Assembly (NCBI GenBank): GCA_934647945.1
Contig: CAKUFK010000008.1
Location: forward strand, 3,815 to 67,814
Direction of reading: 5' to 3'
DNA length: 64,000 nt
DNA from: an uncultured Eubacteriales bacterium
Lineage (GTDB): Bacteria > Bacillota > Clostridia > Oscillospirales > Acutalibacteraceae
In this document: piece by piece, positions 1 to 64,000 of the stretch
Numbering within the stretch: position 1 is the stretch's first letter
How the letters are laid out: the number at the start of each line of letters is the position of its first letter
Made by a program: the position numbers and the translations under genes
The notes under the pieces: model-generated
Told to the model about the DNA's origin: nothing
Database searches by the model: none
What the model saw: only the letters and a program-made list of their open reading frames with translations

Positions 1-980
1 AGCACGTCTCCGAGCTGCTCTTTGAGCAGGGTATGGGATGCCGCATCCGCCGGCGCGGGGGCTTCATCATCGGGAATAAAGTCCCCGAGATGGCTGTCCT
101 CCTCCTCACCGATAGGGGTTTCGAGAGAAACAGGCTCCTGCGCGACCCGCATGATTTCCCGTACCTTATCAACCGGCATATCCAGCTCCAGCGCGATTTC
201 CTCCGCCACCGGCTCATGCCCGTTCTTGTGCAGGAGCTGGCTCGAAACCTTCTTGACCTTGTTAATGGTCTCCACCATATGGACCGGGATCCGGATGGTG
301 CGCGCCTGATCGGCGATCGCACGGGTGATGGCCTGGCGGATCCACCAGGTGGCATAGGTGGAAAATTTGAAGCCCTTGGTGTAATCGAACTTCTCCACCG
401 CCTTGATCAGGCCGAGATTCCCCTCCTGAATGAGGTCAAGGAACTGCATCCCCCGGCCGACATACCGTTTGGCAATGCTGACGACCAGCCGGAGGTTTGC
501 CTCGCTCAGACGCTTTTTCGCGTATTCGTCCCCGTTCATGATCCGCATGGCCAGCTCGATCTCCTCTTCCGAAGAGAGCAGGGGTACCCGGCCGATCTCT
601 TTGAGATAGACCTTGACCGGATCGTCGATGGCGATACCGTCAGCGCCGACCGCCGGCTCCGCCTCGTCGTTCTCCGGAGCTTCGAGGACGAACTCGATGT
701 CGTCGAACGCGGTGTCCGCGAAATCGTCCACAATCTCGATATTCTGGCTTTCCAGAGTTTCATAGAGCTTATCCATCTGCTCCGGATCGAAGTCCAGATC
801 CTCGAGCGCGTCCATGATCTCCTGGGTCGTCAATTTGCCCTTGGCGCGCCCCATTTCGACCAGGTCGCTGACCTGCACCTTTTTATCCTTTTTCACGACC
901 GGCATTTCAATGGCCTCGGCCGCCGCCATGTCCAAATCCTCGCTGATTTCCTCAATCATCTTGGACTCGTTTTGATTCAT
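1..980 (-). CDS. rpoD: RNA polymerase primary sigma factor RpoD (3' end runs off the window)
   Basis: Absent from the ORF track because no stop lies in the window. Reverse translation from the ATG at 980 gives [26 protein letters not shown]. Further in it reads [52 protein letters not shown] (sigma-70 region 2). It lies directly downstream of dnaG, the conserved dnaG-rpoD arrangement. Confidence 0.9.
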
Positions 981-1010
981 TCCGATCCATCCTTCCACAT
1001 CGACTGGGGT

Positions 1011-2780
1011 CTATCTTTTACGCTCCCGCATTTGCCGGAGCTTTTCCTGTATCTGTTCGGGTGTCAGCTCCGCGGGGCTGTCGAGACCCAGCAGCTGGTT
1101 TTCCTCCCGGATAATGCCGGCATACCGGCGAAGCTCCTCCCGCGGATCGGCACCAGCCCGCTCCCTGGCATCCCGTACCATTCGGGAGAGGTAGCCCATC
1201 CCCTCTTCATCCACATCCCCGGCGAGGAAACCGAGCTCCACCGGCTGCCCGCCCGCCTGCCGTTCCAGGAGACGGCGGTATATATCCTGATTGAAGGGAG
1301 TCACCATCTCATCCGCGGAGAGAAGGCGGCCCGCCTCTGGAAGCAAATCGGGATTGAGAAGCAGAAGTCCGAGCATCGCTTCTTCCGCACTGGCGGCCCG
1401 CACATGGGCCGCCGCTTCGGGGTTGGCCTTTTTGACCAGGCCTTCGGCTTTCCGGACAATGGCCGACATCTGTTTATCCTTCTGCTGCTTCCGGCGTTTT
1501 TCCATCAGGTAGCGCACCTGTTCGAGCAGGGCTTCCTTGGAAACCGACAGTTCCCCCGCCAATTTACCGGCGTACACATCCCGTTCGACAGGGTTCTGCA
1601 GCTCCGCGAGTATCTGCGCGGCGTCCCTCAGATACGCCACCCGGCCGTCCGCCGTGGTCAGGATATGCCGGCGGCCGAGCTCCATCAAACGGTATTCCAC
1701 GTCGTTCGCGGATTTTTCAAGCAGCAGCTTGAAGCGTTCGGGCCCGTTCTTTTTAATGAACTCATCCGGGTCCTTGCCGTCCGGCACCGTGACGACCCGG
1801 ATGTGCAGCCCGGTCTCCCGCAGAAGCCCTATCGCGCGCTGAGCCCCTTTCTGACCGGCCGTGTCGGCGTCGAAGACGAGCACCGCCTCATCGGCATAGC
1901 GCGCGAGCAGACGGGCATGATCGGCGGTGAAGGAGGTGCCGAGCGCCGCCACCGCGTTGGTAAACCCGGCCTGATGCAGCGCAATCACATCCATATACCC
2001 TTCACAGAGGATGAGCTGCCGCCCGCCCGCGGCTTTGGCAAAATTGAGAGCGAAGAGGTTGTTGGTCTTTTTGAACACCAGCGTCTCGCCCGAATTCAGG
2101 TATTTCGGTTTAGAATTGTCGAGCACCCGGCCCCCGAAGGCAATCACGCCTCCCCGGATATCGATGATCGGGATCATCACCCGGTTGCGGAACAGGTCAT
2201 AGAGATGGTTCGGATTGTTCCGGCCCCGGCCGCACAGCCAGGCAGCCGTCAGTTCCTCGTCGTGAAATCCCTTTTTTCGCAGTGAATCCCGCAGAAAATC
2301 GAAACTGTCGGGAGCGTATCCCAGCCCGAAATGACGGATGGTGGCGTCGGTATAGCCGCGGGAATGGTAGTAATCGAGCCCCGCCTTCCCCTCCGGCGCG
2401 TAGAGCAGCGCGTGATAGAGCCGGGCGGCCTCCCGATTGGCCTCAAGAACCCGCAGGCGCATTCGCGACGCCGCGTCGTTCATCTTGTTCTCCGGCATCG
2501 CCATCCCCGCCCGGTCGGCCAGGAATTTGACGGCGTCGAGATAGTCGAGATTTTCGATTTTTTTGATGAAGGTGATGACGTCTCCGCCCGCGCCGCAGCC
2601 GAAGCAGTAAAAGGACGCGGTTTCGGGATAGAGATTGAAAGAGGGGGTCTTTTCCCCATGAAAGGGGCAAAGCCCCACGAGATTGCGCCCCCTCCTTTTG
2701 AGACGGACATAAGAGGAAACGACGCTCTCGATGTCGCTGCGGTCCAGCAGCTCCTGCAAAAACGACTCCGGCAGCGGCAT
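1011..2780 (-). CDS. dnaG: DNA primase DnaG
   Basis: Part of ORF 1011..2873. Zinc-ribbon motif CPFHGEKTPSFNLYPETASFYCFGCGAGGDVITF, then a TOPRIM-like region (EGYMDVIALHQAGF, VLVFDADTAGQKG). Start moved to the ATG at 2780 (MPLPESFLQELL), which is preceded by GGAGGTG. Confidence 0.93.
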   Translation of the reverse strand: MPLPESFLQELLDRSDIESVVSSYVRLKRRGRNLVGLCPFHGEKTPSFNLYPETASFYCFGCGAGGDVITFIKKIENLDYLDAVKFLADRAGMAMPENKMNDAASRMRLRVLEANREAARLYHALLYAPEGKAGLDYYHSRGYTDATIRHFGLGYAPDSFDFLRDSLRKKGFHDEELTAAWLCGRGRNNPNHLYDLFRNRVMIPIIDIRGGVIAFGGRVLDNSKPKYLNSGETLVFKKTNNLFALNFAKAAGGRQLILCEGYMDVIALHQAGFTNAVAALGTSFTADHARLLARYADEAVLVFDADTAGQKGAQRAIGLLRETGLHIRVVTVPDGKDPDEFIKKNGPERFKLLLEKSANDVEYRLMELGRRHILTTADGRVAYLRDAAQILAELQNPVERDVYAGKLAGELSVSKEALLEQVRYLMEKRRKQQKDKQMSAIVRKAEGLVKKANPEAAAHVRAASAEEAMLGLLLLNPDLLPEAGRLLSADEMVTPFNQDIYRRLLERQAGGQPVELGFLAGDVDEEGMGYLSRMVRDARERAGADPREELRRYAGIIREENQLLGLDSPAELTPEQIQEKLRQMRERKR

Positions 2781-2884
2781 CCGATCACCTCCGCTCACGC
2801 TCCCGGCCGCGGCCGGAGCCGCGGGATGGGGTATACTGGAAAAAAACACCGGATTACGGGTATTCTTGCCCAAAAAAGAACTAT

Positions 2885-3898
2885 TTATGTAAAGCCGTCA
2901 GCCTTTACCTCCCAACTGCGGGGGATAAACAGGGCGTGATAGACCTCCAGCGCGTAATTATCGGTCATCCCCGCGATATAATCGCAGACCGCGCGGTGAA
3001 CCCCCTCGTTCTCCCGTATGGCACGGTATTCCGAAGGCAGACGGTCGGGATGCTCCACAAAAAAGGCGAACATGCGGGTGATGAGCCCCTCCACCTTGCT
3101 CTCTTCCCCTTTGGCAACGGGGTTGCGGTAAAGGGATTCGAATAAAAAAGCGTGCAGGCGGTCGAAAGGCTCCTGGATCTCCGGCGCCATCCCGATATCC
3201 TCTCCGCTGTTCTCCACAATGGAGCGCACGAGGGTGTCGATGCGGGTGGTACGGCGGTCCCCCAGCGCCTTCCGGATATCGGCGGGGACATCGGTCTCCC
3301 GGAGCACACCGGCCCGGACCGCGTCGTCGATATCGTGGTTGATATACGCCACCCGATCGGCAAGGCGGACGATCCGGCCCTCGAGCGTCATGGCCGGCGT
3401 GCCGCGGGTATGGCAGCGGATGCCGTCCCGGACCTCGACGGTCAGGTTCAGCCCCCGTCCGTCGTTTTCCAGCCGTTCCACCACCCGCGCGCTCTGTTCG
3501 TAATGCCGGAACCCTCCCTCCATGACAGCGTCGAGAGCCCGCTCCCCCGCATGGCCGAAAGGGGTGTGCCCCAGATCGTGGCCCAGGGAGATCGCCTCGG
3601 TCAAATCCTCATTCAGGCGCAGCGCCCGCGCGATGGTACGGGCGATCTGGGATACCTCGAGGGTATGGGTCAGGCGGGTACGGTAATGATCCCCTTCGGG
3701 CGACAGGAAAACCTGCGTTTTATGCTTGAGACGGCGGAACGCTTTCGAATGCAGGATGCGATCCCGGTCCCGCTGATAAGCGGGCCGATAGGCGCAGGGT
3801 TCCTCTTCCCGGTCCCGGCCCTTGGAACAGGCCGACAAAGCAGCGCGGGGAGACAACACGATCCGTTCGACTTCCTCCTGGCGTTCCCGTGCCGTCAT
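2885..3898 (-). CDS. dGTP triphosphohydrolase-like HD-domain protein
   Basis: Part of ORF 2885..4141. HD motifs: RLTHTLEVSQIARTIARAL and LGHDLGHTPFGHAGE. Start set at ATG 3898 (MTARERQEE), which has an upstream GGACGAGGAA. The longer ORF start has no RBS. Confidence 0.85.
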   Translation of the reverse strand: MTARERQEEVERIVLSPRAALSACSKGRDREEEPCAYRPAYQRDRDRILHSKAFRRLKHKTQVFLSPEGDHYRTRLTHTLEVSQIARTIARALRLNEDLTEAISLGHDLGHTPFGHAGERALDAVMEGGFRHYEQSARVVERLENDGRGLNLTVEVRDGIRCHTRGTPAMTLEGRIVRLADRVAYINHDIDDAVRAGVLRETDVPADIRKALGDRRTTRIDTLVRSIVENSGEDIGMAPEIQEPFDRLHAFLFESLYRNPVAKGEESKVEGLITRMFAFFVEHPDRLPSEYRAIRENEGVHRAVCDYIAGMTDNYALEVYHALFIPRSWEVKADGFT

Positions 3899-4055
3899 GG
3901 TTCCTCGTCCTTTCTCATTCCATTCTGTCCGCCGTCCCGCGACAGGACCGCTTCTATAAGTACTATACGCAGACAGCGTCGGTTTTTCCTGCCGGACAGG
4001 CCATCTTTTTTTCCATTCCGTGTATTTCCCCGATTTTCCACAATTTTTTTCGATA

Positions 4056-4685
4056 TTAAGGCAGATCAAACGGGTAAAATGCCTCGTCTTCCCGCACCGC
4101 CGCAAGGCGTCCGGCGCTTTTTTCGGTGAGCTGCCTCTCAAAATCCGGCAGCCGGTCGAACGGCATATGGAAGCGCAGCGTCACATCCTCGGCATAGGCA
4201 GTCCCGTCCAGGATCCCGCCGCAGGAGAGGATCAGCGGCTCTGCCATCCCCACACGGGCATAATCACAGCGCAGGATCAGGCGGACGCACGGCCGCATCT
4301 CTACCGGTTTTGCCGCGCCGACCGCGAGTGAAGCACTGTGGGAATACGCCCTCACAAGGCCGCCTGTTCCGAGCAGAGTCCCGCCGAAATAGCGGATCAC
4401 CATCACGGCGCAGTCGGCAAGTCCCGCCTTGAGCAACACATCGAGGACCGGCATCCCCGCCGTCCCCTGCGGTTCCCCGTCGTCGGAATAGCGGCGGACC
4501 TGCCCTTCGCGCAGGACATACGCCGTGACATGATGGCTGGCGTTCCAATGCGCCTTTTTGAGCCGCGCGAAAAACGCGAGGGCCTCCTCCTCGCTGGCCG
4601 CCGGCCGGATACAGCCGATAAAGCGGGACCGTTTTTCTACGAATTCCGCCTCCGCTTCTTTCAAAACCGTACGGTATGCCTCCAT
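4056..4685 (-). CDS. YigZ / IMPACT-family (UPF0029) protein
   Basis: Part of ORF 4056..4862. MEAYRTV..EFVEKRSRFIGCIRPA...HHVTAYVL...RYSDDGEPQGTAGMPVLDVL...VIRYFGGTLLGTGGLVRAY is the typical YigZ N-terminal domain. Start at ATG 4685. Confidence 0.8.
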   Translation of the reverse strand: MEAYRTVLKEAEAEFVEKRSRFIGCIRPAASEEEALAFFARLKKAHWNASHHVTAYVLREGQVRRYSDDGEPQGTAGMPVLDVLLKAGLADCAVMVIRYFGGTLLGTGGLVRAYSHSASLAVGAAKPVEMRPCVRLILRCDYARVGMAEPLILSCGGILDGTAYAEDVTLRFHMPFDRLPDFERQLTEKSAGRLAAVREDEAFYPFDLP

Positions 4686-4762
4686 GGTGCCCCGCTCCTT
4701 TCCAATCGCCGAGACGGACGAGAAGGGGGCAGCGCTGATGCGCTGCCCCGGCCAATCGTTTC

Positions 4763-4975
4763 TTATTGGTTGTCTTCCTTCATACCAAACCGCTTCTTGA
4801 AACGGTCCACACGGCCGCCGGTGTCGACGAGCTTCTGTTTGCCGGTGAAGAACGGATGGCATTTCGAGCAGATTTCCACACGGATATTGCTCTTGGTCGA
4901 GGAGGTTTCAATCACTTCGCCGCAGGCGCAGGTGATGGTCGTCTTCTCATACTTGGGATGGATGGCCTCTTTCAT
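4763..4975 (-). CDS. rpmE: 50S ribosomal protein L31
   Basis: Last 70 codons of composite ORF 4763..5917: [64 protein letters not shown]. Confidence 0.95.
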
Positions 4976-5053
4976 TCGTGTCACCTCTTTCAGAAGCCCT
5001 GTCGCACAGGACGGGGGCGGGGATAACCGGAGCAAAAGCCCCGTGAATTCACA

Positions 5054-5144
5054 TGGCGGAGAGTTAGGGATTTGAACCCTAGGTACGGGATTACCGTACA
5101 CACGATTTCCAATCGTGCGCCTTCGACCACTCAGCCAACTCTCC
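5054..5144 (-). tRNA. tRNA-Ser (anticodon GGA), long variable arm, CCA encoded
   Basis: The reverse complement is GGAGAGTTGGCTGAGTGGTCGAAGGCGCACGATTGGAAATCGTGTGTACGGTAATCCGTACCTAGGGTTCAAATCCCTAACTCTCCGCCA. It has a 7-bp acceptor stem GGAGAGT/ACTCTCC, anticodon stem CACGA/TCGTG with loop TTGGAAA, and a T-arm TAGGG-TTCAAAT-CCCTA. Confidence 0.9.
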
Positions 5145-5183
5145 ATCGGGCCTTTGAGCGTCCACGCCCAAAGGCGCTCAATT

Positions 5184-5212
5184 ATTATAATGAATACCCG
5201 CCAAAAAATCAA
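5184..5212 (-). promoter_or_regulatory. Sigma-A-type promoter upstream of tRNA-Ser
   Basis: The minus strand reads TTGATT-17 nt-TATAAT about 40 nt upstream of the tRNA 5' end. Confidence 0.4.
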
Positions 5213-5262
5213 GCCCTTTTCTGACTTTTTCAAAAAAATTTCAGGACAGGCCCCTTCCGGGA

Positions 5263-5934
5263 TCAGCCGTCGTAATCCAGGCGGATCGGCTGCGTCATGG
5301 AAACGGCGGCGCGGGCCACCCGCAGCAGCGCCGCAAAACCCCGTTTGGCAAAGCAGTCCAGATCCCGCCCGCCTTTTCCGTTTTCCAACGCCTCCCAGGA
5401 GGCAATCTCCGCTTCGGAGGCCTTCCAGGTGTCCCGGTTGAGCGCCTCCAGCTCCCTGAGAAGCTGCGCCGCCGAACCAATCGGGATCTCCTCCTCCCCG
5501 GCCGGATCGGGGCCGGTAAGTACCACATCCGCATCGTACGGCAGGAACATTTCGCAATTGGCCGCCACCGTGGGATAACGGCAGGCATCCCGTTTCTGTG
5601 CCGCTTGGAAAACCGGCAGGGTCTCGAGCCTCTCCAGCCAATCCGCCGGCAACGGCTCCGGCTTCCTCTGCTGATCCCGGTACAAAGCCCAGAGGAGCAG
5701 GCCATACCACCCCTCCCACCCGGGCTCCGCGGTGACACAGGCACCGTCCGGGCTTTCCTCCCAATAGACCGGCTCCCCCACAGCGTCCAGCGCCGCTTGG
5801 CAGGCCATGTCCCGCCAGCCGCAGGCGAGGGATTCGATTCTGGAAAGCGGCGGAAGCGCGTCCGAAGCGGGGGATCCCGGCCAGTCGTGGGCGTAATAAC
5901 GGGTCAATGGGCCACAATAGAGCGTCAAACGCAT
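5263..5934 (-). CDS. Hypothetical Trp-rich acidic protein, no domain recognised
   Basis: Part of ORF 5263..6030. Start set at ATG 5934 ([10 protein letters not shown]), 20 nt after the asnA stop. Codon usage looks like the neighbouring genes. Confidence 0.55.
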
Positions 5935-5953
5935 GGATATACCGTCCTTTCTG

Positions 5954-6976
5954 TCACAGCAGCGGAACGCCGGCAGCCGCGCACTCCTCCGCCATGCCCT
6001 CCGGCCAAAGGGAGGCCTGCACTTCCCCAATATGGGCTTTTCCGAGGAAAAACATGCACAGCCGGGACTGGCCGATCCCCCCGCCGATGGTCTGGGGCAG
6101 TTCGCCGTTCAAAAGCGCTCTCTGGAAAGGAAGCGCGGCCCGCTCCTCGCATCCCGCGTCGGCGAGCTGGCGGCGCAAGGCGTCCGCATCCACCCGGATC
6201 CCCATGGACGAGACCTCGAAGGCCCGGTCCAAAAGCGGATAATAGAAGATCAGATCGCCGTTGAGAGACCAATCGTCGTAATCGGGCGCCCTGCCGTCGT
6301 GCCGGCGCCCGGACCGAAGCGCGCCGCCGATCCCGGTCAGAAAGACCGCGCCGTATTCCCGGGCCGCTTCGGTCTCCCGCTCAGACGGAGACAGAGCGGG
6401 ATAGCGGTCCTCGAGCTCCTGGGTGCTGACGATATGGACGGCCTCAGGAAGCAGGCGCGGCAGGCCCGGGATCCTGTCCGCAACCGCCGCCTCGGTTTCC
6501 TTGAAGACCCGGTAAATCGTCTCCACCGTTTTCCGCAGGTATGCGGGGGACCGGTCTTCGGATCGGATCACCTTTTCCCAGTCCCACTGATCCACATACA
6601 GGGAATGCAGGTTGTCCGTCACCTCGTCCCGGCGGATCGCATTCATATCGGTATAAAGGCCGCTGCCGGCCCGGATCCCATAACGGCCGAGAGCATGCCG
6701 TTTCCACTTGGCCAGGGAGTGGACGATTTCGGCCTTCCGCCCGCCGTCATACCGCATGTCGAAGACGACCGGCCGCTCCACCCCGTTCAGATTATCGTTG
6801 AGCCCGGATTCCGGCCGGACAAACAGCGGCGCGGACACACGGGTCAGGGACAGCGCGTCCGCCAGCCGGTTTTCAAAGGTATCCTTGAGAAACTTGATGG
6901 CCCTTTCGGTTTCGGCAATCCCCAGCTGCGGGCGGTATCCCTTCGGGATTTTGAGCTGATAACGGCTTTCATCCAT
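5954..6976 (-). CDS. asnA: Aspartate--ammonia ligase (asparagine synthetase A)
   Basis: 340 aa. MDESRYQLKIPKGYRPQLGIAETERAIKFLKDTFENRLADALSLTRVSAPLFV and the QSRLCMFFLGKAHIGEV C-terminal motif are typical of AsnA. Confidence 0.92.
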   Translation of the reverse strand: MDESRYQLKIPKGYRPQLGIAETERAIKFLKDTFENRLADALSLTRVSAPLFVRPESGLNDNLNGVERPVVFDMRYDGGRKAEIVHSLAKWKRHALGRYGIRAGSGLYTDMNAIRRDEVTDNLHSLYVDQWDWEKVIRSEDRSPAYLRKTVETIYRVFKETEAAVADRIPGLPRLLPEAVHIVSTQELEDRYPALSPSERETEAAREYGAVFLTGIGGALRSGRRHDGRAPDYDDWSLNGDLIFYYPLLDRAFEVSSMGIRVDADALRRQLADAGCEERAALPFQRALLNGELPQTIGGGIGQSRLCMFFLGKAHIGEVQASLWPEGMAEECAAAGVPLL

Positions 6977-7003
6977 GCTGACGCGACCCCCTCTTGCATG
7001 TAG

Positions 7004-7029
7004 AAAAACGCCCGACTGTTCGTCGAGCG
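7004..7029 (-). terminator. Intrinsic terminator after the 5S rRNA gene
   Basis: Minus-strand RNA CGCUCGAC-GAACA-GUCGGGCG followed by UUUUU. The stem is 8 bp including one G-U pair. Confidence 0.5.
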
Positions 7030-7037
7030 TTCTCCGT

Positions 7038-7153
7038 GTCGGCGCCTGCCTATTTTCCCGGGCCGCTTCCAGCCGAGTATCGTGGGCGCAAATGGGCTTA
7101 ACTGCCGTGTTCGGGATGGGAACGGGTGTACCCCCACCGCCATCGGCACCGAC
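7038..7153 (-). rRNA. rrf: 5S ribosomal RNA (stand-alone copy)
   Basis: The minus strand reads GTCGGTGCCGATGGCGGTGGGGGTACACCCGTTCCCATCCCGAACACGGCAGTTAAGCCCATTTGCGCCCACGATACTCGGCTGGAAGCGGCCCGGGAAAATAGGCAGGCGCCGAC. It carries the universal 5S core, and helix I closes as GTCGGTGCC/GGCGCCGAC. Length is 116 nt. Confidence 0.88.
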
Positions 7154-7203
7154 TGCTTATCGCTGTCCTCCGGGATATCACCGAATTCCAAACGACAAGA
7201 CAC

Positions 7204-7232
7204 AGTATAACACGCTCTTCTCAAAATTGCAA
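7204..7232 (-). promoter_or_regulatory. Sigma-A-type promoter with extended -10, upstream of the 5S gene
   Basis: The minus strand reads TTGCAA-17 nt-TATACT, preceded by TGT (a TGn extended -10). It lies about 50 nt upstream of the 5S 5' end. Confidence 0.45.
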
Positions 7233-7237
7233 GCCTT

Positions 7238-8323
7238 TTATCCAGCCTGCCCTGCAATATGCCCCGAAAACAGCGCCTCGATCGGCTTTATCCGGTCGAC
7301 CCGGCAAAACGAATCCGCCCGTTCCTCGGCCTTGGAGGCGTAATGCCGGCGGGTCTCCTCCGGCAGCATCCGCCGCAGCCCGTCCAGCAGCGCCTCTTCG
7401 CTGTTTTCCGTCACAATGCCGTATTCACCGTCCCCGAGCAGCTCTTTCGCCCCGCATACATTGGTGGTGACGACAGGCTTTCCGAGCAGGACGGCCTCGG
7501 TGGCCGCCACGCTCAGCCCCTCGATAAACGAGGAGCAGACATAAACGTCCGACCGGCTGATAAACCGGTAGGGATTGGTCTGATAGCCCCAAAGCCGGAC
7601 AGAGTCTTCCAGATGATGGGCCCGGATATAGGCCTCCATGTTTTTCCGTTCGTGTCCATCCCCGACAAACCAGAGCTGCTGCCGGACCCCCTCGTCCAAT
7701 AAGGCCTTATGACAGGCGAGCAGGCGCAGGAACCCTTTTTCCGGGCTGAACCGGCCGACGGTGCAGAGGATCGGCGCGTCACGGCGAACCTCCTCCCCGA
7801 TCGGTTCGGACGCGGCCTCCTCGATAGCCTTGTAATCGATCGGGTTGTAGCACAGGATCAGGTCGTCCGGCCGGCCGTACAGCGGCGCAAAGGCCTCCAT
7901 GACTTCGCTGGAAATGAACACCATCTTATCAAACCGCTGGTGTTCCTTCAGATGATCCGTATCCAGCCCATGCATCCACGCGAGCTTGACCGCGCGGCTG
8001 GGCGATTTGGACAGCATCCGTGTCGGCACCCCCGCCTGGAAGGCGATTTCATAGTCATATTCTCTGCGCACCAGCCGCCGGTACAGCCATGTCTGCGGCA
8101 ACAGCGATACCAGATGGGACAGGCCTTTGAAATAGGTCTTGAAAACCGGCTGGACATGGACGCGCGGGTCGATGTGGTACCGGCCCGGATCATAGCGGAA
8201 AAGGACCAGCAGCGTCACGTCGAACCGGTCTTTATCGAGCCCGTTGACGATGTCGACGGCCACCTTATCCACACCGCCCACAAAAAGATGATTGGTCACA
8301 AACAGCAACCGCGTTTTTTCCAT
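7238..8323 (-). CDS. Glycosyltransferase, GT4 (GT-B fold) family
   Basis: Part of ORF 7238..8425. Begins MEKTRLLFVTNHLFVGGVDKV and has the C-terminal motif VCSSFIEGLSVAATEAVLLGKPVVTTNVCGAKELL (EX7E-like). Start at ATG 8323. Confidence 0.85.
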   Translation of the reverse strand: MEKTRLLFVTNHLFVGGVDKVAVDIVNGLDKDRFDVTLLVLFRYDPGRYHIDPRVHVQPVFKTYFKGLSHLVSLLPQTWLYRRLVRREYDYEIAFQAGVPTRMLSKSPSRAVKLAWMHGLDTDHLKEHQRFDKMVFISSEVMEAFAPLYGRPDDLILCYNPIDYKAIEEAASEPIGEEVRRDAPILCTVGRFSPEKGFLRLLACHKALLDEGVRQQLWFVGDGHERKNMEAYIRAHHLEDSVRLWGYQTNPYRFISRSDVYVCSSFIEGLSVAATEAVLLGKPVVTTNVCGAKELLGDGEYGIVTENSEEALLDGLRRMLPEETRRHYASKAEERADSFCRVDRIKPIEALFSGHIAGQAG

Positions 8324-8651
8324 AAAACATCCTCCTGGCCGACAGAGAGCGGACACGCTCCGCGCCGATTCACATTCCCGCGCGCGCCGCTTCGCGGACC
8401 ATCCTGTCCGTTTTGACAGCAGCACAAAGCCAAATCATTATAGCATAGCGTGGGGCGTTTGTCACGGGCTTTTTGATGAATTCCCGCCAAACGCCATCCG
8501 GCGTCCTGTTCGGCCGCCTTTGGGCAGGTGCCTTCGGAGGGTTGCCGAACGGCTCCCCCGCCTGCCTGCCCCCCCTGTCGGTCCGGCGGCGGGGCGGGTA
8601 TGTCGGGAGCTCCCGTCCGGCAACCGGCATCCGGGCTGGCTGCGGAGTCGG

Positions 8652-8681
8652 TTGACACGCCTTCTTTCTTTGTGCTATAAT
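8652..8681 (+). promoter_or_regulatory. Strong sigma-A-type promoter for the polysaccharide locus
   Basis: TTGACA-18 nt-TATAAT with TGC immediately before the -10 (extended -10). It lies about 140 nt upstream of the Wzz-like CDS. Confidence 0.5.
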
Positions 8682-8820
8682 GCGTCAGTATACGTTAGGA
8701 ATCGCGTGTGGAGCAGCTTCATCGTTCCGCATCCCGGCCTTGCGGTCCGCCCCGCGGCCGCTTTGCCGTATGCAACCGCCGTTGTACATTGTGTAAGAAT
8801 TTTGAAAGGACTGTCGTTTA

Positions 8821-9783
8821 GTGGAGAATCCCAACGATACGTTTGACTTTAAGGACTTCATCCTATCCATTTTGCGCCGGTGGAGACTTTTTCTCCTTTG
8901 TCTGCTGCTGTTTGCATTCGTCGGCGCAGGACTGCGGGCGTTCAGCTTTGTCCGGAATTCCTCTGAACCGGACGGAAAAAAAAGCCTGTCGGCGGAGCAA
9001 TATGAGCGGCTGACCAATCAGGAAAAGATGCTGAAAGTCCAGATCGAGGAGCAGGGGAACTACCTGGCCAACAGCCTCTACCTCAATTTGGATGTCTGGC
9101 AGCTGCAAACCTGTGAGATCGTGCTGACTCTCGCCCCCCGTCAAACCCTTTCCTCTGAGATGGACGCCTTCCAGCTCAAAAGTCATACCGCCGCGTTGGG
9201 AGATGTGCTGCGCGGCGCCCTTCTGGGGGACGACACCGCCTCGGCCGTATCCAAGGCCCTCGGCTTGGATGAAGCCCAGCAGCGGTATGTCAAGGAACTC
9301 ATTTCCATTGAATATCTGGACGATACGGCCGCGCTGCTGCTGCGTTCCGTCTATTCCACGCGGGAGGGGGCCAAGGCCATAGCCGACGCGGCCTATCAGA
9401 CGGTGACGAGCACCTTCTCCAAGTCCGGCGCCTTCTCATCCGCCTACACCCTGGAAAAAATGGGCGAATCGGTTTACGGGACCTATACGGATGAAAGTCT
9501 GCTCCGGCGCAGCGAGGCGGAAACCCAGCTGGCCAATCTGCAGACGGCACTGACCGCGGTCCAGGAGCAGCTGCGGACCGCGCCGGTCACAGGGAGTTTC
9601 AGCGTCTCCTCCTGTATCAAATACGGCATACTCGGCGGCGCCGCCGGGCTGCTCATCGCGTTTTTGCTGACGTTTTTGCTGGACATCATGGATCCCCGGC
9701 TGCGTCACGCCGGTCAGCTCAAAAAGGATTTGGGCCTGAAAGTTCTGGGATCTCTGTCGAAGAAACAGACGAAGGGCAAATAG
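8821..9783 (+). CDS. Wzz/CpsC-like polysaccharide chain-length determinant (PCP)
   Basis: 320 aa with a GTG start. N-terminal TM (WRLFLLCLLLFAFVGAGL), a long coiled periplasm-like region, and a C-terminal TM (GILGGAAGLLIAFLLTFLLDI). This is PCP topology. The opening FDFKDFILSILRRW is typical of a Wzz domain. Confidence 0.75.
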   Translation: MENPNDTFDFKDFILSILRRWRLFLLCLLLFAFVGAGLRAFSFVRNSSEPDGKKSLSAEQYERLTNQEKMLKVQIEEQGNYLANSLYLNLDVWQLQTCEIVLTLAPRQTLSSEMDAFQLKSHTAALGDVLRGALLGDDTASAVSKALGLDEAQQRYVKELISIEYLDDTAALLLRSVYSTREGAKAIADAAYQTVTSTFSKSGAFSSAYTLEKMGESVYGTYTDESLLRRSEAETQLANLQTALTAVQEQLRTAPVTGSFSVSSCIKYGILGGAAGLLIAFLLTFLLDIMDPRLRHAGQLKKDLGLKVLGSLSKKQTKGK

Positions 9784-9822
9784 TTTGAAAGAAAGGCACC
9801 GCCTTACTTTCAAACGGGTTTT
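9783..9822 (+). terminator. Hairpin plus short T-tract right after the wzz-like stop (terminator or attenuator)
   Basis: GTTTGAAAGAAAGG-CACCG-CCTTACTTTCAAAC followed by GGGTTTTG. Confidence 0.4.
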
Positions 9823-9889
9823 GTGCCTTTCCGGCTTCGCCGGGACCGGCATAACTCCCCGGTCTCTAGAAAGGAATTGAGTTATCGAC

Positions 9890-10318
9890 ATGTTGAATTG
9901 TATCGACCGTTGGATAGACCGCCTGGACGGCGTATATGAACCGCCCTGTTCCACCGCGGAAGCCGTAGACAATATCGCCGGGACCCTGCTTCATCTGGGC
10001 GGCGACACGCCCCGGCATATCGCCGTGGTCAGCACCCTTCGTTCCGGGGAACCGGCGCGCTGCTGCTCCCTGCTGGTCGAGCGGCTGAAGGCCATGGGCC
10101 ACACAGCCTGCGTCGACGGCGGCAAGGACGCGGCCTGCGCGTTTGTCTTTCATCCCTGTGATGAAATCCTTTCACAGGAAAGAAGCCGCCCCCTTCTCCA
10201 GGTATGCCGGGAGACGATTTTTGTGGAGGCTCTGAAAAAATCGTCGGTTTCCTCGATACGGGAAGCCTGTTCCATTATGGGGGAAAAGACCGACATTCTC
10301 GGGGTCATCCTCGTTTGA
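9890..10318 (+). CDS. Truncated, degenerate BY-kinase (CpsD/Wze)-like protein lacking the Walker A lysine
   Basis: 142 aa. HIAVVSTLRSGEPARCCSLLVERLKAMG occupies the place of the usual ...TS..PGEGKST...NLA...A..G P-loop segment. The C-terminus DILGVILV mimics the ...ILGVVLN end. No GK[ST], no Walker B aspartate and no C-terminal Tyr cluster. Confidence 0.5.
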   Translation: MLNCIDRWIDRLDGVYEPPCSTAEAVDNIAGTLLHLGGDTPRHIAVVSTLRSGEPARCCSLLVERLKAMGHTACVDGGKDAACAFVFHPCDEILSQERSRPLLQVCRETIFVEALKKSSVSSIREACSIMGEKTDILGVILV

Positions 10319-10345
10319 TCCATATAAGCGTTTTTTCCGAACCGC

Positions 10346-11494
10346 GTGTGCTCTATATATGAGGGATGTGAGCGATTGAACTTTATAACAGCCGTTTCAA
10401 CGATCTACGTGGCCGCTTTTGTCCTCATCTATATTGTCGCCGCGTGCAAGAACGTGCGCATCAAGGCCACACAACTGTATGCCCTGACGTTCGGCTTCAT
10501 CCTCTCGCTGTCCATCATCGCCTTTTTCACCAAACCGTATAAGGACGACGACCTGACATTTTATTATCAGCTGTTGCAGGAGATGCGCCAGAATGGGCTG
10601 CGTTGGACCTTGACGGAGTCCATTTATGCATCTGACGTCGTTGTCAATTTGTATTTTTATCTGATTGCCTGGACGGGGGTCTTTCAGCTCCTCCCGGCCC
10701 TGTCCATCGCGATCATTTATTCGTTGCTGTTCGCCTCGCTGTATCAGATACAGAATCGGTATAAGACGTCTCCCTATTCCCTCCTTTTCTTCCTGATCGT
10801 GCATTTCTCCTTCCTGTTTTTCCGCTGGACGCTCTCCGGCATCCGGAATTATCTGGCTTTCGCCCTCTTCGCCTATGCGGTCATACGGGAATTCGCGCTG
10901 AAAAAACAGGGACCGCTGAACTGGGTGCTTTATCTGACGGCTACCTTTACGCATTTTTCCCTGGCGTTCTTTTTGCTCATCCGCGTATTATGCTCCCGGC
11001 GCCTGTATGGCTATGTGCGGCGCTGGAAATATGTTCTTGTCGGCTGGGGGCTCATCTCCGGCCTTGCGGCGCGTCTGCTCACCCTTGTTCCTATCGGCAT
11101 CGTACAGAAGATCGGAGCCAAAATCCAAGTGTATTTTCTGTATATGGAGTTTGACATGCGCAAGGTTGTGCTGCGTTTCCTGTTATTCGCGTTGATGTTG
11201 TTCATGTACGGCATGGTCCACAAACACAACCGGCAGGCCATCGCCGACAAACAGCGATATTATGCGTTCCTTGAAATATCCATGCTCCTGATCCTGGGGT
11301 CGGTTTTTATCCCGCTTCTGTTCGACCGTTGCGTCAGTTTTCTGTTGTTCGCTGGCTTTCCTTTGTTTGCCGATTTTTTCGCCTGCACGGAAAAACGCAG
11401 CCGGTATTTGTTTCTATCCCTGCTCATTCCCCCCACAGCCTTCATGGCCGGCATTCAGCTTGTTGATGCGTATAATTTCTGGGCATTCTTTTAG
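10346..11494 (+). CDS. EpsG/Wzy-like polysaccharide polymerase (polytopic membrane protein)
   Basis: 382 aa with about 10 or more hydrophobic segments. Low overall conservation, as is typical for Wzy. It sits between Wzz and Wzx. The start codon is uncertain (GTG at 10346, or an internal TTG). Confidence 0.65.
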   Translation: MCSIYEGCERLNFITAVSTIYVAAFVLIYIVAACKNVRIKATQLYALTFGFILSLSIIAFFTKPYKDDDLTFYYQLLQEMRQNGLRWTLTESIYASDVVVNLYFYLIAWTGVFQLLPALSIAIIYSLLFASLYQIQNRYKTSPYSLLFFLIVHFSFLFFRWTLSGIRNYLAFALFAYAVIREFALKKQGPLNWVLYLTATFTHFSLAFFLLIRVLCSRRLYGYVRRWKYVLVGWGLISGLAARLLTLVPIGIVQKIGAKIQVYFLYMEFDMRKVVLRFLLFALMLFMYGMVHKHNRQAIADKQRYYAFLEISMLLILGSVFIPLLFDRCVSFLLFAGFPLFADFFACTEKRSRYLFLSLLIPPTAFMAGIQLVDAYNFWAFF

Positions 11495-11704
11495 CAGTAT
11501 CCCGTCATATGCGCCGAGGCCGCCCGATGATAGTCCCCGCGAATCCTCTAAGACCCTTTTATCGGTACCGTGCGGCCCATTCATGCGCAAAACGGTAATT
11601 GCCCCATCCCGAATCCGGACCAACACGCCGTGTCTGACGGTGTTCGGGTTTCGATTCAGGTTTACGCGGAATATATCGGTCCGCCGAAAAAGGCAGGGAT
11701 GTAA

Positions 11705-13195
11705 ATGTCGAAATCCGTTACCAAAAATATGATGGCCAAGATGGCGCTCAATATCCTCAATGTCGTCCTGCCGCTCATCACCGGCCCCTATCTGGCACAC
11801 GTCCTCGATGTCGAACTCTATGGCCAGTACAACCGTGCGTTCGCTCTCATCAGCTGGTTTATCCCTTTTGCCTCGTTGGGAATATACAATTACGGGATCC
11901 GGGTCATCAGCCAGGCCAAAAAAGACCCAGTCCGTCTGGAAACCCTTTTCACCTCCCTGTTCACCATGGGGGTGATCAGCACCACGCTCGTGACCGGCGT
12001 TTATCTGCTCTACGCGCTGTTCGTCCCGTCGGCCGCCCTGGTCCCGCTTTATCTCTTGCTCTCCATTCAGCTGGTTGCCAGTGCCTTCCTCGTGGAGTGG
12101 ATGAACGAGGCATTTGAAAATTACGGGTTCATCCTCTATAAAACGCTCATTATCCGCGTACTGTATGTCATCAGCATTTTTATATTCGTCCGTAAGTCTG
12201 GAGACATCCTGCCCTATACCTTCATTGCCTCCCTCGTCCTTCTGGTCAACAACCTGTGCAGCTTTGCCTATGTCAAACGCAAGGTACGGTTCCGCCGGAT
12301 CGGCAAACGGGATCTGACCGGACTGATCAAGCCTCTGCTGGTCATGCTCCTGCTGACCAACGCCAGCATGTTCTACACCACGCTGGACCGGTTGTTTTTG
12401 TCCGTATTTGCCAAGGATACTCCCGCGTACACCTCCTTTTACACCTTCTCGCTGACCATCACGCAGCTCATCACCAACGTCATCAACGCAATTGTACTGG
12501 CGACGATTCCGCGTCTGGCCGCTTATCTGGGGGAAAACCGGCAGGAAGACTATCACAGGCTGCTGCATTCCTCCTCCCGCACCTTTTTCATGTTGGGAAT
12601 CCCCATGTCGATCGGGATCAGCGTCATGGCATATCCCATCATGTTTATTTACGGAAACGAGGCCTATCTGCCGGCCGGCCTCACGCTCGCCATTTTCGGC
12701 GTCCGCTGCCTGCTGTGGCTGTGCGATATCGTGCTGGCCAACCAGGTGATTTTTGTCCACGGCAAGGAGTCCCTGCTCACCCGCATCTATTTTACAGGAG
12801 GGGCGGTCAACCTGCTGCTCAACAGCCTGCTGGTCGTATTCCGTCAGGTGCGCCCCGAATGGATGATCCTGACCACCATTGTCTCCGAGATCGTGCTCGT
12901 CCTGCTTCAGTGGCGATGTGTGCGTCTGAACTTCGGCAAATCCATTCGCGTTTTCGACTGGCACACCCTGAAATATCTGCTCACCGCCCTATGCTTCTAT
13001 CCGATCGTGATCCTGATCAACCGGTTCGGCGGGCTGCAGTTCCGCTACGACATGCGTTTTTTCACTATCGTCGTGATCTCGGTCGGCGTTTGCGCCGTCT
13101 TCTACGGTACCGTCCTGCTCGCAACCAAAGACGAAGCTCTGTTCCATTTGCTCCGGACAGTCAAAAACAAAATCTTCCGCCGCGGCTCGCGGTAG
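11705..13195 (+). CDS. Wzx-type oligosaccharide flippase (MOP superfamily)
   Basis: 496 aa with about 12-14 TMs. The N-terminus MAKMALNILNVVLPLITGPYLAHVLDVELYGQYNRAFALISWF is typical of polysaccharide biosynthesis flippases. Confidence 0.85.
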   Translation: MSKSVTKNMMAKMALNILNVVLPLITGPYLAHVLDVELYGQYNRAFALISWFIPFASLGIYNYGIRVISQAKKDPVRLETLFTSLFTMGVISTTLVTGVYLLYALFVPSAALVPLYLLLSIQLVASAFLVEWMNEAFENYGFILYKTLIIRVLYVISIFIFVRKSGDILPYTFIASLVLLVNNLCSFAYVKRKVRFRRIGKRDLTGLIKPLLVMLLLTNASMFYTTLDRLFLSVFAKDTPAYTSFYTFSLTITQLITNVINAIVLATIPRLAAYLGENRQEDYHRLLHSSSRTFFMLGIPMSIGISVMAYPIMFIYGNEAYLPAGLTLAIFGVRCLLWLCDIVLANQVIFVHGKESLLTRIYFTGGAVNLLLNSLLVVFRQVRPEWMILTTIVSEIVLVLLQWRCVRLNFGKSIRVFDWHTLKYLLTALCFYPIVILINRFGGLQFRYDMRFFTIVVISVGVCAVFYGTVLLATKDEALFHLLRTVKNKIFRRGSR

Positions 13196-13277
13196 CCGGT
13201 GCCATCCGGTCGCGCGGCGCGCGTTTATATTTCCAGAGCAGACCGATCCAGATGGCCCCCTACCGAATCCAAAGCGC

Positions 13278-13323
13278 AAAAAATCGGCTTTCACCGCCAG
13301 AAGCGGACGAAAGCCGATTTTTT
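13278..13323. terminator. Bidirectional hairpin terminator between wzx and the GNAT gene
   Basis: AAAAAATCGGCTTTC...GAAAGCCGATTTTTT, with A/T tracts on both sides. Confidence 0.6.
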
Positions 13324-13788
13324 TCATTCCCCTGTCTGCGCGGCATATAACCGTATGGGGTTCCCCTCTTCATCCTCTGCCATGGTCATAAAATGCCATC
13401 CGCACGTTTCATAAAATGCGGTATGATCCGTAACCAGATATAGGGTTCCGGTCCCCATCTCCGCCGCTTCCTTTTTCACATGGTCCAGAAGCAACCGGGC
13501 GATTCCCCGCCTCCGGTAGTGCTCTTCCACATACAGCGCACAAACATTGGGAGTCAGGTCGCGACGGCTGTGATAATCATGATCGATCAAGCCGACACCC
13601 GCCACGATCTCCCCTGCTTCCTTTTGCACGATATACCATTGGGGGATTCCGGCCTTTTGCCGGATTCCCTGCCGGATACTGTCCCGGTACACCTCCGCAG
13701 GAATCCCCCACTTTTCGTGGAACCAGCAGGCGGCTTCGTCCAGGCGGTCCGGGCAGTCCCGCAGCGCCGTCAGACACAACACGTCCAT
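13324..13788 (-). CDS. GNAT-family N-acetyltransferase
   Basis: Part of ORF 13324..14013. LYVEEHYRRRGIARLLLDHVKKEAAEMG is the acetyl-CoA-binding motif A (R/Q-x-x-G-x-A). Start is either ATG 13788 (AAAGGA 7 nt upstream) or ATG 13806. Confidence 0.8.
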   Translation of the reverse strand: MDVLCLTALRDCPDRLDEAACWFHEKWGIPAEVYRDSIRQGIRQKAGIPQWYIVQKEAGEIVAGVGLIDHDYHSRRDLTPNVCALYVEEHYRRRGIARLLLDHVKKEAAEMGTGTLYLVTDHTAFYETCGWHFMTMAEDEEGNPIRLYAAQTGE

Positions 13789-13814
13789 TAGGCTGTCCTT
13801 TCTCATTGTACCGC

Positions 13815-14420
13815 TTATTTCCACAGATCCTCCCGCCAGTCGATCCCTTCCCGCTCTAGGAGTATGGCCCTCACCGGGGCGCCGTCCGCCCCCGCGATTT
13901 TCAGAGGGGCGGCGAACAGAAAATAGGTGCCCGGTGCCGCCTTCGAGAGATCCAGCCCCTCGAGAAGGAGCATGCCCGCCCCAAGCAGCTGGCGATGGAC
14001 CGCGGCCGTACATTCCGGCGGGGATACCGACTGCGCTTCGACACCCAAAAGCTCAAGCCCCGCATCGGACAACACGAACGCGGCGCTTGGGCTGATCTGG
14101 ACCCGCCCTTTGAACAAGATGCGCTTTTTGAGTTTCGGCAGCATCTCCTCCGCCTGGGCGCCGAGGAGGAGCCCTTCTCCCTCCACCACGCTGCATTCCC
14201 CTATACAGGCCGTTAAAGGCAGCTCGTCAATCGTCTGCCCATCCGGCATAAAATGCCGCGGTGCGTCGAGATGGGTCCCGTTATGCAGACAGGCGTACAA
14301 TGCGGACACATTGCATTCGTCCCCGAGCCGGATACGGCGCAGCTCTTCCATATGTGGAGCCGGATCGCCCGGATATACAGGTGACCCGAGCAGTTCCCGG
14401 GTGATATCGATGCATTTCAT
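13815..14420 (-). CDS. Cyclase-family protein (kynurenine formamidase-like)
   Basis: 201 aa. Contains the HxGTHxDxPxH motif as HNGTHLDAPRH, characteristic of the putative-cyclase/arylformamidase family. Confidence 0.8.
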   Translation of the reverse strand: MKCIDITRELLGSPVYPGDPAPHMEELRRIRLGDECNVSALYACLHNGTHLDAPRHFMPDGQTIDELPLTACIGECSVVEGEGLLLGAQAEEMLPKLKKRILFKGRVQISPSAAFVLSDAGLELLGVEAQSVSPPECTAAVHRQLLGAGMLLLEGLDLSKAAPGTYFLFAAPLKIAGADGAPVRAILLEREGIDWREDLWK

Positions 14421-14593
14421 GGGCGCCCTCCTCTTTTTTAAATCGTTGTTTTATTATAAACCCGTTTTCTTTGTCTGACAAGCCGTATATTTTCGCCTTT
14501 TTACAAATTTTTTCACCAGAATCAAACATCGCCCCGCATATACTAACGAAAACAAGCAGGCGCACGATACCGACGTGAAAGGAGCGGATTATC

Positions 14594-15574
14594 ATGAACA
14601 CGCGGCTCAAATTGCCATTATGCGGCATCATCCTGGCCGTTTTTATTTTTTCACCGCCAGTCTGCTCCGGCAGCGGCCAGCTATACACGGCCGCCTACAC
14701 AGCGTCAGGCGGCTCCGAAACGGCACAAGTCCTGATCGACGGAGGCCCTGCTTATTTCCTTTATCGTCCGGAACACGCTCCATCCGGTCCGCTGGGATCC
14801 TATCGTCGCTATACCGGTCTTGAAGACACACAGCCCCTTCCCGTGCGGGAGGAACAGGTACTGGCCCTGCTGGGCTCGGGCTATCCCTTCAATATCGGAG
14901 GAGCAAAGCAGCAATACGGCCTGACCGACGCCGAAGCCTACCGGCTGACGCAGCAGGCCTTATGGATCCTGACCGGTCAGGACGATGGATACGAATCACC
15001 CGATCTGACGCCGGAACAAACCGCCTATCTGCACGCACTGCTCGCCGCCGGACAGGAGGCTGCGCCGGCGCTGAGCCGGCTGGACCTGTCTCCGGATACA
15101 GTCCGGTTCACACAGACGGAACAGGAGTTCCGCACCGATGTGATTCAAAGCAACATCCTGCCGTTCGGCTCCTTGGACTTTTCCGGCCTTCCAGCGCACA
15201 TCCGCGTCCTATCGGAGGAGGGAACCCCCATTTCCTCGCCGGCGGCGGCCGGCTCCCGCTTTATCCTCGCCTCGGATGGGCCGGTCCCATCCGGCGTCCT
15301 GACCCTTCGGTATCTATGTCCGGCGCCTATCCTATATCGCTATGATCCCTCCGGCGACGGTTCCGGTGCTCTCATTCGGGCCGGGCGAAACAGCAGCAGC
15401 GAAACCGTATCCGTCCATCTGACGGTGGAAAGCACGCTGGAGACACCCGCCAGTCAAAATCCTGGAACAGGCCGTACCCTGTTCACCGCCATGTGCGCGC
15501 TGGGGGTAGCGGGGCTCTGTATCCTGCTATTGTCTGTCCCGATCCGCAGACGGAAACGGACAGCCGGAAAGTAA
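14594..15574 (+). CDS. Secreted surface protein with a thioester-domain (TQXA)-like region lacking the thioester Cys, and a sortase-like C-terminal sorting signal
   Basis: 326 aa. Signal peptide MNTRLKLPLCGIILAVFIFSPP. TQQALW matches the TQxA[IVL]W motif of thioester domains, preceded by LLGSGYPFN. The C-terminus is NPGTG, then a hydrophobic stretch (RTLFTAMCALGVAGLCILLLSV), then a basic tail (RRRKRTAGK). Confidence 0.6.
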   Translation: MNTRLKLPLCGIILAVFIFSPPVCSGSGQLYTAAYTASGGSETAQVLIDGGPAYFLYRPEHAPSGPLGSYRRYTGLEDTQPLPVREEQVLALLGSGYPFNIGGAKQQYGLTDAEAYRLTQQALWILTGQDDGYESPDLTPEQTAYLHALLAAGQEAAPALSRLDLSPDTVRFTQTEQEFRTDVIQSNILPFGSLDFSGLPAHIRVLSEEGTPISSPAAAGSRFILASDGPVPSGVLTLRYLCPAPILYRYDPSGDGSGALIRAGRNSSSETVSVHLTVESTLETPASQNPGTGRTLFTAMCALGVAGLCILLLSVPIRRRKRTAGK

Positions 15575-15606
15575 AATCCCCCGCGGCAGCCGCGAGGGAT
15601 TTTTTG
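15575..15606. terminator. Hairpin terminator between the surface-protein gene and pfkA
   Basis: AAAATCCCCCGCGGCAGCCGCGAGGGATTTTTT. Confidence 0.5.
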
Positions 15607-15632
15607 TTTTGTGTAAGGGGGATCCGCCTATA

Positions 15633-16601
15633 TCAGATCGAGATTTCATGAGCAATCCGGTACAGCTCGAAATCGAAGGGCTTTTTCATCTGCAGGGCCT
15701 CTTCGATATCATAATCGACGAGGTGGTCATCTTTGATGCTGACCACACGGTTGCTCTTTCCATCGAGGAGCAGCTCCACCGCATGATACCCCATCCGGCT
15801 CGCAATAACGCGGTCCCGCACCGTCGGGCTGCCTCCGCGCTGCACATGACCGAGAATGGTCGCGCGGGTCTCGAACCCGGTGGACTCTTCGATCCGGGCG
15901 GCAAGCTCCATGACATGGCCGACACCTTCCGCCACTACGATGATAAAATGCTTTTTGCCGGTGGCCGAGATTCTAATCATCCGCTCCACGATATCCCGGT
16001 CGAAATCATACGGGACCTCCGGTACCAGGATGCTGGTGGCGCCGGTGGCGATCCCCACGTTGAGCGCGAGATACCCCGCCCGGCGGCCCATCACCTCCAC
16101 GACGCTGCAGCGATCATGGGACTGGGCGGTGTCGCGCAATTTATCGATCATTTCGAGGCTGGTGTTGAGGGCCGTGTCATATCCGATGGTTTGCTCACAG
16201 CAGGAGATATCGTTGTCGATGGTGCCGGGCAGGCCGACACAGGGAATCCCCCGCTGGGTCAGATCCTTGGCGCCGCGGAAAGAGCCGTCACCACCGATGA
16301 CTACCAGCCCCTCAATGCCGTACTGCCGGCAGGTAGCCACCGCTTTCTGCATCCCCTCTTCGGTGCAGAACTCGGGGCTACGGGCGGTATACAGCATGGT
16401 GCCGCCCCGATGGATGATGTCCGACACGCTGCGCAGATCCATCTCCACAAGGTCCCCGTTGATCAGGCCGTTGTACCCACGGTACACGCCATACACCTGC
16501 ACACCCTTGCTCAAAGCGGTACGGACAACGGCCCGCACGGCGGCATTCATGCCCGGAGCGTCCCCGCCGCTGGTCAGTACCGCGAGTTTTTTGATAGACA
16601 T
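15633..16601 (-). CDS. pfkA: ATP-dependent 6-phosphofructokinase
   Basis: 322 aa. MSIKKLAVLTSGGDAPGMNAAVRAVVR...GGDGSFRGA...PGTIDNDI...MGRRAGYLAL are canonical PfkA motifs. Also fits the conserved dnaE-pfkA synteny. Confidence 0.95.
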   Translation of the reverse strand: MSIKKLAVLTSGGDAPGMNAAVRAVVRTALSKGVQVYGVYRGYNGLINGDLVEMDLRSVSDIIHRGGTMLYTARSPEFCTEEGMQKAVATCRQYGIEGLVVIGGDGSFRGAKDLTQRGIPCVGLPGTIDNDISCCEQTIGYDTALNTSLEMIDKLRDTAQSHDRCSVVEVMGRRAGYLALNVGIATGATSILVPEVPYDFDRDIVERMIRISATGKKHFIIVVAEGVGHVMELAARIEESTGFETRATILGHVQRGGSPTVRDRVIASRMGYHAVELLLDGKSNRVVSIKDDHLVDYDIEEALQMKKPFDFELYRIAHEISI

Positions 16602-16752
16602 CGGTATCTCTCTCCTTATTTCCCGCGGCCCCTGCCGCTTTCCATAATGTACTCATTATACACTACCCGCCGCCCGCTGTGCAAGACTGGATTTTACCGA
16701 TAAATGCCCCGGAAAATGCCAAAATCCGGTTCATTTCACCAATTCTGTCCGG

Positions 16753-19700
16753 TTAGTCCACCACCGCGACATTTTCCTTGCCCAATATCGCCCTCAGCTC
16801 GCCTATCATCACATCGTTAACGTTCACCCAAAGGGCATGGGGAGCCCTCACCAATTTCCCGGAATCCGCATAGCGGAGGTAGAGCGGCTCCTCGCCGTCG
16901 AACACCCGCACCACCAGCTGCGCCCGTTTCCACTCCGGGGATTCGGACGACGGCACCCGCAGATACAGGCCGTGCCGGGCGGAAGGGAGCCGGCGGCCGT
17001 CCGGCGCCCGGACGGGCGCTGCGGAAGGAGCCGCGGGTGGAGACGGGTTCCCTGAAAGCCCGGGAATCGGACGGGGCAGGGCATCGGGCGGAGGGGCCTC
17101 ATCCAGGCGGCTCACGAGGATCTTCGGATCCTCGTCTTCCCGGACATTGATCCGGCCCCGCGCCACCACCACCCGGCCAGCCTGAAGCAGATGCCCGCAC
17201 TGGGCCAGGGCTTTGGGGAAGATCACCAGCTCGATGGAGCCCGCCATGTCTTCCAGCGTCGCATACGCCATCTGCGCGTTGCTTTTAGTGGATTTGACAT
17301 GGACGGACGAGAGCATCCCCAGCAGCAGGACCGTATCCCCGTCTGCGTACTCGGCCGGCCCCTCCCCCATCCCCTCTTCAAAGGACGCCGCGATCCGGTC
17401 GGTCCGGGCGGCCTTCATCCGCTCGTGGAGGGCAGTATAGGGTTTCATCGGGTTTCCGGTCAGATACATGCCGGAGACCTCTTTTTCCATGGCCAGAAGC
17501 TCGTCATAAGGGGCTTCGGGCAGCTCCGGCAGGACGGGTTCTCCCATAGCGGCATTGTCGGGATCGTCGAAAAACCCGAGCTGTCCCGCCAGATTCCGGC
17601 GGTTCTGATCGTCCAGAATCTGGAGCACCGTGTCGGAGGATTCCAGCATCTGGCGCCGGTTGGCGCCCAGGCCGTCGAGAGAACCGCATTTGATCAGGCT
17701 CTCCAGGGCCCGCCGGTTGAACTCCCGGTAAAGGGTCATCCGGCGGCAGAAATCGTAAAAGCTGCGGAAGGGCCCGTTTTCCTCCCGCTCCTTTACCAGT
17801 TCCGTAATCAGGCCCCGCCCGAGATTTTTGACCGCCAGCAGCCCGAAGCGGATATGATCCCCCGCCACGGTGAAGGCCGACACGCTCTCGTTGACCGAGG
17901 GAGGCAGCACCGGGATATGCAGCCGGTCGCATTCCCCGATGTATCCCGCCACCTTGCCCGAATCGAACACGCTGGTCAGCAGGGCGGCCATATATTCCCG
18001 GGGATAAAAGCATTTCAGATAAGCGGTCTGATAGGATACCGTCGCATAGGCAGCAGCATGGGATTTATTGAACGCGTAAGACGCGAAAGAGGCCATATCG
18101 TCGAAGACTGCGACCGCCACATTTTCGGGAATGCCGCGGCGTTCGCAACCCTCCACCACCACCGTTCCGTCCTCATCGGTCAGGCCGTGGAGGAAGATCT
18201 CCCGCTCCCGTTCCATCACATCGTGTTTTTTCTTGGACATGGCCCGGCGGACCACATCGGCCCGGCCGAAGGAATACCCCGCGAGCTCACGGAAAATCTG
18301 CATGACCTGCTCTTGATACACGATACAGCCGTAGGTCACGTTCAGAATCGGCTCCAGGGACGGGTGGAGATACCGCACCTCTTCCGGATGGTGACGGTTA
18401 TGGATATATTTCGGAATCGAATCCATCGGGCCCGGACGGAACAGGGCCGTGACCGCGACCAGATCCTCAAACCGGTCGGGCCTGAGCTGCAGCAGCACCC
18501 GCTTCATGCCGGGGGATTCATACTGGAACACCCCGTCGCTGTTGGCCTGGGACATCATCCGGTAGACCTCCGGGGCATCCTGGGGGATATCCTCGATGGA
18601 AAACCCGGGTTCACGCCGGCGGATCATCTCCACCGCGTCGGCGATGACGGTCAGATTGCGCAGGCCGAGAAAATCCATTTTCAGGAGACCCAGTTCCTCC
18701 AGGATCCCCATGGTATACTGGGTGGCGACGGAATCCCCGTTGAGGCAGAGGGGCACATACTCGCTCACCGGCTTCGCGGTGATGACCACCCCGGCGGCAT
18801 GGGTGGACGCGTGCCGCGGCATCCCCTCCACCTTGCGGGCCATCTCGATGAGTTCCCGGACCTGAGGATCGCCCTCATATTGCTCCCGCAGTTTTTTGGA
18901 CAGGGACAGGGCCCGGTCCAGCGTCATATTCAGCTCCCAGGGAACCGATTTGGCCACTGTATCCGCCAGGGCGTAGGGCAGGCCCAAGGCCCTGGCCACA
19001 TCCCGGATGGCGGCCCTCGCTGCCAGGGTTCCGAAGGTGACGATTTGGGCCACGTGGTCGGATCCGTATTTGCCGATAACGTAGTCGATGACCTGCTGCC
19101 GCTTCTCGTTGCAGAAATCGATGTCGAAATCGGGCATACTCACCCGTTCGGGGTTGAGGAACCGTTCGAACAGCAGGTTGTATTTGATGGGGTCGATGCC
19201 GGTGATGCCGATGCAATAGGCGCACAGGCTCCCGGCCCCCGAGCCCCGCCCCGGCCCCACCGGGATATCGTGGTCCTTGGCGTACTGGACAAAATCATGG
19301 ACGATCAGGTAATAATCCACGTATCCCATCTGCTCGATGGTGGCAAGCTCGTATTCCAGCCGCTCCGTGACCGCGGGATCGGGATGTTCGCCGTAATGCC
19401 GGCGCAGCCCCTCATAGCAGCGCTGCCGGAAATAGGCGGCGCTGTCCCCCCCGGGGGCGTCGAACCGGGGGAGCTGGGTCTGGCCGAAGGTCAGCTCGAC
19501 CCGGCAGCGCTCCGCGATCCGGACAGTGTTGTCGAATGCCTCGGGGAGTTCGGGAAACAGCGCCCGCATCTCCTCCTCCGATTTGAGGTAGAATTCCTCC
19601 GTCTCAAAGGCCATGGGATTGGGCTCGTCCACCGTGGTGTTGGTCTGGATGCAGATAAGGACCTTCTGCATCCGGGCGTCCTCTTTGGAGAGGTAGTGGG

Positions 19701-20316
19701 CGTCGTTGGTGCAGACGAGCGGGATGCCCGTCTCCCGGGACAAACGCACGATCTGCGGGCTGATGGCACGCTGCTCCTCCAGCCCGTGGTCCTGGAGCTC
19801 CAGGAAGAAGTTCTCCGGCCCGAATATGTCGCGGTATTCCAACGCGATCCGTTTGGCCCGGTCATAGTCTCCCTGGGTCAACGCCCGGGGGATCTCCCCG
19901 GCCAGACAGGCCGACAGGGCGATGAGCCCCTCATGGTATTCCTGCAGCAGCTCCCGATCCACACGGGGCCTGCCGTAGAAGCCCTCGGTCCAGGCGGCGG
20001 AGATCATCTTGACGAGATTGTGGTATCCCGTCTCATTCTCACACAGCAACACCAAATGGGCGTTCTCGCTGTCCGTGCCGTGAACCTTGTCGAACCGTGT
20101 GCGGGCCGCCACATACGCCTCGCAGCCGAGGATCGGCTTGATACCGGCTTTCTTCGCCTCTTTATAAAACTCCACCAGGCCGTACATGACGCCGTGATCG
20201 GTCACGGCCACGGCCTCCTGCCCCAACGCGGCCGCCCGCTGCACCAGCCCCGGAAGGCGGCAGGCACCGTCGAGCAGGCTATATTCGCTGTGTACATGCA
20301 GATGTACGAAAGCCAT
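16753..20316 (-). CDS. dnaE: DNA polymerase III alpha subunit (DnaE type)
   Basis: 1187 aa. PHP domain start MAFVHLHVHSEYSLLDGA, then the polymerase core (PDFDIDF), then a C-terminal OB region. Confidence 0.97.
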   Translation of the reverse strand: MAFVHLHVHSEYSLLDGACRLPGLVQRAAALGQEAVAVTDHGVMYGLVEFYKEAKKAGIKPILGCEAYVAARTRFDKVHGTDSENAHLVLLCENETGYHNLVKMISAAWTEGFYGRPRVDRELLQEYHEGLIALSACLAGEIPRALTQGDYDRAKRIALEYRDIFGPENFFLELQDHGLEEQRAISPQIVRLSRETGIPLVCTNDAHYLSKEDARMQKVLICIQTNTTVDEPNPMAFETEEFYLKSEEEMRALFPELPEAFDNTVRIAERCRVELTFGQTQLPRFDAPGGDSAAYFRQRCYEGLRRHYGEHPDPAVTERLEYELATIEQMGYVDYYLIVHDFVQYAKDHDIPVGPGRGSGAGSLCAYCIGITGIDPIKYNLLFERFLNPERVSMPDFDIDFCNEKRQQVIDYVIGKYGSDHVAQIVTFGTLAARAAIRDVARALGLPYALADTVAKSVPWELNMTLDRALSLSKKLREQYEGDPQVRELIEMARKVEGMPRHASTHAAGVVITAKPVSEYVPLCLNGDSVATQYTMGILEELGLLKMDFLGLRNLTVIADAVEMIRRREPGFSIEDIPQDAPEVYRMMSQANSDGVFQYESPGMKRVLLQLRPDRFEDLVAVTALFRPGPMDSIPKYIHNRHHPEEVRYLHPSLEPILNVTYGCIVYQEQVMQIFRELAGYSFGRADVVRRAMSKKKHDVMEREREIFLHGLTDEDGTVVVEGCERRGIPENVAVAVFDDMASFASYAFNKSHAAAYATVSYQTAYLKCFYPREYMAALLTSVFDSGKVAGYIGECDRLHIPVLPPSVNESVSAFTVAGDHIRFGLLAVKNLGRGLITELVKEREENGPFRSFYDFCRRMTLYREFNRRALESLIKCGSLDGLGANRRQMLESSDTVLQILDDQNRRNLAGQLGFFDDPDNAAMGEPVLPELPEAPYDELLAMEKEVSGMYLTGNPMKPYTALHERMKAARTDRIAASFEEGMGEGPAEYADGDTVLLLGMLSSVHVKSTKSNAQMAYATLEDMAGSIELVIFPKALAQCGHLLQAGRVVVARGRINVREDEDPKILVSRLDEAPPPDALPRPIPGLSGNPSPPAAPSAAPVRAPDGRRLPSARHGLYLRVPSSESPEWKRAQLVVRVFDGEEPLYLRYADSGKLVRAPHALWVNVNDVMIGELRAILGKENVAVVD

Positions 20317-20721
20317 CCGCCTTTCCCTCCTTGCGTATCCCGACCCGGGCCGTGTATATGGCCTATGGGGTTATGTCCAGCCAAATCCCCGGATACAAAG
20401 CCCTTATGCCATACTCGCCGGTTTGAAGTCCGCGTTCCCGCCGGCTTTCCTGAAAAGAACCCCGGGCCGGCTCCTGGCGAGTATAAATACCGGCGTGCTC
20501 CAGGGCCGAGAGCCTTTTTTGAACACCGGCTCAGGCGGCATTGCCCGAATCGGCGTCCATACCATAAGGGGCGGCGTCCCTAGGGCTTTTGGTGGCCATA
20601 CTATTATAACACAATTGCCGCCCCAGATAAAAGGCCTTTTAAGCGGGGCCCGCCCCGGCCGGGATCCCACCGGCATCGGAATTCTTTCCCATACGACCGG
20701 CAGGCCGGCATTTTCCTTTTC

Positions 20722-20895
20722 CTCACCGCTGTGGTAAATGGTTTTGATAATATCCTCGATGTCGGGTTCTTCCAGGGACAAATCCCGAATTTTCACCTGG
20801 CCGGACAGATCGGCGATCAGCTCCGCGGCGCTCATGTCGCGCTTGTTGAATTCGAAGCACACCCGGGCGCCCTCATTTTTGACCACGTCGGCCCG
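20722..20895 (-). pseudogene. Possible 3' remnant of an ABC-transporter ATP-binding gene
   Basis: The first ~55 codons of ORF 20404..20886 read VVKNEGARVCFEFNKRDMSAAELIADLSGQVKIRDLSLEEPDIEDIIKTIY. This resembles the C-terminal tail of COG4586-type ABC ATPases. No Walker motifs lie upstream, and the rest of the ORF is low-complexity read-through. Confidence 0.3.
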
Positions 20896-21099
20896 CGGAC
20901 ATGCCGTCCCCCCTCTCCAACATCAACCCCTGTTTTTATGCCGCAAAAAACAAAAGTTTGGTGCTATTATAGCATATTTTGCTGAAAAAGGAAGCCTTTT
21001 TTTGGCAATTTCCTAGATTCCTCCTGAAATCCGTACGTTCCCGCTGTCCGTCTCCGTCCCCCGCGGGAGATGAAAATCCCGGAAATTTTCAAAACCCTC

Positions 21100-21128
21100 T
21101 TGACGAAACCGCAAAACGTGTGTATAAT
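21100..21128 (+). promoter_or_regulatory. Sigma-A promoter of the Met T-box leader
   Basis: TTGACG-17 nt-TATAAT. Confidence 0.6.
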
Positions 21129-21134
21129 GCGGCT

Positions 21135-21457
21135 AAATCGATAGTGTCACAGACTTGGATGAGAAGAGTAAGCCTCTGCGTCATTTCCAGAGAGCCCGGG
21201 CAGCTGCGAACGGGCAATGACAACGCCGCTGAACATGGTCTCGGAGTCGCACGGCCAAAGCCCGGGAAAACCCGGCGCCAAAGCCGTGACGGGGGCGCCC
21301 GTTACCGCGCTATGCTATCGGCAGGCAGGGCCTGCCCGCAGCAGATGAGGTCCCATACCGCGAGGTAGGGATAAACCGGGGTGGTAACACGAAGCGTGGC
21401 TCTCGTCCCCGAACGGCATGGTGAAACCCATGCCGTTCGGCGGCGGGGGCCTTTTTG
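21135..21457 (+). promoter_or_regulatory. T-box riboswitch leader (probable Met specifier) with terminator
   Basis: Stem I elements: GGATGAGAAGAGTA (GA/K-turn plus AGUA), CCAGAGAG (AG bulge) and GCTGCGAA (distal loop). Candidate specifier AUG at 21235-21237 in GAACAUGG. T-box sequence GGGGTGGTAACACG at 21378-21391. Terminator CCCCGAACGGCATGG...CCCATGCCGTTCGG followed by CTTTTTG. Confidence 0.8.
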
Positions 21458-21667
21458 TTCCTGTCCCTTATCAAATCTCCAGCCGGCGGCGAATGGCGGC
21501 CCCTCTCCCCTTGGGCCGTCCTGCTGCCGCCCGGCCGCCGTCCGAAGAGGCGGAATACCGGCCGAAAATTCAAAAAGGCACCCGTATCATGCCGGCGAAT
21601 CCCGCGGGATTGTCGGAGCGCTCGTCCGTCCCGCCTGTCACATCGACTCAAGAAAGGCCGTGATCCT

Positions 21668-22423
21668 ATGGAACCCGCCATTCGCATCGAACACCTGACC
21701 AAGATTTTCCCCTCCGGCGGCGATGTGGCCGCTTTGCGGGACGTCAGCCTGGACATCGCGCCCGGCGACATCTTCGGCATCATCGGCATGAGTGGGGCCG
21801 GAAAGAGTACCCTGCTGCGGTGCATCGCCATGCTGGAAACCCCGACCGAAGGCCGGATTTCCATTGAGGGTGTCGATATCCGCAGCCTGAAAGGCCGGGC
21901 GGCGATCGCCCACCGCAAGGAGGTCGGCGTCATTTTCCAGGGCTATAACCTCCTGATGCAGCGCACGGTCCGGCGCAACGTCGCGTTCCCTCTCGAAATC
22001 GGCCGCCGCCCCAAACCGGAGATCCGGGAACGGGTGGAGGAACTGCTCCGTCTTGTCGGTCTCTCCGATAAGGCCGGCGCCTACCCCTCCCAGCTCTCGG
22101 GCGGACAGAAGCAACGGGTCGCCATCGCGCGCGCCCTCGCCAGCAACCCCAAAATCCTCCTGTGCGACGAACCCACCTCGGCCTTGGACGCTATGACGAC
22201 CGGCGCTATTCTCGACCTCCTGTGCGACATCAACCGGCGGCTGGGGGTAACGGTGGTGATCATCACCCACGAGATCGGGGTGGTCAAATCCATCTGCAAC
22301 CGGGTCGCGGTCATCGACGAGGGCCATATTGCCGAATGCGGCGACACTAAAACCATCTTCGCCGCACCGCAAAGCCGGATGACACGAATGCTGTTGGGGA
22401 TGAAAGGAGACGATGAGACATGA
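21668..22423 (+). CDS. metN: Methionine ABC transporter ATP-binding protein, short form without a NIL domain
   Basis: Part of ORF 21455..22423, start at ATG 21668 (MEPAIRIEHLTKIF). Walker A GMSGAGKST, signature LSGGQKQRVAIARAL, Walker B ILLCDEPTSALD. The protein ends about 25 aa after the H-loop region. Confidence 0.88.
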   Translation: MEPAIRIEHLTKIFPSGGDVAALRDVSLDIAPGDIFGIIGMSGAGKSTLLRCIAMLETPTEGRISIEGVDIRSLKGRAAIAHRKEVGVIFQGYNLLMQRTVRRNVAFPLEIGRRPKPEIRERVEELLRLVGLSDKAGAYPSQLSGGQKQRVAIARALASNPKILLCDEPTSALDAMTTGAILDLLCDINRRLGVTVVIITHEIGVVKSICNRVAVIDEGHIAECGDTKTIFAAPQSRMTRMLLGMKGDDET

Positions 22424-23100
22424 TCGAAACCCTGTCGGGTCTGTGGGACAAATACGGCATGATGCTGCTCGAGGGCACTGGTGCCACCCTGTACATGACC
22501 GCTGCCTCCGCCCTGTTCGCCTATCTCATCGGCCTTCCCCTGGGTGTGCTGATGATCGTGACCGCCAAAGGCGGCATCCGGCCCCATCCCGTGCTCAATT
22601 CCGTCCTGGGCTGGATCATCAACATCGGCCGCTCCATCCCCTTCATCATCCTGATCGTGGCCCTGATCCCCTTCACCCGGCTGATCACCGGCACCTCCAT
22701 CGGCCCGACGGCCGCCATTGTCCCCCTGGTCATCGGCGCCGCGCCCTTTGTCGCCCGGATGGTGGAAACCTCCCTCAAGGAGGTGGACGCCAAAGTGGTG
22801 GAGGCCGCGCAGACCATGGGCGCCACCGGCTGGCAGATCGTGTGGAAGGTCCTGCTCCCCGAATCCGTCCCTTCCCTGATCCGGGGCACCTCCATCTCCA
22901 CCATCACCCTGATCGGTTACTCCGCTATGGCCGGCACGGTCGGAGGCGGCGGGCTCGGGGATATCGCCATCCGGTATGGATACCAGCGGTATCAGCAGGA
23001 TGTGATGATCGTCACCATCATTCTGCTCGTGATCATCGTCCAGTTAATCCAGTTCGCCTTCGGCCTGCTGGCGTCCGCCATCGACAAACGCAACCACTGA
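22420..23100 (+). CDS. metI: Methionine ABC transporter permease
   Basis: 226 aa. Its start overlaps the metN stop by 4 nt (ATGA). The EAA-loop region EAAQTMGATGWQIVWKVLLPES is typical of MetI. Confidence 0.9.
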   Translation: MIETLSGLWDKYGMMLLEGTGATLYMTAASALFAYLIGLPLGVLMIVTAKGGIRPHPVLNSVLGWIINIGRSIPFIILIVALIPFTRLITGTSIGPTAAIVPLVIGAAPFVARMVETSLKEVDAKVVEAAQTMGATGWQIVWKVLLPESVPSLIRGTSISTITLIGYSAMAGTVGGGGLGDIAIRYGYQRYQQDVMIVTIILLVIIVQLIQFAFGLLASAIDKRNH

Positions 23101-23144
23101 GAAGAGACGAACAATCCTATTAAAACAAGAAAGAGGGATATCCC

Positions 23145-23942
23145 ATGAAAAACCTGAAACGCATCCTCATTGCTGCGGCCGCGGCCCTGCTGCTCCTTTC
23201 CCTGTCCGCCTGCGGCGCCAAACAGGACGACAAAACCATCCGGGTCGGCGCCTCCCCCGCGCCCCACGCCCAGATCCTCAAAGCCGCCGAGCCGCTGCTC
23301 AAGGAAAAGGGCTACACCCTCGTTATCCAGGAATTTTCCGATTATGTACTGCCCAACAACGCCTTGGAGGAAGGCTCTCTGGATGCCAACTTCTTCCAGC
23401 ACGAACCCTATCTGCTGGATTTCAATCAGGAAAACGGCACCCATCTGGTGGCCGTAGCCAACATCCATTATGAGCCGATGGGCGTTTACGCCGGCAAGAG
23501 CGCCTCGCTCGACAGCATCCCCTCCGGCGCGCAGATTGCCGTGCCCAGCGATACCACCAATGAGGCCCGCGCCCTGCAGCTTCTGGAAAAAATCGGCCTG
23601 ATCAAACTCAAGGAGGGGGCGGGGCTCACCGCCACCAAGAACGACATCGCGGACAATCCCCATCAAATCCGGATCGTTGAAACCGAAGCCGCCCAGGTGC
23701 CGCGCACCCTGCAGGACGTGGATTTTGCCGTCGCCAACGGCAACTACGCCATATCCGCCGGCGTCACCGACAAGGTACTGGTCAAGGAGGACTCCTCCAC
23801 AAAATACGGCAACATCGTCGCCGTGAAGGAGGGACAGGAATCTTCCGCGAAGACCACGGCCCTGGTGGAAGCTCTGACCTCCGACACGGTACGCCAGTTC
23901 ATCGTCGATGAATTCGGGGAGACCGCTGTCCCGATGTTCTGA
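23145..23942 (+). CDS. metQ: Methionine-binding lipoprotein (NlpA/MetQ family)
   Basis: 265 aa. Lipobox LSLSAC, then IRVGASPAPHAQIL...FQHEPYL...NYAI, typical of MetQ. Confidence 0.9.
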   Translation: MKNLKRILIAAAAALLLLSLSACGAKQDDKTIRVGASPAPHAQILKAAEPLLKEKGYTLVIQEFSDYVLPNNALEEGSLDANFFQHEPYLLDFNQENGTHLVAVANIHYEPMGVYAGKSASLDSIPSGAQIAVPSDTTNEARALQLLEKIGLIKLKEGAGLTATKNDIADNPHQIRIVETEAAQVPRTLQDVDFAVANGNYAISAGVTDKVLVKEDSSTKYGNIVAVKEGQESSAKTTALVEALTSDTVRQFIVDEFGETAVPMF

Positions 23943-23987
23943 TCCTCCATCCTGAGGATTCCGCCGGTCGAAACCTGATTCAGGCAG

Positions 23988-24036
23988 AAACAGCCCCCTT
24001 TCGGGACGAAACGTCCCAAAAGGGGGCTGTTTTTTT
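23988..24036. terminator. Strong bidirectional terminator between metQ and surface-protein paralog A
   Basis: CAGCCCCCTTTCGGGACGAAACGTCCCAAAAGGGGGCTG followed by TTTTTTT. Confidence 0.7.
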
Positions 24037-24049
24037 AACCCGTAGATAC

Positions 24050-25105
24050 CTATTCCTTGATCCAGGGCAGCTTTTTCAGCTTCCAGAGCACCAGAAGGAC
24101 GACGCCGGCGGCGACGAGGACACCCGCGACGATCCCGATGGGAATCCAGATCGAAAACGACGACTTCTCCCCTGCATCCCCGCCGCTTTCGGGATTCCCG
24201 GCCACGGCGGCGCTCGACGAATCGGCGTCACCGGCGGACGAGCCATCCCCCTGTAAGGGCGATGTCGTGGCGGCATCCGAGGCCGGATCGGTGCCGGAAG
24301 ACGGATCTTCCGATGCTGGAGCCGTCGTCGGCCCATCGGGGGTGGTGGACTTAGGAGGCGCCGTTGTGGCGTCCGGGGTATCCGGCGGAGAGGTCGGCTC
24401 CTCATAAGCGGGAGGCGCCGTCGTCGTCACAACCGGTGCCGAGGTGTCCGCGTCGGACACGAGGAGCTGGCCGGAGCTGTCGCCAAACGAAGCTTTCATG
24501 ATCAAGGTTTCGGGATTTTCGATATCCGCGACGTTGCTCACACCCTGGAGATCCTCCTCCTCCGCCCAGGAATACACGACCTCCCCGGCCGCGTTTTTCA
24601 CCTCAAAATTGCGGAAGGTCACTGTGCCGGTCGCCCAGAGCATCCCCATGTCTAACAGATAGTAATCCTGTAACGCTCCGTTGAGCCAGATTCCCTTGAC
24701 ATTGTCAAAGGTAATGGGATCGCCCTCCTTCAATCCAATATTATGTGTTTCGACTATTGAAGTCATTTTCACGTCGATCCAATCTGTGCTTTTTGTATAG
24801 TTGAACAGACCAATGGATCCCTTGGATTCTACCCGGCCATCCCATATATCCACTAAGACCAGGCCACCCACCTTTGTCTTTTTGAAATCTTCGATCTTTA
24901 CCTGCATACTGATGGTAAAAGGGCCGCCCGAACCAAATAGAGATTTGGGCAGATACTGCCGGATAAAGGGCTGCACGTCGCTGTTGGGGATGATGGTGAT
25001 CTGCTTGCCGGCGGATGCCGCCGACACGGACGATGCGGTAATACCTGTGAAAACCATTGTCAGGGCCGCCAAAACACAACCGAAACGCTTTCGAATAGAT
25101 CGCAT
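24050..25105 (-). CDS. Membrane-anchored surface protein, paralog A (signal peptide, beta-rich domain, Pro/Thr/Ser/Asp linker, C-terminal TM)
   Basis: 351 aa. AGGAGG lies 7 nt before the ATG. Signal peptide MRSIRKRFGCVLAALTMVFTGITASSVSAASA. Linker TTTAPPAYEEPTSPPDTPDATTAPPKSTTPDGPTTAP. C-terminal TM IWIPIGIVAGVLVAAGVVLLVLW followed by KLKK. Confidence 0.75.
   Translation of the reverse strand: MRSIRKRFGCVLAALTMVFTGITASSVSAASAGKQITIIPNSDVQPFIRQYLPKSLFGSGGPFTISMQVKIEDFKKTKVGGLVLVDIWDGRVESKGSIGLFNYTKSTDWIDVKMTSIVETHNIGLKEGDPITFDNVKGIWLNGALQDYYLLDMGMLWATGTVTFRNFEVKNAAGEVVYSWAEEEDLQGVSNVADIENPETLIMKASFGDSSGQLLVSDADTSAPVVTTTAPPAYEEPTSPPDTPDATTAPPKSTTPDGPTTAPASEDPSSGTDPASDAATTSPLQGDGSSAGDADSSSAAVAGNPESGGDAGEKSSFSIWIPIGIVAGVLVAAGVVLLVLWKLKKLPWIKE
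24052..24703. repeat. Direct repeat copy 1 (652 bp, no mismatch to 25239..25890 seen by eye)
   Basis: Line-by-line comparison of the two stretches at an offset of 1187 bp. Identity starts at the first base of the stop codon and ends inside the extracellular domain. Confidence 0.85.
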
Positions 25106-25236
25106 TTCATAGCCTCCTATTTCTTATCGGAAATGCCTCACTTCACCTGAAAATGAGATCTTAGCCGGAAGTCCTACTATCCATTTGGAGTGTCATTGAA
25201 AATCCCTCGTATATCTCCCGAGATATACGGGCTTTT

Positions 25237-26292
25237 TCATTCCTTGATCCAGGGCAGCTTTTTCAGCTTCCAGAGCACCAGAAGGACGACGCCGGCGGCG
25301 ACGAGGACACCCGCGACGATCCCGATGGGAATCCAGATCGAAAACGACGACTTCTCCCCTGCATCCCCGCCGCTTTCGGGATTCCCGGCCACGGCGGCGC
25401 TCGACGAATCGGCGTCACCGGCGGACGAGCCATCCCCCTGTAAGGGCGATGTCGTGGCGGCATCCGAGGCCGGATCGGTGCCGGAAGACGGATCTTCCGA
25501 TGCTGGAGCCGTCGTCGGCCCATCGGGGGTGGTGGACTTAGGAGGCGCCGTTGTGGCGTCCGGGGTATCCGGCGGAGAGGTCGGCTCCTCATAAGCGGGA
25601 GGCGCCGTCGTCGTCACAACCGGTGCCGAGGTGTCCGCGTCGGACACGAGGAGCTGGCCGGAGCTGTCGCCAAACGAAGCTTTCATGATCAAGGTTTCGG
25701 GATTTTCGATATCCGCGACGTTGCTCACACCCTGGAGATCCTCCTCCTCCGCCCAGGAATACACGACCTCCCCGGCCGCGTTTTTCACCTCAAAATTGCG
25801 GAAGGTCACTGTGCCGGTCGCCCAGAGCATCCCCATGTCTAACAGATAGTAATCCTGTAACGCTCCGTTGAGCCAGATTCCCTTGACATTATCAAACGTG
25901 ATGGGATCGCCGGATTTCATCCCGGCATTGTATTCCTCGCACACCGAGGTCATCTTTACGTCCACCCAGTCGGTGCTCTTGGTATAAGCACTCAGTTTGA
26001 CGACCGACTCGGATTCGACCCGGCCGTCCCATATGTTCACATAGACTTTCCCATTCACGTTCGTCCTTTTGAAGTTCTCCGCCTTCATCTGGACATGCAC
26101 GGTGAAGGGGCCGCCCGAACCGAACAGGTATTTGGGCAAAAATTGCCGGATGAAGGGCTGCTCATCGGTGTTGGGGATGATGGTGATTTGCTTGCCGGCG
26201 GATGCCGCCGACACGGACGATCCCGCAAACCCCACCCAAATCATCATGACTGCCAGCAGGATACACCAGAACCGCTTTCGAAAAAACCGCAT
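25237..26292 (-). CDS. Membrane-anchored surface protein, paralog B
   Basis: Part of ORF 25237..26322. Start at ATG 26292 (MRFFRKRFWCILL), preceded by AAGGAGG. 351 aa, same architecture as paralog A. The C-terminal ~217 aa are identical to A. Confidence 0.75.
   Translation of the reverse strand: MRFFRKRFWCILLAVMMIWVGFAGSSVSAASAGKQITIIPNTDEQPFIRQFLPKYLFGSGGPFTVHVQMKAENFKRTNVNGKVYVNIWDGRVESESVVKLSAYTKSTDWVDVKMTSVCEEYNAGMKSGDPITFDNVKGIWLNGALQDYYLLDMGMLWATGTVTFRNFEVKNAAGEVVYSWAEEEDLQGVSNVADIENPETLIMKASFGDSSGQLLVSDADTSAPVVTTTAPPAYEEPTSPPDTPDATTAPPKSTTPDGPTTAPASEDPSSGTDPASDAATTSPLQGDGSSAGDADSSSAAVAGNPESGGDAGEKSSFSIWIPIGIVAGVLVAAGVVLLVLWKLKKLPWIKE
25239..25890. repeat. Direct repeat copy 2
   Basis: See copy 1. 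The bases just outside differ: stop codon TAG in A and TGA in B, and the first internal mismatch is at 24704/25891. Confidence 0.85.
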
Positions 26293-26577
26293 TTTATTTC
26301 CTCCTTTGTAAAATAAAAACACACTTTTTATGACTTCGTAAATTGAACAGCTTTACCTTTTTTATTATAAATGGTAAGGATTGGAACACACAATAGCTCA
26401 ATTTGTCTTTTACTTATATTAATTTTGTCTTGTTATCGAAAAATTTTATACACCATGTGAAAAAAGTTTACTAGAATTCCGCCAATTCAAAGACAAGAGG
26501 ATTGAGAGACTTCCAGCTCATGTTTCCTGCCGGCAGCGCATATATATGGAACACTCATAAGAAAGGCGTGATGCTCG

Positions 26578-27486
26578 ATGAACTCCAATCCCCTTTCCGA
26601 ACAGAATTTGCAGGAGATGATGGAGAGATACCGTCAGGAGATGATGCAGCTGCGGCGGCGAAGCACATTGCCCGCCGAGGCTGGTGAAACGGCCGGAGGC
26701 TCCGCCACCGCCGTGGATAATGGGGACAGACTGGAAACGACACCCGAGCTTATCCCCCCTATCCCCATGCCCCTTGTCACAGACCAGCCCGAGACCGAAC
26801 CCATCCCCCCGGCGGATACAGGGACCAGGATGGCCCCGCTGCCCTTTACTCCTCCTGAAACCGTGGACGACCTGCCGCCAGCCCGGCAAAATCCACCCGC
26901 CGTGGCCGTAGAGCCCGCGGAGCCAGAATATGAGCTCCCCGGTGAGGAGGCGCCGGCCAATGATCTGGCGGACCCGGAAGGCGACATCAGCGCACAGCTC
27001 CGGGAGGAAATGATCGAGGGACGGCTGCCGGATGGGGAAAACGAGATGGACGTCACCGGCAACGCCCCCAACCTCATACCCGTGGAAACCACCTATCCCC
27101 CCGAGGATGACCTCGCCACCCTGCAGGTACGGGTGTATACCGCCCGCGGCGCCATCCCGATTCAAAATGCCGTGGTCACGATTACCGGCAAAAATCCGGG
27201 CAACGACCTGCAGTATGTGACCATCACCGATGTCAACGGCTTCAGCCCACCGGTGGTGCTGCCGGCCATGGACCGGAAGCTGACCCTCCGGCCTGCCGAG
27301 AATATCCCCGTGACCACCTATGACGTCCTGGTCGTCGCGCCGGGATATTTCCGGGTACGCAACCGCAACGTGCCGGTATACGGCGGCACCTCCGCCATCC
27401 AGCCGGTCGAACTCATCCCGTTGCCCGAAATGGTGGACGGGGGTGAGGAACAGACCTTCTATGGCTCCGCGCCACAGGATCTATGA
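26578..27486 (+). CDS. Pro/Glu-rich protein with a C-terminal carboxypeptidase-regulatory-like (Ig-like beta-sandwich) domain
   Basis: 302 aa. The N-terminus has no obvious signal peptide (MNSNPLSEQNLQEMMERYRQEMMQLRRR), followed by a long P/E/T-rich segment. Then LQVRVYTARGAIPIQNAVVTITGKNPGNDLQYVTITDVNGFSPPVVLPA, typical of CarboxypepD_reg-like folds. Confidence 0.6.
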   Translation: MNSNPLSEQNLQEMMERYRQEMMQLRRRSTLPAEAGETAGGSATAVDNGDRLETTPELIPPIPMPLVTDQPETEPIPPADTGTRMAPLPFTPPETVDDLPPARQNPPAVAVEPAEPEYELPGEEAPANDLADPEGDISAQLREEMIEGRLPDGENEMDVTGNAPNLIPVETTYPPEDDLATLQVRVYTARGAIPIQNAVVTITGKNPGNDLQYVTITDVNGFSPPVVLPAMDRKLTLRPAENIPVTTYDVLVVAPGYFRVRNRNVPVYGGTSAIQPVELIPLPEMVDGGEEQTFYGSAPQDL

Positions 27487-27505
27487 CACGAAAGGAGGCC
27501 TCCTC

Positions 27506-28915
27506 GTGACGGGAGAACCCTATATCCCCGAAACCATCACCGTCCATCTGGGCACCCCGGATTCGAGCGCTCAGAATGTCACCGTCTCCTTTCCGGATTA
27601 CATCAAAAATGTCGCGTCCAGCGAAATCTATCCCACCTGGCCGGAAAACGCCATCCGGGCGAATGTCTACGCCCAGATCTCCTATGCACTCAACCGGGTC
27701 TATACGGAATGGTACCGCAGCCGGGGCTACGATTTTGACATCACGAATTCCACCCGTTATGACCAGGCGTTTGTTCAGAACCGGGACATCTATGACAATG
27801 TAAGCGACATCGTCGACGAGATCTTCAACAATTACGTCCGCCGGCAGGGCAGCGTGGAGCCCTATTTCACCCAGTACTGCAACGGCACGACGGTCACCTG
27901 CGACGGACTCTCCCAGTGGGGAACCGTTCCGCTGGCCGAGCAGGGGTACACCCCCTATCAGATCCTGACCAATTATTATGGGGACGACATCGAGATCGTC
28001 ACCAACGCGCCGGTGAGGATCAACGCCCCCTCCTATCCCGGGGTGCCGCTGCGCATCGGAGACGCCGGCAACGACGTGCGCAGCAAGCAGATTCAGCTCA
28101 ACCGCATCTCCAACAACTACCCGGCCATTCCCAAAATCTATCCAGTGGACGGGGTGTTCGGTCAGGAGACGGAGGACGCGGTGAAGGAATTCCAGCGGAT
28201 ATTCAACCTCGCCCCCGACGGTGTCATCGGCAAACAGACCTGGTACCGGATCGCCTATCTTTACACCAGCGTCAAACGGCTGAGCGAGCTGAACAGCGAG
28301 GGCATCCCGTTCGAGGATGTCGAGCTGCAGTATTCCACCCTGCTGCGATATGGGGATACCGGGGACGAGGTGCGGATCATCCAGTATTTCCTCGCCGTGA
28401 TCGCGGATTTTTACGAGACCGTCCCGCCGGTGGATGTCACCGGCGTCTTCGACGATCAGACCCGGGCGGCCGTGGTCGCCTTTCAGAAAACTTTCGGCCT
28501 GGATCCGGACGGCGTGGTCGGCCGCCTGACCTGGCAGGATATGTACCGCGCTTACCGCGGCATCATCGACAGCATGGAACCGAGCGATATCCGGGTCGCG
28601 CTCTATCCCGGCACGGTGCTCCGACTCGGTTCCCAAGGGGAATACGTCAGTATCCTGCAGGAATATCTGAGTTTTATCGCCCAGAGCTTTCCCGAAATCC
28701 CTGATGTACCGGTAACGGGGGTATTCGGCAACCAGACCCAGGCTGCCGTCATTGCCTATCAAAACCTGATCGGTTTGGAGCCGAGCGGCAACGTCGGCCC
28801 CCTGACCTGGAACAGTATCGCCAGCCTCTACGGCGATCTCCGCTACGGCTTCGACAAGCAGCCGGGCCAGGATCCCGGATATACCATCCCGGCCACCAGC
28901 GCCGCCGGGACCTGA
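27506..28915 (+). CDS. SpoIID/LytB-like domain protein with three peptidoglycan-binding (PG_binding_1) repeats
   Basis: In frame with ORF 27320..28915. Start set at GTG 27506, 7 nt after AAAGGAGG. YIKNVASSEIYPTWPENAIRANVYAQISYAL resembles the SpoIID motif. There are three repeats of the type GDxGxxVxxxQxxLxxI....P.I...GVFGxxTxxAVxxFQxxxGLxPDGVVGxxTW. Confidence 0.7.
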   Translation: MTGEPYIPETITVHLGTPDSSAQNVTVSFPDYIKNVASSEIYPTWPENAIRANVYAQISYALNRVYTEWYRSRGYDFDITNSTRYDQAFVQNRDIYDNVSDIVDEIFNNYVRRQGSVEPYFTQYCNGTTVTCDGLSQWGTVPLAEQGYTPYQILTNYYGDDIEIVTNAPVRINAPSYPGVPLRIGDAGNDVRSKQIQLNRISNNYPAIPKIYPVDGVFGQETEDAVKEFQRIFNLAPDGVIGKQTWYRIAYLYTSVKRLSELNSEGIPFEDVELQYSTLLRYGDTGDEVRIIQYFLAVIADFYETVPPVDVTGVFDDQTRAAVVAFQKTFGLDPDGVVGRLTWQDMYRAYRGIIDSMEPSDIRVALYPGTVLRLGSQGEYVSILQEYLSFIAQSFPEIPDVPVTGVFGNQTQAAVIAYQNLIGLEPSGNVGPLTWNSIASLYGDLRYGFDKQPGQDPGYTIPATSAAGT

Positions 28916-28964
28916 TTCTCCACATCCATATTCAAGAAGCGGAATAGAAAGGCAGGATGCGCCT

Positions 28965-29483
28965 ATGGCCTATACAGACGAAGACAGACGCAACCATATC
29001 CGGGAAGTCCAGGAATATCTGCGTGCTATCTCCTTTTTTGACAAGCGGATTCCCCAAATCGGGGTGGACGGCATTTTCGGTGCCCGGACCGAGGAAGCTG
29101 TCGCCGCTTATCAGCGCGCCCGCGGCCTCGAGGAAACCGGTACCGTGGGCCGGGAAACATGGAACTATCTCGTGACCGAATACCGGATCATCCAAAACCT
29201 GCAGGCGCCGCCGCGCTGCGTCAGCCCTTTTCCTTCTATCACCTATGTCATCCGGCTGGGGGACGAGAGCCCGGTCGTGACCATCCTCCAGGTCCTGCTC
29301 GACGAGATCGGGAAACAATATCCCAATCTGCCGCGGGTGCCTATTACCAATGTATACGACGAACCGACGATGCAGGCGGTCAAGGCCTTTCAGCAAGCCT
29401 CCAGGCGGGAGGTCACCGGTGAGGTAGCCAAGGGGGACTGGGACCATCTGGCCGATGTGTATAATGCCCGTGTATCCCCGTGA
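28965..29483 (+). CDS. Peptidoglycan-binding domain protein (two PG_binding_1-like repeats)
   Basis: 172 aa. VQEYLRAISFFDKRIPQIGVDGIFGARTEEAVAAYQRARGLEETGTVGRETW, plus a second repeat LGDESPVVTILQVLLDEI...VYDEPTMQAVKAFQ. Confidence 0.75.
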   Translation: MAYTDEDRRNHIREVQEYLRAISFFDKRIPQIGVDGIFGARTEEAVAAYQRARGLEETGTVGRETWNYLVTEYRIIQNLQAPPRCVSPFPSITYVIRLGDESPVVTILQVLLDEIGKQYPNLPRVPITNVYDEPTMQAVKAFQQASRREVTGEVAKGDWDHLADVYNARVSP

Positions 29484-29595
29484 GCTCCTGTCCGGGCAGG
29501 GGGAACGTACCGGTTCCGGATCATCGGGCCCCGTTTGTCTTTTTTACCTATATTATTTATAAACGACCGGATAATCCAAACAGGAGAGTGGTTGT

Positions 29596-31137
29596 GTGAA
29601 AAAAGCCACTTTTATCAAAAACGCCTTCATCCTCACCGCCACTTCCCTGTTGCTGCGGACGATCGGGATCTTTTTCCGCATCTATATGTCCAACAAGGTC
29701 GGCGCCGAAGGCATGGGCTTGTATCAGCTGATTTTCTCGATCTACGTCCTGGGCTCCACCTTTGCCACCTCGGGGATCTCCACCGCCGTCACCCGCCTGG
29801 TTGCGGACGAACTGGTCTGCGGGACACCCAAATCGGTCCGTCATATCCTGCATCGCGCCATTGCGCTGAGTCTCCTGATCGGTGCCGCCTCCACCGCTCT
29901 GATTTTCTTTGGGGCGGATATCATCAGCGCGTACTGGATCAAGGACATGCGGGCGGTACCCGCCCTCAAGATCCTCTGCTTCAGCCTGCCGTCGATGGGC
30001 GTCTCCTCCTGCCTGCGCGGCTATTTCATCGCCCGCCGCAAGGTGGGCAACCCCTCCCGGGCGCAGATCCTGGAGCAGGCCGTCCGCATCGCGGTGGTCA
30101 TGCTTCTCATCGACCGGTTTGCCTCCATGGGGATCGCCTACGCCTGCATGGCCGTCATGATCGGGGACACGGTTGCGGAATTCGCATCCTGCGGCCACAT
30201 GGCCCTCGGCTATTTCCTGGACCGGAGGCGGCTGAAAAAGGAAAGCTTTCCCAGCCGGTCCCCCAAGCCCGCCTATCCGGTTGTCCGGCGGCTGCTGTCC
30301 ATCGCCGCCCCTATCACCGCCGGCCGGTATCTCAATTCCATCCTGCGTACCATTGAAAATATCCTGGTCCCGAGCTGTCTGGCTAAGTATACCTCCTCCA
30401 AAGAAACCGGGCTGTCCCAGTTCGGCATGCTCAAGGGCATGGCGATGCCCCTCATCTTCTTTCCCGCCTCGTTTCTCAATGCCCTGTCCACCCTCCTCGT
30501 CCCCGAGATTTCCTCGGCCGCGGCTCTCGGGCATAAGGGCACGGTCAACCGGGCGGTCAAGCATACCCTGCATATCACCCTTCTAGCCTCCATCCTCATC
30601 AGCGGCGTCTTTACCGTCTTCGCCAAAGAATTCGGCTTACTGCTCTACGGCAGCGAGGAGGTCGGCTTCTATTTGCAGGTCCTGGCGCCCTTAACTCCCA
30701 TCATGTACCTGGAAAGCGTTGTGGACGGTATCCTCAAAGGCCTGAACCAGCAGGTCAGTTCCTTAAAATACAGCGTGGCCGATTCCACCATCCGCATTGT
30801 CCTGATCTTTTTCCTCGTGCCGGTCCGCGGGATGGAAGGATTCCTGTTTATCATGGTGCTGAGCAATATCTTCACCTCCTTCCTCAATCTCCATCGCCTT
30901 CTCACCGTGACCGGCGTCAAGCTCGCATGGGGGCAGTGGATTCTCAAACCCATCCTGGCAATCACAACCGCCGGCGCCGTGGCGCTGCTGCTCGGCCGTT
31001 TCCTGCCGTTTGTGCATCTCTCTATGCTCGTCTGGCTGATCGCCGGCATCGCATGCCTGTGCCTGATCTACGGAATCCTGCTCCCCCTGCTCGGTTGTAT
31101 CACACGTGACGACCTGCATCGCAGCGTCAGCCACTGA
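29596..31137 (+). CDS. spoVB: Stage V sporulation protein B (MOP-family flippase)
   Basis: 513 aa with a GTG start. MKKATFIKNAFILTATSLLLRTIGIFFRIYMSNKVGAEGMGLYQLIFSIY is the characteristic SpoVB N-terminus. Polytopic membrane protein. Confidence 0.82.
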   Translation: MKKATFIKNAFILTATSLLLRTIGIFFRIYMSNKVGAEGMGLYQLIFSIYVLGSTFATSGISTAVTRLVADELVCGTPKSVRHILHRAIALSLLIGAASTALIFFGADIISAYWIKDMRAVPALKILCFSLPSMGVSSCLRGYFIARRKVGNPSRAQILEQAVRIAVVMLLIDRFASMGIAYACMAVMIGDTVAEFASCGHMALGYFLDRRRLKKESFPSRSPKPAYPVVRRLLSIAAPITAGRYLNSILRTIENILVPSCLAKYTSSKETGLSQFGMLKGMAMPLIFFPASFLNALSTLLVPEISSAAALGHKGTVNRAVKHTLHITLLASILISGVFTVFAKEFGLLLYGSEEVGFYLQVLAPLTPIMYLESVVDGILKGLNQQVSSLKYSVADSTIRIVLIFFLVPVRGMEGFLFIMVLSNIFTSFLNLHRLLTVTGVKLAWGQWILKPILAITTAGAVALLLGRFLPFVHLSMLVWLIAGIACLCLIYGILLPLLGCITRDDLHRSVSH

Positions 31138-31143
31138 TCACAC

Positions 31144-31173
31144 AAAAGCCCGCTCTGACAAGCGGGCTTTTTT
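31144..31173 (+). terminator. Intrinsic terminator after spoVB
   Basis: AAAAGCCCGCT-CTGACA-AGCGGGCTTTTTT. Confidence 0.75.
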
Positions 31174-31181
31174 AATGCCTC

Positions 31182-31210
31182 TTGAAATTTCGTCCAACAT
31201 GTCTTATACT
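31182..31210 (+). promoter_or_regulatory. Candidate sigma-A promoter at the left edge of the AT-rich segment
   Basis: TTGAAA-17 nt-TATACT. It lies about 240 nt upstream of the ECF sigma gene, so assigning it to that gene is tentative. Confidence 0.3.
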
Positions 31211-31337
31211 ATAGGAGTTACCACAATTTGTATGTATTTAAATTAGGAAATAAGGGTTTACCTTTGGCAATCCATAGAATAGTCAATAAAAAATTACTGA
31301 AATTATACAATCACTACCACAAATTCCCATTTTAATT

Positions 31338-31389
31338 GTGAAACACTCTCAATTTGCTTTATCGGCCGCCTATATATTCAGTGTTTCAC
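31338..31389. promoter_or_regulatory. Perfect 10-bp inverted repeat GTGAAACACT...AGTGTTTCAC (32-nt spacer) just upstream of the ECF sigma gene
   Basis: Arms at 31338-31347 and 31380-31389. The left arm contains a GAAAC element of the kind seen in ECF -35 boxes. Confidence 0.4.
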
Positions 31390-31447
31390 GATCCATAAAC
31401 GAAGAATAGACGAAATGCATTTCACATTAGAAGTGAGAGGTGATCCA

Positions 31448-32005
31448 ATGGCAGAAGGACCCATGGAAGAAGCCTATATGCGCTTCCTGTCGGGTGAAAT
31501 GGACGCATTCGAAATCATTGTGAAGGAACTGCAGATGCCGCTCATCCACTTCATCAATCGTTACATTGGCAACACATCGATTGCGGAAGACTTGGCAGAG
31601 AACGTGTTTGTGGAAATCCTGCTGCATCGGGACCGGTACAACTTCAAGGTCAAGCTGAAAACGTATTTGTTCACCATCGCGCGGAATACCGCCATCGATT
31701 ATATTCGGAAGAATAAACGGCTCGCTCCGTATGAGGTGGACGAGGATTTCAGCCCGGATACCCGGCTCCATGCGTCACCCGAGGAAGCGTATCTGGCAAA
31801 AGAGCAGCGAGATACGATCGTGGATCTGATCCAAACTGTAAAAGGCGATCAAGGAACCGCACTATACTTGACGTTGGTGGAAAACCTCTCAAACGAAGAA
31901 GCAGCCAGAGTTATGAAGAAGAGCAAGAAACAGATTGAGAATCTGTTGTTTCAGGGCAGACGGAAAATCCGTACTTTAATTGAGAAAGAAGGGATTCTCA
32001 CATGA
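31448..32005 (+). CDS. ECF-type (group 4) sigma-70 family sigma factor
   Basis: Part of ORF 31415..32005. Start at ATG 31448, after GAGAGGTGA. Region 2: IAEDLAENVFVEILLHRDRYNFKVKLKTYLFTIARNTAIDYIRK. Region 4: LYLTLVENLSNEEAARVMKKSKKQIENLLFQGRRKIR. Visibly lower GC than the flanking genes. Confidence 0.85.
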   Translation: MAEGPMEEAYMRFLSGEMDAFEIIVKELQMPLIHFINRYIGNTSIAEDLAENVFVEILLHRDRYNFKVKLKTYLFTIARNTAIDYIRKNKRLAPYEVDEDFSPDTRLHASPEEAYLAKEQRDTIVDLIQTVKGDQGTALYLTLVENLSNEEAARVMKKSKKQIENLLFQGRRKIRTLIEKEGILT

Positions 32006-33102
32006 AAAACACACAACAATTCTGTGAGAGCATCTATCATAAATATGAACTGGCACTGGAAACTAGACGCGAAAAACAACGTGTGCGCTTCATGATCGTA
32101 CAGCGCTCGGCTGCCGCCGCCGCAGTCGTGACGGTGGCGGTGGGTTCCTCTGTATTCATCATCCATCAGAAGGACGGAAAACTGCCTGTCACGCCCGGCG
32201 CTTCCATCTCCGCGTCGAAGGATCCGGCTGGGCGCGCCCTGATCACCACCGTATCGGCGGGGCTGATGGCCGATAATTTTATTCCCAATATGATTCCGCC
32301 TAGCGGAGAGGTGCTATACAGCTCGTCCCTCGATGAGCTGGTGGGCAGCGAGGAGACCGACGGAGCCCTGTTCCGTCTGTCGGTCTCTATCTACGGCGAC
32401 ACGGAGGACGCCAAGGACGGCGTCCGCGCCCAGTGGGAGCAGCAGGGCCTGTCGGTCGAGGATCCGGTTGCTGACGTCCCCGGCGACTGCATCGTCACCG
32501 TTGACAAGGAGCAGATCGACCAGCTCGCCGGCGAAGACTTCGGTATCTTGGCCCGCCTGGCGCCCGCTGTCCGGCCGGAGGGATATGACCGCCGTCTGGG
32601 CGACCTCGCCGCCAACTGGGCCGAAACGGCCGGCGACCAGGATGTGGTAAACGTCATGATCTTTACCGTTTGGGGGAAGGCGTCCTACACTGCCGTGCCC
32701 AATTCCGACCTCTTCCGCGAAGAGGATTTTCTGTCGGCTCTCGAGGGCCTCACCCCTCTGCCCAAGCCGGCTTCGTCCCCGACGGATTCCGCGGAGTCCA
32801 TGGCACTTTTGGAGCAATACGTCGCGAACCAGACAAATATCCGGACTGCCGCCGAGGCTGTCATGAACGATGCGCTCGACGCCCTGTGCGCCCGCGTCGG
32901 CCTGACGAATATCCGTACCAGGCGCGCGGTGTTTGGGATGCCCGAGGCCCCCGCTCCCGGAGAGGCGTTCACCTGGGAGGGACACTGTGAATCCACCGCC
33001 TACATCGACGCCTACGTGACCAAGGCGCAGCTCCTCGCTCTCGCCGAGGACAGCGGTGTGCGGTATGTGCACCTCGTCAGCGAAGGATACGAGCTCAACT
33101 AG
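32002..33102 (+). CDS. Single-pass membrane protein, putative anti-sigma factor with a tandem subtilase-prodomain-like ectodomain
   Basis: 366 aa. Its ATG overlaps the sigma stop (ATGA). It has a ~35-aa cytoplasmic head with no zinc-finger motif, one TM (AAAAAVVTVAVGSSVFII), and a ~310-aa extracytoplasmic part. Two modules end in CIVTVDKEQIDQLAGEDFGILARL and TAYIDAYVTKAQLLALAEDSGVRYVHL. Confidence 0.55.
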   Translation: MKNTQQFCESIYHKYELALETRREKQRVRFMIVQRSAAAAAVVTVAVGSSVFIIHQKDGKLPVTPGASISASKDPAGRALITTVSAGLMADNFIPNMIPPSGEVLYSSSLDELVGSEETDGALFRLSVSIYGDTEDAKDGVRAQWEQQGLSVEDPVADVPGDCIVTVDKEQIDQLAGEDFGILARLAPAVRPEGYDRRLGDLAANWAETAGDQDVVNVMIFTVWGKASYTAVPNSDLFREEDFLSALEGLTPLPKPASSPTDSAESMALLEQYVANQTNIRTAAEAVMNDALDALCARVGLTNIRTRRAVFGMPEAPAPGEAFTWEGHCESTAYIDAYVTKAQLLALAEDSGVRYVHLVSEGYELN

Positions 33103-33260
33103 GCTGAAAAAGCCGTATGTCTCAGGCCGGTGCGGGAACGTACCGGCTTGCGGCGTGTCCGGCTTTTCGATAAAATCCGACAGAAATCGGGAGAGGGGGC
33201 GGCCTATGCGGTAGCGGGAAACGGCATACAGGCAACTATAGAAAGGGGAAGTTCTAAAAC

Positions 33261-35054
33261 ATGAAGTGGAAAACCAATTGGAAAAAGGGCCTGCGAAACG
33301 GGATCTGCATCGGCACGCTGCTGCTGTTCCTGTTCCAGTTCGCGGCGATGGCGCAGGAGGGCGGCACCGCTGCCCAGGAGGAGCCGTCGAAGATCTCCCC
33401 CCTGCTGCTGGAGGCCTTCGCCCAGCAGCCCGCGCCCATGAGCCTGGACGCCCAGGCCGAAGCCCCGACCGTGCCCACCGCGGTGTGGATCACCGATACC
33501 GACCTCACGGAAGCCGCGGCCGCGGCCGCGGCGAGCTCCGGCCTGCTCTCCACCGCCCCGCTGGCGGCGCCCCTCAGCAGCCTGGAAGCCTCGGCCACCA
33601 TGCCGATCTCCACCGCGCCCACCAATGAAGAAAACCCCGACGCAGTGCAGGACTACATAGAGGCCAAGCGTCTCGCGTCCCGGACACTGTACGCCGAGCA
33701 GAACGAGGCCTTTGCGGCGGACCATTTCGACCAGGAGGATATCCTCTACATCAGCCAGTACTCCCCTCTCGTCCTGGTCAACGTCACTCTGGATGAGGTG
33801 TACGACCTGACCCGGTATGACGAGGTCTCCTACCTGGATCACTACCAGTCCGGCGCGGAGCTGCAACTGACCAACGCCGTCAGCGCTTCCCGCGCCGACT
33901 ATGTGCGGGACACCAAGAACTACAAGGGCGGCGGCATCAAGGTCGGCATATTGGACGGCCACATCACTAACACGGCCGGCCTGCCCTCCTCCATCACGGT
34001 CAAGCCCGAAAACGTCTATAACTACGAGAATTGCATGCATGCGAAGCGGGTCGCTAAAATCATCATGACCATGGCCCCCAACGCCACCTATTACGCCGCG
34101 TGGGCGGACAATTACATCACCAACATCGAATGGCTCCTCTCCCAGGGGGTCAACGTCATCAACATCAGCGGCGAACTGGGAGCCCATTATCCAAATACCA
34201 TCACCTTCGCCACCACCTGGCTCGACCACGTCGCCTTCAACCACGACGTACATCTGGTGCTCGCGGCCGGAAACAGCGGTTCGGCCGGCGTCAACTCCGC
34301 CGGCATGGCCTTCAACGCCATCACCGTCGGGTCGTACAACGACCACAACGGCACCAACACCTCCAATTTCACTGTATCGAGCTTCTCCTCCTACATGCCC
34401 ACGAAACTCAACGATGTCGCCTCCAAGCCCGACATCCTGGCGCCGGGGGAGAACATCTCCATCTCGGTGGACGGGACGACGGTCGAGGCAGACGGCTCCA
34501 GCTTCGCCGCCCCCTTTGTCACCGGCACGGTCGTCTATATGTGCCAGGCCAATACCTCGATGAAGATCCGGCAGGACGCCGTAAAGGCCGCGCTCGCCGC
34601 CTCCTGCTTCGACGTCCACTACACGCCGTCGGAGACCGGCTACCGGACATGGGGGAACGGTGCGCTGAACTCGCGTTACGCCTGGACGGTGGCGAAGGAC
34701 AGCCAGTTCCGTTATGGCATCATCACCAGCACCGATCCGGCTACCTTTACTTATACCTTCTCGACCTCCTCGGCCTCCACCTATGAATTTGTGGCGCTCA
34801 CCAATCTGCGTTATTCGAAGTTCTCCTCCGGCGACCATACGGGAGATCCGGTTCATGACGGGTATCCGCCCGATCTGGATCTGAGAGTGTACAACAACTC
34901 CACCAACGCCCTGGTTGCGAGCAGCACCATGGGAACCTGCTGGAACGTAGAAAAGGTCGGCTTCCCCACCGGCGGTGCCAACACCTTCCGCATCGAGGTG
35001 ACACACGCAGGGGAACGCAGCCAAAACGGCTATTTTGGCGTAGCCTGGTATTAA
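33261..35054 (+). CDS. Secreted subtilisin-like serine peptidase (family S8) with an N-terminal prodomain-like region and a C-terminal beta-sandwich (PPC/P-domain-like)
   Basis: 597 aa. Signal peptide MKWKTNWKKGLRNGICIGTLLLFLFQFAAMAQE. Catalytic motifs: VGILDG (Asp), MHAKRVAKII (His), AAGNSGSAG (oxyanion Asn) and DGSSFAAPFVTG (Ser). The prodomain-like end LVLVNVTLDEVYDLTRYDEVSYLD precedes the catalytic domain. Confidence 0.88.
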   Translation: MKWKTNWKKGLRNGICIGTLLLFLFQFAAMAQEGGTAAQEEPSKISPLLLEAFAQQPAPMSLDAQAEAPTVPTAVWITDTDLTEAAAAAAASSGLLSTAPLAAPLSSLEASATMPISTAPTNEENPDAVQDYIEAKRLASRTLYAEQNEAFAADHFDQEDILYISQYSPLVLVNVTLDEVYDLTRYDEVSYLDHYQSGAELQLTNAVSASRADYVRDTKNYKGGGIKVGILDGHITNTAGLPSSITVKPENVYNYENCMHAKRVAKIIMTMAPNATYYAAWADNYITNIEWLLSQGVNVINISGELGAHYPNTITFATTWLDHVAFNHDVHLVLAAGNSGSAGVNSAGMAFNAITVGSYNDHNGTNTSNFTVSSFSSYMPTKLNDVASKPDILAPGENISISVDGTTVEADGSSFAAPFVTGTVVYMCQANTSMKIRQDAVKAALAASCFDVHYTPSETGYRTWGNGALNSRYAWTVAKDSQFRYGIITSTDPATFTYTFSTSSASTYEFVALTNLRYSKFSSGDHTGDPVHDGYPPDLDLRVYNNSTNALVASSTMGTCWNVEKVGFPTGGANTFRIEVTHAGERSQNGYFGVAWY

Positions 35055-35070
35055 TTCATCCAAATCTTAT

Positions 35071-35110
35071 ATAAGAAAACAGCCGCTGAGGACAGCGGCT
35101 GTTTTCTTAT
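35071..35110. terminator. Perfect 18-bp-stem bidirectional terminator after the S8 gene
   Basis: ATAAGAAAACAGCCGCTG-AGGA-CAGCGGCTGTTTTCTTAT. Confidence 0.8.
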
Positions 35111-35570
35111 ATGGGGCGATTCAACTAAAATACATATATATTTTTAGTGATATATACAAAACCGAGCAATTTCGTCATTTTTGGATTATATTGTCAGTGC
35201 TATTTCTCAATTAAACGAATAATTCGCGGAATGATAAACATTCCGGGGTTCGGAGACAGGTTATGGAGATGCTGTTTTCCACGTTGGGGATAGGCCGGCG
35301 GAAGGATGCCAGTCATCTGTGCATCCGCAAACAAAAACGGTAAGATGTTTGCAACCGGCTTTCGAGTTTCCTCTTAATGTGCGGATTAAGAGATCGATAA
35401 TCCTTGTGGGAAAACAGTCTGGTGGCGGATTCCATGTCGGCGGATGATGTTTCACCTCTATAACCTGTCTTTCCGATTTCCTTGATGAAAATCGTTTCAT
35501 CTAAAATGGAAGGCCGATAGTGCCTGCTCGGCAGGTATTCATTTTTTACGCTGCAAAAGGGGTGCCGAAC

Positions 35571-36209
35571 ATGAACACAAAGCCGCTGTACAATACCGAA
35601 TTGTCCAACCCTCCCGCCGCACTGATCCGATTGACAGATATCTGGGAAAACGACATGGTTCCTAACCAATCACCGGGGCGCAAACGCTCGCCGGGGCGCA
35701 ATGCCAAAGTGAGGCAATGCATCGATATACCATTGGCCATGGAACTGCGTGGGGCGAGCCAGTACGCAACCAAAGTGGTACGGGTATGCACCGTGCTGGA
35801 CAATATGACCAGCCGCGCTCAAAATCAAGAGCTCTTTCGTGAAATTGAACTGATCACATTGTTAGATGGCTATGATCTTCCGGAAGAACAGGAGCTTGTG
35901 CCTTTGTCGGTTCATCAATGGGACATCCCCCTATCCCATTCCGAGTGGGAGAACAAATATAAAGACATCCCCTATCGGATTTATATCCGGATCGGTGAGT
36001 ACATTGGATTGGATCTGGATACATTATGCAAAAGGCACCGCATTTCAGGCAAAAGACACTATGCATTGAATTTGCCACAGCCGTCGGCACCGAACTGGAA
36101 GAGCGCACTCGGCATCACAGCGTATGTCGAGGCGGAACTGACCAAGCAGCAGATTCAGCGTATTGCCGTCGACAAGCGCGTTCGGCTGATCCAAGGCGTG
36201 GAGCCCTGA
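35571..36209 (+). CDS. Hypothetical leaderless protein whose C-terminus is paralogous to the anti-sigma ectodomain module
   Basis: Part of ORF 35520..36209. Start at ATG 35571 (MNTKPLYNTE), after AAAGGGGTG. No signal peptide or TM. The C-terminus ITAYVEAELTKQQIQRIAVDKRVRLIQG aligns with STAYIDAYVTKAQLLALAEDSGVRYVHL, with 11 identities in 28 by eye. Confidence 0.5.
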   Translation: MNTKPLYNTELSNPPAALIRLTDIWENDMVPNQSPGRKRSPGRNAKVRQCIDIPLAMELRGASQYATKVVRVCTVLDNMTSRAQNQELFREIELITLLDGYDLPEEQELVPLSVHQWDIPLSHSEWENKYKDIPYRIYIRIGEYIGLDLDTLCKRHRISGKRHYALNLPQPSAPNWKSALGITAYVEAELTKQQIQRIAVDKRVRLIQGVEP

Positions 36210-36227
36210 CTACTACATATCCACTAG

Positions 36228-36271
36228 AAAACAGCTGGAAAGGCCCGAAGGGCTTCCCCAGCTGTTTTCTG
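36228..36271. terminator. Bidirectional terminator between the hypothetical gene and rnr
   Basis: AGAAAACAGCTGG...CCAGCTGTTTTCT, with an inner GGCCC-GAA-GGGC. Confidence 0.75.
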
Positions 36272-36277
36272 TTCCTT

Positions 36278-38455
36278 TCATTGCTCGGATACAGCCGGCA
36301 CAAAATTGATGAAACCGGCGGAAATATCACAGGATGCCACTTGGATGGTCATACTGTCTCCGATGGTATACCGTTTCTTCCCGGCCGGGTCGCACAGCGA
36401 CGCCATCGTGTCATAGGATAAAGGAACCCCGTCTATCTCGCTGAGCAGCTCCACACGGACGAGCCCCTCCACAGTGTTGGGCAATTCTACATAGACACCG
36501 AAATCGGTGACGGCGCTGATGGTTCCCGTGAACACCTTTCCCAAATACCCCGCCATATATTCGGCCTTATAGCAATCTTCACACTGCCGCTCCGCCGTCA
36601 TCGCCCGAATTTCGCAGGCAGTGGATTCATCCGCAGCCGCGGCGGAAAAGCTTTCATAGCGTTCAAACAAGGCGGCTCGGGGGGTGTGTGCCAGCACATC
36701 GGACAAAATCCGATGTATGGCCAGGTCGGGATAGCGCCGTATAGGCGAGGTAAAATGGCAATAGTCCTCCAACGCCAATCCATAATGCCCCAAGGGATTG
36801 TGACTGTACACCGCCTTTGCCATAGAGCGGAGCAGTCGGTCGGAAACCAGACGGGCATAAGGGGTTTCCCGGGCTTCTTCCATCAAGGAACGCCACTGTA
36901 TTTTCGAAATTTCCTCCGGCAGCGCAGTTTTCATTCCCAGTGACCGGGCCAGATCCGCCAGAATCTTCAATTTTTCCGGATCCGGCTGCGCATGCACGCG
37001 ATAGACAAACGGCAGCTTTTTTCTCCTGGCCAGCGCTGCGACTGCCACGTTGGCCGCAATCATAAACTGTTCAATCATGCCCTCCGCCTCCCCTGTCAGA
37101 CGGGGCTGAATGAGCAACGGGTGGCCTTCGCCGTCCAATGTAAACTGCGCTTCCGTACTGATCAAATCAACGGTTCCCCTTTGCTCACTCGCTTCACGCA
37201 TCCGTCCGGCTATCAGCCGCATCGCGTCGAGAGACGATTGGACGGGATGGTATTTTTCCTGTATCTCTTTCGTCGCAGTGTTCTGGAACAGATCGTTGAT
37301 TTCGCTGTATACCCCTCGTACTTTGGAACGGATGATGGCTTTGGTCAGGCGGACATCCCGGCACACGCCCTGTTCATCCAGTGTCAGCAACGCGGAAAGC
37401 GTCAGCTTGTCCTCCCCAGCACCGAGCGAGCACAGCCCATTGGAGAGCGCTTCCGGGAGCATAGGGATAACCCTGTCGGCAAAATACACCGAGGTCCCCC
37501 GTTTCATGGCCTCCCGATCCAGCGCAGATCCCGCCGTGACATAATGGGACACATCCGCGATATGCACACCCAGGAGCCAGCCGTCCCCCTTCCTTTCCAG
37601 GGACACCGCGTCGTCCAGATCTTTGGCATCCCGGCCGTCGATGGTGAAAATGCACCATTCCCGCAGGTCTTCCCGGTTTTCCCTTTCCCTGTCGGAAATT
37701 CCCCTCTCCCGCTGACTCTCCGCCTCGGCGAGCACCTCGGCCGGAAAGACATGGGGGATTCCCGCGCTGTCGATAATGGCATCCGCGCAGATCCGCGCGG
37801 AGTCGGCACTGCCGTATACCGTTTCCACGCGGGCTGTCAGCTCTCCCTTTGCGGTATAGGCGAGCGAAAACCGCACCTTATCCCCCGGCACGGCCCCGCC
37901 GAGGGCCGATTTTTTGACCGGGACGGGAAAACGGACGGCGGCGTCCGGCTGCACAGAGCAGCCCGTTTCATCCTGCCTCAGGCGGCCGCTGAACAGACGG
38001 CCGCCTGCCTCTTCGATCTGTACGACCACCCCCTGTGGCCCCCGTTCATCATAGGCCCCGAGCCGGATGAGGATACGGTCACCCGGCAAGGCATCCCCCA
38101 GGTTCCGTCCAGCGATGAAGCAGTCCTCCCCTTCGTCCAGGCGGGCAAAGCCAAAGCCGCGTGAAAGCGACAACAGCCGCCCGTGGACGCAGCCGGCTGT
38201 TTTTGGCAAACGGTACTTGCCTTTTTTGCTTTTTTCCAATTCTCCCGCATGTTCGAGGGCTGCAAGCGCGGCCCAAAGGGCGGGACGTTCGTCTTTACGC
38301 AGCCGCAGCTCTCCCGCCAGCATATCCCCCGTCATGCCCTTGGCCCGCCGGCTGAGCTTCCGCAGGATCCGGCCCTTCAGATCCCCATTGCGGTTCGTCT
38401 GCCGTTTGCCCACCGCCGCTTGATTGGTTTTCGATTTTGCCATATCATGCACCAT
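36278..38455 (-). CDS. rnr: Ribonuclease R
   Basis: 725 aa. N-terminal HTH/cold-shock-like region (GFGFARLDEGEDCFI), RNB catalytic domain (TIDGRDAKDLDDAVS) and C-terminal S1 domain (GTISAVTDFGVYVELPNTVEGLV). The start may instead be ATG 38443. Confidence 0.93.
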   Translation of the reverse strand: MVHDMAKSKTNQAAVGKRQTNRNGDLKGRILRKLSRRAKGMTGDMLAGELRLRKDERPALWAALAALEHAGELEKSKKGKYRLPKTAGCVHGRLLSLSRGFGFARLDEGEDCFIAGRNLGDALPGDRILIRLGAYDERGPQGVVVQIEEAGGRLFSGRLRQDETGCSVQPDAAVRFPVPVKKSALGGAVPGDKVRFSLAYTAKGELTARVETVYGSADSARICADAIIDSAGIPHVFPAEVLAEAESQRERGISDRERENREDLREWCIFTIDGRDAKDLDDAVSLERKGDGWLLGVHIADVSHYVTAGSALDREAMKRGTSVYFADRVIPMLPEALSNGLCSLGAGEDKLTLSALLTLDEQGVCRDVRLTKAIIRSKVRGVYSEINDLFQNTATKEIQEKYHPVQSSLDAMRLIAGRMREASEQRGTVDLISTEAQFTLDGEGHPLLIQPRLTGEAEGMIEQFMIAANVAVAALARRKKLPFVYRVHAQPDPEKLKILADLARSLGMKTALPEEISKIQWRSLMEEARETPYARLVSDRLLRSMAKAVYSHNPLGHYGLALEDYCHFTSPIRRYPDLAIHRILSDVLAHTPRAALFERYESFSAAAADESTACEIRAMTAERQCEDCYKAEYMAGYLGKVFTGTISAVTDFGVYVELPNTVEGLVRVELLSEIDGVPLSYDTMASLCDPAGKKRYTIGDSMTIQVASCDISAGFINFVPAVSEQ

Positions 38456-38485
38456 TCCTAACCCGGACAGCCTCGTCCTGTTTTC

Positions 38486-38514
38486 AAAAAAAGCCCCGCT
38501 CTTCCGAGCGGGGC
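38486..38514 (-). terminator. Intrinsic terminator after secG
   Basis: Minus-strand RNA GCCCCGCUC-GGAA-GAGCGGGGC followed by UUUUUUU. Confidence 0.7.
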
Positions 38515-38533
38515 GCTGATCTTCTATCGTCTT

Positions 38534-38779
38534 TTACAGAAATTTTGTCAGCAGCATCGCGACGAACACCAGCACAAAGAAGGAGAAGGCAATATACTTC
38601 GTCCACTTTGCCAGGGCCGCATCCAATGTCCTCGCCTTGCCCTTTTCCATAAACGAATCCGCCGCACCCGCAATAGCGCCCAGATTGGCCTGACGGCCCT
38701 CCTGCAGCAGCACAATCGCAATGATAACCAGCGAAAACACGATCAGCACCGCTCCGATGATATATTCCCAAACGCTCAT
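38534..38779 (-). CDS. secG: Preprotein translocase subunit SecG
   Basis: 81 aa with two TMs. LLQEGRQANLGAIAG is the SecG signature region. Confidence 0.88.
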   Translation of the reverse strand: MSVWEYIIGAVLIVFSLVIIAIVLLQEGRQANLGAIAGAADSFMEKGKARTLDAALAKWTKYIAFSFFVLVFVAMLLTKFL

Positions 38780-39094
38780 GGTCCTAGTCCTCCTCGGTTA
38801 TTGTGACACAAGAGTACCGATATATACTACCACAAATCCAATGGGAACGCAAGGGTTTTCTTCCCATTTCTGGCGTTTCCCGCATTTTTTAACGTGACAT
38901 CCAGCATTTTCCGGAAAAGCGGATGCACTTTCCGAATGAATATCCAACGAAATGGGCAAGCTATTTTCGGCACAGATACATGTCAATCTTGCGTTTGCCG
39001 TATCCGCTGCCGGAACCGCTATCGAACGGGATACACTCCGTCCGGCAGCGGTTTTCCTTTTGTCCGGCCGGAGCGTTCCATCGTCTTTTTTGCC

Positions 39095-40438
39095 CTACAG
39101 ACGTCCGACCTGTACGTAAATCCCATAGGTGGACTGGCCCTCTTCGCCGTAGTAGACCCACACGTCGTCATAGGCCGGCACCTCGATCCGCACCGCATAG
39201 CGGACCGAACCGAGACCGGTATTCGCCCCGGCATCCACGACCGCCCTCAGATCCGCCTCAGTGATCGCCTCGATGGATGCCGCGCTGCCGCAGATGCGGA
39301 TATTGCTGATCACCTGCTGCTGCACGGATATCGACAGATCGGCCGGCCGGTTCTGGAAAACCACGTCCCGTTCGGTCATCAGGGTCATGTCCAGTGTTTT
39401 GTCGACATATCCGCCGATGTCCAGCCTGACCATGACCTCGCTGATATTCTCCAGCACCGTTACGCCCGCGGGAATATTGAGAGGAATCACGCGGAGTGTA
39501 TCCCCCGGCGTCAGATGATCGAAGTCGATATCGCCGAGATTGGCCAGGGACTCCGCCGCGCTGTCGACCGACTCCTTCGGCCCCACCAGGGTGATGGAAG
39601 TGGCTGACAAGGCTACAAGGTTCGGATTGGAGGCAATCGCGGGCGGGACATGGAGAAGGTTATAGGTAAAATCGATCGTCCGGTGGATGTAGACCGGCAC
39701 CGTGACATTGACCGTCTCGGACTGGATCGGTTCTCCCGTCGAGGGGTTGAGCATCTGGCAGCCCTTGAGATCAACTTCATTCCCATCGGCGTCCAACGCC
39801 ACCAGCCTGGCAGCGTAAACCTGAACCGTACCGATGGGTTTATCCGCCTCTACCCTCGCGACAATGGACGTGATCCGGCTCACCGTGGCACGCGGCCCTT
39901 CCAGCTTGACCATACTGTTTTGGAAATAGGTCCTATCCAGCATGGGCTCCCCCAGCTGCTGGGTATCCGGGTCTTCTACCTGTACGGAGGATATATCCAT
40001 ACGCACCGGCAGATCCACGGTATCCCAGTAATCGCACTGTACTGTAACGGTGGAGGGGGTGTAGCCGGTGATTTCGAAATCGGCGTTCTTGTTGGTTTTG
40101 GACACCGAGATATTGAGCACCGCCGGACCTGCCGTCTGGATGAGGTAGGTTTCCGCCTTGACGGTGATATCCTCGCCTCCCAGGTAGTCGATGACCGACC
40201 GGGGCCCGCTGACCGTGATTTCCACCGCCAGATCGGGGGTCTCGATGACGCGGATATTGTTGTTCTCCGCATAGGTATCGGTCAGATCGATCGCGGCATC
40301 CTTCCGGATGGTTTTGGTCTTGACGTTGGCAGGGCCGTTAACCACCAAAGCCCAGACGACAATGGCGATCACCAGGGAAAGCCCCATCATGAGCTTATCG
40401 TTATGCAACAGGATATTCAAGGAGAGTTTCTTTTTCAT
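39095..40438 (-). CDS. cdaR: YbbR-domain protein CdaR (diadenylate cyclase regulator)
   Basis: Part of ORF 39095..40450. ATG 40438 overlaps the cdaA stop (ATGA). N-terminal TM followed by repeated YbbR-like beta-rich modules (VEITVSGPRSVIDYL, VTVQCDYWDTVDLPV). Confidence 0.85.
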   Translation of the reverse strand: MKKKLSLNILLHNDKLMMGLSLVIAIVVWALVVNGPANVKTKTIRKDAAIDLTDTYAENNNIRVIETPDLAVEITVSGPRSVIDYLGGEDITVKAETYLIQTAGPAVLNISVSKTNKNADFEITGYTPSTVTVQCDYWDTVDLPVRMDISSVQVEDPDTQQLGEPMLDRTYFQNSMVKLEGPRATVSRITSIVARVEADKPIGTVQVYAARLVALDADGNEVDLKGCQMLNPSTGEPIQSETVNVTVPVYIHRTIDFTYNLLHVPPAIASNPNLVALSATSITLVGPKESVDSAAESLANLGDIDFDHLTPGDTLRVIPLNIPAGVTVLENISEVMVRLDIGGYVDKTLDMTLMTERDVVFQNRPADLSISVQQQVISNIRICGSAASIEAITEADLRAVVDAGANTGLGSVRYAVRIEVPAYDDVWVYYGEEGQSTYGIYVQVGRL

Positions 40439-41337
40439 TTGGACTTCCACCTCCGGAACGGCCCAAACTTCCGGGGCTCTCCATCCTTGGCGCCGCGGGA
40501 CTTATCCCACAGGATGCCGTTTTCCAGCGCAACCCGCAGGGCTTCGGGGCTGTAATTGCGTTTGAGTTCACCCGAAACCGCCATCGACACCGTCCCGGTT
40601 TCTTCCGAGACGATCACCACGATAGCGTCTGAATTTTCACTCATCCCGAGCCCCGCGCGATGGCGGGTCCCCAGCTCCCGGCTGATCCGCATATTGTCGG
40701 AGAGCGGCAAGATGCAGCCCGCCGCGTGTACGCGGCCGTCCCGGATGATCATAGCGCCGTCGTGCAAAGGCGCTTTGTTGAAAAAGATGTTGCCGATCAG
40801 CTCCGGGGTCGGGTCGGCGTCCACAATGGTGCCGGTCTTGATGATCTCCCCGAGTTTGGTGGTGCGCTCAAACACCACCAGCGCCCCCATCTTTTGCTGC
40901 TGGAGGGTCGAAACGGCCCCGCAGACGGCTGAAATCGCCCGCTGCCAGCTCTGGACATACCGCTCGTTTTCCTCGTCGCTGCCCCCGAAAAGGTTGAGCT
41001 TGCCGATGCGGGAATGTCCGGCCTGTTCGAGCGCCCTCCGGATTTCGGGCTGGAAAATCACGACAAGCACGATCAGCGCATTGTCAAACACGATTTTCAG
41101 CAGATATTTCAGGGTGGTGAGCTGCAGCAGGTGTGCCATCCCATACGCGATCCCGAGCAGACACAAGCCCTTGAGCAGCTGTTCCGCCCGGGAATCGCGC
41201 ACCAGTTTGATCAGGCTGTATATAGCAAAGGCCACTAGAAGGATATCCAGTGTGTCGATCAAATAGTTATATGAGGAAAAAAACTTCACAATATGGTCCC
41301 AAACTTCGGCGAAAAAGGCACCCATGCGCCTCACCAC
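40435..41337 (-). CDS. cdaA: Diadenylate cyclase CdaA (DisA_N domain)
   Basis: 300 aa. Three N-terminal TMs, then the DAC domain with DGAMIIRDGRVHAAGCILPLS and RELGTRHRAGLGMSENSDAIVVIVSEETG (DGA and RHR motifs). The start is either GTG 41337 or ATG 41325. Confidence 0.92.
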   Translation of the reverse strand: MVRRMGAFFAEVWDHIVKFFSSYNYLIDTLDILLVAFAIYSLIKLVRDSRAEQLLKGLCLLGIAYGMAHLLQLTTLKYLLKIVFDNALIVLVVIFQPEIRRALEQAGHSRIGKLNLFGGSDEENERYVQSWQRAISAVCGAVSTLQQQKMGALVVFERTTKLGEIIKTGTIVDADPTPELIGNIFFNKAPLHDGAMIIRDGRVHAAGCILPLSDNMRISRELGTRHRAGLGMSENSDAIVVIVSEETGTVSMAVSGELKRNYSPEALRVALENGILWDKSRGAKDGEPRKFGPFRRWKSK

Positions 41338-41391
41338 GCTTTCCTGCGCCCACAGAGCGCTTGATCGCTTCTATTTTACCATATTGTGCGA

Positions 41392-42543
41392 TTATTGCAA
41401 TGGCTTTCTTGCGATTTCCCACAGATGATATGCGGTTTTCTCGATTTGGGCCTCGGTCGTGAACGCGGAGGGAGCCAGGCGGACCGTGCCGTCCGGGACA
41501 GTCCCCCACTGCCTGTGGGCGCTCGGGGCACAGTGCAGGCCCGGCCGCACGGCGATCCCCATGCGGTCCAGGCGGGCGCCGGTTTCTTCACTCGACAATC
41601 CGTCGATATTGAGTGACAAGACGGGGGCTGCCGCCTCCAGCCGGGGTCGCGGCGTATACAGGCGGAGCCCTGGGATGCTGCCGATCCGGTCGTACAGCAT
41701 CGCCATCAGGCGGATCTCGTGCCGTCCGATCCGGTCGACACCCATCTTCATCACCCATTCCATCCCTGCCCGCAGCCCGCAGATGCCGGGGGTGTTCACC
41801 GTACCGCTTTCCAGACGGTCGGGCAGTTCCTCCGGCTGATCGAGGAGCAGGGATTGGCTGCCGGTTCCACCTTCCATCAATGTGGGCAGCGGGGTGTCGG
41901 GCCCGCAGAGAAGCATACCGGTCCCCATTGGGCCGTAAAGGCCCTTGTGCCCCGGCACACACAGGTAATCGATGTGGTCGGCTTCCATATCGACAGGCAG
42001 GACGCCGGCGCTCTGCGCGGCGTCGACGATGAAGAGCAGCCCCAGCCGATGAGCCATCTCCCCGATCCGACGGATCGGCAGACGGCACCCAAAGACATTT
42101 GACGCGTGGATGCAGAGGAGCGCTTTTGTCTGCGGCGTGATGCAGCGGCGGAAATTCCGAACCGTTTCCTCCGGATTTTCCGGGACGACCGTAGCCACGG
42201 AATAGACCGGCGCACCTGCGGACAGGGCTTTCAGCGGCCTCATGACCGCATTATGCTCCAGGCTCGAAACCACGATATGGCCTCCCTCGCACAGCAGGCC
42301 CTTGAGCACCATATTGAGTGCCATGGTACAGTTCAGGGTAAATACCACATGCGCCGGATTCTCCAAATGAAAAAACCGGGCGGCCGTCTCCCGGCAGCGA
42401 TAAATCTCCTGGGAGGCGGCCATCCCCATGGCGTGCCCCCCTCGTCCGGGATTGGCCCCGTAAAGCTCCAGCGCCTGCCGGACCGCCTCCCGGACACATG
42501 ACGGTTTCGGCCAGGTCGTGGCCGCGTTATCGAGATAAATCAT
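41392..42543 (-). CDS. Class V aminotransferase-fold cysteine desulfurase family protein
   Basis: 383 aa. MIYLDNAATTWPKP...HASNVFG...PGHKGLYGPMGTG (PLP-lysine region), and a C-terminal LHCAP motif holding the likely catalytic Cys. Confidence 0.85.
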   Translation of the reverse strand: MIYLDNAATTWPKPSCVREAVRQALELYGANPGRGGHAMGMAASQEIYRCRETAARFFHLENPAHVVFTLNCTMALNMVLKGLLCEGGHIVVSSLEHNAVMRPLKALSAGAPVYSVATVVPENPEETVRNFRRCITPQTKALLCIHASNVFGCRLPIRRIGEMAHRLGLLFIVDAAQSAGVLPVDMEADHIDYLCVPGHKGLYGPMGTGMLLCGPDTPLPTLMEGGTGSQSLLLDQPEELPDRLESGTVNTPGICGLRAGMEWVMKMGVDRIGRHEIRLMAMLYDRIGSIPGLRLYTPRPRLEAAAPVLSLNIDGLSSEETGARLDRMGIAVRPGLHCAPSAHRQWGTVPDGTVRLAPSAFTTEAQIEKTAYHLWEIARKPLQ

Positions 42544-42764
42544 GTCATCCCGCCCTCTCGCCGTCCTCTGACGCGTATACCGGCGTTTTTGAGAAGCTGT
42601 TCCGCCTTGTCGCCGTCGCCGTTCGTGCGGAGGCTGTACCCGCAGCCGTTATTGCCCTGCGCGTCCACGGCGCGTTGTACATAAGCGGTAAAGCCGTTGC
42701 GCTCCAAAACCGATTTGCCCCGCATGGCGTTGGTGATGGAGCTGACGTGCAATATCCATTCCAT
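42540..42764 (-). CDS. DUF3343-like small protein (putative S/Se carrier partner of the desulfurase)
   Basis: Part of ORF 42540..42887, start at ATG 42764 (MEWILHVSSITNAMRGKSVLERNGF). 74 aa. Its stop overlaps the desulfurase ATG (ATGA). Confidence 0.65.
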   Translation of the reverse strand: MEWILHVSSITNAMRGKSVLERNGFTAYVQRAVDAQGNNGCGYSLRTNGDGDKAEQLLKNAGIRVRGRREGGMT

Positions 42765-43167
42765 TGTTAAATCCCTACCTTTCGAGAGGCACCCCCGCCG
42801 CGTTCCTGCCACAGGATTCCGCTCTTTCGGGCAGCAAACGTCCGGCGGAGGCCACCCCATGATGCCATCCCAGGCACTGCCACACACCTACTGCCAATAT
42901 ATGCGCCGGGCAGGCCGCAGGGAACAACAAAACGGGATATCGGGAACCGCTCCGCGGCCCGTTTCGAGCCCCCGGGCAACTTTGCACAGACAGGCAGCGG
43001 ACGGCCGCCCGGGTCTTCTTTTCCTTCCGATACGAGCCGGGGGACGAGCCCGCTTCCATGACAAAAACAAAAAGTCCCCGCCGAAGGCAGGGCTTTCTGA
43101 CTGTGAAAAAGTGGTGAGATTTTCAAAAAGACACGACAGTTATAAAGGATACCGTATCCTGCACATG

Positions 43168-43197
43168 AAAAGCCCCGTCCTACCGGACGGGGCTTTT
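43168..43197. terminator. Bidirectional terminator downstream of galM
   Basis: AAAAGCCCCGTCC-TACC-GGACGGGGCTTTT. Confidence 0.7.
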
Positions 43198-43209
43198 CGA
43201 TAACCAGGA

Positions 43210-44259
43210 TTATGCCTTCGAAAAAACATACTGAGTGACGCTTTCGAAGAGATCGCCGGCTTTCAGAAGCGTGGAAGGAAATTGAGGACGGTTCGGGCTG
43301 TCGGGAAAATGCTGGGTTTCCAGGCAGAAGCCCTGATGGCGGTAGAGGCCGGCGCCGCCCTTTCCCACGTTTGTCTTCAGCCCGTTGGCCGTATAGAACT
43401 GCACACCCGGCTGGTCGGTCAGACAGTCCATCCGGATGCCGGTTTTCGGAGCAAAGGCGGACAGCACCCGGCGGAAGCCCGACCCGTTCAAGACGTAATT
43501 GTGATCGTATCCGCCGCCCAAACGCAACTGAGGCAGCGGGTCTTCGATATCCTGTCCAATCGGCTTGCCTTCCCGGAAATCGAAGGGGGTTCCCTCCACC
43601 GCCAGGAACTCACCGGTGGGAATCAGCTTGCCGTCGACCGGGGTGATCGCATCGGCATCAATAGTGAGGACGTTGTCGAGAATATCCCCGCCATCATAAC
43701 CATTTAGGTTAAAATACGCGTGATTGGTCAGATTGAGGACGGTATCCTTATCCGAAACCGCCCGATAGGCGAGCTCCAGGGCATTCTCATCCCGGACAGT
43801 AAAGGTCACGGAGACCGTAAGGCGGCCCGGATAGCCCATATCCCCATCCGCGGAGACCAGGGAAAAGCGCACGCTCGGCTCCCCGTCATCGCTAAGGATC
43901 TCCGCATCCCATATATACTTATCGAAGCCCGTTTCGCCGCCGTGCAGGTGGCCCCGGCCGCTCTCGTTGCAGCCGACGTCGTATGTTGTGCCGCCGAGCG
44001 CAAACCTGCCGCCGGCGATGCGGTTGCCGTAGCGGCCGATGGTGGCACCCTGATAACCTCCGCAGCGCCGATAATCTTCCAGGCTGTCATAACCGAGCAC
44101 GACATCCCGGCTGTCGAAGCAAAAACTTTGCAGCGTGGCACCGTAAGTCAGAATACTGGCGGACAGGCCGTTTCGCCCTTCCAGGGTGATGCGTTCGACC
44201 GGACGTCCGTCCGGCAGGGCGCCAAAAGGCGCGCGGGTGATCGACATAGGTTTTTCCAT
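43210..44259 (-). CDS. galM: Aldose 1-epimerase (galactose mutarotase)
   Basis: 349 aa. GATIGRYGNRIAGGRFALGGTTYDV..N....HLHGG...FDKYIW and LTNHAYFNL are canonical GalM motifs. Confidence 0.9.
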   Translation of the reverse strand: MEKPMSITRAPFGALPDGRPVERITLEGRNGLSASILTYGATLQSFCFDSRDVVLGYDSLEDYRRCGGYQGATIGRYGNRIAGGRFALGGTTYDVGCNESGRGHLHGGETGFDKYIWDAEILSDDGEPSVRFSLVSADGDMGYPGRLTVSVTFTVRDENALELAYRAVSDKDTVLNLTNHAYFNLNGYDGGDILDNVLTIDADAITPVDGKLIPTGEFLAVEGTPFDFREGKPIGQDIEDPLPQLRLGGGYDHNYVLNGSGFRRVLSAFAPKTGIRMDCLTDQPGVQFYTANGLKTNVGKGGAGLYRHQGFCLETQHFPDSPNRPQFPSTLLKAGDLFESVTQYVFSKA

Positions 44260-44383
44260 CCTTTTCTCACCAGATTTTGGACCTTTCCCTATCCGTTAGC
44301 ATACCTCTGCCCCTGCTTTCTGTCAAGATATAAAAGGCCTGGCAGGCAGGCCGCCCGGCTGAAAATTTTTTTGCGGAATACTC

Positions 44384-44412
44384 TTGACAAAATCCGCCTT
44401 GGCGCATACAAT
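44384..44412 (+). promoter_or_regulatory. Sigma-A promoter of the Trp T-box leader
   Basis: TTGACA-17 nt-TACAAT. Confidence 0.6.
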
Positions 44413-44419
44413 GAAAACA

Positions 44420-44704
44420 AATCGAACAGCAAAACCGTTGAGTAAGAGTAGTAGGTATCGTTTCAGGCGCGCAAAGAGAGCTGCGGATGGTGGGATCGCA
44501 GCAGCGGCGGCGGTGTCGAATGGACTTACGAGGGCAATCCGAAGCCGGATCGGCATTAGGTGCGACGGGATCTTCACCCGTTATCATGGAAGCGCACATC
44601 ATGGGTGTGCGGAAAAAGTGCATCCGCCTGTAGGGCGGGTGAATGTGGGTGGTACCGCAGGAGTCAGCTCTTGTCCCTTATCAGAGGGGACGAGGGCTTT
44701 TTTG
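44420..44704 (+). promoter_or_regulatory. T-box riboswitch leader with UGG (Trp) specifier and terminator
   Basis: GAGTAAGAGTA (GA motif plus AGUA), AAAGAGAG (AG bulge) and GGTGGGA (distal loop). Specifier context GAA-UGG-A-CUU-ACGAG at 44518-44532. T-box sequence GGGTGGTACCGC at 44647-44658. Terminator CTCTTGTCCC...GGGACGAGGG followed by CTTTTTT. Confidence 0.82.
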
Positions 44705-44872
44705 TTGTCTTAAAACGGAAAGGGGTGAACGGCATGGACAGACGATGGCGATGGCGGCTGACAGTCGAAACGGCGGGCGGCAGAAAGAGCGCCGCCGGAA
44801 CAGCAGGAGCCGGGGCGATGTTTCTGTCGCCCGGCAAAAACTCACACACACGATGATAAAGGAGAGATTTCC

Positions 44873-45892
44873 ATGAAAAACACGACGATAAAACGTCTGC
44901 TCGCCGCCGGTCTCGGCACCGCCCTGCTCGTCCTGTCCCTGACTGCCTGCGGCACCAACGAAGGCGGCAGCGGATCCGGGGATGCCAAGCTTCCCACCAT
45001 CGGGATCATTCAGTACGCTATTCACTCCTCCCTCGACAACTGCTACACCGGTTTGATCCAAGGATTGGAAGAGGCGGGGTATAAAGACGGAGAAACCTGC
45101 AAAATCGACTTCAAAAACGCCCAGGGCAATGTCACCACGGCTGACCAGATCGCGGGAACCATGGCCGCCAAAAACTACGAACTGATCGTTGGGATCGCCA
45201 CCCCGGCCGCCATGGCTGCCAGCGGCGCCTCAAAGGGAAAAATACCGGTGATCTTCTGCGCGGTGTCCGATCCCATTGCCGAAAACTCCAAGCTCGTCCA
45301 ATCCCTGGAGAAAACCGGCGTGAACTGCACCGGCAGCTCCGACCGCCTGAACCTGGAAGGCCAGCTCAAAATGATCCGCGCCTTTCAGCCCGATGCCAAG
45401 AAAATCGGGATCCTCTACAATATCGCGGAAGCCAATTCCGCCTCCAACCTGGCGGAAATTAAGAAAATAGCCCCTTCCTACGGCTTTGAAATCGTGGAAA
45501 AAGGCGTTCAGAACGCGGCCGATATCCCCGCCGCCGCGACTGTCCTGGCCTCCCAGGTGGACTGCATCAACAATTTCACTGACAATCTGGTGGTGGATAA
45601 CCTTCCTATCGTGCTTGCAACCGCTAAATCCAACAAAATCCCGGTCTACGGCTCAGAAATCGAGCAGGTCAACAAAGGCTGCCTCGCCTCCGAAAGCCTG
45701 GATTATGTGGCGCTCGGCAAAGAGACCGGCTTGTTGGCCGCCCGGGTGCTCGCCGGTGAAAACGCCGCCGACACCGCGGTGGTCCTGGTCAAGGACAGCT
45801 TTCCTGTCTATAACGCCGACGTTGCGGAGAGCCTCGGCCTGTCCATCCCCGACGCCTACGCGGAAGCGAAGAAAGTCACCACCACGGCCTGA
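44873..45892 (+). CDS. ABC transporter substrate-binding lipoprotein (ABC_sub_bind / COG2984 type, TrpX-like)
   Basis: 339 aa. Lipobox LSLTAC. Then IGIIQYAIHSSLDN...GIATPAAMAA...IPVIFCAVSDP, typical of this family. Confidence 0.8.
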   Translation: MKNTTIKRLLAAGLGTALLVLSLTACGTNEGGSGSGDAKLPTIGIIQYAIHSSLDNCYTGLIQGLEEAGYKDGETCKIDFKNAQGNVTTADQIAGTMAAKNYELIVGIATPAAMAASGASKGKIPVIFCAVSDPIAENSKLVQSLEKTGVNCTGSSDRLNLEGQLKMIRAFQPDAKKIGILYNIAEANSASNLAEIKKIAPSYGFEIVEKGVQNAADIPAAATVLASQVDCINNFTDNLVVDNLPIVLATAKSNKIPVYGSEIEQVNKGCLASESLDYVALGKETGLLAARVLAGENAADTAVVLVKDSFPVYNADVAESLGLSIPDAYAEAKKVTTTA

Positions 45893-45939
45893 CCCGGGCG
45901 GCAGCAGCCGTACTCATTCGAAAGGGGTCCGCTTGAGAC

Positions 45940-46857
45940 ATGCAGATATTTCTACAACTGCTGATCATGACGATCAAACAAGGGTGCCTGTATGGAGTAC
46001 TGGCGCTCGGCGTCTACATCACCTATAGCATCCTGGATTTTCCGGATTTGTCGGTGGATGGCACCCTAACTCTCGGCGGCGTGATCTCCGGCATCCTGAT
46101 TTTCCACGGTGTCAGTCCCTGGCTGGCCCTCTTGGCAGCCTTTTCCGCAGGTGTCGCGGCCGGGTGCGTGACCGGGCTGCTCCACGTCAAACTGCATATC
46201 CAGCCCCTTTTGTGCGGTATTCTCGTGATGACGGCTCTGCTTTCAGTCAACCTGATGATCATCAAGGCCGGCACGAACAACATGAACATCGTCTATTTTT
46301 CCCAGACGCATCTCACCGTCGCGGAGGTATTCCCCATCTCCCTGATCCCCGAATACGTCGGCGGATTTGAACTCCGTCCTCTCGCTGTGGCGGTGGCGGT
46401 GGCCCTTATCTGCAAAATCCTGCTCGACTGGTATCTGCGGACCAAATCCGGCATGCTCCTGCGTGCTGCTGGAAGCAACGCCCAATATGTCGTCCAGCTC
46501 GCCCGCAATCCCGGCATGTCCAAAATTCTGGGATTGGCGCTCGGCAACGGCTTTGCCGCCCTCGCCGGGGCCCTCATCACACAGGACAAGGGGAACGCCG
46601 AGCTCCAGATCGGGATCGGTTCCGTCGTCACCGGCCTCGCCTCGGTTATTATCGGCGTCAGCCTGCTGCGCAGACTCCGGTTCCCGCGGAACACCACCAA
46701 GGTATTGCTCGGCTCCATCATCTACATGACGTTCTCGACGATCGCCACTCTCCTGCAATGGAGCGATCAGCTCAAACTGATTATGTCGGCCTTGTTCGTG
46801 GCGGCGCTGGTACTCAGCAATATGCTGGATAAAAAAGGAGGGCGTATTCGTGGCTGA
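45940..46857 (+). CDS. ABC transporter permease (COG4120 type, TrpY-like)
   Basis: 305 aa, polytopic. GCLYGVLALGVYITYSILDFPDLSVDGTLTLGG is typical of this branched-chain-type permease family. Confidence 0.8.
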   Translation: MQIFLQLLIMTIKQGCLYGVLALGVYITYSILDFPDLSVDGTLTLGGVISGILIFHGVSPWLALLAAFSAGVAAGCVTGLLHVKLHIQPLLCGILVMTALLSVNLMIIKAGTNNMNIVYFSQTHLTVAEVFPISLIPEYVGGFELRPLAVAVAVALICKILLDWYLRTKSGMLLRAAGSNAQYVVQLARNPGMSKILGLALGNGFAALAGALITQDKGNAELQIGIGSVVTGLASVIIGVSLLRRLRFPRNTTKVLLGSIIYMTFSTIATLLQWSDQLKLIMSALFVAALVLSNMLDKKGGRIRG

Positions 46858-47635
46858 CCAGCTCATCCGCTTTGATCACATCGTCAAGCGCTTCCATGTG
46901 GGGACGCCGGACGAAACCACCTTGTTCGACGGCTTCGACTTCGGCGTGGACGAGGGGGAATTCATCTCCATCGTCGGATCCAACGGGTCAGGCAAGACCA
47001 CCCTGCTCAACTTGCTGTGCGGCTCCCTGCCGCTGGATGCCGGCCGGCTCTATTACCGGAACCGGGACATCACCCGCCTGCCCGAACACAAGCGGGCGGC
47101 CTTTATCGGGCGGGTGTTCCAGGATCCGGCAAAGGGCTCCTGTCCCGACCTGACGATTTTGGAAAACATGGCCCTGGCGGACAACAAAAAGGGCCGGTAT
47201 TCCCTGGCCCCCGCCATCGGCAAAAAACGCATCGACGCCTATCGCTCCATGCTTGAAATCTGCAACATGGGACTGGAAAACCGTCTAGGCCAGCCGGTCG
47301 GCTCCCTGTCGGGCGGACAGCGGCAGGCCCTGGCCCTGGTGATCGCAGGTATGACCGACATCGATATTCTGGTGCTTGACGAGCACACCGCCGCCCTTGA
47401 TCCCAAGTCTTCTGAACGAGTCATGGAGATTACCCGGAAGCTGGTGGAGGAGCGGAAGGTGACCACCCTGATGGTGACGCACAACCTGCGCTTTGCCGTA
47501 CAGTACGGTACCCGGCTGGTCATGATGCACGCGGGGCAGGCCGTCCTGGACCTCAAAGAGGAAGAGAAACGCGCCGCCTCGGTCGATGTCCTGCTGCAGA
47601 AGTTCAATGAAATCAGCATCGAATGCGGCAACTGA
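46850..47635 (+). CDS. ABC transporter ATP-binding protein (COG1101 type, TrpZ-like)
   Basis: 261 aa. The GTG start overlaps the permease stop by 8 nt. Walker A GSNGSGKTT, signature LSGGQRQALAL, Walker B ILVLDEHTAALD. Confidence 0.82.
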   Translation: MADQLIRFDHIVKRFHVGTPDETTLFDGFDFGVDEGEFISIVGSNGSGKTTLLNLLCGSLPLDAGRLYYRNRDITRLPEHKRAAFIGRVFQDPAKGSCPDLTILENMALADNKKGRYSLAPAIGKKRIDAYRSMLEICNMGLENRLGQPVGSLSGGQRQALALVIAGMTDIDILVLDEHTAALDPKSSERVMEITRKLVEERKVTTLMVTHNLRFAVQYGTRLVMMHAGQAVLDLKEEEKRAASVDVLLQKFNEISIECGN

Positions 47636-47657
47636 AGATGTGAAAAGGGGTATGCGC

Positions 47658-48620
47658 ATGACCGACCTGCTTTCTCTCGGCGAACTGCTGATCGATTTCA
47701 CCCCGGCCGGGGTTTCGGAAAACGGCAATCCTGTTTTTGAACGCAATCCCGGCGGCGGCCCGGCCAACGTCGCCTGTGCGGCCGCCCGCCTGGGCGCGAA
47801 GGCCGCCTTCATCGGTCAGGTCGGGTACGACCCCTTCGGCCGTGCCCTAATGGATACCCTCAGACAGGAAAAGGTGGATGTCAGCCGCCTGCGTCTGTCG
47901 GATATGTATCAGACCACCCTGGCGTTCGTCCATCTGGACGAATCCGGCGACCGCTCCTTTAGCTTTTACCGCCGCCAGGGCGCGGACACCATGCTCCGGA
48001 CGGAGCCCGCCGATTTTAAGGCCGTCGAGCAATCCCGCGTCTTCTTTTTCAGCTCGGTCATGATGACGGAAAGCCCTGCCCGTGAGACCAGCTTCGCCCT
48101 TGCCGCCCACGCAAAGGAACGGGGCGTCGTGACGGTATTCGATCCCAATCTGCGGCTGAATCTGTGGGCGGGCGAGGCCGAGGCGAGGGATTGTATCCTG
48201 CGCGCCATGCCTTTCGCGGATATCGTGAAGGTGTCGGAGGAAGAGCTCGTTTTCCTGACCGGCGAAACCGAGCTCCGTCGCGGTGCCGCCGTTCTGTACG
48301 CGCGTTTCCCGATGAAGGCCCTGCTCTGCACCCTCGGAGCCAAAGGCGTCCTGGCCCTGGCCGGGGACGAGATCATTGCCCGGGACGGGCTGCCCGTCAA
48401 AACCGTCGACACGACGGCGGCAGGGGATTCCTTTACCGGGGGATTCATTACCCGCCTGCTGGAGGAAGGGACGGATATCGCCTCCCTCTCCAGAGAGACG
48501 CTCACCCGTATATTGGATTTTGCGAACACGGTCGGGGCTTTGACCACCACCCGCAAGGGCGCCATATGCGCCCTCCCCACCAGGGACGAGGTGGAGGCAC
48601 AATTGGCCTCGAATCAGTAA
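47658..48620 (+). CDS. PfkB-family carbohydrate kinase (fructokinase-like)
   Basis: Part of ORF 47586..48620, start at ATG 47658 after GAAAAGGGG. LLSLGELLIDFTP...GGGPANVACAAARLG and the C-terminal DTTAAGDSFTGGF (PfkB signature 2). Confidence 0.85.
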   Translation: MTDLLSLGELLIDFTPAGVSENGNPVFERNPGGGPANVACAAARLGAKAAFIGQVGYDPFGRALMDTLRQEKVDVSRLRLSDMYQTTLAFVHLDESGDRSFSFYRRQGADTMLRTEPADFKAVEQSRVFFFSSVMMTESPARETSFALAAHAKERGVVTVFDPNLRLNLWAGEAEARDCILRAMPFADIVKVSEEELVFLTGETELRRGAAVLYARFPMKALLCTLGAKGVLALAGDEIIARDGLPVKTVDTTAAGDSFTGGFITRLLEEGTDIASLSRETLTRILDFANTVGALTTTRKGAICALPTRDEVEAQLASNQ

Positions 48621-48641
48621 ATACAAGAAAGGATGATATCC

Positions 48642-50030
48642 ATGAGCAGCAAAAAAACCGACCCTTACCGTATATATCTGAGTGAAGAGGAAATGCCGCG
48701 GCAATGGTACAACATCCGGGCCGATATGAAGGAACAGCCCGATCCCTACCTCCATCCCGCCACCCATCAGCCGGTGGGGCCGGCGGATATGCTGCCCATC
48801 TTCTGCGAGGATCTCTGTGCCCAGGAGATGAACACCACCGACCGGTATATCGACATCCCGGAAGAAATCCTGAATTTCTACCGCATTTTTCGACCCTCTC
48901 CCCTGATCCGGGCATATAATCTTGAACGGGCGCTGGATACTCCCGCGAAAATCTATTACAAATTCGAAGGAAACAACACGTCCGGATCCCACAAGCTCAA
49001 TTCCGCCGCCGCCCAGGTGTATTACGCCAAAAAACAAGGCCTGACCTGCCTGACCACCGAAACGGGCGCCGGTCAGTGGGGTACCGCGCTTTCGATGGCC
49101 TGCGCCCATTACGGCCTGGATCTGACCGTCTACATGGTCAAGGTCAGCTACGAGCAGAAGCCGTTCCGCAAGGCTGTCATCCAGACTTTCGGCGCCGATA
49201 TCGTCCCCAGCCCCTCCGACACCACCGAAATCGGGCGCGCCATTCTGAAAGCCCATCCGGGCACCGGCGGCTCGCTGGGCTGCGCGATTTCGGAGGCGAT
49301 CGAAAAGGCCCTGCACACCCCCGGCTGCCGCTATGTACTCGGTTCGGTGCTCAACCAGGTGCTGCTCCACCAGTCCATCATCGGCTTGGAATCCAAAGCG
49401 GCGATGGAAAAGATCGGCGAATATCCCGACATCGTCATCGGCTGTGCCGGCGGCGGCTCCAACCTGGGCGGCCTGATGGCGGCCTTCATGCAGGACACCC
49501 TCACCGGCGTCCGCACCGGCACGGAATTCATCGCTGTCGAACCCGCCTCCTGCCCCTCCCTGACGAGGGGCCGGTATGCCTATGATTTCTGTGACACCGG
49601 CCATGTCACTCCCCTCGCCCGGATGTACACGCTCGGCAGCGAATTCATCCCCTCCGCCAACCACGCGGGCGGACTGCGTTATCACGGCATGAGCCCCATC
49701 CTGTCCAAGCTGTACCACGATGGGTACATGAAGGCCGTCGCCGTGGAGCAGACCAAGGTGTTCGAGGCCGCCATCCAATTTGCCAAAGAGGAAACCATCC
49801 TGCCGGCCCCCGAGTCCTCCCACGCCATCCGCGCCGCCATCGACGAAGCGCTCAAATGCAAAGAAACCGGTGAGGAAAAAACCATCCTTTTTGGTCTGAC
49901 CGGCACCGGCTATTTCGACATGAACGCCTATACCTCCTACCTGGAGGGGACCATGACCGATTACATCCCCACCGACGAGGATTTGCAGGCCGGTTTCGAC
50001 ACCCTGCCCAAAATCGACGGAATCCAATAA
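48642..50030 (+). CDS. TrpB-like PLP enzyme (tryptophan synthase beta chain type 2, TrpB2)
   Basis: Part of ORF 48633..50030. YYKFEGNNTSGSHKLNSAAAQVYYAKKQG carries the PLP-lysine motif. Also GAGQWGTALSMACAHYGL and GCAGGGSNLGG. The long N-terminal extension is typical of the TrpB2 clade. Confidence 0.88.
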   Translation: MSSKKTDPYRIYLSEEEMPRQWYNIRADMKEQPDPYLHPATHQPVGPADMLPIFCEDLCAQEMNTTDRYIDIPEEILNFYRIFRPSPLIRAYNLERALDTPAKIYYKFEGNNTSGSHKLNSAAAQVYYAKKQGLTCLTTETGAGQWGTALSMACAHYGLDLTVYMVKVSYEQKPFRKAVIQTFGADIVPSPSDTTEIGRAILKAHPGTGGSLGCAISEAIEKALHTPGCRYVLGSVLNQVLLHQSIIGLESKAAMEKIGEYPDIVIGCAGGGSNLGGLMAAFMQDTLTGVRTGTEFIAVEPASCPSLTRGRYAYDFCDTGHVTPLARMYTLGSEFIPSANHAGGLRYHGMSPILSKLYHDGYMKAVAVEQTKVFEAAIQFAKEETILPAPESSHAIRAAIDEALKCKETGEEKTILFGLTGTGYFDMNAYTSYLEGTMTDYIPTDEDLQAGFDTLPKIDGIQ

Positions 50031-50040
50031 CACCCTATCC

Positions 50041-50078
50041 GCGCCCCGGCAAAACGGTATACCGTTTTGCCGGGGCGC
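50041..50078 (+). terminator. Strong terminator after the TrpB2 gene
   Basis: GCGCCCCGGCAAAACGGT-AT-ACCGTTTTGCCGGGGCGC followed by TTCTCTTC. Confidence 0.75.
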
Positions 50079-50197
50079 TTCTCTTCTGCCAAGAGAGCCG
50101 TTCTTGACCAACGCCACCGCAAATCGTGACCTTTTCCAAGAAGGAAAATCGTATTATACTAATTGTACAAATAAGTATTGTAAAAGGGGCTATGAAT

Positions 50198-51268
50198 ATG
50201 GAGATACGACTGCCCATAGAACTGAAAACCGCGGTGATTACGGAATGCTGGACCTTTGAAAAGCTCGCCGTAATCCAATCCTCCCCTCTTGCCGATGACT
50301 GGCTGGCCAGCCATCTGTCTTTGTACATGGATGCTGAATTTTCCTGTTATTTCGGGGACGGTGAATCCTATTACGATCCCGCCTATTACAGGGATATCCT
50401 CCGCATCGAGGAGCTCCCTCTCTTCCCGCTTTCCGAAGAGGAAACCCTGTCGCTCATCCGGCAGAACTTGCGTGAAGGGCGTTATGTCATGGTCATGCTG
50501 CATCAGGGAATAGAGGAACGGGATGGACGCAACGACTATCACGAGGCGCTCCTGTACGGCTATGACGACGAAAAGGAGATTTTTTTCACTCCCGCCCTGC
50601 GCATGACCAGGCTGGTGGAACGGGAGCTCCCGTTCGATGCGGTGCACGCCTCCCTCGTCCGGCTCAAAGCCCATATGCTCCGGGTCCCCGACGACCGTTT
50701 TTTCTGGTCGAGAGAGTATCAGTATCCGCTCTCAATCATCCAGATCCGGGAAGATTACGTCCCGAACCAGGTATACGAAGCTCTGAAGAAAATCGTGCCG
50801 GAGGTTTGGGGGAAATCGGTGGCGGTGACAGAGCTGGATGCCGATATGCGGCTATACGGGGAAAAAACCGTATACAAAGGGCTCGGATGTCTCTACGGCC
50901 TCCGGGAGGCTCTGCGGCGTACACTGAACGGAGAGCCGATGCCTCCCACATTTCTCGGTTTTGCCCGCAACCTCAAAAAGATGCTGGAACACCGGCAGAA
51001 TCTGCTGCATACCATGCGGTATATCATGGACCGCTGGAACATCCAAAACGATGAAATCGACTGGCATGTCCAGTCCTACGCATCCTGCTGTGAACGGGCG
51101 GAAAATTGGATGAGTATGGCCTTGAAGGCGGAACTTACAGGAGACACGAGCCTTTACGCCTGCATTGCCGAGGAAATCCCCGCCGCCTATCGGGAGGAAT
51201 ACCTGATGCTCGCCGACTTTTACAACCTCTGCCTGGCTTGGTACTATGAAAACCACACACGGGTGTAA
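50198..51268 (+). CDS. Hypothetical cytoplasmic protein with papain/C39-like Cys...His motifs (BtrH_N-like?) and a helical C-terminal half
   Basis: Part of ORF 50126..51268. Start is ATG 50198, or ATG 50192 after AAAGGGG. TECWTFE places Cys17 followed by Trp. DYHEALLYGYDDEKEIFF places His115 in the H-x(4)-GYD pattern of C39-like folds. No signal peptide. Confidence 0.55.
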   Translation: MEIRLPIELKTAVITECWTFEKLAVIQSSPLADDWLASHLSLYMDAEFSCYFGDGESYYDPAYYRDILRIEELPLFPLSEEETLSLIRQNLREGRYVMVMLHQGIEERDGRNDYHEALLYGYDDEKEIFFTPALRMTRLVERELPFDAVHASLVRLKAHMLRVPDDRFFWSREYQYPLSIIQIREDYVPNQVYEALKKIVPEVWGKSVAVTELDADMRLYGEKTVYKGLGCLYGLREALRRTLNGEPMPPTFLGFARNLKKMLEHRQNLLHTMRYIMDRWNIQNDEIDWHVQSYASCCERAENWMSMALKAELTGDTSLYACIAEEIPAAYREEYLMLADFYNLCLAWYYENHTRV

Positions 51269-51418
51269 AGAGGATGCTGCAAAATGTAAAATTTTGCAGC
51301 ATCCCCTGAAAAAACCGCTTGCGGGCCACGAACTGTGGCCCGCATTTTGCGTCTATAATACGCGAAACCGCGCTTTTTCCATGTCTCTGCGTATATTCAT
51401 GTGTTGTGCGTCAGGCCC

Positions 51419-52321
51419 TCACACTTTTCGGACAGGCCGAAGCACCTCATATCCGATCCCTTCCGGATAATGGCGCTGATAGTCCGGACACCGCTCTTCG
51501 TTCCAGGCGTAGCCCTTGGAGGACGGATCAAAATGCCACGCCAGGCTTTCCACCCGTTTCATCACCTCCGCGCAATCCTTGAGAAAATCGAACGGGGGAT
51601 GGCCGAACACGAGATAATAGCTTTCTGGAACCGTCCGGATCTCAAATCCCTCCGGGATCCCGCCGTCGAAATCCAGCGGGACACCCAACCCGTAAAAATA
51701 TCCGCGCCGCCCGTTTTCATAGAACCATCCGGCCGTGTGGCAGGTCACAACCGGATGGGAAACATGGCTCATGCTGTCGATGAACCCACAGACCTTGTCG
51801 CAGTCATGCCGTCCCCAGAAACTCATATAGTCCTGTACCTCTTTGTCCCATATGCCGACGTATCGGTGTGCCGGGATATACTCCATACGGATGTGGGGCT
51901 GTGTCAATATGGTAGCGCTCATATCCATCTCTCCTCTGTCTTTCCAATGTTCCGGAAACAAAACGGCCTGTACGCTGGACAGGGCCACCGGCCGCGGCTT
52001 CCTCCGATACGCCGACGGTGTACATCCATAAGCCTTCACAAAGGCTCTCGTCAGAGCCTCCTGGGAAGAATAGCCGTATTTGAGCGCTATGTCGAGAATC
52101 CGTGCGCGGGTGTCGCGGATCTCCAATGTCGCTTTTGCCAGCCGTCTGCCCGCGACATAATGCCGCAAAGTCATCCCGACAATCTCATGAAACTTACTCG
52201 AGCAGTAGTAGGGCGAATACCCGATATGCTTCGACATGTCGAGAAGCAGGGATCCCTCCCCCGTCAAATGCTCTTCCAGCCAATCAATCATCTGCTGCGC
52301 CGCCTCGTTCCATTCATACAA
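51419..52321 (-). CDS. AraC/XylS-family transcriptional regulator with a GyrI-like effector domain
   Basis: 300 aa. The N-terminal double HTH is SKHIGYSPYYCSSKFHEIVGMTLRHYV..RRL...LEIRDT.ARILDIALKYGYSSQEALTRAFVKAYGCTPSAYRR. The C-terminal ~170 aa have a GyrI-like pattern. Confidence 0.85.
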   Translation of the reverse strand: MYEWNEAAQQMIDWLEEHLTGEGSLLLDMSKHIGYSPYYCSSKFHEIVGMTLRHYVAGRRLAKATLEIRDTRARILDIALKYGYSSQEALTRAFVKAYGCTPSAYRRKPRPVALSSVQAVLFPEHWKDRGEMDMSATILTQPHIRMEYIPAHRYVGIWDKEVQDYMSFWGRHDCDKVCGFIDSMSHVSHPVVTCHTAGWFYENGRRGYFYGLGVPLDFDGGIPEGFEIRTVPESYYLVFGHPPFDFLKDCAEVMKRVESLAWHFDPSSKGYAWNEERCPDYQRHYPEGIGYEVLRPVRKV

Positions 52322-52534
52322 GCCCTCTCACCTCCTTCGGATATAGAATATCAAAAAACCATCCGTCAATCTTGATTCCACTTGCAAAGTTCAGCGTCCG
52401 TGTATCGCCCATGCGAAGGTACACGCCCGTTCCATTCGCTATGATACACGGCCTTAAAAGACCTCAAAAACCCCAAAAAAACCGATTGTCCCACGGCAAT
52501 CGGTTGATCCGCCGCTCTTGTTAAGGGCGGGGCG

Positions 52535-53242
52535 TCAGGATGTCTTCTGTTTCAGGTAATCCAGATACCGGTTCCGAATCTCTTTCAGGTTTCTTTGCCG
52601 GATCAAGACGATATCTCCTGTGAATAAGGTGAACTGATGATCGGCATTTTGAACGTAGGCCATATTGACCAGATAACTCTGATGGCATCGGAGAAAACGG
52701 GGATCGTACAGTTCCTCTTCGATCTCCCCGAGCTTTTTATACATCGTATAGGTCCCGCCCCCTTTTCTATGGAGGAGGCACCGGGTATTCCGGCTTTCCA
52801 CATACAGGATCTCATGATACGGGATCCGTGTCACGACACCGCGGCGCTGGATTTGATAGGTGTTGATATCGCAAGCCGACAGCACCCGGTCCATCACCAT
52901 ACAAAGCTTCTCATAGCTGTGCGGCTTGAGCAGATACCCTCCCGCCTGAACCTCATAGCTGTCCACCGCGAAATCCGATGTGGCCGTCAGAAAGACAATT
53001 TCCCCGGCATAGTGCAACCGTCTTAATTCCCTGGCGACGTCGATCCCCAACATCTTTTCCATGTAGATATCCAGAAAAACGATATCGTAGGCAGTCCCTT
53101 CTTGAAACTCATGGATGACATCCACGCCGCTGCTATACAAATCCACCTGATAGGCGATCGATTTGTCCGCAAAATACAGGTCCAGCAGATCCCGGATCAT
53201 CTCTCTGTCCAGCTGGCTGTCGTCGCATATGCCAATCCGCAT
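52535..53242 (-). CDS. Response regulator, LytTR DNA-binding family (no cognate kinase in the window)
   Basis: Part of ORF 52535..53263, start at ATG 53242 (MRIGICDDS). Receiver domain with DIVFLDIYM (phospho-Asp). The C-terminal LytTR domain reads IPYHEILYVESRNTRCLLH...FLRCHQSYLVNMAYV. Confidence 0.85.
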   Translation of the reverse strand: MRIGICDDSQLDREMIRDLLDLYFADKSIAYQVDLYSSGVDVIHEFQEGTAYDIVFLDIYMEKMLGIDVARELRRLHYAGEIVFLTATSDFAVDSYEVQAGGYLLKPHSYEKLCMVMDRVLSACDINTYQIQRRGVVTRIPYHEILYVESRNTRCLLHRKGGGTYTMYKKLGEIEEELYDPRFLRCHQSYLVNMAYVQNADHQFTLFTGDIVLIRQRNLKEIRNRYLDYLKQKTS

Positions 53243-53395
53243 CGTTGAACCCTTCCCATGCATTTGATATCAGTAATCAACGGGATATTGTCGTCAAATT
53301 CAATACTTAACGTGAATTTTTCTAAATTTGTGCCACTTTTTCCTGCTTTTCATTATAATGTCTGTTGAAGATGAGGAAAAGGTGTGTGTTTGACT

Positions 53396-53626
53396 ATGTG
53401 TACATATGAAGTCGTGCAGGAGTCGTTCCATCATCCGGATATTGGGTCATATGCCGCTTTCGGCATCGCGGCATACCGAAAGACTAGCCATTCCAAGGTC
53501 AAAATCGCGCATATTCCCGACATTTCGGCCGATGCCGGTCCGGTGGAGGCATTGGCCACCCTATGCAACGCCCTCTCGCTGGATCCCCTCCATCTGCCAT
53601 ACGTGGTCGAGGATATACTCGGCTAG
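53396..53626 (+). CDS. Small hypothetical protein (76 aa), divergent from the LytTR regulator
   Basis: Part of ORF 53384..53626 (MCTYEVVQESFHHPDIGSYAAFGIAAY...). No TM or signal peptide. Coding status is inferred only from ORF length and plausible codon usage. Confidence 0.4.
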   Translation: MCTYEVVQESFHHPDIGSYAAFGIAAYRKTSHSKVKIAHIPDISADAGPVEALATLCNALSLDPLHLPYVVEDILG

Positions 53627-53909
53627 GAATGCGGTTTTGTGCCCCATATTGCCGCCATGCCGGGAGCCCAAAATACCCCATTTTGATCAGCATAGCATAT
53701 GAGGACAAAAAGGGCAAGGTACCCGCATACGAAAACAGTTCGGGAAAAACGAATCCCGTTTTCCGAATCTCGGACCTCTGATACACAGTCCTGTATCAAA
53801 GGGGGCAGATAACCACGACCCGCTTTGGCATTATAGGGGGGCTACTCTCGCCTTTGCGGAAGTCTATCAAAGAGGCGGGTTTACCATCTGGCACCCCGCC
53901 TCTTCTACA

Positions 53910-54311
53910 TTATGGGCAACCGGAGGGGCCGTTCACCGCGGCAGATTGGATCTTGCCGACCTTTTGTCGAATATCGCGGTTGAACGCCTCGCGTTGGTCC
54001 TCGGTGTAGGTCCTGGCCCCCCGCAGGAGCTCATCACAGAACGCAGCCACGTCCTCGCCGGTTATCTCGAGCACCCGCTTTCCGTCCGCCGCGCCCGATT
54101 CAAACAGCTCCAACAAATCGGCATGGATTTTCATCATATCGTAACCGGCCCCTGCCGCGAACATCCACATGCGTTCCTGTATTTTCTTGAATACGTACCG
54201 GTACTCATGGGGCAGCTCCTCCACCCTCGCCATCTGTTCCCTGTACTCCCGCTTACTTTGCACCATTTTTTTGATATTGAGATACTCGTCGAAAAACGTG
54301 GATATAGACAT
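53910..54311 (-). CDS. DUF1048-family protein (partner of PadR regulators)
   Basis: 133 aa. KREYREQMARVEELPHEYRYVFKKIQERMW...ELFESGAADGKRVLEITGEDVAAFCDELL is the typical DUF1048 pattern. It sits immediately downstream of a PadR gene. Confidence 0.7.
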   Translation of the reverse strand: MSISTFFDEYLNIKKMVQSKREYREQMARVEELPHEYRYVFKKIQERMWMFAAGAGYDMMKIHADLLELFESGAADGKRVLEITGEDVAAFCDELLRGARTYTEDQREAFNRDIRQKVGKIQSAAVNGPSGCP

Positions 54312-54315
54312 ATGT

Positions 54316-54636
54316 TCATCTCCCTTTCAGTCGATGGATGGTAGAGGCCAGAAACTCCCATTTCTCCCAAAACAGGCGTAGTTCCTCGCGGCCCGCGTCA
54401 TTGAGCGCGTAGAATTTCCGCGGCGGCCCCATCGCGGAGGGCTTTTTCTCGATTTCCACAAGCCGGTTCCGTTCGAGGCGGAGTAAAATGGTGTAGACCG
54501 TCCCTTCCACCACCTCCGTAAATCCCATTTCATTTAACTGTCGCGTGATTTCATACCCGTAGGTCTCTTTACGGCTTATAATTTCCAGAACACAGCCTTC
54601 CAATACCCCTTTGAGCATTTCGGTCAGGTTTTCCAA
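54316..54636 (-). CDS. PadR-family transcriptional regulator
   Basis: Part of ORF 54316..54723. LKGVLEGCVLEIISRKETYGYEITRQLNEMGF..VVEGTVYTILLRLERNRLV is the PadR winged helix. The likely start is TTG 54636, after GAAGAGGGGGA. ATG 54618 is the alternative. Confidence 0.8.
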   Translation of the reverse strand: MENLTEMLKGVLEGCVLEIISRKETYGYEITRQLNEMGFTEVVEGTVYTILLRLERNRLVEIEKKPSAMGPPRKFYALNDAGREELRLFWEKWEFLASTIHRLKGR

Positions 54637-54905
54637 GAAATCCCCCTCTTCCGTATATTGTAACACAGTATACCGCAGTACTTGATACTGGTATATAGTA
54701 TAACATATTAGCTGGACTGTCAAGAGGAAAACGATGGATTACACCATCTCATTTTTACCCGCTTTCCTAATCTGGAAAAACGCCACGCCGCGGTTCGATA
54801 GGGCAATGGAGCTCTCTCCCTTCCCCACTCATCATGAAAAAACGGCATCCGTCCGCCTCCAAAAAAGGAAGCGGAGGGATGCCGTTGTGTACCGTCCCCA
54901 AAGCT

Positions 54906-55523
54906 TTAGCAGGTCTTTTTTCCGCAATTTTTATCAAAACTCGGGTTGCAGGCGTAGAAATTCTTGCTGTTGAGGTGGTCGGTCGCGATCCGGAGGCCTT
55001 CGCCGAAACGCTGGTAGTGGACGATCTCCCGTTCCCGCAGGAATTTCAGCGGATCGCGGACATCCGGGTCGTCAATGAGGCGGAGCAGGTTGTCGTACGT
55101 TGTACGGGCCTTCTGCTCGGCTGCCATATCCTCGTGCATGTCGCTGATGACATCGCCCTTGCTCTGGATATAGGCCGAGGTCCAAGGCGAGCCGGACGCG
55201 GCCTGCGGCCAGATGCCGGCGGTATGGTCGACGAAATAGGTATCAAAACCCGACTTCACGATTTCCTCGGGGGTGAGGTTTCGGGTGAGCTGATGCACCA
55301 TGGCGGCGATCATTTCAAAATGTGCCAATTCTTCGGTGCCGATGTCGGTGAGCAGTCCTTTGAGCTCCGCATACGGCATGGAATAGCGCTGGCTCAGGTA
55401 GCGCAGCGACGCGCTCATCTCTCCATCCGGGCCGCCGTACTGACTGATGATGATTTTGGCGTATTTCGGATTGGGACGGGCGATTTTGACCGGGTATTGC
55501 AGTTTTTTCTCATATTCCCACAT
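54906..55523 (-). CDS. cotJC: Spore coat protein CotJC (manganese-catalase family)
   Basis: 205 aa. MWEYEKKLQYPVKI..PNPKYAKIIISQYGGPDGEMSASLRYLSQRY and EELAHFEMIA are canonical. Confidence 0.9.
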   Translation of the reverse strand: MWEYEKKLQYPVKIARPNPKYAKIIISQYGGPDGEMSASLRYLSQRYSMPYAELKGLLTDIGTEELAHFEMIAAMVHQLTRNLTPEEIVKSGFDTYFVDHTAGIWPQAASGSPWTSAYIQSKGDVISDMHEDMAAEQKARTTYDNLLRLIDDPDVRDPLKFLREREIVHYQRFGEGLRIATDHLNSKNFYACNPSFDKNCGKKTC

Positions 55524-55526
55524 GGG

Positions 55527-55784
55527 TCAACCCTCCTTGCAGTAATCCCAGGGCCACGGATTGCATACCCATGCCCACCGGTCGCCGTTTACCTGATTGC
55601 TGGTGACGATATAAGGGCCGAACTGGCGCTCGTATTCCGCGACCAGGGCTGCCCGCTGATCTTGCAGTTCCTGGCGCTTTTCCAGGGCCTGCGCATCCTC
55701 ACAGTGGGTGTCTAAAAACAGCCCAAGCTCCAGAATCGAGAAATCGTAGGCGTGAATACGGCAGCGCATCGTTTTCTCATCCAC
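55527..55784 (-). CDS. cotJB: Spore coat protein CotJB
   Basis: 85 aa. RIHAYDFSILELGLFLDTH is the CotJB signature. The C-terminus reads NPWPWDY. Confidence 0.85.
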   Translation of the reverse strand: MDEKTMRCRIHAYDFSILELGLFLDTHCEDAQALEKRQELQDQRAALVAEYERQFGPYIVTSNQVNGDRWAWVCNPWPWDYCKEG

Positions 55785-56082
55785 AGTTAACCCCTCCTAC
55801 CAGCCAAGGTTTGTTCAGTTCGGGGAAGATGGTTCCCTGGCAGAAGCCCTCTTCCGGATCATACAGGGTGTTCAGCACCTGCATCGGTACATACGCCATG
55901 GCCAGTACCATCGGCTGGCCGTCCGGGGTGTATTCCACCGGCGCCGGTGCCGGTACCGCTGCCGCTCTGCAGGATGCCTGACCGTTTCCGGGGCAGTGTC
56001 CGGAACGGTTCATCATGCGGGGCATGTAATAGTGGTTCATGCCGCATTGCTTGTTTTCCAAAGCACATACTCTCCTTTTCAT
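55777..56082 (-). CDS. cotJA: Spore coat-associated protein CotJA
   Basis: C-terminal LAMAYVPMQVLNTLYDPEEGFCQGTIFPELNKPW is the CotJA motif. It overlaps the cotJB start by 8 nt. The true start is uncertain: AAAGGAGAG precedes an in-frame TTG at 56061. Confidence 0.7.
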   Translation of the reverse strand: MKRRVCALENKQCGMNHYYMPRMMNRSGHCPGNGQASCRAAAVPAPAPVEYTPDGQPMVLAMAYVPMQVLNTLYDPEEGFCQGTIFPELNKPWLVGGVNCG

Positions 56083-56276
56083 TCGATTGTAGGGGGCGAT
56101 CCTCTATCAGTTTATGAGCGTGTCCCGGATTGGTGCCATCCGGTTTCCCGGCCGGGAGACCGAAGGAACGCCGATCCCGGCCGATTACATAAAGAAAAAG
56201 TCCGGAATGGCTGGCGTTTTAGAAAAAAAAGGTGTATACTGGTCAAAGTAGATTTTACATGAAGGGATGATCGAAA

Positions 56277-57005
56277 ATGAATGTCAGAGTCTATGCGGAC
56301 ACGGAAGCCATCGGCACCGCCGGCGCCACCCTGTTCGCCGCCACCGTGATCGCCAAGCCGGATTGTGTTTTTGGACTGGCCACCGGCTCCACGCCGGTTC
56401 CCACCTATCGGAAAATGGCGGAGTTATACCAGGCGGGCGCGGTGGATTACTCCCGTGTGACCACCTTCAACCTGGACGAATATGTGGGACTCGGGCACGA
56501 GCACGATCAGAGCTATTACTATTTCATGCACGACAACCTGTTCCAGCATATCAATATCCCCGAAGAGAGCATCCATGTCCTCTCCGGTACCGCGGACGAT
56601 CTGGAAAAGGAATGCGCCGACTATGATGCTATGATCGACCGCGCGGGCGGGATCGACCTGCAGATCCTCGGCATCGGCCGGAACGGCCACATCGCTTTCA
56701 ATGAGCCCACTACGGTTTTCCCCCCGAAGACCCATATCGTGGATTTGACCGAAAGCACCATCGACGCCAACAAACGGTTCTTCGCCGATGTAAGGGACGT
56801 TCCCCGTCAGGCGCTGACCATGGGAATCGGGTCGATCATGAAGGCCCGGGCCATCCTGATTATTGCCACCGGGGCGGATAAGGCCCAGGCGGTCAAAGAT
56901 ATGATCCAAGGGCCGGTGGATCCGCAGTGCCCGGCGTCCATCCTGCAATTGCACCCGGACGTCACGGTCATGCTGGACGCCCCCGCGGCCTCCCTGCTCG
57001 GATAA
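56277..57005 (+). CDS. nagB: Glucosamine-6-phosphate deaminase
   Basis: 242 aa. FGLATGSTP...FNLDEYVGL...ILGIGRNGHIAFNEP are canonical NagB motifs. Confidence 0.93.
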   Translation: MNVRVYADTEAIGTAGATLFAATVIAKPDCVFGLATGSTPVPTYRKMAELYQAGAVDYSRVTTFNLDEYVGLGHEHDQSYYYFMHDNLFQHINIPEESIHVLSGTADDLEKECADYDAMIDRAGGIDLQILGIGRNGHIAFNEPTTVFPPKTHIVDLTESTIDANKRFFADVRDVPRQALTMGIGSIMKARAILIIATGADKAQAVKDMIQGPVDPQCPASILQLHPDVTVMLDAPAASLLG

Positions 57006-57017
57006 TCCTCCAATCAG

Positions 57018-57056
57018 AACCGGATTGCGTATTTTACGATATGCAATCCGGTTTTT
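57018..57056 (+). terminator. Intrinsic terminator after nagB
   Basis: AACCGGATTGC...GCAATCCGGTT followed by TTTCC. Confidence 0.7.
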
Positions 57057-57068
57057 CCCATCGTCACG

Positions 57069-57383
57069 GTGAAAGGGGTGTTCATCATCGGTTACATCAT
57101 AGGGATCGTGATAGGCGCTGTCCTCACGCTGGCCGGGTCGTTGTTGTCCTCATCGCGAACATGGGAGTTTCTGAACGGCTCCAAACGGGAGGGGCTGGTG
57201 GAGGAAAGCCTATACACCCGGCGGCTGGGTACCTGCATCGGCGTGGAAGGCATCTTGATCGCCATTCTATCCGGCATATGTATGGAACGCGGCACCCCTA
57301 TTCCTCTGCTGATTGTCGCCCCGGTCAGCGTAATCGTGTGCGGCGTCTGCCTGTATTTCATACACAAGAATAAACCCACATAA
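57069..57383 (+). CDS. Small hypothetical membrane protein (3 predicted TMs)
   Basis: 104 aa with a GTG start. Hydrophobic segments are VFIIGYIIGIVIGAVLTLAGSLL, GTCIGVEGILIAILSGI and PLLIVAPVSVIVCGVCLYF. Confidence 0.45.
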   Translation: MKGVFIIGYIIGIVIGAVLTLAGSLLSSSRTWEFLNGSKREGLVEESLYTRRLGTCIGVEGILIAILSGICMERGTPIPLLIVAPVSVIVCGVCLYFIHKNKPT

Positions 57384-57506
57384 AATCCGGAATCCCTTCG
57401 GTTTCTCCATATGCGCCCTCCCCTGCCCGGCCGGACAATTGACAGGGTGGACCGGACATGGTACCATATATAGGAGAACGGTGTATGGGGCAGGAGGAGA
57501 ATCCCT

Positions 57507-58466
57507 ATGGCTCTGCTGAGCGTCATCATCCCCTCGTTCAACGAGGAATCCAATATCCGCAACACAGTCGACACGCTGTCCGCCGTGCTGCAGCGGGAGC
57601 ATATCGCCTATGAGCTGCTCTTTGTCAGCGACGGCTCCAAAGATCAGACGTTTCCCCTCATCCGCAGCGCTTCTTTGCAGGACAACCGGGTGCGTGGGGT
57701 CCAGTTCAGCCGGAATTTTGGAAAGGAAGCCGCGATTTTCGCCGGCCTGCGGCTGGCCGAGGGTGATTGCTGTGTGGTGATCGACTGCGACCTGCAGCAT
57801 CCGCCTGAGACGATACCGCGGATGTATCGGTTATGGGAACAAGGGTACGAGGTGGTCGAGGGAATTAAGAGCAGCCGCGGCAGGGAGAAACTGTCCTACA
57901 AGCTCTCCTCCGGTGTGTTTTACAAGCTGCTCGGCAAGCTGACAGGAGTCGATATGTCCGACTCATCGGATTTCAAGCTGCTCGACCGGAAGGTGGTCGA
58001 TGTCCTCAACAGTCTGCCCGAGCGCAACACCTTCTTCCGCGCGCTTTCCTTCTGGGCGGGATTTCGCTCCACACGTGTCGAATATGAGGTGGCCGAGCGG
58101 AAGTACGGCCAGTCGAAATGGTCGCTCAAGGGGTTGTGGAAATACGCCGTTTCCAACATCACCTCGTTTTCCTCCGCGCCCATGCAGCTGGTGACGGGGC
58201 TTGGGATCCTGCTGCTCATCCTGTCCGTGGTGTTGGGCGTCCAGACACTCGTGAAATACTTCACCCATCAGGCGGTGGAGGGGTTTACGACGGTGATCCT
58301 CCTTTTACTCATCATCGGCGGGGTGCTGATGATGAGCCTCGGTATCATCGGCTATTACATCTCCAAAATTTACGATGAGGTCAAAGGCCGTCCCCGGTAC
58401 ATCATCGGGGACATAACCGACAACCTGCACATCCCGGCCGCGTCCGAAGAGTCCCGGCCGGATTGA
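57507..58466 (+). CDS. GT2-family polyprenyl-phosphate glycosyltransferase (GtrB/ArnC/DPM1-like)
   Basis: 319 aa. LSVIIPSFNEE...FVSDGSKD...NFGKEAAIFAGL...VVIDCDLQHPP, plus two C-terminal TMs. Confidence 0.88.
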   Translation: MALLSVIIPSFNEESNIRNTVDTLSAVLQREHIAYELLFVSDGSKDQTFPLIRSASLQDNRVRGVQFSRNFGKEAAIFAGLRLAEGDCCVVIDCDLQHPPETIPRMYRLWEQGYEVVEGIKSSRGREKLSYKLSSGVFYKLLGKLTGVDMSDSSDFKLLDRKVVDVLNSLPERNTFFRALSFWAGFRSTRVEYEVAERKYGQSKWSLKGLWKYAVSNITSFSSAPMQLVTGLGILLLILSVVLGVQTLVKYFTHQAVEGFTTVILLLLIIGGVLMMSLGIIGYYISKIYDEVKGRPRYIIGDITDNLHIPAASEESRPD

Positions 58467-58573
58467 ACAGGAAACCATATACGAGAACCCCGGCCCACAT
58501 AACGAACAGGCCCTTTGTTTCTCTCCTGCTTTACAAGGATGTTTAAGAGCAAGAGGGAAACCGGGCATAAGGT

Positions 58574-58611
58574 GACAGACAGGCGGAGATTTCCGTCTGT
58601 CTGTCTTTTTT
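58574..58611 (+). terminator. Intrinsic terminator downstream of the GT2 gene
   Basis: GACAGACAGGCGGA-loop-TCCGTCTGTCTGTC followed by TTTTTT. Confidence 0.65.
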
Positions 58612-58858
58612 CCTCAATCGCCAGCATACGTAAGGTGAGACAAGAAAACTACACGGCAAACCGCGGAAGCACGGTTTGGAATATAGTCAATTTATCCAAC
58701 AATCGTTGGTATATTTTTATCATAAATTGAGAATTCCGCCAAATATCACAGATGTCTTTCATGTTTCGTTAGATTATCTTGTGGGGTGAACAGATAAAAG
58801 ACAGATTTACAAATAGCAGTGCCTCGTGAAAGCATCTTAATCGAGTATTTTAACAAAG

Positions 58859-58894
58859 TAAGGCGTCATCGTTTCATGAAACGATGACGCCTTA
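58859..58894. terminator. Palindromic hairpin downstream of tsf
   Basis: TAAGGCGTCATCGTTTCATGAAACGATGACGCCTTA, a perfect palindrome. Confidence 0.6.
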
Positions 58895-58948
58895 AACATC
58901 CATATGAAATTGGCTTGCTGGAGCAGGCCTGTTCGTTATATGGGATTC

Positions 58949-59872
58949 TTATTTGACCATACCGGCCACTTCGGCGGCAAAATCGTCCTCGCGCTTCTGG
59001 AGGCCCTCGCCCTTCTCAAAGCGGACGAAGTCCACAACCTTCATAGCCCCGCCGGCCGCCTTGGCACACTCGGCCACATACTGCTCAACCGTAAGGTCGC
59101 CGTTTTTGACGAACGCCTGCTGCATCAGGCAGTTGTTCTCATAGAATTTGCCGATCCGGCCATCCACCATTTTCTGCACGATCGCGTCCGGCTTGTTCGC
59201 GTTTTTGGGATCGTTTTTGATCTGCGCGACCAGGATTTCTTTTTCTTTTTCGATATCCGCAGCCGGCACAGATTCCTTGTTCAGGTAAGTGGCGTTGAGC
59301 GCGGCAATCTGCATCGCCACATCCTTGCCGCATTCTTTGAGTGCATCGGATCCGCTTGCAGCCGCGTCAGCCTCGAACCGGACCAGCACACCGATCCGAC
59401 CGCCGCCGTGGACATAGGCCACACAGTCGCCCTCATACCGGACAAACCGGCGGATGCTCAGATTCTCGCCGATGACGAGAATCTTATCCCGCAGGGCGTC
59501 GGCCACCGTCAGGCCTCCTTCAAAGGGAAGCGCCAGCAGCGCGGCGACATCGGCCGGGTTCTTGTCGGCAATCACATCGGCGACCGCCTTGACAAACGCC
59601 TGGAAATCGGCATTTTTGGCCACGAAATCGGTCTCGGAATTGACCTCGACCACAACACCGACCTTTTTGGCGTCGTCCACAGCCGCATAAACCAACCCCT
59701 CGGCCGCGATGCGGGAGGCCTTTTTCGCCGCGGCGGCGAGCCCTTTTTCACGCAGGATATCGATAGCCTTCTCCATATCGCCGTCCGTCTCGGTCAGCGC
59801 TTTTTTACAATCCATCATACCGACACCGGTTCTCTCACGCAGCGTCTGCACATCTTTTGCTGTAAATGCCAT
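58949..59872 (-). CDS. tsf: Translation elongation factor Ts
   Basis: 307 aa. MAFTAKDVQTLRERTGVGMMDCKKALTETDGDMEKAIDILREKG is the canonical UBA-like N-terminus. Confidence 0.95.
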   Translation of the reverse strand: MAFTAKDVQTLRERTGVGMMDCKKALTETDGDMEKAIDILREKGLAAAAKKASRIAAEGLVYAAVDDAKKVGVVVEVNSETDFVAKNADFQAFVKAVADVIADKNPADVAALLALPFEGGLTVADALRDKILVIGENLSIRRFVRYEGDCVAYVHGGGRIGVLVRFEADAAASGSDALKECGKDVAMQIAALNATYLNKESVPAADIEKEKEILVAQIKNDPKNANKPDAIVQKMVDGRIGKFYENNCLMQQAFVKNGDLTVEQYVAECAKAAGGAMKVVDFVRFEKGEGLQKREDDFAAEVAGMVK

Positions 59873-59917
59873 TATATGACCAGTCCTTTCGCATATTCTG
59901 AATGTCGCAGGGAAGGA

Positions 59918-60670
59918 TTATTTCGCTTCGGCAGCCGGTTCTTCAGCAGCCTTTTCCGCCGCGGCCTCATCTTCCGCCGCGTTGTCCTCGCCCTGGCGGC
60001 CCTCAAGAATGGCGTTGGCCATGGTACCGGCAATCAGCTTGACGGCGCGGATCGCGTCGTCGTTGCCGGGAATGATATAGTCGACGTCGTCCGGATCGCA
60101 GTTGGTATCCACGATGGCCACGATCGGGATGCCGAGCTTCTTCGCTTCGGCGACAGCGATCTTCTCTTTGCGGGGATCGACGATGAACAGGGCGCCGGGA
60201 ATCTTATTCATGCCCTTGATACCGCCGAGGAATTTTTCCAGTTTTTCGATCTCGTGGTTGAGCTTGATGACTTCCTTCTTCGGCAGCAGATCGAAGGTAC
60301 CGTCCTCCGCCATGGCCTTGAGCTGACTCAAGCGGGTGATCCGGCCGCGGATGGTCCGGAAGTTGGTGAGCATGCCGCCCAGCCAGCGCGCATTGACATA
60401 AAAAGCGCCGGAACGTTCCGCTTCCTCACGGATGGAATCCTGCGCCTGCTTTTTGGTGCCGACGAACAGAACCGATTCCCCCTTGGCCGACAGATCGCGC
60501 ACAAACATGTACGCCTCCTCCAGCTTGCGGACGGTCTTCTGCAGGTCAATGATATAGATGCCGTTGCGCTCGGTAAAAATGTAGGGGGCCATCTTGGGGT
60601 TCCAGCGCCGGGTCTGATGTCCGAAATGGACGCCCGCCTCGAGCAATTGTTTCATGGATACGACTGCCAT
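59918..60670 (-). CDS. rpsB: 30S ribosomal protein S2
   Basis: Part of ORF 59918..60811. Start at ATG 60670, after [41 protein letters not shown]. Confidence 0.95.
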
Positions 60671-60910
60671 AATGCAAAATCCTCCTTTGGTTTTACCCTC
60701 TGCAGGAGCTGCACGCCAAATGTGATTTTTGACGGCATCTCCGCCAACCGCAGTCTGCGGCACCCGGCGGAGCAACGCTCCCGCATGTGTTTTGCCGCAA
60801 TAGTATACCACGGATACTGCAAAATGGCAAGCCTGCGCACGAATTTTGGCACTTTCACTCCATCGGAACCGGAAAGGCTCCGATTCTTGGGCAGATTCTA
60901 CGAGGGTCTG

Positions 60911-61222
60911 TTATTTTCCGCCGAATATGCCGCCCAGAATCCCATTTTTCCTGGGTCTAGGACCGGGGCAGCAGGGAGGTAAGGGATGGTTGACCAGGAT
61001 GGTCTCCTCTCCAATCACCTCGATTTCCTTCCAGGAAATCACGATATCCTCGTCATGCCCCAGCAACCCCATGCATTTGGGTCGTCCATGCACGACGATG
61101 GAGACGAGCTGAGCCGTGCAGGTGTCTACCTCCACGTCGTCCACGCAGCCGATGCGGGTCCCGTCGCAGACGTTGATGACCTCTTTATCATGCATGTCCG
61201 TGATTCTGCAAAACATCTGCAT
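60911..61222 (-). CDS. YlmC/YmxH-family sporulation protein (PRC-barrel)
   Basis: 103 aa. ITDMHDKEVINVCDGTRIGCVDDVEVDTCTAQLVSIVVHG...ISWKEIEVIGEETILV matches the YlmC/YmxH pattern. Confidence 0.8.
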   Translation of the reverse strand: MQMFCRITDMHDKEVINVCDGTRIGCVDDVEVDTCTAQLVSIVVHGRPKCMGLLGHDEDIVISWKEIEVIGEETILVNHPLPPCCPGPRPRKNGILGGIFGGK

Positions 61223-61313
61223 GCCTCCTTTATACGCTCTTTTCTATCAAATCTATGCCCCGATCCGCCAGGATAGAACCAACGGATTTGAGAGGGGCTT
61301 CCAGCTTTTTACT

Positions 61314-61343
61314 GCATGTTTCTCCCTGGATATGGCAATAATG
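61314..61343 (+). promoter_or_regulatory. Candidate forespore (sigma-F/G type) promoter of sigG
   Basis: GCATG-15 nt-GGCAATAATG fits the B. subtilis sigma-F pattern as I recall it (GYATA-15-GGnnAnAHTR), with one deviation in the -35. It lies 38 nt upstream of the sigG ATG. Confidence 0.4.
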
Positions 61344-61380
61344 GAAATGCAATGCCATTTTCCGGAGAGGACGTGACCGT

Positions 61381-62148
61381 ATGTACAACAAGGTGGAAAT
61401 TTGCGGTGTCAACACGGCAAATTTGAAGGTTCTCAGCGAGAGTGAGAAGATGCGGTTGCTGAAGCTGAGCCGGGAGGGCGACAAAAAAGCGCGGGAGGAG
61501 CTGGTAAACGGCAATCTGCGGCTTGTGCTCAGCGTCATCCAGCGCTTTACCCAACGGGGGGAAAATCTGGACGATCTGTTTCAGGTGGGCTGCATCGGCC
61601 TGATCAAATCCATTGACAATTTCGACATGTCCCAAAACGTCCGGTTCTCCACCTACGCTGTCCCCATGATTATCGGCGAGATACGCCGCTACCTGCGGGA
61701 CAACAATTCCATCCGGATCAGCCGCTCCATGCGGGATACCGCCTACAAGGCCATGCAGGTCAAGGAACGGCTGACCACGCAAAATCTGCGGGAGCCGACA
61801 GTCGAGGAAATCGCCAAGGAGCTCGATCTCCCCCGGGAAGACATCGTCATGGCACTCGAATCCATCGTGGAGCCGGTTTCATTATATGAGCCGGTCTATT
61901 CGGACGGCGGGGATACCATCTACGTCATGGACCAGGTGGGGGATCATAACGACGACAACAACTGGCTGGACGAGATCGCACTGAAGGAAGCAATCCGGGG
62001 CCTCAACGACCGGGAAAAGAAGATCCTCAACCTGCGGTTTTTCAAAGGGATGACCCAGATCGAAGTATCAGCTGAAATCGGAATTTCACAGGCCCAGGTA
62101 TCCCGGCTGGAAAAAGGGGCCCTTGAACGGATAAAAAAGCAGATATAG
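61381..62148 (+). CDS. sigG: Sporulation sigma factor SigG
   Basis: 255 aa. MYNKVEICGVNTANLKVL...ELVNGNLRLVLSVIQRFTQRGENLDDLFQVGCIGLIKSIDNFDMSQNVRFSTYAVPMIIGEIRRYLRDNNSIRISRS is near-colinear with B. subtilis SigG. Confidence 0.88.
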   Translation: MYNKVEICGVNTANLKVLSESEKMRLLKLSREGDKKAREELVNGNLRLVLSVIQRFTQRGENLDDLFQVGCIGLIKSIDNFDMSQNVRFSTYAVPMIIGEIRRYLRDNNSIRISRSMRDTAYKAMQVKERLTTQNLREPTVEEIAKELDLPREDIVMALESIVEPVSLYEPVYSDGGDTIYVMDQVGDHNDDNNWLDEIALKEAIRGLNDREKKILNLRFFKGMTQIEVSAEIGISQAQVSRLEKGALERIKKQI

Positions 62149-62151
62149 CAC

Positions 62152-62188
62152 GAAACAACGCCTTGCCGGCCAGGCAAGGCGTTGTTTC
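62152..62188. terminator. 16-bp hairpin after sigG (no clear T-tract)
   Basis: GAAACAACGCCTTGCC-GGCCA-GGCAAGGCGTTGTTTC. Confidence 0.5.
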
Positions 62189-62363
62189 ATCCCAGGGGAT
62201 GTCTTTTTCAATCGAAATCTAGCACAAAAACGGCCCAAAATTTCAGAGACTTGGCCGGTTACCAAATTATGAGACGTTTTTAACACCACAAGCACCGGAA
62301 AGCGATTCCGTGGAGTCGGATGAAGAAACATCCCCTCTGCTTACGCAGAAGGGCTGTTTGCTT

Positions 62364-63326
62364 TTACAGAAAGATATTTTCCAGGATAAACGCCTGCAAA
62401 CGGCGGAGCATGGCGCTCTGGGTGAGTTGGGGATATGCGTAAACCATGGCTAGAAAATATCCGTACCATAGTTGAAAGTCCGGATATTTCGCATAATGAA
62501 GAAGCGACCGGCTGCGCAGCTTCCAGGGTTTGAGTCCCGCGTAGTGGATACCCCAAACCTTATCCGGAGATGGATAACCTCCAATAGAGGCGTAGCGCAG
62601 GTCCACATTTGTCCACCGCCCGGACCAAATCAGAGTAGCTAATTGCATCTCAGGCCAGGGAAATCGGCGGAATACCAGGTCTGCGATTTCCGGCTCCTCT
62701 ACAGCGCTCCATACCCGAAGGTACTCTTTCATATTGGGAGACAGGCACCACACCGCCGCGTTAACGCCCTGATTTTGAGGGTTTTCGGCCACACGATCGG
62801 TAATTTCTTTGGGGATCAGGGCGCCGTGGGGGACATCCCGGTAATGCCGGTGCCAGCACCATCCTTCCTCCCCTTCACTGTCCCGCTTGAAAGCACCCGA
62901 GCCGTCCCATTCCATGGCGAACCTTTTATCCTCCAGCAGAATTCCGGCCGGGGTACATAGGTCAAATAAGGAATCATACCGGGTAATGGGCAGCACATCC
63001 GCGTCCAACAGAAGGATTTTTTTATAATGAAGCGGCATATCTCCGTCCATACCTAGACGCAAGGCTTGAAACCGGGTCAGAAGGCTATCCCGATCCGTAC
63101 GTCCGCCAGTCACATGGCTGCGGCAGCGTATTTCACCGATTTCCAGAACATGGTGATATAAAACGCTCAACAGCCGCCGGGCCTCCTGTGAAACATCTCC
63201 GGTCACCAGGCAGACCAGGGGATACGGTGTTTCCTGGCAGCGCAAAGCGTAAGCCAGGGTGAGGGCGCCGGGTAAATATCCGTCGCCCCGCATAAGAAAG
63301 GTAACATAAGCCATGGGGCCATCCAT
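62364..63326 (-). CDS. GT8-family (glycogenin-like) glycosyltransferase
   Basis: 320 aa. AYVTFLMRGDGYLPGALTLAYAL, DxD in ILLLDADVL, NAAVWCL, and HYAGLKPW near the C-terminal third. Visibly lower GC than the bulk of the window. Confidence 0.82.
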   Translation of the reverse strand: MDGPMAYVTFLMRGDGYLPGALTLAYALRCQETPYPLVCLVTGDVSQEARRLLSVLYHHVLEIGEIRCRSHVTGGRTDRDSLLTRFQALRLGMDGDMPLHYKKILLLDADVLPITRYDSLFDLCTPAGILLEDKRFAMEWDGSGAFKRDSEGEEGWCWHRHYRDVPHGALIPKEITDRVAENPQNQGVNAAVWCLSPNMKEYLRVWSAVEEPEIADLVFRRFPWPEMQLATLIWSGRWTNVDLRYASIGGYPSPDKVWGIHYAGLKPWKLRSRSLLHYAKYPDFQLWYGYFLAMVYAYPQLTQSAMLRRLQAFILENIFL

Positions 63327-63351
63327 GGATTCCTCCTCTTCTGGGAGGAAT
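63325..63351 (-). promoter_or_regulatory. 10-bp hairpin that would sequester the GT8 Shine-Dalgarno sequence
   Basis: Minus-strand RNA GGAUUCCUCC-CAGAAGA-GGAGGAAUCC, immediately followed by AUG. The 3' arm is the SD. Confidence 0.35.
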
Positions 63352-63526
63352 CCAGATGTCCCTATGCCAATTGAGCGGCAACGCGTATTCGCACATAAAA
63401 TATATCTCTTTTATGCATATTGCAGACATGAGGAGTTCCTCCCTGTGTCGATGGTGTTGGTCATCTGCAATATGCAAGGGTAAGCAAGACGTAAAGCAAT
63501 GCTTCCACCCCTTTCTCAGCGAAACA

Positions 63527-63555
63527 CAAAAAAGGCTGTGACAGCAGTCACAGCC
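63527..63555 (-). terminator. Intrinsic terminator (minus strand) downstream of the partial HAD-like gene
   Basis: Minus-strand RNA GGCUGUGAC-UGCU-GUCACAGCC followed by UUUUUU. Confidence 0.5.
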
Positions 63556-63806
63556 GGAAAAACAGAAAAACCTCCTAACAACAATAACCCAATTGGAATT
63601 TCTTCCAAATAGGTTTGCTGTAATGGCGGCTGTGTGATTCCGGTTATGACAAAACTGAACAAGCCTTGGGCTTTGGTCCGCTCAAGGTTTCATTTCATTC
63701 TTGTCACATCCGTTAAATCATCACACAACCTCCCTAATCCTTCTGTTTTTATTGTATCGGATCATCGCCGAACCGTCAATCTCCAAAAACAAAACCGCCC
63801 TCCTGC

Positions 63807-64000
63807 TTACACAGAAGAGCCGTTTCTCTCGATATCCATCCCTCCGGTTCTGCTTTCCAGGAGAAGCGCGTCCCGCAGTTCCGCCAGAGATTCGACGATC
63901 AGATCTGGAGGGGTCGGGGCAGTTTCTGCGTCCTTCCGTGACGCCTCGCCCGTTAACACAAGGATGGACGTGACTGGCGTCCCATGCGCCAGCGCGATAT
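63807..64000 (-). CDS. C-terminal part of a HAD-superfamily (IIA/NagD-like) hydrolase; the 5' end is off-window
   Basis: Reverse translation in one frame gives IALAHGTPVTSILVLTGEASRKDAETAPTPPDLIVESLAELRDALLLE...*, a typical HAD-IIA C-terminus (G..T.LVLTG......). Not in the ORF track because the start is off-window. Confidence 0.45.
   Translation of the reverse strand, partial: IALAHGTPVTSILVLTGEASRKDAETAPTPPDLIVESLAELRDALLLESRTGGMDIERNGSSV

Follow-up and report, generated by a model that had tools for sequence, protein, structure and literature searches.

The window analysed here, a stretch of 64 kb of DNA from an uncultured human-gut bacterium of the Ruminococcaceae type, includes in its list of open reading frames two genes placed head to tail on the minus strand, each encoding a protein of 351 aa. 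Gene B (25237-26292, with the ATG at 26292) is the upstream copy and gene A (24050-25105) the downstream one. Both products are composed of the same parts, all encoded on the minus strand. The signal peptide (aa 1-29, delimited by sequence comparison and hydropathy) is of type a in gene A (25019-25105) and of type b in gene B (26206-26292), being a hydrophobic N-terminal sequence that ends at VSA/AS. It is followed by the front of the ectodomain (aa 30-134), which is of a type called alpha in A (24704-25018) and beta in B (25891-26205), and by a rear which is of type x in both. The linker, recognised by its composition (aa 219-318, at 24152-24451 in A and 25339-25638 in B), is 100 aa long and consists to 76% of Ala, Ser, Pro, Thr and Asp. 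Finally, aa 319-351 (24053-24151 and 25240-25338) comprise a hydrophobic transmembrane helix at about aa 319-343, found by hydropathy, and the short basic tail KLKKLPWIKE. Sequence, hydropathy and a structural model thereby bear out the order of signal peptide, beta-rich domain, linker and transmembrane segment that had been given in a preliminary description of this locus. No LPXTG motif precedes the helix (the residues there are ...GDAGEKSSFSIW) and Pfam returned no Gram_pos_anchor match; the anchor is therefore taken to be a plain single-pass membrane one. As judged from their sequences, the two products are type-I membrane-anchored surface proteins. The exact gene A protein is present on 15 public contigs and in L012, L013 and L015, and the exact gene B protein on 24 public contigs.

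A spacer of 131 bp (25106-25236, minus strand) separates the genes and holds a hairpin (25206-25231) directly past the stop codon of gene B, as well as the ribosome-binding site of gene A (AGGAGG, 25118-25113). That of gene B is AAGGAGG (26306-26300), and the homology of the repeat units begins about 13 bp 5' of each ATG. A scan for sigma-70 promoters returned none for gene A or gene B. The arrangement TTGTGT-18-TATAAT at 26393-26364 was spotted by eye only and is not relied on. Between gene A and the convergent metQ there is a 21-bp inverted repeat with flanking T-runs (23988-24032), which, from its sequence, is likely to be a bidirectional terminator. The pair as a whole is flanked by metNIQ and by sporulation and cell-wall genes.

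The preliminary description had reported that the two genes are identical over 652 bp counted from stop codons that differ, that identity drops 5' of this tract and that gene A is there the more AT-rich copy, and the three observations hold. Exact comparison of 24052-24703 in gene A with 25239-25890 in gene B (both minus strand, offset 1187 bp) gives 652 identical positions out of 652, as read from an assembly in which short-read collapse could hide a few differences. The tract starts with the initial T of the stop codons (TAG in A, TGA in B), covers codons 135-351 and ends after codon 134, right before ...NVKGIW. Its border is not a domain border, as the last 40% or so of the globular domain (aa 135-218) lies inside it together with the linker and the anchor. 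Sequences 3' of the two stops are unrelated, with 5-8 of 30 bases matching. Over codons 1-134 (the first 402 nt) the copies share 70.6% of their nucleotides and 67% of their residues, with a dS of about 1.0-1.2, and the GC content of this diverged part is 0.47-0.48 in A versus 0.54 in B (GC3 0.58 versus 0.76). Were the 118 differences placed randomly, a gap of at least 652 bp would be expected with P <= 4e-48.

If the stalk and anchor had been under very strong purifying selection ever since an old duplication, this might by itself, with no recombination involved, have kept the 3' parts alike, and the transmembrane segment is in fact conserved in protein across lineages, with dN/dS of 0.01-0.08. 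However, the tract holds no synonymous difference over 217 codons, against the dS of about 1.0-1.2 in the first 134, and the linkers of orthologues differ at 20-48% of their nucleotides (dS 0.58-1.2). Since the homogenisation includes synonymous sites, selection at the protein level alone fails to account for it, and on these data such a reading is rejected as next to impossible.

Tandem pairs were also found in related genomes: at the same syntenic place in L001, on a long-read contig of 2.75 Mb with flanks 98% identical to those of the window, and in L010 (MGYG-HGUT-04076), L019 and L024. When four lineages are compared over aa 30-134, identity is 77-90% between orthologues and 71-76% between paralogues, so that the fronts cluster by gene position. 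The reverse applies to the linker, where paralogues are 82-100% and orthologues 52-80% identical and clustering is by genome; the anchor clusters likewise, with paralogues 84-100% identical in the transmembrane region. Linker dS is 0-0.41 between paralogues versus 0.58-1.2 between orthologues, the linker being the fastest-changing part between species. A sharp tract, paralogues closer than orthologues inside it and the reverse outside, and an extent and direction that vary with the strain: at the level of sequence comparison this is concerted evolution of paralogues. The proposal of 3' gene conversion made earlier gains support from all of these, namely the linker and anchor sorted by genome and the front by position in four lineages, the homogenised synonymous sites and the differences among strains. 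In UMGS1623 (L011) the locus is reduced to one fused copy, for which recombinational deletion is plausible; an assembly collapse would also fit.

Two other proposals of the preliminary description did not stand. It had suggested that the exposed half is diversifying, but the fronts are old, their split predating the four lineages, and dN/dS in the front half is 0.07-0.17 between orthologues and 0.19-0.36 between paralogues. Each front half is thus under purifying selection and diversification is unsupported. Positive diversifying selection of the front was rejected as a candidate on the same values (dN/dS 0.07-0.36 throughout) and on the position of the alpha/beta substitutions, which show no enrichment in loops (16 of 31 fall in strands, which account for 48% of the region). 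It had also pictured the head as variable on a constant stalk; part of the head lies within the tract of the window, and in other strains there are conversion patches in the front half too.

The strains of the species differ in an island at gene nt 548-700 (24406-24558 in gene A and 25593-25745 in gene B, minus strand), which encodes the last beta-hairpin of the domain and the start of the linker. It may be of type x, y or y'. In the window, L012, L013 and L015 the two copies are both of type x, and the x of gene B is the native one. The long-read-like assembly represented by L001 and L030 has x upstream and y' downstream, its copies being just 74% identical over nt 548-700 and 97.4% over nt 701-1053, and L026 has y' in both copies with one difference between them in the linker. 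The y or y' island of L001, L030, L005, L006 and L026 shows what was overwritten in gene A, in place of whose tract the alpha or gamma copy of L001, L030 and L004-L006 has a 'y' segment. At gene nt 483 there is a SNP for which the window has the reference base in both copies (ref/ref), L013 the alternative base in both (alt/alt) and L001 one of each (ref/alt). These x/x, x/y' and y'/y' states among strains of one species argue that copy A of the window was overwritten by B. As L024 and L010 have x as the native type upstream and y as the native type downstream, B would be the donor.

Public proteins of the family are mosaics that combine signal-peptide, front and rear modules, some of them seen on short contigs only, which may be assembly chimeras. 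This raises the alternative that the x-type rear of gene A was brought in with DNA from another strain, in a cassette swap, and did not come from its neighbour B. The combinatorial nature of the population alleles would agree with it, as would the recurrence of the same linker SNP variants in alpha and in beta proteins; the alpha-x combination is common (52 contigs among the matches listed), so that such an allele could have spread between strains. Nevertheless A equals B across the whole tract, strain-specific linker SNPs included, as is expected with a donor 1.2 kb away, and an imported allele would still need a B-to-A conversion somewhere, given that in other lineages it is the upstream copy that natively has x. 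We consider import improbable, while regarding it as the strongest of the alternatives.

The state of the assemblies has to be weighed at this same point, because short-read assemblers may write one collapsed repeat into both copies, and a 'perfect' identity could then hide a few differences. In the stronger form of this objection repeat collapse or polishing made the 3' halves identical, and in the extreme form the duplication itself is a mis-join. The 652-bp repeat exceeds the Illumina read length, L014 breaks within the repeat with 100 Ns, L028 is a looped chimeric contig at the locus, and the presence of one SNP in both copies of L013 is what collapse would also give. Against this, the equally spaced tandem pair is found in the long-read-like contig (L001/L030) and in three other lineages, copies that differ are kept separate in assemblies (the 74% island of L001, the one linker difference of L026), the window holds no orphan y-type sequence, and several studies have yielded the exact A protein, on 15 contigs in all, the longest of 153 kb. 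An artefact of this kind is therefore judged unlikely. Three-copy expansion in L028 was rejected as well, since that contig is a chimera, having identical ends by which it loops back on itself.

Surface proteins whose modules are shuffled from strain to strain in both directions also bring to mind programmed antigenic or phase variation, with an expressed copy, a donor cassette and high-frequency change, and the breakpoints observed between signal peptide and body fall on an exact match of 33 nt (nt 72-104). Such a system is very improbable here: both copies are complete and each has its ribosome-binding site, scans for repeats, promoters and terminators and for Pfam domains in neighbouring genes found no silent cassettes, invertible elements, recombinase genes or simple-sequence tracts nearby, the fronts have been stable beyond species splits (dN/dS 0.07-0.17), and just a handful of haplotypes was seen.

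Gene conversion within the tandem pair is accordingly the account that we hold to be probable. The tandem duplication would be old, older than at least four related lineages, and purifying selection would since then have kept the fronts (aa 30-134) apart as two stable types, alpha and beta. Meanwhile the 3' part would have been homogenised repeatedly by homologous, non-reciprocal recombination between the copies, that is, by intrachromosomal gene conversion. The latest event in the lineage of the window presumably ran from B to A over at least gene nt 548-924, reaching the end of homology at the stop codon and making the tract of gene A its recipient and that of gene B its donor. It would have erased the native 'y' rear module of gene A, and the loss of this module would be the reason why the perfect tract extends over 652 bp. 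The 5' edge of the conversion appears to fall in nt 379-547, a block that is near-identical in all alleles; 5' of it the divergence of about 29% would block strand exchange, and selection probably removes convertants.

The ectodomain, of about 190 aa, is predicted by AlphaFold2 to be a beta-sandwich consisting nearly entirely of strands (pLDDT 95.8, pTM 0.91, from an alignment of 30 sequences, against a poor pLDDT of 64.6 from 5). In Foldseek its best matches are CBM70, the CBM of Xyn10C and CBM4/22/28/29, all weak (best E 2.6e-3, TM 0.41-0.52), with no match in the PDB at E < 1e-3, and in BFVD there were only generic jelly-roll modules of phage tail proteins; none of these is put forward as a specific structural relative. 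The earlier guess of a jelly-roll or CBM-like sandwich thus agrees with the model. For the globular part of both proteins Pfam and NCBIfam gave no match, only compositional ones (Podoplanin, Syndecan) in the linker and transmembrane segment, and for 30 family members Pfam again gave compositional matches only. Nor did the globular domain find a match when PDB sequences were searched with a profile, and by sequence the ectodomain is not a member of any CBM family described in Pfam, NCBIfam or the PDB. A first word-indexed homologue search had recovered 7 proteins, the family being visible only through exhaustive HMMER searches and exact-cluster look-up. The family, whose signature is GGPF...W...RNF-x-I-x-NAAG-x-VVYS-x-D-x-D, turns up about 66 times in 1.84 billion cluster representatives.

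Distant homologues place the domain beside enzymes. In P0151 it is N-terminal to a dockerin, CE2_N and a GDSL esterase (hhalign probability 98.4%), a fusion shared by the distant homologues P0151-P0153, and in P0029 it is N-terminal to a dockerin and DUF4838 (hhalign probability 97.3%). DUF4838 is the catalytic domain of GH163 and GH185 (PMC10570127). The window proteins, unlike these homologues, have no catalytic domain. P0004 and P0111, relatives that stand alone, have genes for sugar ABC transporters (SBP_bac_1/permease) and DUF4838 in their loci. Because these fusions and gene neighbours point to glycan binding, it is reasonable to regard the family as a candidate new CBM family and as a candidate surface determinant. 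For the window proteins themselves, fold and family suggest a CBM-like glycan binder as a possibility to which we give somewhat less than an even chance: the Foldseek matches are weak and no ligand-binding residues were identified, the pair lies outside any sugar locus, and the alpha/beta substitutions favour neither strands nor loops. On this supposition the stalk would hold the ectodomain away from the wall, and the alpha and beta types would differ in their ligand.

In pathogens it is well known that paralogous surface-protein genes undergo gene conversion; to our knowledge this has rarely been documented in uncultured gut commensals. The bab adhesins of Helicobacter pylori offer a close likeness, being encoded by paralogous surface genes that are nearly identical at their ends and diverged in the part that binds the ligand, and intragenomic gene conversion among babA, babB and babC makes chimeras in a strain-dependent manner (PMC4552749). 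They are, however, outer-membrane beta-barrel adhesins of a Gram-negative pathogen, encoded at dispersed loci, whereas here adjacent direct repeats of a gut Firmicute encode single-pass membrane-anchored proteins unrelated to them in sequence; the bab genes moreover add phase variation by CT repeats, and there is no repeat-based switch here. The mrp-emm-enn genes of Streptococcus pyogenes are also head-to-tail surface paralogues, with conserved C-terminal wall and membrane parts, variable N-terminal parts and chimeras. M-like proteins are coiled coils with LPXTG sortase anchors and hypervariable N-termini, whereas the A and B proteins have a predicted beta-sandwich head, a mucin-like stalk, a plain transmembrane anchor and conserved N-terminal parts.

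With CBM70 of the pneumococcal hyaluronate lyase (4d0q), the CBM of PbXyn10C (4mgq) and CBM4/22/28/29, the best structural matches, the ectodomain shares the predicted fold class, and in distant homologues the domain holds the place of an accessory module, as a CBM does, within dockerin-bearing CE2 esterases and DUF4838 enzymes. It differs from these CBMs in making up the whole ectodomain of a stand-alone membrane protein and in sequence, with no CBM match in Pfam or the PDB; the TM scores are just 0.41-0.52, and its binding is putative. Surface glycan-binding proteins such as the SusE/F-like ones of Bacteroides and the CBM-bearing surface proteins of Roseburia and Eubacterium bind glycans and are encoded beside sugar importers. 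P0004 and P0111, beside their SBP_bac_1/permease and DUF4838 genes, have the arrangement expected of a capture protein for glycan uptake; the window pair differs in its place between metNIQ and sporulation/cell-wall genes and in its anchor, a transmembrane helix and not a lipid or LPXTG.

The process is a known one, of which the locus gives a clean new example from a protein family that is uncharacterised. A single locus shows an old duplication, selection that separates the heads, repeated homogenisation of stalk and anchor in four lineages, and strains in the states x/x, x/y' and y'/y'. It is also a trap for short-read assembly and for strain typing, and the metagenome protein clusters derived from it are mosaics, some of them artefacts. 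The family is small and unannotated, and its members at this locus are a candidate surface determinant of an abundant uncultured gut bacterium. More tentatively, it may be a new CBM family with two uses in gut Oscillospirales: in a stalked membrane protein for glycan capture, and joined to cellulosomal CE2 and GH163/GH185-type enzymes as an accessory module. Alpha and beta would then represent two ligand specificities that selection keeps separate, and conversion would keep stalks and anchors interchangeable and at times reassort sub-modules of the head between strains. The glycans could possibly be host N- or O-glycans, in view of the accompanying GH163/GH185-type enzymes. If this is true, the tandem pair would provide a simple means of tuning the binding of host or diet glycans in the human gut.

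Genes A (24050-25105) and B (25237-26292) are both on the minus strand, arranged head to tail with A downstream, and each is an ORF of 351 aa. Exact comparison bore out the identity bounded by the stop codon that the preliminary description had reported: 24052-24703 equals 25239-25890 over 652 bp with 0 mismatches at an offset of 1187 bp, this perfect identity being assembly-level, as short-read assemblers may put one collapsed repeat in both places. If the 118 differences between A and B were placed at random, a gap of at least 652 bp would have P <= 4e-48. On the 3' side the tract reaches as far as the initial base of the stop codon, which is TAG in A and TGA in B; past the stop the sequences are unrelated, and the 3' limit is just the point where homology ends. 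The other end falls after codon 134; codons 1-134 share 70.6% nucleotide and 67% protein identity (dS ~1.0, dN ~0.25). Low-level homology runs on 5' of the tract and past each ATG by about 13 bp, thus the repeat unit consists of the gene and its RBS. Copy A is also more AT-rich in its diverged part, as had been noticed, its GC3 being 0.58 where B has 0.76 and the neighbouring genes 0.75-0.87. The front of copy A with this value spans 24704-25018; values of 0.74-0.87 apply to copy B, to the converted tract and to six genes nearby. In the related contig L024 the GC3 of the downstream copy is also below that of its partner (0.67 vs 0.74). Weaker codon selection, foreign origin or the lack of GC-biased conversion may be the cause of the low GC3 in copy A.

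Both proteins begin with a hydrophobic signal sequence whose end is VSA|AS, followed by an ectodomain of some 190 aa, a linker of 100 aa in which Ala, Ser, Pro, Thr and Asp make up 76%, a hydrophobic helix spanning roughly aa 319-343 and the tail KLKKLPWIKE. No LPXTG motif was found in either protein, and with this architecture they are predicted to be single-pass type-I membrane proteins whose head is held out on a mucin-like stalk. Conversion had been proposed for the stalk and anchor; these are indeed included, but the tract extends over aa 135-218 too, which is roughly the final 40% of the globular domain. In the linker-coding region a 23-nt motif is repeated with 96-nt spacing and 78% identity (24318-24340 and 24414-24436, also 25505-25527 and 25601-25623), a trace of repetition within the stalk. 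The globular part had no match in Pfam, NCBIfam or PDB sequences. When 1.84 billion cluster representatives were searched exhaustively with HMMER, only 66 relatives came up at E <= 1e-3, most of them of the same architecture and 330-400 aa long. This is an undescribed protein family.

The tandem arrangement is not an artefact, judging from its recurrence in public assemblies. The 2.75-Mb contig L001 (ERZ1761048), which has indel errors of long-read type, contains both genes and follows window 19221-32151 collinearly at 98% identity; two tandem copies are also present in L010, L019 and L024. The exact A protein occurs on 15 public contigs and the exact B protein on 24, and three independent metagenome assemblies (L012, L013 and L015) agree with the window at every base of the two genes and the 652-bp tract, bar one SNP. 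L014 has 100 Ns within the repeat. In L028 (CDZT01015505.1, 1-1927) a downstream-type front is joined to an upstream-type rear, but the contig is self-looping and chimeric, 343-678 and 1570-1905 giving identical ORFs; a third copy was thus rejected in favour of a repeat-induced assembly cycle, a warning that short contigs here can be chimeric. L005 1165-2425 (ERZ27236813 k141_212636) is, past gene A nt ~640, 100% identical to window 33695-32573 and 39784-39683, which is either a chimeric join or a rearrangement. The tail of the 126-aa "protein" P0005 from L009 (...VSYTHLTLPTILRV) we take to be translated Nextera adapter read-through, so that this contig end is adapter and not gene.

Comparison between lineages supports well the proposal of gene conversion. 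In the front of the ectodomain (aa 30-134) paralogues within a genome are 71-76% identical and orthologues between lineages 77-90% (upstream vs upstream 77-86%, downstream vs downstream 83-90%). In the linker the paralogues reach 100, 89, 84 and 82% and the orthologues 52-80%, and in the TM segment and tail 84-100% and 72-87%, respectively. The front thus groups by position and the 3' part by genome, from which we infer that the duplication predates the compared lineages and that the 3' part was homogenised separately in each. Selection on the protein could also keep the 3' parts alike, but it is ruled out as the cause because synonymous sites are homogenised too (linker dS 0-0.41 for paralogues vs 0.58-1.2 for orthologues).

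Strains of the window's species point to the same process. Gene nt 548-700, which encode the rear of the domain, occur as two modules, x and y/y', ~74% identical to each other. In the long-read strain (L001/L030) the upstream copy carries x and the downstream copy y', and the two copies are 99.3% identical at nt 403-547 and 97.4% at nt 701-1053; in the window, as in L012, L013 and L015, both copies carry x. A further strain, L026 1643-3885 (ERZ825896 NODE_7837), is the mirror image, with y' in both copies and identity from nt 403 to the stop save one base in the linker. As L024 and L010 have x-like sequence upstream and y-like sequence downstream, B was the donor and A the recipient in the window, and in L026 conversion ran the other way. 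Gene nt 483 is the site of a SNP: both copies have the ref base in the window and the alt base in L013, and L001 has ref in its upstream and alt in its downstream copy. Public protein variants are combinations of signal peptides (a, b, c), fronts (alpha, as in A; beta, as in B; gamma, which is alpha with a beta-like patch) and rears (x, y, y' and hybrids), some of these mosaics being single short contigs that may be chimeric. The breakpoints between signal peptide and body coincide with nt 72-104, a 33-nt stretch that is the sole long exact match of the 5' part.

The 5' end of the tract lies within a block (nt 379-547, ...GDPITFDNVKGIWLNG...) that is near-identical across every allele and lineage. 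Upstream of it divergence is ~29% and the longest exact match 33 nt. Such sequence is poorly suited to strand exchange by RecA-type homologous recombination, and its divergence may limit exchange and so set the 5' edge; convertants are probably also removed by selection. The exposed half had been thought to be diversifying, which the data do not bear out: dN/dS is 0.07-0.17 for each front type between lineages and 0.19-0.36 between types, and the alpha/beta substitutions are evenly distributed over strands and loops. These values argue for two maintained functions.

Copy number may also change. L011 (UMGS1623, USDZ01000055.1) has one family gene at 6411-7463 where L019 has two (4001-6280), with flanks ~95% identical; its signal-peptide part is 100% that of the upstream copy and its body 90-97% that of the downstream copy. 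An unequal-crossover product and a collapsed low-coverage assembly (6.5x) fit equally. The nearest species-representative genomes, the human-gut MAGs MGYG-HGUT-04076 (L010) and UMGS1623 (L011), are labelled uncultured Ruminococcaceae and have flanks ~81% identical to the window. The pair is flanked by housekeeping genes: dnaE and metNIQ on one side, and on the other a conserved 302-aa unknown, a SpoIID/PG_binding protein, a PG_binding protein and a SpoVB-like flippase. The 302-aa ORF (26578-27486, plus strand), without Pfam match and divergent from gene B, is the upstream neighbour in all related lineages (L001, L007, L010, L012, L019). Elsewhere in the window a 5S rRNA gene (7037-7153, minus strand, 89 bits) is apparently not part of an rRNA operon, as no 23S or 16S match occurs in the 64 kb; a long-arm tRNA (5057-5144, minus strand, 88 nt) lies 2 kb from it.

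The AlphaFold2 model of the ectodomain, run with an alignment of 30 family sequences, is almost entirely beta strands (pLDDT 95.8, pTM 0.91). No close structural relative was found by Foldseek; the best matches are beta-jelly-roll CBMs at TM-scores of 0.41-0.52, namely CBM70 (4d0q), the CBM of PbXyn10C (4mgq) and CBM4/22/28/29, and BFVD yielded nothing beyond generic modules of phage tail proteins. The predicted fold class is thus that of CBMs. In distant homologues the domain is N-terminal to a dockerin, CE2_N and a GDSL esterase (P0151-P0153, hhalign probability 98.4%) or to a dockerin and DUF4838 (P0029, 97.3%). DUF4838 is the catalytic domain of GH163, whose substrate is complex N-glycans, and of GH185, a 6-sulfo-GlcNAcase (PMC10570127). 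The stand-alone relatives P0004 (52% identical) and P0111 (36%) are found amid genes for sugar-binding proteins, permeases and DUF4838. Their loci (L002 1-7062 for P0004; L022 / L023 1-17035 for P0111), with SBP_bac_1, several BPD_transp_1 permeases, DUF5696 and DUF4838 (GH163/GH185-type), appear to be uncharacterised loci for glycan utilisation in gut Firmicutes. From fold class, homologue fusions and the relatives' gene neighbours we tentatively suggest that the ectodomain of A and B may bind glycans. Counting against this are the weak structural matches and the position of the pair outside any sugar locus. The domain is like CBMs in predicted fold and context, but by sequence it belongs to none of the described CBM families; a role as glycan binders would be plausible.

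In its mode of evolution the pair is reminiscent of the tandem M-like genes in S. pyogenes. The process itself is known from work on the bab paralogues of H. pylori (PMC4552749). What distinguishes the present case are its proteins and their anchor type, the tandem arrangement in an uncultured gut Firmicute, the lack of any switch element and the long-term conservation of the diverged parts. The pair is a well-resolved case of a known process, gene conversion, in an undescribed protein family.

Follow-up and report, generated by a model that had tools for sequence, protein, structure and literature searches.

Propeptide-like domains in an anti-sigma factor as a possible physical link between an ECF sigma switch and a co-encoded secreted subtilase

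A four-gene block between spoVB and rnr

The analysed window is a stretch of 64,000 nucleotides from an uncultured gut bacterium of the Eubacteriales (Clostridia), in which the interval between spoVB and rnr holds four genes, encoding an ECF sigma factor, a single-pass anti-sigma factor, a secreted S8 subtilase and a leaderless protein of 212 aa (the orphan). The block is bounded and divided by three strong terminators (Table 1). Two stretches of low G+C, 31150-31449 (0.34) and 35050-35349 (0.39), stand out from surroundings of about 0.60, and the sigma gene, at 0.45-0.50, also lies below that level. The genes, terminators and compositional features described in the original prediction were all recovered, in place or within a few bases. 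That prediction also took the block for an insert between the flanking genes; a recent insertion is not upheld, as the same four genes fill the same slot in diverged lineages, whose SpoVB is about 90% and RNase R about 76-80% identical to those of the window, yet whose anti-sigma is only 47-49% identical. Since the slot is occupied across diverged lineages, the block predates the split of these species. The expected co-conservation was borne out, with sigma, anti-sigma, S8 and orphan all kept in every relative that has a complete locus.

Table 1. Features of the spoVB-rnr interval (positions are those of the window)
Feature	Coordinates	Strand	Remarks
spoVB	29596-31137	+	TIGR02900 E 2e-93; 313.7 bits, below the 372.3 cutoff
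Bidirectional intrinsic terminator 3' of spoVB, upstream edge of block	31144..31171	.	-17.6 kcal/mol, z -5.0; minus-strand scan match
Candidate SigmaA-type promoter TTGAAA-17-TATACT, followed by a ~240-nt leader	31182..31210	+	10/12 consensus positions
Bipartite motif CAGTG-N16-CGAA 5' of sigma	31379..31403	+	kept upstream of sigma in all lineages
Perfect palindrome GAAATGCATTTC in sigma leader	31412..31423	+	invariant in 6/6 lineages
ECF sigma factor, 185 aa	31448..32005	+	upstream alternative ATG at 31415
Anti-sigma cytoplasmic N-terminus (aa 1-35) and single transmembrane helix (aa 36-56)	32002..32169	+	
Ectodomain module M1, aa 104-186	32311..32559	+	compact, propeptide-like beta-alpha-beta-beta-alpha-beta
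Linker PAVRPEGYDRRLGD between M1 and M2	32560..32601	+	
Ectodomain module M2, aa 201-366	32602..33102	+	includes C-terminal tail ..SEGYELN-COOH
Conserved hairpin, anti-sigma/S8 spacer	33126..33147	+	six lineages aligned; compensatory T-A to C-G and G.T to A-T
S8 gene	33261-35054	+	PF00082 65.1 bits, cutoff 21.8
S8 signal peptide, aa 1-31, ending AMA|QE	33261..33353	+	cleavage site predicted by eye
S8 N-terminal propeptide, aa 40-201	33378..33863	+	disordered insert aa 96-125
S8 catalytic domain, D232/H260/N338/S414	33864..34700	+	PF00082; Foldseek to subtilisins 1e-15 to 1e-25
S8 C-terminal all-beta domain, aa 481-597	34701..35054	+	eight strands in AF2
Strong terminator 3' of S8 gene	35069..35112	+	-31.2 kcal/mol, z -11.2
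Second CAGTG-N16-CGAA copy, 5' of orphan	35195..35219	+	kept in all lineages aligned; spacing identical
Conserved structured RNA leader of orphan	35227..35478	+	23-bp closing helix, 35245-35268 with 35456-35476
Terminator-like hairpin and T-run just 5' of orphan ribosome-binding site	35520..35548	+	scan match; weak fold -11 kcal/mol, z -0.8
Leaderless orphan, 212 aa	35571..36209	+	one M2-type propeptide-like domain (aa 59-208), tail mimic absent
Bidirectional terminator common to orphan and rnr, downstream edge of block	36225..36271	.	-31.7 / -31.5 kcal/mol on the two strands
rnr	36278-38455	-	TIGR02063 602 bits, above cutoff

The sigma factor carries Sigma70_r2 (2e-15) and Sigma70_r4_2 (2.3e-6) domains in Pfam and reaches 78.6 bits against TIGR02937 (cutoff 42.9); its best subfamily assignment is SigM-type, with a score below the cutoff of that subfamily. 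Both hexamers of the SigmaA-type element upstream are kept in 6/6 diverged lineages aligned, and the element may function as a promoter. The bipartite motif 5' of sigma is a candidate ECF-dependent autoregulatory promoter and its copy 5' of the orphan a candidate ECF-dependent promoter. These copies are the only two matches to AGTG-N16/17-CGAA in the whole 64 kb, a number that shows no enrichment of the promoter motif (2 against 3.2 expected), and a search of distant systems did not find it. Moreover, a hairpin G(G/A)AATG..CATT(C/T)C at 35227-35245, 3' of the orphan's motif, resembles the palindrome of the sigma leader.

The orphan is present in all complete loci of the lineage and has no signal peptide, nor does an alternative GTG start at 35520 add one. 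Its RNA leader folds at -65.8 kcal/mol in RNAalifold, and compensatory changes occur in 16 of its pairs. Pairing holds in 92.8% of cells, and the covariation score is 0.326 compared with 0.196 for shuffles (0/500) and at most 0.14 for slid registers. The leader matches no Rfam family. The hairpin with T-run that follows it is a possible attenuator, and two other loci (L001 and L008) carry equivalent hairpins with T-runs before the orphan. Attenuation, processing or stability may be the role of the hairpin in the anti-sigma/S8 spacer.

Anti-sigma modules and the propeptide of the subtilase

The anti-sigma gene (32002-33102) begins with an ATG that overlaps the sigma stop codon as ATGA. The cytoplasmic N-terminus is the best-conserved part of the protein (F7, C8, E9, S10, Y12, K14 and Y15 are invariant), basic residues precede the transmembrane helix, and the protein matches no known anti-sigma domain of Pfam. 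In each of four distant lineages (L010, L011, L012 and L014), the family member directly follows an ECF sigma gene; in L013 the upstream sequence is just a partial fragment, weakly sigma-like. The ectodomain is built of two tandem beta-alpha-beta-beta-alpha-beta modules, M1 and M2. M1 is modelled by AF2 as H108-114, E123-131, H135-147, E151-153, E163-168, H169-174 and E180-186 at pLDDT 80-90. L186-A187 and the linker after it make up the motif LAPAVRPEGYDRRLGD, the most conserved of the entire family, in which R191 and Y195 never vary and L186, A187, G194 and D201 hardly do (23 sequences, 17-26% identity); that the linker is a cleavage or docking site is speculation.

In the AF2 models, the elements of M2 (H201-209, E215-224, H240-247, H264-299, E304-312, E330-340, H341-348, E355-358) and those of the S8 propeptide (H47-54, E71-77, H83-93, H126-155, E161-164, E170-175, H177-183, E189-194) follow an identical order. 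The top Foldseek match of the whole S8 model is ProN-Tk-SP with its propeptide (3afg, E 5.6e-25, 614 aligned columns), and Foldseek alignments run on into the C-domains of Tk-SP and KP-43, which are beta-jelly-rolls or beta-barrels; relatives have a record of PF04151 (PPC). The mature S8 N-terminus is predicted near L202, 30 aa upstream of D232.

Profile comparison ties these domains together. M2 and the orphan are related at the level of BLASTP (E 1e-7, anti-sigma aa 234-357) and of hhalign (98% probability, E 1.7e-13, 143 columns). M2 aligns with the S8 propeptide over 132 collinear columns at E 4e-5, its score of 34.2 (z about 7 against shuffles) comparing with 15.6+-2.7 for block-shuffled controls (maximum 26.2, n=60) and 13.5 for a reversed profile. 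M1 aligns with M2 at E 6.9e-5 (32.4 against 19.5+-3.0 for shuffles) and cross-matches on iteration, and its direct hhalign comparison with the S8 propeptide, at E 0.044, is not significant alone. An HMM made solely from anti-sigma M2 sequences matches S8 N-termini at 2.6e-5, 3.8e-5 and 4.2e-4 (HMM positions 4-135 of 139) and on iteration pulls in 80 S8 propeptides. Conversely, an HMM made solely from S8 propeptides picks up stand-alone proteins encoded beside S8 genes (1e-7 to 2e-5) and the anti-sigma of L014 (5e-4). It is very probable that M1, M2, the orphan and the S8 propeptide belong to a common domain family, and the motif first noticed by eye is real and beyond chance, being the C-terminal beta-alpha-beta that links the anti-sigma modules, orphan and S8 propeptide at profile level. 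As cognate anti-sigma and S8 proteins have no pairwise BLAST similarity, their relation is one of ancient paralogy rather than of a recent copy.

The proposal of a prodomain-like ectodomain thus stands in part: two modules of the anti-sigma and one of the orphan are related to the propeptide of the co-encoded S8, but the predicted I9 likeness fell away, no part giving a significant match to Pfam Inhibitor_I9. The S8 propeptide itself has marginal Pfam scores alone (Tk-SP_N-pro 0.032, Inhibitor_I9 0.067) and the PDB profile search gave no match. Foldseek against the PDB returned no subtilase prodomain for the ectodomain, generic ferredoxin-like or ACT-like folds alone being found, with tandem ACT-type or Cas6-type ferredoxin folds as best matches (E 3.6e-3 or worse).

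Partner genes, junction and allelic exchange

The S8 clade of the window recurs beside ECF pairs and propeptide-like partners in distant lineages. The partners take three forms, namely anti-sigma factors, lipoproteins and dockerin proteins, and M1-only proteins adjoin S8 genes there. Outside the lineage, about 51 non-redundant S8 clusters include at least 16 in which the S8 gene has an M1-family gene close by (within about 0.7 kb or less among representatives), at least 3 more with other neighbours carrying propeptide-like domains (PLDs), and at least 13 with an ECF sigma within 2 kb; these counts are minima because many contigs are short. In the S8-seeded loci, every M1 match lies within about 1.8 kb of an S8 ORF. 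Five loci (L017, L036, L039, L040 and L057) have stand-alone PLD partners with no sigma nearby, and two (L010 and L014) have an ECF sigma with a family member and no S8 in the 5-8 kb of contig downstream. L027 and L029 have an S8 gene that converges on the sigma/anti-sigma pair and is preceded by a perfect 12/12 TTGACA-16/17-TATAAT promoter of its own; judged by this arrangement, S8 looks like an input to the switch there and not an output. In the window S8 could also be an output, because it lies downstream of sigma and anti-sigma in the same orientation.

The end of the anti-sigma coincides exactly with the register of the predicted S8 propeptide/mature junction, a gapless register setting its last residue, N366, opposite S8 Q201. 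Leu365 is invariant in 20/20 sequences and the protein always stops one residue later. Among nine clade representatives, cognate tail/junction 4-mers score 8.33 compared with 4.70+-1.04 when permuted (P=1.4e-4), and co-variation inside the acidic-tail clade alone gives P=0.008, both permutation tests being affected by shared ancestry. Judged by these alignments, the anti-sigma C-terminus mimics what is predicted to be the product end of the propeptide and co-varies with it. Moreover, when the window is compared with a conspecific strain, synonymous divergence (dS) reaches 0.15-0.30 for the anti-sigma ectodomain and about 0.10 for codons 1-480 of S8, and is only 0.003-0.016 in spoVB, sigma, orphan, rnr and the S8 C-domain, a pattern which indicates that ectodomain and protease are a jointly replaced allelic cassette between conspecific strains.

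A proposed protease-sensing switch and its alternatives

Our main reading, to which we give a probability of roughly 0.45, is that the ECF sigma/anti-sigma switch is physically wired to the co-encoded secreted subtilase via PLDs. The membrane sensor has two copies of the cap domain that ordinarily holds the neighbouring protease inactive, and therefore the protease is probably monitored at the surface by the cell that makes it. A direct interaction between PLDs and S8 is probable, and the direction of the signal, from S8 to sigma, is proposed tentatively, at slightly under even odds. Secreted, autoprocessed mature S8 would bind the membrane-tethered M2, and possibly M1, as it would its own cleaved propeptide, with the free C-terminal tail of the anti-sigma occupying its S4-S1 pockets; the anti-sigma would thus be a receptor or substrate for mature S8. 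The ectodomain would behave as a cognate propeptide does, inhibiting the protease for a time before being degraded. Its truncation would be the site-1 event, through which the anti-sigma would become open to intramembrane (site-2) cleavage and the sigma would be set free, coupling protease activity to sigma release. From the two CAGTG-N16-CGAA promoters, the freed sigma would transcribe the orphan as well as its own operon, and the structured RNA leader would place a further gate on the orphan.

The PLD proteins might instead be mainly tethered regulators of the protease, that is membrane-, lipid- or dockerin-anchored inhibitors, foldases or anchors that keep S8 inactive or aid its maturation, comparable to stand-alone I9 inhibitors and to the PrtM lipoprotein of lactococcal PrtP. 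The fusion with an anti-sigma would then serve just to co-ordinate expression, and another envelope signal would destroy the anti-sigma, releasing the sigma and unleashing the protease. The stand-alone partners in sigma-less loci fit this, as does the tail that mimics the propeptide product end, since in subtilases that end is the inhibitory and not the cleaved configuration; an orphan with neither tail nor signal peptide also fits a chaperone-like role. However, no part of the anti-sigma is better conserved than its cytoplasmic N-terminus, and translational coupling of its gene to sigma holds for every lineage, so sigma control is not incidental. We regard this alternative as doubtful; it largely overlaps the switch proposed above, the main difference being who triggers degradation.

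It is improbable that S8 is merely a regulated target and the ectodomain an ACT-like tandem ferredoxin sensor of a small molecule or envelope cue, its likeness to the propeptide reflecting remote common ancestry with no present interaction. The co-directional S8 gene of the window and the two family members with no adjacent S8 would agree with it, as would the ectodomain's best structural matches (tandem ACT regulatory subunits, PII and acylphosphatase-like folds), none of which, however, reaches E 1e-3. It also leaves unexplained the PLD partners beside S8 genes in sigma-less loci, the exact C-terminal register and the cognate co-variation of tail and junction, the sigmaA-type promoters of the convergent S8 genes, and the joint allelic replacement of ectodomain and protease. 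Chance likeness of generic beta-alpha-beta units, with profile matches arising from helix/strand periodicity and a chance adjacency, is very improbable and already disfavoured. The insignificant pairwise BLAST, the negative Pfam and PDB searches and the small alignments (20-24 sequences) speak for it, but profile scores stand 4-7 standard deviations over block-shuffled and reversed controls, HMM-to-sequence matches run both ways, always in the correct region and over nearly the full length, and at least 16 independent gene arrangements show the adjacency.

We found no published description of an anti-sigma factor built from protease propeptides, and such wiring is apparently new to the literature. 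If the proposed switch is true, active protease would be sensed at the cell surface while small amounts of it would be buffered.

The four-gene block between spoVB and rnr

ORF listing and profile searches recovered the gene set between spoVB and rnr, together with its features, as the original prediction had described them (see the table below). The three hairpins of the block have energies of -17.6, -31.2 and -31.7 kcal/mol (z -5 to -11), the last one being bidirectional, and its two spacers have a G+C content as low as 0.34 and 0.39. Homologues of the anti-sigma factor are scarce, 24 in a word-indexed search and 37 in an exhaustive profile search; a word-indexed search with the alignment of 23 anti-sigma relatives (A2) recovered a single distant member, and the close homologues are all found in uncultured human-gut 'Ruminococcaceae' assemblies. 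The scan of genome contigs for relatives of the block yielded three species, and all complete loci hold the same four genes within the spoVB-rnr slot, so that the co-conservation of sigma, anti-sigma and S8 genes on which the prediction depended is found in all of these complete loci. Across lineages, identity to the window is ~90-92% for SpoVB, 76-80% for RNase R, 66-75% for the sigma factor, 53-70% for the S8 peptidase, 45-66% for the orphan and 47-49% for the anti-sigma factor. Because the slot is shared and the identities are spread in this way, the block, which had been taken for an insert, is not recent and is, judged from these sequences, old and vertically inherited within the window clade.

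Features of the spoVB-rnr region, in window positions
Feature	Position	Strand	Remarks
spoVB	29596-31137	+	
Candidate sigmaA-type promoter	31182-31210		
CAGTG-N16-CGAA, upstream of sigma	31379-31403		
Palindrome GAAATGCATTTC	31412-31423		
ECF sigma	31448-32005		alternative ATG 31415; Sigma70_r2, r4_2; TIGR02937
Anti-sigma, 366 aa, single-pass membrane protein	32002-33102		ATG overlaps sigma stop
Hairpin in anti-sigma/S8 spacer	33126-33147		
S8 peptidase, 597 aa	33261-35054		PF00082, 65.1 bits
CAGTG-N16-CGAA, upstream of orphan	35195-35219		
Hairpin GGAATG..CATTCC	35227-35245		
Structured orphan 5' leader	35227-35478		
Terminator-like hairpin	35520-35548		
Orphan, 212 aa, without signal peptide	35571-36209		
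rnr	36278-38455	-	

In one assembly (L003, 9275-11206) two ORFs, 520 and 88 aa long, take the place of the S8 gene, which is intact in the near-identical L004; the split marks a pseudogene or else an error of assembly. A role in sporulation or germination was also considered, given the neighbouring spoVB and a weak match to a germination protease in the PDB (E 3.5e-4), and was rejected: the spoVB context is restricted to the window lineage, the neighbours in other lineages being unrelated.

The sigma factor belongs to the ECF (group 4) type, with 185-196 aa and regions 2 and 4.2 (PF04542, 2e-15; PF08281, 2.3e-6; TIGR02937, 78.6 bits with the cutoff at 42.9). No named ECF group was matched, the best NCBIfam subfamily, TIGR02950 (SigM family), scoring 90.1 bits, below its cutoff of 147.95; subtilases do not appear in the main text of the ECF reclassification paper. 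The sigma gene is preceded, in the window lineage, by a conserved candidate promoter of sigmaA type and then a long leader. A conserved bipartite motif, CAGTG-N16-CGAA, is found with identical spacing upstream of the sigma gene and of the orphan; these are its only two matches within the window, a count that is unremarkable by itself, and both copies can be proposed from their sequence as candidate ECF-dependent promoters. Neither this motif nor any other common bipartite motif was found upstream of the sigma and S8 genes of distant systems. Just 3' of the sigma-proximal copy lies a perfect palindrome, GAAATGCATTTC, invariant in all lineages, and 3' of the orphan's copy lies a hairpin that resembles it; each may serve as an operator or form a 5' stem-loop. 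A 9-bp hairpin in the anti-sigma/S8 spacer is conserved and shows compensatory substitutions between lineages, with CCGGCTTTT 14 nt on. The hairpin may act as a partial terminator or as a processing site and so make S8 levels independent of those of sigma and anti-sigma.

The 5' leader of the orphan is a conserved structured RNA of ~250 nt with a 23-bp closing helix, and its internal helices show compensatory changes. It is followed by a terminator-like hairpin and then the ribosome-binding site. A search of the leader against Rfam gave only terminator-driven matches, below gathering scores and outside the element, and the leader is a candidate new riboswitch or attenuator, supported by only ~4 independent lineages.

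A domain family shared by the anti-sigma factor, the orphan and the S8 propeptide

The start of the membrane protein overlaps the stop of the sigma gene as ATGA, and its one transmembrane helix (aa 36-56), with basic residues ahead of it, gives an N-in, single-pass topology. The cytoplasmic N-terminus of ~35 aa is the best-conserved part among 20 homologues (A1) and contains invariant residues. Since an ECF sigma gene lies directly upstream of its relatives in four distant lineages (L010, L011, L012 and L014), gene order and sequence support the assignment of this protein as the anti-sigma factor of the ECF sigma; in L013, a partial fragment with weak sigma similarity lies upstream of the relative. 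Neither it nor the orphan had a significant match to any Pfam or NCBIfam family, and for the membrane protein this includes the known anti-sigma families (class I ASD/zf-HC2, RskA, RsiV, DUF4179/DUF4367).

The ectodomain was modelled by AF2 with pLDDT ~80-93 over aa 80-360, as two tandem beta-alpha-beta-beta-alpha-beta modules, M1 (aa 104-186) and M2 (aa 201-358), with a linker between them. Distant relatives from the exhaustive search have 17-26% identity, some being anti-sigma-like transmembrane proteins and some lipoproteins, and all of them retain two motifs, LAxPxRxEGY in the linker, where R191 and Y195 do not vary, and TKEQxLxLAxDxxV at the C-terminal end. One lipoprotein of 605 aa (P0056) carries two full M1-linker-M2 units in tandem, which indicates that the two-module unit itself can be duplicated.

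M2 and the orphan are clearly homologous (BLASTP 1e-7; hhalign probability 98%, E 1.7e-13, 143 columns). The relation to the S8 peptidase is more distant. BLASTP of the anti-sigma factor and orphan against S8, including the cognate pairs of L027, L029 and L011, gave nothing significant, and hhalign of the anti-sigma modules against the S8 pro-region with narrow alignments was not significant either (E 0.12-0.3). The link emerges only once these are replaced by broad alignments, A2 and one of 21 S8 homologues with identity down to 25% (A4). M2 then aligns collinearly with S8 aa 36-200 at E 4e-5 and a score of 34.2, against 15.6+-2.7 for block-shuffled controls (maximum 26.2, n=60) and 13.5 for the reversed profile, and M1 aligns with M2 at E 6.9e-5, scoring 32.4 against 19.5+-3.0. 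In an independent test with the same outcome, an M2 profile built from anti-sigma sequences alone and run on 2,863 ORFs from 97 loci matched S8 proteins at 2.6e-5, 3.8e-5 and 4.2e-4, all matches lying between signal peptide and catalytic domain and covering almost the full length of the HMM. On iteration it recruited 80 S8 N-termini, and the iterated M1 HMM matched M2 regions too. In the reverse direction, an HMM of S8 propeptides only matched one anti-sigma factor (L014, 5e-4) and several small proteins adjoining S8 genes (1e-7 to 2e-5). The AF2 models of M2 and S8 aa 47-194 share the same order of leading helix, strand, helix, disordered loop, long helix, hairpin, helix and strand.

The S8 protein itself is a peptidase with a signal peptide and with D232, H260, N338 and S414 in subtilase order, its PF00082 score exceeding the cutoff of 21.8 bits. 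Foldseek places its model at ~1e-16 to subtilisins, S1P structures being among the matches, and the best PDB match is ProN-Tk-SP (3afg; E 5.6e-25 over 614 columns, which cover propeptide, catalytic domain and C-terminal beta domain). Among the S8 ORFs of the clade that were scored, the catalytic Asp column (D232 in A4) holds Glu in 29 and Asp in 33, with His, Asn and Ser kept. Immediately N-terminal to the catalytic domain, aa 40-201 have in the AF2 model the beta-alpha-beta-beta-alpha-beta topology also seen in M1 and M2, whose own Foldseek matches are generic.

The motif that the original prediction had aligned by eye is thus backed by profile significance, over shuffled controls and with HMMs in both directions. 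Its attribution to the I9 family was not supported. Searched against Inhibitor_I9 (PF05922) and Tk-SP_N-pro (PF18237), the anti-sigma factor, orphan and window S8 had nothing at E <= 1, and 24 S8 propeptides of the clade gave only marginal Pfam matches (two members matched PF18237 at 0.032 and a third propeptide search result, in one member, was PF05922 at 0.067). A search of PDB sequences with a propeptide profile HMM had no match, and Foldseek with the whole anti-sigma model against the PDB found nothing beyond tandem ferredoxin-like proteins of a generic kind, none with an E below 3.6e-3. Because these Pfam, PDB profile and Foldseek tests fail, the modules are best described as paralogues of the S8 clade's own divergent propeptide, outside Pfam I9. 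They make up a previously unannotated domain family of human-gut and rumen or fermenter Clostridia.

Partner genes and C-terminal tails

Beyond the window lineage, three S8 homologues of 30-37% identity are each adjoined by a module-1 protein: in L015, where genes for an ECF sigma and a DUF4367 anti-sigma lie upstream, by a lipoprotein directly 3' of S8; in L016 by an M1-only anti-sigma factor encoded, with its ECF sigma, directly 3' of S8; and in L017 by two secreted M1-dockerin proteins. The last of these (L017, 8938-10366) is a cellulosome-type locus with many dockerin genes; its two secreted proteins are paralogues encoded 3' of S8, and both combine a single M1-type propeptide-like module with a dockerin. 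Scanning metagenomes with A4 added 80 further loci, and ~51 non-redundant S8 clusters were obtained outside the window lineage. An M1-family gene is found near the S8 gene in 16 of them (at most ~0.7 kb among representatives), another propeptide-like neighbour in 3 more, and an ECF sigma within 2 kb in 13, these counts being minima since many contigs are short. In all cases with a propeptide-like or ECF neighbour the S8 is at least ~29-30% identical to that of the window, and no M1 match was found more than ~1.8 kb from the S8 ORF in these S8-seeded loci.

Among the distant sigma/anti-sigma pairs, L011 has a gene 3' of the anti-sigma whose N-terminus matches the propeptide HMM (6e-7), and no S8 is present within the 5-8 kb of contig in L010 and L014. 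In L012 a 39-aa ORF lies 3' of the pair (7311-7430), with a signal peptide and the end ..NVYFGVVWR*, weakly similar to the extreme S8 C-terminus ..GYFGVAWY*; from this similarity it may be the remnant of a deleted S8 gene. Two further loci (L034, 5297-9482, and L055, 5563-9488) have the four-gene order ECF sigma, anti-sigma, separate M1 lipoprotein and S8, and the ectodomain of their anti-sigma is different or barely detectable. Given this variant, the propeptide-like partner can be either fused to the anti-sigma factor or separately encoded.

In the gapless hhalign register, the last residue of the anti-sigma factor, N366, stands opposite Q201 of S8. L202 lies 30 residues ahead of D232, the mature N-terminus of subtilisin BPN' lies 31 residues ahead of D32, and the modelled S8 helices 204-209 and 212-218 and strand 227-232 fit the BPN' layout; the mature N-terminus is predicted near L202. 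All 20 anti-sigma factors end at the junction register with an invariant penultimate Leu, and their last residues follow the cognate S8 junction across lineages (see the table below). Moreover, many distant S8 relatives have Glu at the catalytic Asp position, and there the partners end acidic and the junction is acidic as well.

C-terminal residues of the partner proteins and the S8 junction of the same locus
Group or locus	Anti-sigma or partner C-terminus	S8 junction
Window group	[Y/A/F]-E-L-[N/Q]	A-[E/D]-L-Q / L
L008	G-E-L-L	G-E-L-L / L
L001	G-V-L-L	G-K-L-L / L
L003 group	[Y/F]-[T/V]-L-L	A-T-L-I / D
L016	..GGIDE	..ACEDE/L
L035	..GGMDD	..ESED/L

Scoring each cognate tail against the junction window, compared with permuted pairings, gave 8.10 against 4.36+-0.72 for 21 pairs, 8.33 against 4.70+-1.04 (P=1.4e-4) for nine clade representatives and P=0.008 for the acidic-tail clade alone, figures that are inflated by shared ancestry and refer to a predicted maturation site. 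On sequence, the pattern is that expected of a propeptide mimic which would dock at the active site in product form. The orphan is without such a tail.

Between the window and a conspecific contig (L005), positions 32240-34700 (8240-10690 in L005) form a divergent stretch. dS is 0.003-0.016 in spoVB, sigma, orphan, rnr and S8 codons 481-597, and rises to 0.15-0.30 in the anti-sigma ectodomain and ~0.10 in S8 codons 1-480, which is 10-100 times that of the flanking genes and of the S8 C-terminal domain (dN/dS 0.3-0.6). Because dS is raised in both parts and low in the flanks, this comparison indicates that the ectodomain and the propeptide/catalytic part of S8 were replaced jointly, forming a single allelic cassette. 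Such a replacement would fit a co-adapted pair, and could equally reflect one contiguous recombination tract.

The subtilase as a putative input to the ECF switch

Taken with the homology, the adjacency and the co-variation of the tails, the reading with the best support is that of an ECF switch coupled to the protease, for which we infer binding, cleavage and the direction of the signal. The ectodomain of the anti-sigma factor would bind mature S8 as a pseudo-propeptide on a tether; S8 would then probably degrade the ectodomain, and this degradation would lead to intramembrane cleavage and release of the sigma factor.

The components of such a switch have known counterparts. Subtilase propeptides and I9-type inhibitors (subtilisin BPN'/E propeptide, ProN of Tk-SP in 3afg, the Plasmodium SUB1 propeptide-like inhibitor) share the beta-alpha-beta-beta-alpha-beta topology; the propeptides have the same place, directly N-terminal to the S8 catalytic domain, and a C-terminal tail matching the P-side of the maturation site, as here for the predicted site. 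Stand-alone I9-type inhibitors are propeptide paralogues on separate genes, again as here, that of Plasmodium SUB1 being eukaryotic (PMC6993865). The window family differs in having no significant Pfam match to I9 or Tk-SP_N-pro, in its leading helix, in the long inserted helix and disordered loop of M2 and the S8 propeptide, and in the fusion of its paralogues to an anti-sigma factor, a lipobox or a dockerin, their inhibitory action being putative. The main rival starts from these inhibitors: it keeps the interaction, and the propeptide-like proteins would be primarily inhibitors or foldases of S8, as might suit the partners encoded apart from any anti-sigma factor; the recurrence of an ECF sigma gene directly upstream of the anti-sigma relatives suggests that sigma control is not incidental. 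A foldase role has a partial parallel in Lactococcus, where the S8 cell-envelope proteinase PrtP has an adjacent maturation lipoprotein, PrtM, a PrsA-like foldase. The S8 gene with an adjoining lipoprotein partner in L015, L034, L039 and L055 resembles this arrangement, but PrtM is unrelated to propeptides and PrtP/PrtM has no sigma factor. A weaker rival holds that S8 is a mere target of the sigma factor and the ectodomain an ACT-like ligand sensor, which the generic ferredoxin-like matches of the ectodomain would allow. In two loci (L027 and L029), however, S8 is convergent with the sigma/anti-sigma pair and has its own promoter, a perfect TTGACA-16/17-TATAAT, and this orientation and promoter suggest that S8 there is an input to the switch rather than its output.

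For the protease-coupled switch, the nearest parallels are found among anti-sigma factors. In Bacillus subtilis and relatives, RsiV, the anti-sigma factor of sigmaV, is a direct receptor of lysozyme and is cut by signal peptidase. The window protein is likewise a single-pass anti-sigma factor whose ectodomain would bind a folded enzyme and so license site-1 cleavage and regulated intramembrane proteolysis; unlike the foreign enzyme sensed by RsiV, the enzyme here is self-encoded and may itself cut, and the two anti-sigma factors have no sequence relationship. Known site-1 proteases include DegS, acting on RseA, and PrsW, acting on RsiW, and in eukaryotes S1P, an S8 subtilase as the window protease is, acts ahead of S2P on SREBP. 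The order proposed here is similar, an extracytoplasmic serine protease trimming the ectodomain first and an intramembrane protease following, with recognition through a propeptide mimic that would be new and with a cleavage step that stays putative. We know of no bacterial anti-sigma factor that uses an S8 site-1 protease, and the literature searched contained no description of one, of a bacterial S8 site-1 protease or of an anti-sigma factor with a protease-propeptide ectodomain. RsgI ectodomains reuse modules of the secreted enzymes that are regulated. Like RsgI, the anti-sigma factor of sigmaI in Clostridium thermocellum (PMC10328401), the window protein has a sensor domain borrowed from a nearby-encoded enzyme family, both systems belong to Clostridia and L017 is cellulosomal; unlike it, the sigma factor is of ECF and not SigI type, RsgI modules bind polysaccharide substrates, and the conserved juxtamembrane domain whose autoproteolysis activates RsgI is absent from the window anti-sigma. 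What would be new is the sensor principle, the ECF/anti-sigma system as such being of a known kind.

In its fullest form the reading is a tentative one, to which we give a probability of roughly 0.3. The secreted S8 would be a dedicated site-1 protease or activating ligand of the anti-sigma factor, recruited through an ectodomain that reproduces its propeptide in pre-cleaved form, as a bacterial counterpart of S1P acting before S2P and a self-monitoring circuit from extracellular protease activity to transcription. Elsewhere the module would partner this S8 clade as a lipoprotein or anchored by a dockerin, and a structured RNA would gate the cytoplasmic paralogue.

Among the signalling systems of bacteria, pairs of ECF sigma and anti-sigma factors rank third in abundance, and to our knowledge the signals of most ECF groups are not known. 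The sequence evidence collected here points to a concrete input for one such switch, namely the cell's own secreted subtilase, sensed through a mimic of its propeptide, and the work also yields a candidate new cis-regulatory RNA. If this is true, it would be a new sensing principle, with the anti-sigma factor as a pseudo-propeptide, and the first bacterial S8-dependent anti-sigma pathway. It would also define a family of modular, cognate-specific subtilase ligands, whose specificity is apparently set by a short C-terminal tail, a property that could help in the design of protease-responsive switches or specific inhibitors.

Follow-up and report, generated by a model that had tools for sequence, protein, structure and literature searches.

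What is the function of a nameless, single-pass membrane protein whose gene overlaps that of a sigma factor? The question is raised by a locus in the 64 kb (64,000 nucleotides) of DNA analysed here, which we refer to as the window. Pairs of ECF sigma and anti-sigma factors are the third of the major modes by which bacteria transduce signals. To our knowledge, the sensor and the signal are unknown for most of the pairs in gut Clostridia. The evidence set out below indicates that the protein, here called P, is probably an anti-sigma factor, anchored in the membrane and cognate to the ECF sigma factor encoded just upstream.

The sigma factor gene and its neighbours

In the clade of the window the gene order is sigma, P, a secreted S8 subtilase and Q, a soluble paralogue of part of P:

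31448-32005, forward strand: ECF sigma factor gene (185 aa from the ATG at 31448; the mechanical ORF begins at 31415)
32002-33102, forward strand: P, single-pass membrane protein, candidate anti-sigma factor (ORF, 366 aa)
33261-35054, forward strand: secreted subtilase (Peptidase_S8, 597 aa) with an N-terminal signal-like hydrophobic segment and a C-terminal beta-rich domain
35571-36209, forward strand: Q, soluble paralogue of the linker and module B of P (212 aa; pairwise z = 11)

The first gene encodes Sigma70 regions 2 and 4 only (Pfam Sigma70_r2, 2e-15; Sigma70_r4_2, 2.3e-6) and exceeds the cutoff of TIGR02937 (78.6 bits versus 42.9); it is an ECF (group 4) sigma factor. It reached no specific ECF equivalog in NCBIfam, the best being the SigM subfamily at 90 bits versus a cutoff of 148. 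Its orthologues are also called at 185 aa. The start codon of P and the stop codon of the sigma gene overlap by 4 nt (ATGA at 32002-32005), an arrangement kept in all orthologous loci. Scanning genome contigs with family alignment A1 located 3 loci only, of the same clade and all labelled uncultured Ruminococcaceae; scanning metagenome contigs with family alignment A6 yielded no confirmed relative. The neighbourhood has a flavour of cell wall and sporulation, with SpoIID/PG_binding proteins and a SpoVB/MurJ-like gene.

A short head without a zinc motif

What does P present to the cytoplasm, and how does it lie in the membrane?

32002-32106, forward strand: cytoplasmic head of P, residues 1-35, the presumed sigma-binding segment (predicted amphipathic helix 4-21, then a basic stretch)
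32107-32169, forward strand: TM segment of P, residues 36-56, SAAAAAVVTVAVGSSVFIIH (Kyte-Doolittle maximum 2.1)

On the Kyte-Doolittle scale only one segment of P, at about residues 36-56, is hydrophobic. Since K+R outnumber D+E in the N-terminus (8 versus 4), an N-in orientation fits, and in relatives a lipoprotein-type signal peptide replaces both head and TM segment. All this agrees with one TM segment oriented N-in/C-out, and with the topology and the cytoplasmic part of only some 35 aa put forward in the first-pass annotation of the sequence. The head is conserved, with 15 of its 35 positions invariant (43%) among 20 orthologues of 47-100% overall identity, and the TM segment is unusually so (12 of 21 positions, 57%). 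Helix 4-21, the sole helix predicted in the head, is modelled by AlphaFold2 (AF2) at low confidence (pLDDT 34-44).

In the zinc-binding class I anti-sigma factors (ZAS) the signature H-x3-C-x2-C spans helices 2 and 3. A regular-expression search detected no such motif, as had been claimed; C8 (Cys) and H13 (His) are the only such residues before the TM segment, and P is not a ZAS protein. Nor does it possess a class I anti-sigma domain (ASDI), that is, an N-terminal domain of four helices and 50 aa or more, of the kind that ASDI/zf-HC2-type profiles recognize (the 50-aa limit is from PMC7406223): its cytoplasmic part measures 35 aa and has no Pfam or NCBIfam anti-sigma match. RsgI_N (PF12791) gave no Pfam match in P at E <= 1, and P is not of the RsgI type.

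Two modules joined by an invariant loop

What lies outside the membrane? The ectodomain of P comprises 310 aa:

32299-32559, forward strand: module A, residues 100-186 (AF2 beta-alpha-beta-beta-alpha-beta, pLDDT 79-91)
32557-32610, forward strand: linker between the modules, LAPAVRPEGYDRRLGDLA, residues 186-203, conserved more than any other stretch of the family
32614-33075, forward strand: module B, residues 205-358 (AF2 beta-alpha-beta-beta-alpha-beta with a long helical insertion)

Searched against Pfam and NCBIfam, the ectodomain gave no match, and the 24 homologues of P carry neither a name nor a Pfam domain. AF2 predicts, with a pLDDT of about 80-94 over residues 80-360, two beta-alpha-beta-beta-alpha-beta (ferredoxin-like) modules. 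The elements of module A are E123-131, H135-147, E151-153, E163-168, H169-174 and E180-186; module B (domain model pLDDT 85.6, pTM 0.81) contains an insertion of about 75 residues that includes a 36-residue helix. DSSP on the AF2 models gives the element order of a ferredoxin-like alpha+beta sandwich in both modules. The first-pass annotation had discerned two segments of the same layout, and all four of the elements that it named fall on matching AF2 elements: LSVSIYGD and VNVMIFTVWG are beta1 of modules A and B, while CIVTVDKEQIDQLAGEDFGILARL and TAYIDAYVTKAQLLALAEDSGVRYVHL are their respective beta3-alpha2-beta4.

The linker is modelled as a loop at lower pLDDT (68), with the consensus LAPxxRPEGYDRRLGDLA. 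Among orthologues 13 of 19 positions are invariant (68%), and 17 distant relatives, lipoprotein forms included, all keep L186, R191, G194 and Y195. Head, TM segment and linker (43, 57 and 68% invariant) thus stand in contrast to the two modules, at 12-21%.

The Foldseek lists for the whole model and for module B consist mostly of PII, ACT, Cas6, RRM, IsdG-like and S6 folds, all with weak E-values. For the whole model the best matches are tandem ferredoxin-like/ACT-type pairs (the acetohydroxyacid synthase regulatory subunit 6u9d, and Cas6), which like P have two consecutive beta-alpha-beta-beta-alpha-beta units; the E-values are 4e-3 or worse, the TM-scores 0.18-0.25 and the identities 10-13%. 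Since these are cytoplasmic proteins of unrelated function, the likeness is one of fold class only. A sequence-profile search of the PDB with the family alignment returned only spurious TM or low-complexity matches and no relative.

Did the two modules arise by duplication, as first suggested? Because their AF2 elements match, modules A and B share fold and layout; the profile signal is weak. Pairwise alignment of the two halves of the ectodomain is at chance level (z = 0.3-0.6). Profile-profile comparison (hhalign) with orthologues only places the motif of the first-pass annotation on top (P = 0.0035-0.005, probability 7-9%), and with diverse relatives added the same motif is again on top (P = 9e-5 to 3.6e-4, probability 37-59%, 24-25 columns). 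Of 150 column shuffles, 1 attained the real score, and with reversed controls P was 0.2-0.5. The proposal of an internal duplication is thus favoured by the predicted fold and a moderate profile signal and gains nothing significant from pairwise comparison; common descent is plausible, not statistically secure.

It is quite possible, though less likely than not, that A and B are instead unrelated ferredoxin-like domains in which the L-A-x-[ED]-D helix-strand motif arose by convergence or coincidence. The fold is among the commonest, as the Foldseek lists illustrate, the pairwise z is below 1, and the hhalign match extends over only about 25 columns at a probability of at most 59%. Set against this, one motif tops every variant of the alignment, with P down to 9e-5 and a score bettered by 1 of 150 shuffles, the element order is identical in the two modules, and some relatives, P0048 for example, repeat the post-module 'GY[DS]R..SD' at the C-terminus too.

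The neighbouring subtilase

What role might be played by the secreted protease? Its membership of Peptidase S8 is clear (PF00082, 65 bits versus a cutoff of 21.8), the D/H/S motifs ILDGH, HAKR and GSSFAAP being legible in the alignment; its hydrophobic segment covers residues 13-31. The gene keeps its position at all orthologous loci, down to 47% identity of P. One could suppose that the ectodomain of P partners this co-encoded protease as substrate, tether or propeptide-like inhibitor, and that the subtilase acts as site-1 protease or that its activity is the thing sensed. Such a coupling, which would refine rather than exclude an anti-sigma function, we consider unlikely.

The gene directly downstream of P encodes an S8 protease in every orthologous locus, and P0040, a lipoprotein-type member from an unrelated lineage, lies 20 nt 3' of an S8+PPC gene of the same subfamily, whose product shares with ours 32% identity over 250 aa and the C-terminal end YFG[VL]AW[YW]. 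On the other hand, of the 7 lineages whose flanks can be read, only 2, the window clade and L013, have an S8 gene nearby; there is none in the vicinity in L011, L015, L016, L017 and L018. Q, the paralogue of module B, has no export signal.

The resemblance to subtilisin propeptides is similarly divided. Inhibitor_I9 (PF05922) propeptides are alpha/beta sandwiches with the same beta-alpha-beta-beta-alpha-beta order as the modules of P, and the closing helix-strand motif 'TK.Q.L.LA.D..V.YV' resembles the propeptide end '...L..D P.V.YVE', with S8 adjacent in two lineages. The invariant exposed loop, moreover, ends in G-Y, plausibly a subtilase P1 residue. Inhibitor_I9 is seen below threshold in 2 of 17 relatives (best 17.9 bits, E = 0.005), whereas P itself has no match, and neither P nor the 17 relatives reach the gathering threshold of 21.2 bits. 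The propeptide of subtilisin BPN', in an approximate sequence that makes this only a lead, aligns over 18 residues at hhalign P = 0.03-0.11. Solved prodomains are missing from the best 50 Foldseek PDB matches of both the whole model and module B, and module B differs from I9 propeptides in its insertion. Homology of the modules to I9 propeptides is, on these sub-threshold Pfam, hhalign and Foldseek results, not demonstrated, and homology of module B to the N-terminal region of the subtilase itself was rejected (P = 0.21). The subtilase link and the I9 resemblance are unproven.

A locus of similar appearance has been described. In ECF54-type contexts with subtilase, carboxypeptidase or CHAT neighbours, a regulatory role of the protease was proposed from synteny only (PMC8999054). 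Those contexts likewise combine an ECF sigma factor with a conserved subtilase gene nearby; the proposal concerns systems without an anti-sigma factor, whereas here a membrane anti-sigma candidate lies between sigma and subtilase.

A more elaborate scheme would make the ectodomain a tethered, propeptide-like decoy or substrate, which the subtilase, as site-1 protease, would cut at the invariant RPEGY loop or close to it, ahead of cleavage within the membrane. The output of the sigma factor would include Q, a soluble copy of the sensor module, and Q would in addition be gated by an undescribed structured RNA leader. We regard this scheme as highly improbable. If it is true, bacteria would have an equivalent of the S1P (subtilase) to S2P cascade of eukaryotes; should the subtilase link hold, regulated proteolysis in bacteria would gain a site-1 protease of a new class.

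Q, its leader and the promoter-like motifs

Which genes might the sigma factor serve?

31182-31210, forward strand: TTGAAA-N17-TATACT, a promoter of housekeeping type that precedes the sigma operon (agrees with the consensus at 10 of 12 positions)
31380-31406, forward strand: promoter-like motif AGTG-N15-ACGAAGAA, its end 42 nt before the start of the sigma gene
35196-35222, forward strand: second copy of the motif, AGTG-N15-ACGAATAA, directly upstream of the Q leader
35226-35540, forward strand: conserved structured Q leader, ending in a terminator-like hairpin (35519-35539) and a T run

Even with one mismatch allowed, the 64 kb contain just two AGTG-N15-ACGAA sites, one preceding the sigma gene and the other preceding Q; orthologous loci keep the motif at equivalent places. 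Since the motif was derived from the two window sites, only this conservation is independent evidence. The TTGAAA-N17-TATACT promoter is also conserved in orthologues. A canonical ECF promoter (GAAC...CGT) was sought upstream of the sigma gene and of the subtilase gene, and none convincing or conserved was seen.

Q is conserved at all orthologous loci. Its relationship to P is firm (hhalign 98% probability, E = 1.3e-13 over 147 columns; family HMM E = 1e-11), and no hydrophobic segment was found in it. Between loci at about 50% protein identity, long stretches of the leader are unchanged; RNAalifold predicts 69 pairs in it, of which 16 show compensatory changes. Rfam holds no match at E <= 1 for this element between the subtilase gene and Q, and an exact-pattern scan of metagenome contigs retrieved 5 loci, all of them the same syntenic locus. 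The locus offers a candidate promoter motif, a testable link to a secreted subtilase and a candidate regulon, a small one that comprises the sigma operon and Q.

Coupling to sigma factors across the family

Is P, then, an anti-sigma factor? The family of its ectodomain is small and unannotated (37 cluster representatives among 1.8 billion proteins) and falls into two forms. TM-anchored members lie directly 3' of a co-oriented ECF sigma gene in 6 of 6 lineages examined (the window clade and the distant lineages L007, L011, L015, L018 and L019), in several with overlapping stop and start codons. In lipoprotein-type members a signal peptide takes the place of the cytoplasmic head; wherever the upstream gene is readable (L013, L016 and L017; the L014 contig is too short) they follow other genes, not sigma (3 of 3). 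The existence of these relatives means that the module region is extracytoplasmic, and since the ectodomain is also found as free lipoproteins it has a function independent of sigma. The type of head follows the sigma factor: the short-helix type accompanies one sigma clade (36-41% identity), and long-head types accompany more distant sigmas (20-28%).

The anti-sigma function first suggested for P is therefore well supported by context, namely by sigma coupling in its own clade and in five further TM-anchored lineages. Counting against it, P shows no similarity to described anti-sigma domains in Pfam, NCBIfam or a PDB sequence search. The head is a single helix in a low-pLDDT model, and the ectodomain occurs as free lipoproteins too; both observations weigh on the same side. 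That P is instead a cell-surface protein (an envelope- or sporulation-related factor, for example) merely co-transcribed with, or regulated by, a sigma factor controlled otherwise is very unlikely: lipoprotein-type members work without any sigma, the head is very short and unmatched to known anti-sigma families, and the neighbourhood is one of cell wall and sporulation, but all six TM-anchored lineages adjoin a sigma gene, head and TM segment are the best conserved parts after the linker, and head type follows sigma clade.

How might such an anti-sigma factor operate? We infer that P, lying N-in/C-out, would keep the sigma factor at the membrane through its 35-residue head, an amphipathic helix and a basic juxtamembrane stretch that in size come closer to a minimal class II head than to the four-helix, zinc-binding class I domain; the two modules and the invariant loop that joins them would act as sensor. 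Upon a signal the ectodomain would be removed, cleavage would follow inside the conserved Ala-rich TM segment, and the sigma factor would be freed (regulated intramembrane proteolysis, by analogy with RsiW, RsiV and RsgI). The freed sigma may then transcribe from AGTG-N15-ACGAA promoters, those of its own operon and of Q.

The family would provide a compact sensor, two ferredoxin-like modules and an invariant loop, used as an anti-sigma ectodomain or as a free lipoprotein. P itself displays a minimal, non-zinc head of about 35 aa, presumed to bind sigma; if a single-helix head truly silences an ECF sigma factor, it would be of use as a minimal component in synthetic orthogonal sigma switches.

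Comparison with known systems

How unusual is P? The first-pass annotation spoke of an unusual anti-sigma architecture. This was overstated, since short heads and undescribed single-pass anti-sigmas are already in the literature: a class I anti-sigma domain is found nearby for only about one third of ECF sigma factors, a head of fewer than 50 aa counts as a possible divergent class II (CnrY-like) domain (PMC7406223), and putative anti-sigmas that cross the membrane once and carry undescribed domains are common (PMC7826278).

Among characterized proteins, CnrY offers a possible analogy for the presumed sigma-binding head, being likewise very short, without zinc and of compatible size. However, CnrY has two helices, which contact sigma4 and sigma2, where P has one predicted helix (residues 4-21) and then a basic stretch. 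The two share no sequence similarity and belong to different phyla, and the sensor of P would be its built-in ectodomain rather than a partner such as CnrX.

The closest parallels in organization are RsiW, RsiV and RsgI, the single-pass ECF anti-sigma factors of Firmicutes that are released by regulated intramembrane proteolysis. As in P, their genes lie directly 3' of, and are coupled to, the gene for an ECF sigma factor; they too are N-in, single-pass proteins with the sensor outside and a TM segment rich in small residues. P differs in having no Pfam match to a class I anti-sigma domain or RsgI_N and no zinc motif, in a head of 35 aa as opposed to roughly 80-90 aa, and in an ectodomain unrelated to the lysozyme-binding domain of RsiV and the carbohydrate-binding domains of RsgI. 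What sets P apart is a very short head and an outside domain of two similar, previously undescribed alpha/beta modules. These features make it a hitherto uncharacterised form of a signalling device that is common in bacteria; they do not make it a system of a new kind.

Gene context of P

How does P relate to the sigma factor encoded beside it? We consider it most likely the cognate anti-sigma factor of the adjoining ECF sigma, a reading to which we give somewhat better than even weight. The genes concerned are as follows.

31448–32005, + strand: ECF sigma factor gene
32002–33102, + strand: P, 366-aa open reading frame, the anti-sigma candidate
33261–35054, + strand: S8 subtilase, hydrophobic at the N-terminus, with a seemingly intact Asp/His/Ser set and a beta-rich C-terminal domain
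35571–36209, + strand: Q, 212 aa, paralogue of the linker helix and module B of P

The open reading frame claimed for P by the first-pass annotation is present and codes for 366 aa. Its ATG shares the sequence ATGA (32002–32005) with the stop codon of the upstream sigma gene, whose product carries Sigma70_r2 and Sigma70_r4_2 (Pfam) and exceeds the TIGR02937 cutoff. Gene calls on orthologous contigs give this sigma 185 aa, equivalent to a start at ATG 31448 in the window. It reached no specific equivalog; the best, the SigM subfamily, scored 90 bits where the cutoff is 148. P itself has zero matches in Pfam and just two weak ones in NCBIfam, both far under cutoff.

The head and transmembrane segment

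P contains a single hydrophobic segment at about residues 36–56. The 35 residues preceding it are net basic (eight K/R to four D/E), and the motif H-x3-C-x2-C is absent from them; with one Cys and one His only, the head indeed lacks the zinc motif, as had been claimed. When P was examined for ZAS or class I anti-sigma membership by defining motif and domain length, it showed neither, nor does P contain an RsgI_N domain. Among P orthologues the invariant positions amount to 43% in the head, 57% in the transmembrane segment, 68% in the inter-module linker and 12–21% in the modules. In the transmembrane segment (window 32107–32169, + strand; QRSAAAAAVVTVAVG.SV) 12 of 21 positions are invariant, an unusual degree of conservation that may point to a specific partner within the membrane or to recognition by a protease.

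A family with three kinds of N-terminus

A word-indexed search with P returned no more than 24 proteins; every one is an orthologue or a fragment that bears neither a name nor a Pfam domain. A profile run exhaustively against 1.84 billion representatives brought up 37 at E <= 1e-3. Both modules, A and B, recur in these relatives, as do the linker L-A-x-P-x-R-x-x-G-Y and the closing TK.E.L.LA.D.D[VI][KR]. Their N-termini are of three kinds.

Kind 1: short head and transmembrane segment as in P, e.g. MKSNAEFLSAVLAKYEKRRIERRRR and MRDEQEFIRYVFERYDAFRRRRAKRRR
Kind 2: longer head, 45–60 aa, and transmembrane segment
Kind 3: lipoprotein-type signal peptide ending in Cys, without a cytoplasmic part (P0034, P0038, P0040, P0041, P0056)

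Because lipoprotein forms of the family exist, the modules are placed outside the cytoplasm.

Predicted ectodomain fold

An AlphaFold2 model of P that draws on 20 orthologues is confident between residues 80 and about 360 (pLDDT blocks 75–94, pTM 0.67). In it the two modules present the same order of elements.

Module A: E123–131, H135–147, E151–153, E163–168, H169–174, E180–186
Module B: E215–224, H240–247 with H264–299, E304–312, E330–340, H341–348, E355–358

In this model the four peptides singled out by the first-pass annotation correspond, in each module, to beta1 and beta3-alpha2-beta4. Modelled alone, module B keeps the same topology (pLDDT 85.6, pTM 0.81). Foldseek against the PDB gave no significant match (best E 3.6e-3 for the whole model, 0.11 for module B), and the family profile found nothing meaningful among all PDB sequences. 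The Foldseek matches for both queries are all ferredoxin-like folds: tandem ACT-like domains of the acetohydroxyacid synthase regulatory subunit, Cas6, PII, aspartate-kinase ACT domains, acylphosphatase, IsdG/YgiN-like barrels and ribosomal S6. Since both lists consist of such folds, the predicted fold class is clear, namely ferredoxin-like without a specific solved relative.

Did the two modules arise by duplication? In pairwise alignment the halves of the ectodomain score z = 0.3–0.6, the same as shuffles. With orthologue profiles, hhalign gave VTVDKEQIDQLAGED against AYVTKAQLLALAEDS, the very motif named in support of a duplication, as the top and sole match (P = 0.0035–0.005, probability 7–9%). 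Profiles including distant relatives found the same region over 24–25 columns at P = 9e-5 (59%) or 3.6e-4 (37%). The real score was reached by 1 of 150 column-shuffled profiles; reversed profiles gave P = 0.2–0.5. In some relatives the post-module motif is repeated, as in P0048 (GYDRKISD after module A, GYDRLSD at the C-terminus). We take the shared layout to be real, but regard descent by duplication as plausible, not secured.

Q, its leader and a shared promoter-like motif

Q, a soluble version of an extracytoplasmic module, is clearly a paralogue of part of P (pairwise z = 11; hhalign 98% probability, E = 1.3e-13; family HMM E = 1e-11). It has neither a transmembrane segment nor a signal peptide, carries no export signal, and is conserved at every orthologous locus. 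The pattern AGTG-N15-ACGAA[G/T]AA, with one mismatch allowed, has two sites only in the 64 kb.

31380–31406, + strand: site 1, 42 nt 5' of the sigma start
35196–35222, + strand: site 2, just 5' of the Q leader
35226–35540, + strand: Q leader, about 300 nt, between site 2 and Q, with long invariant blocks

Both sites are retained in diverged orthologues; because the pattern was derived from the two window sites themselves, this cross-species conservation is its only independent support. In our reading it is the promoter type that the sigma itself recognises, a candidate ECF-dependent promoter, which would imply autoregulation of the sigma, with Q as a candidate target. Still farther 5' of the sigma gene lies a conserved promoter, TTGAAA-N17-TATACT. 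Six orthologous loci share without change a perfect palindrome of 12 nt, GAAATGCATTTC (31412–31423, + strand), placed between the promoter-like motif and the ribosome-binding site of the sigma gene; it might serve as an operator.

The Q leader is apparently structured. RNAalifold on five sequences predicts 69 pairs, 16 with compensatory changes. The leader shows a long closing helix (35256–35268 with 35456–35468, and flanks) and inner helices with CG<->AU swaps. It contains the invariant block GATTCC.TGTCGGCGGATGA and ends in a terminator-like hairpin (35519–35539). It has no match in Rfam, and an exact-pattern scan of other metagenomes found it at this clade's same locus only.

Genomic context across lineages

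The window's clade, recorded as uncultured Ruminococcaceae from gut MAGs, is syntenic in every contig examined: PG_binding/SpoIID-like genes, a SpoVB/MurJ-like gene, sigma, P, Peptidase_S8 and a protein of about 212–215 aa, followed by RNase R and SecG on the opposite strand. Two RNA genes lie elsewhere in the window; nowhere in its 64 kb was a 16S or 23S rRNA matched.

5054–5144, - strand: tRNA-Ser(GGA), about 2 kb from the 5S gene
7037–7153, - strand: 5S rRNA gene, 89 bits

Each transmembrane-anchored relative that could be placed lies directly 3' of an ECF sigma gene; lipoprotein forms show no sigma linkage where the flank is readable (the P0034 contig is too short to show neighbours).

L007: P0036, after an ECF sigma gene, 4-nt overlap
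L011: P0059, with another copy that is full-length, after an ECF sigma gene
L015: P0049, after an ECF sigma gene
L018: P0039, after an ECF sigma gene
L019: P0043, after an ECF sigma gene
L013: P0040, lipoprotein form, preceded by an S8+PPC gene
P0041: lipoprotein form, preceded by an AraC regulator
L016: P0056, lipoprotein form, flanked by a MazF-like gene and a further family member

In the distant lineage L011 two members stand in tandem 3' of the sigma gene (6001–6600 and 6539–7756): a truncated protein of 199 aa, limited to head, transmembrane segment and module A, and then a full-length one. At L016, P0056 (484–2301, 605 aa) contains the two-module unit twice; a further member follows at 2364–3377, and upstream of P0056, on the opposite strand, is the MazF/PemK toxin gene.

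What role might the subtilase play? The S8 beside P0040 and that of the window belong to one subfamily (32% identity over 250 aa) and both end in YFG[VL]AW[YW]. S8 adjacency was found in two of the seven lineages with readable flanks, a link to the family that is suggestive, not general; ECF–subtilase synteny has been noted for ECF54, without experiments (PMC8999054). A refinement in which the co-encoded subtilase acts as site-1 protease, or is itself what is sensed, seems to us rather unlikely.

The closing motif of the family resembles subtilase propeptides, but every test applied for Inhibitor_I9 failed and it should not be filed so. The gap between P and S8 has two further features (33125–33169 and 33206–33214, + strand). 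Three conserved GCCGG/CCGGC arms and then a T run could form alternative hairpins and thus an attenuator. About 45 nt 5' of the S8 start, a mini-ORF of two codons (ATG-NNN-TAG) is conserved and has a Shine-Dalgarno-like sequence to itself.

Sigmas beside short-head members are 36–41% identical to the window sigma; those beside long-head members are 20–28% identical, no nearer than an unrelated ECF sigma on L015. Sigma adjacency, the lipoprotein exceptions, these identities and the conservation pattern together are strong contextual evidence that head and transmembrane segment form the sigma-controlling part, the ectodomain being a portable extracytoplasmic module. That P is merely a co-transcribed surface protein is quite improbable.

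A probable mechanism and its relation to known systems

As an anti-sigma factor, P would hold the sigma at the membrane by its short amphipathic helix and basic stretch, while the two-module ectodomain would sense an extracytoplasmic cue. Release would follow the Firmicute pattern, removal of the ectodomain and then intramembrane cleavage, established for RsiW, RsiV and RsgI (PMC4183432, PMC10328401); we infer sigma binding, cleavage and signal alike. The invariant linker loop, modelled as flexible, and the conserved Ala-rich transmembrane segment would be the obvious places to look for the two sites of cleavage or recognition. Q, the shared motif and the structured leader supply further detail that can be put to the test.

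The first-pass annotation was thus largely correct on P: gene context backs an anti-sigma factor, but of the architecture it called unusual only the unannotated two-module ectodomain family and the minimal head are so. Heads of this size range have been treated as possibly class II, CnrY-like (PMC7406223), a class defined by the structure of a complex. The type of system itself is very common.
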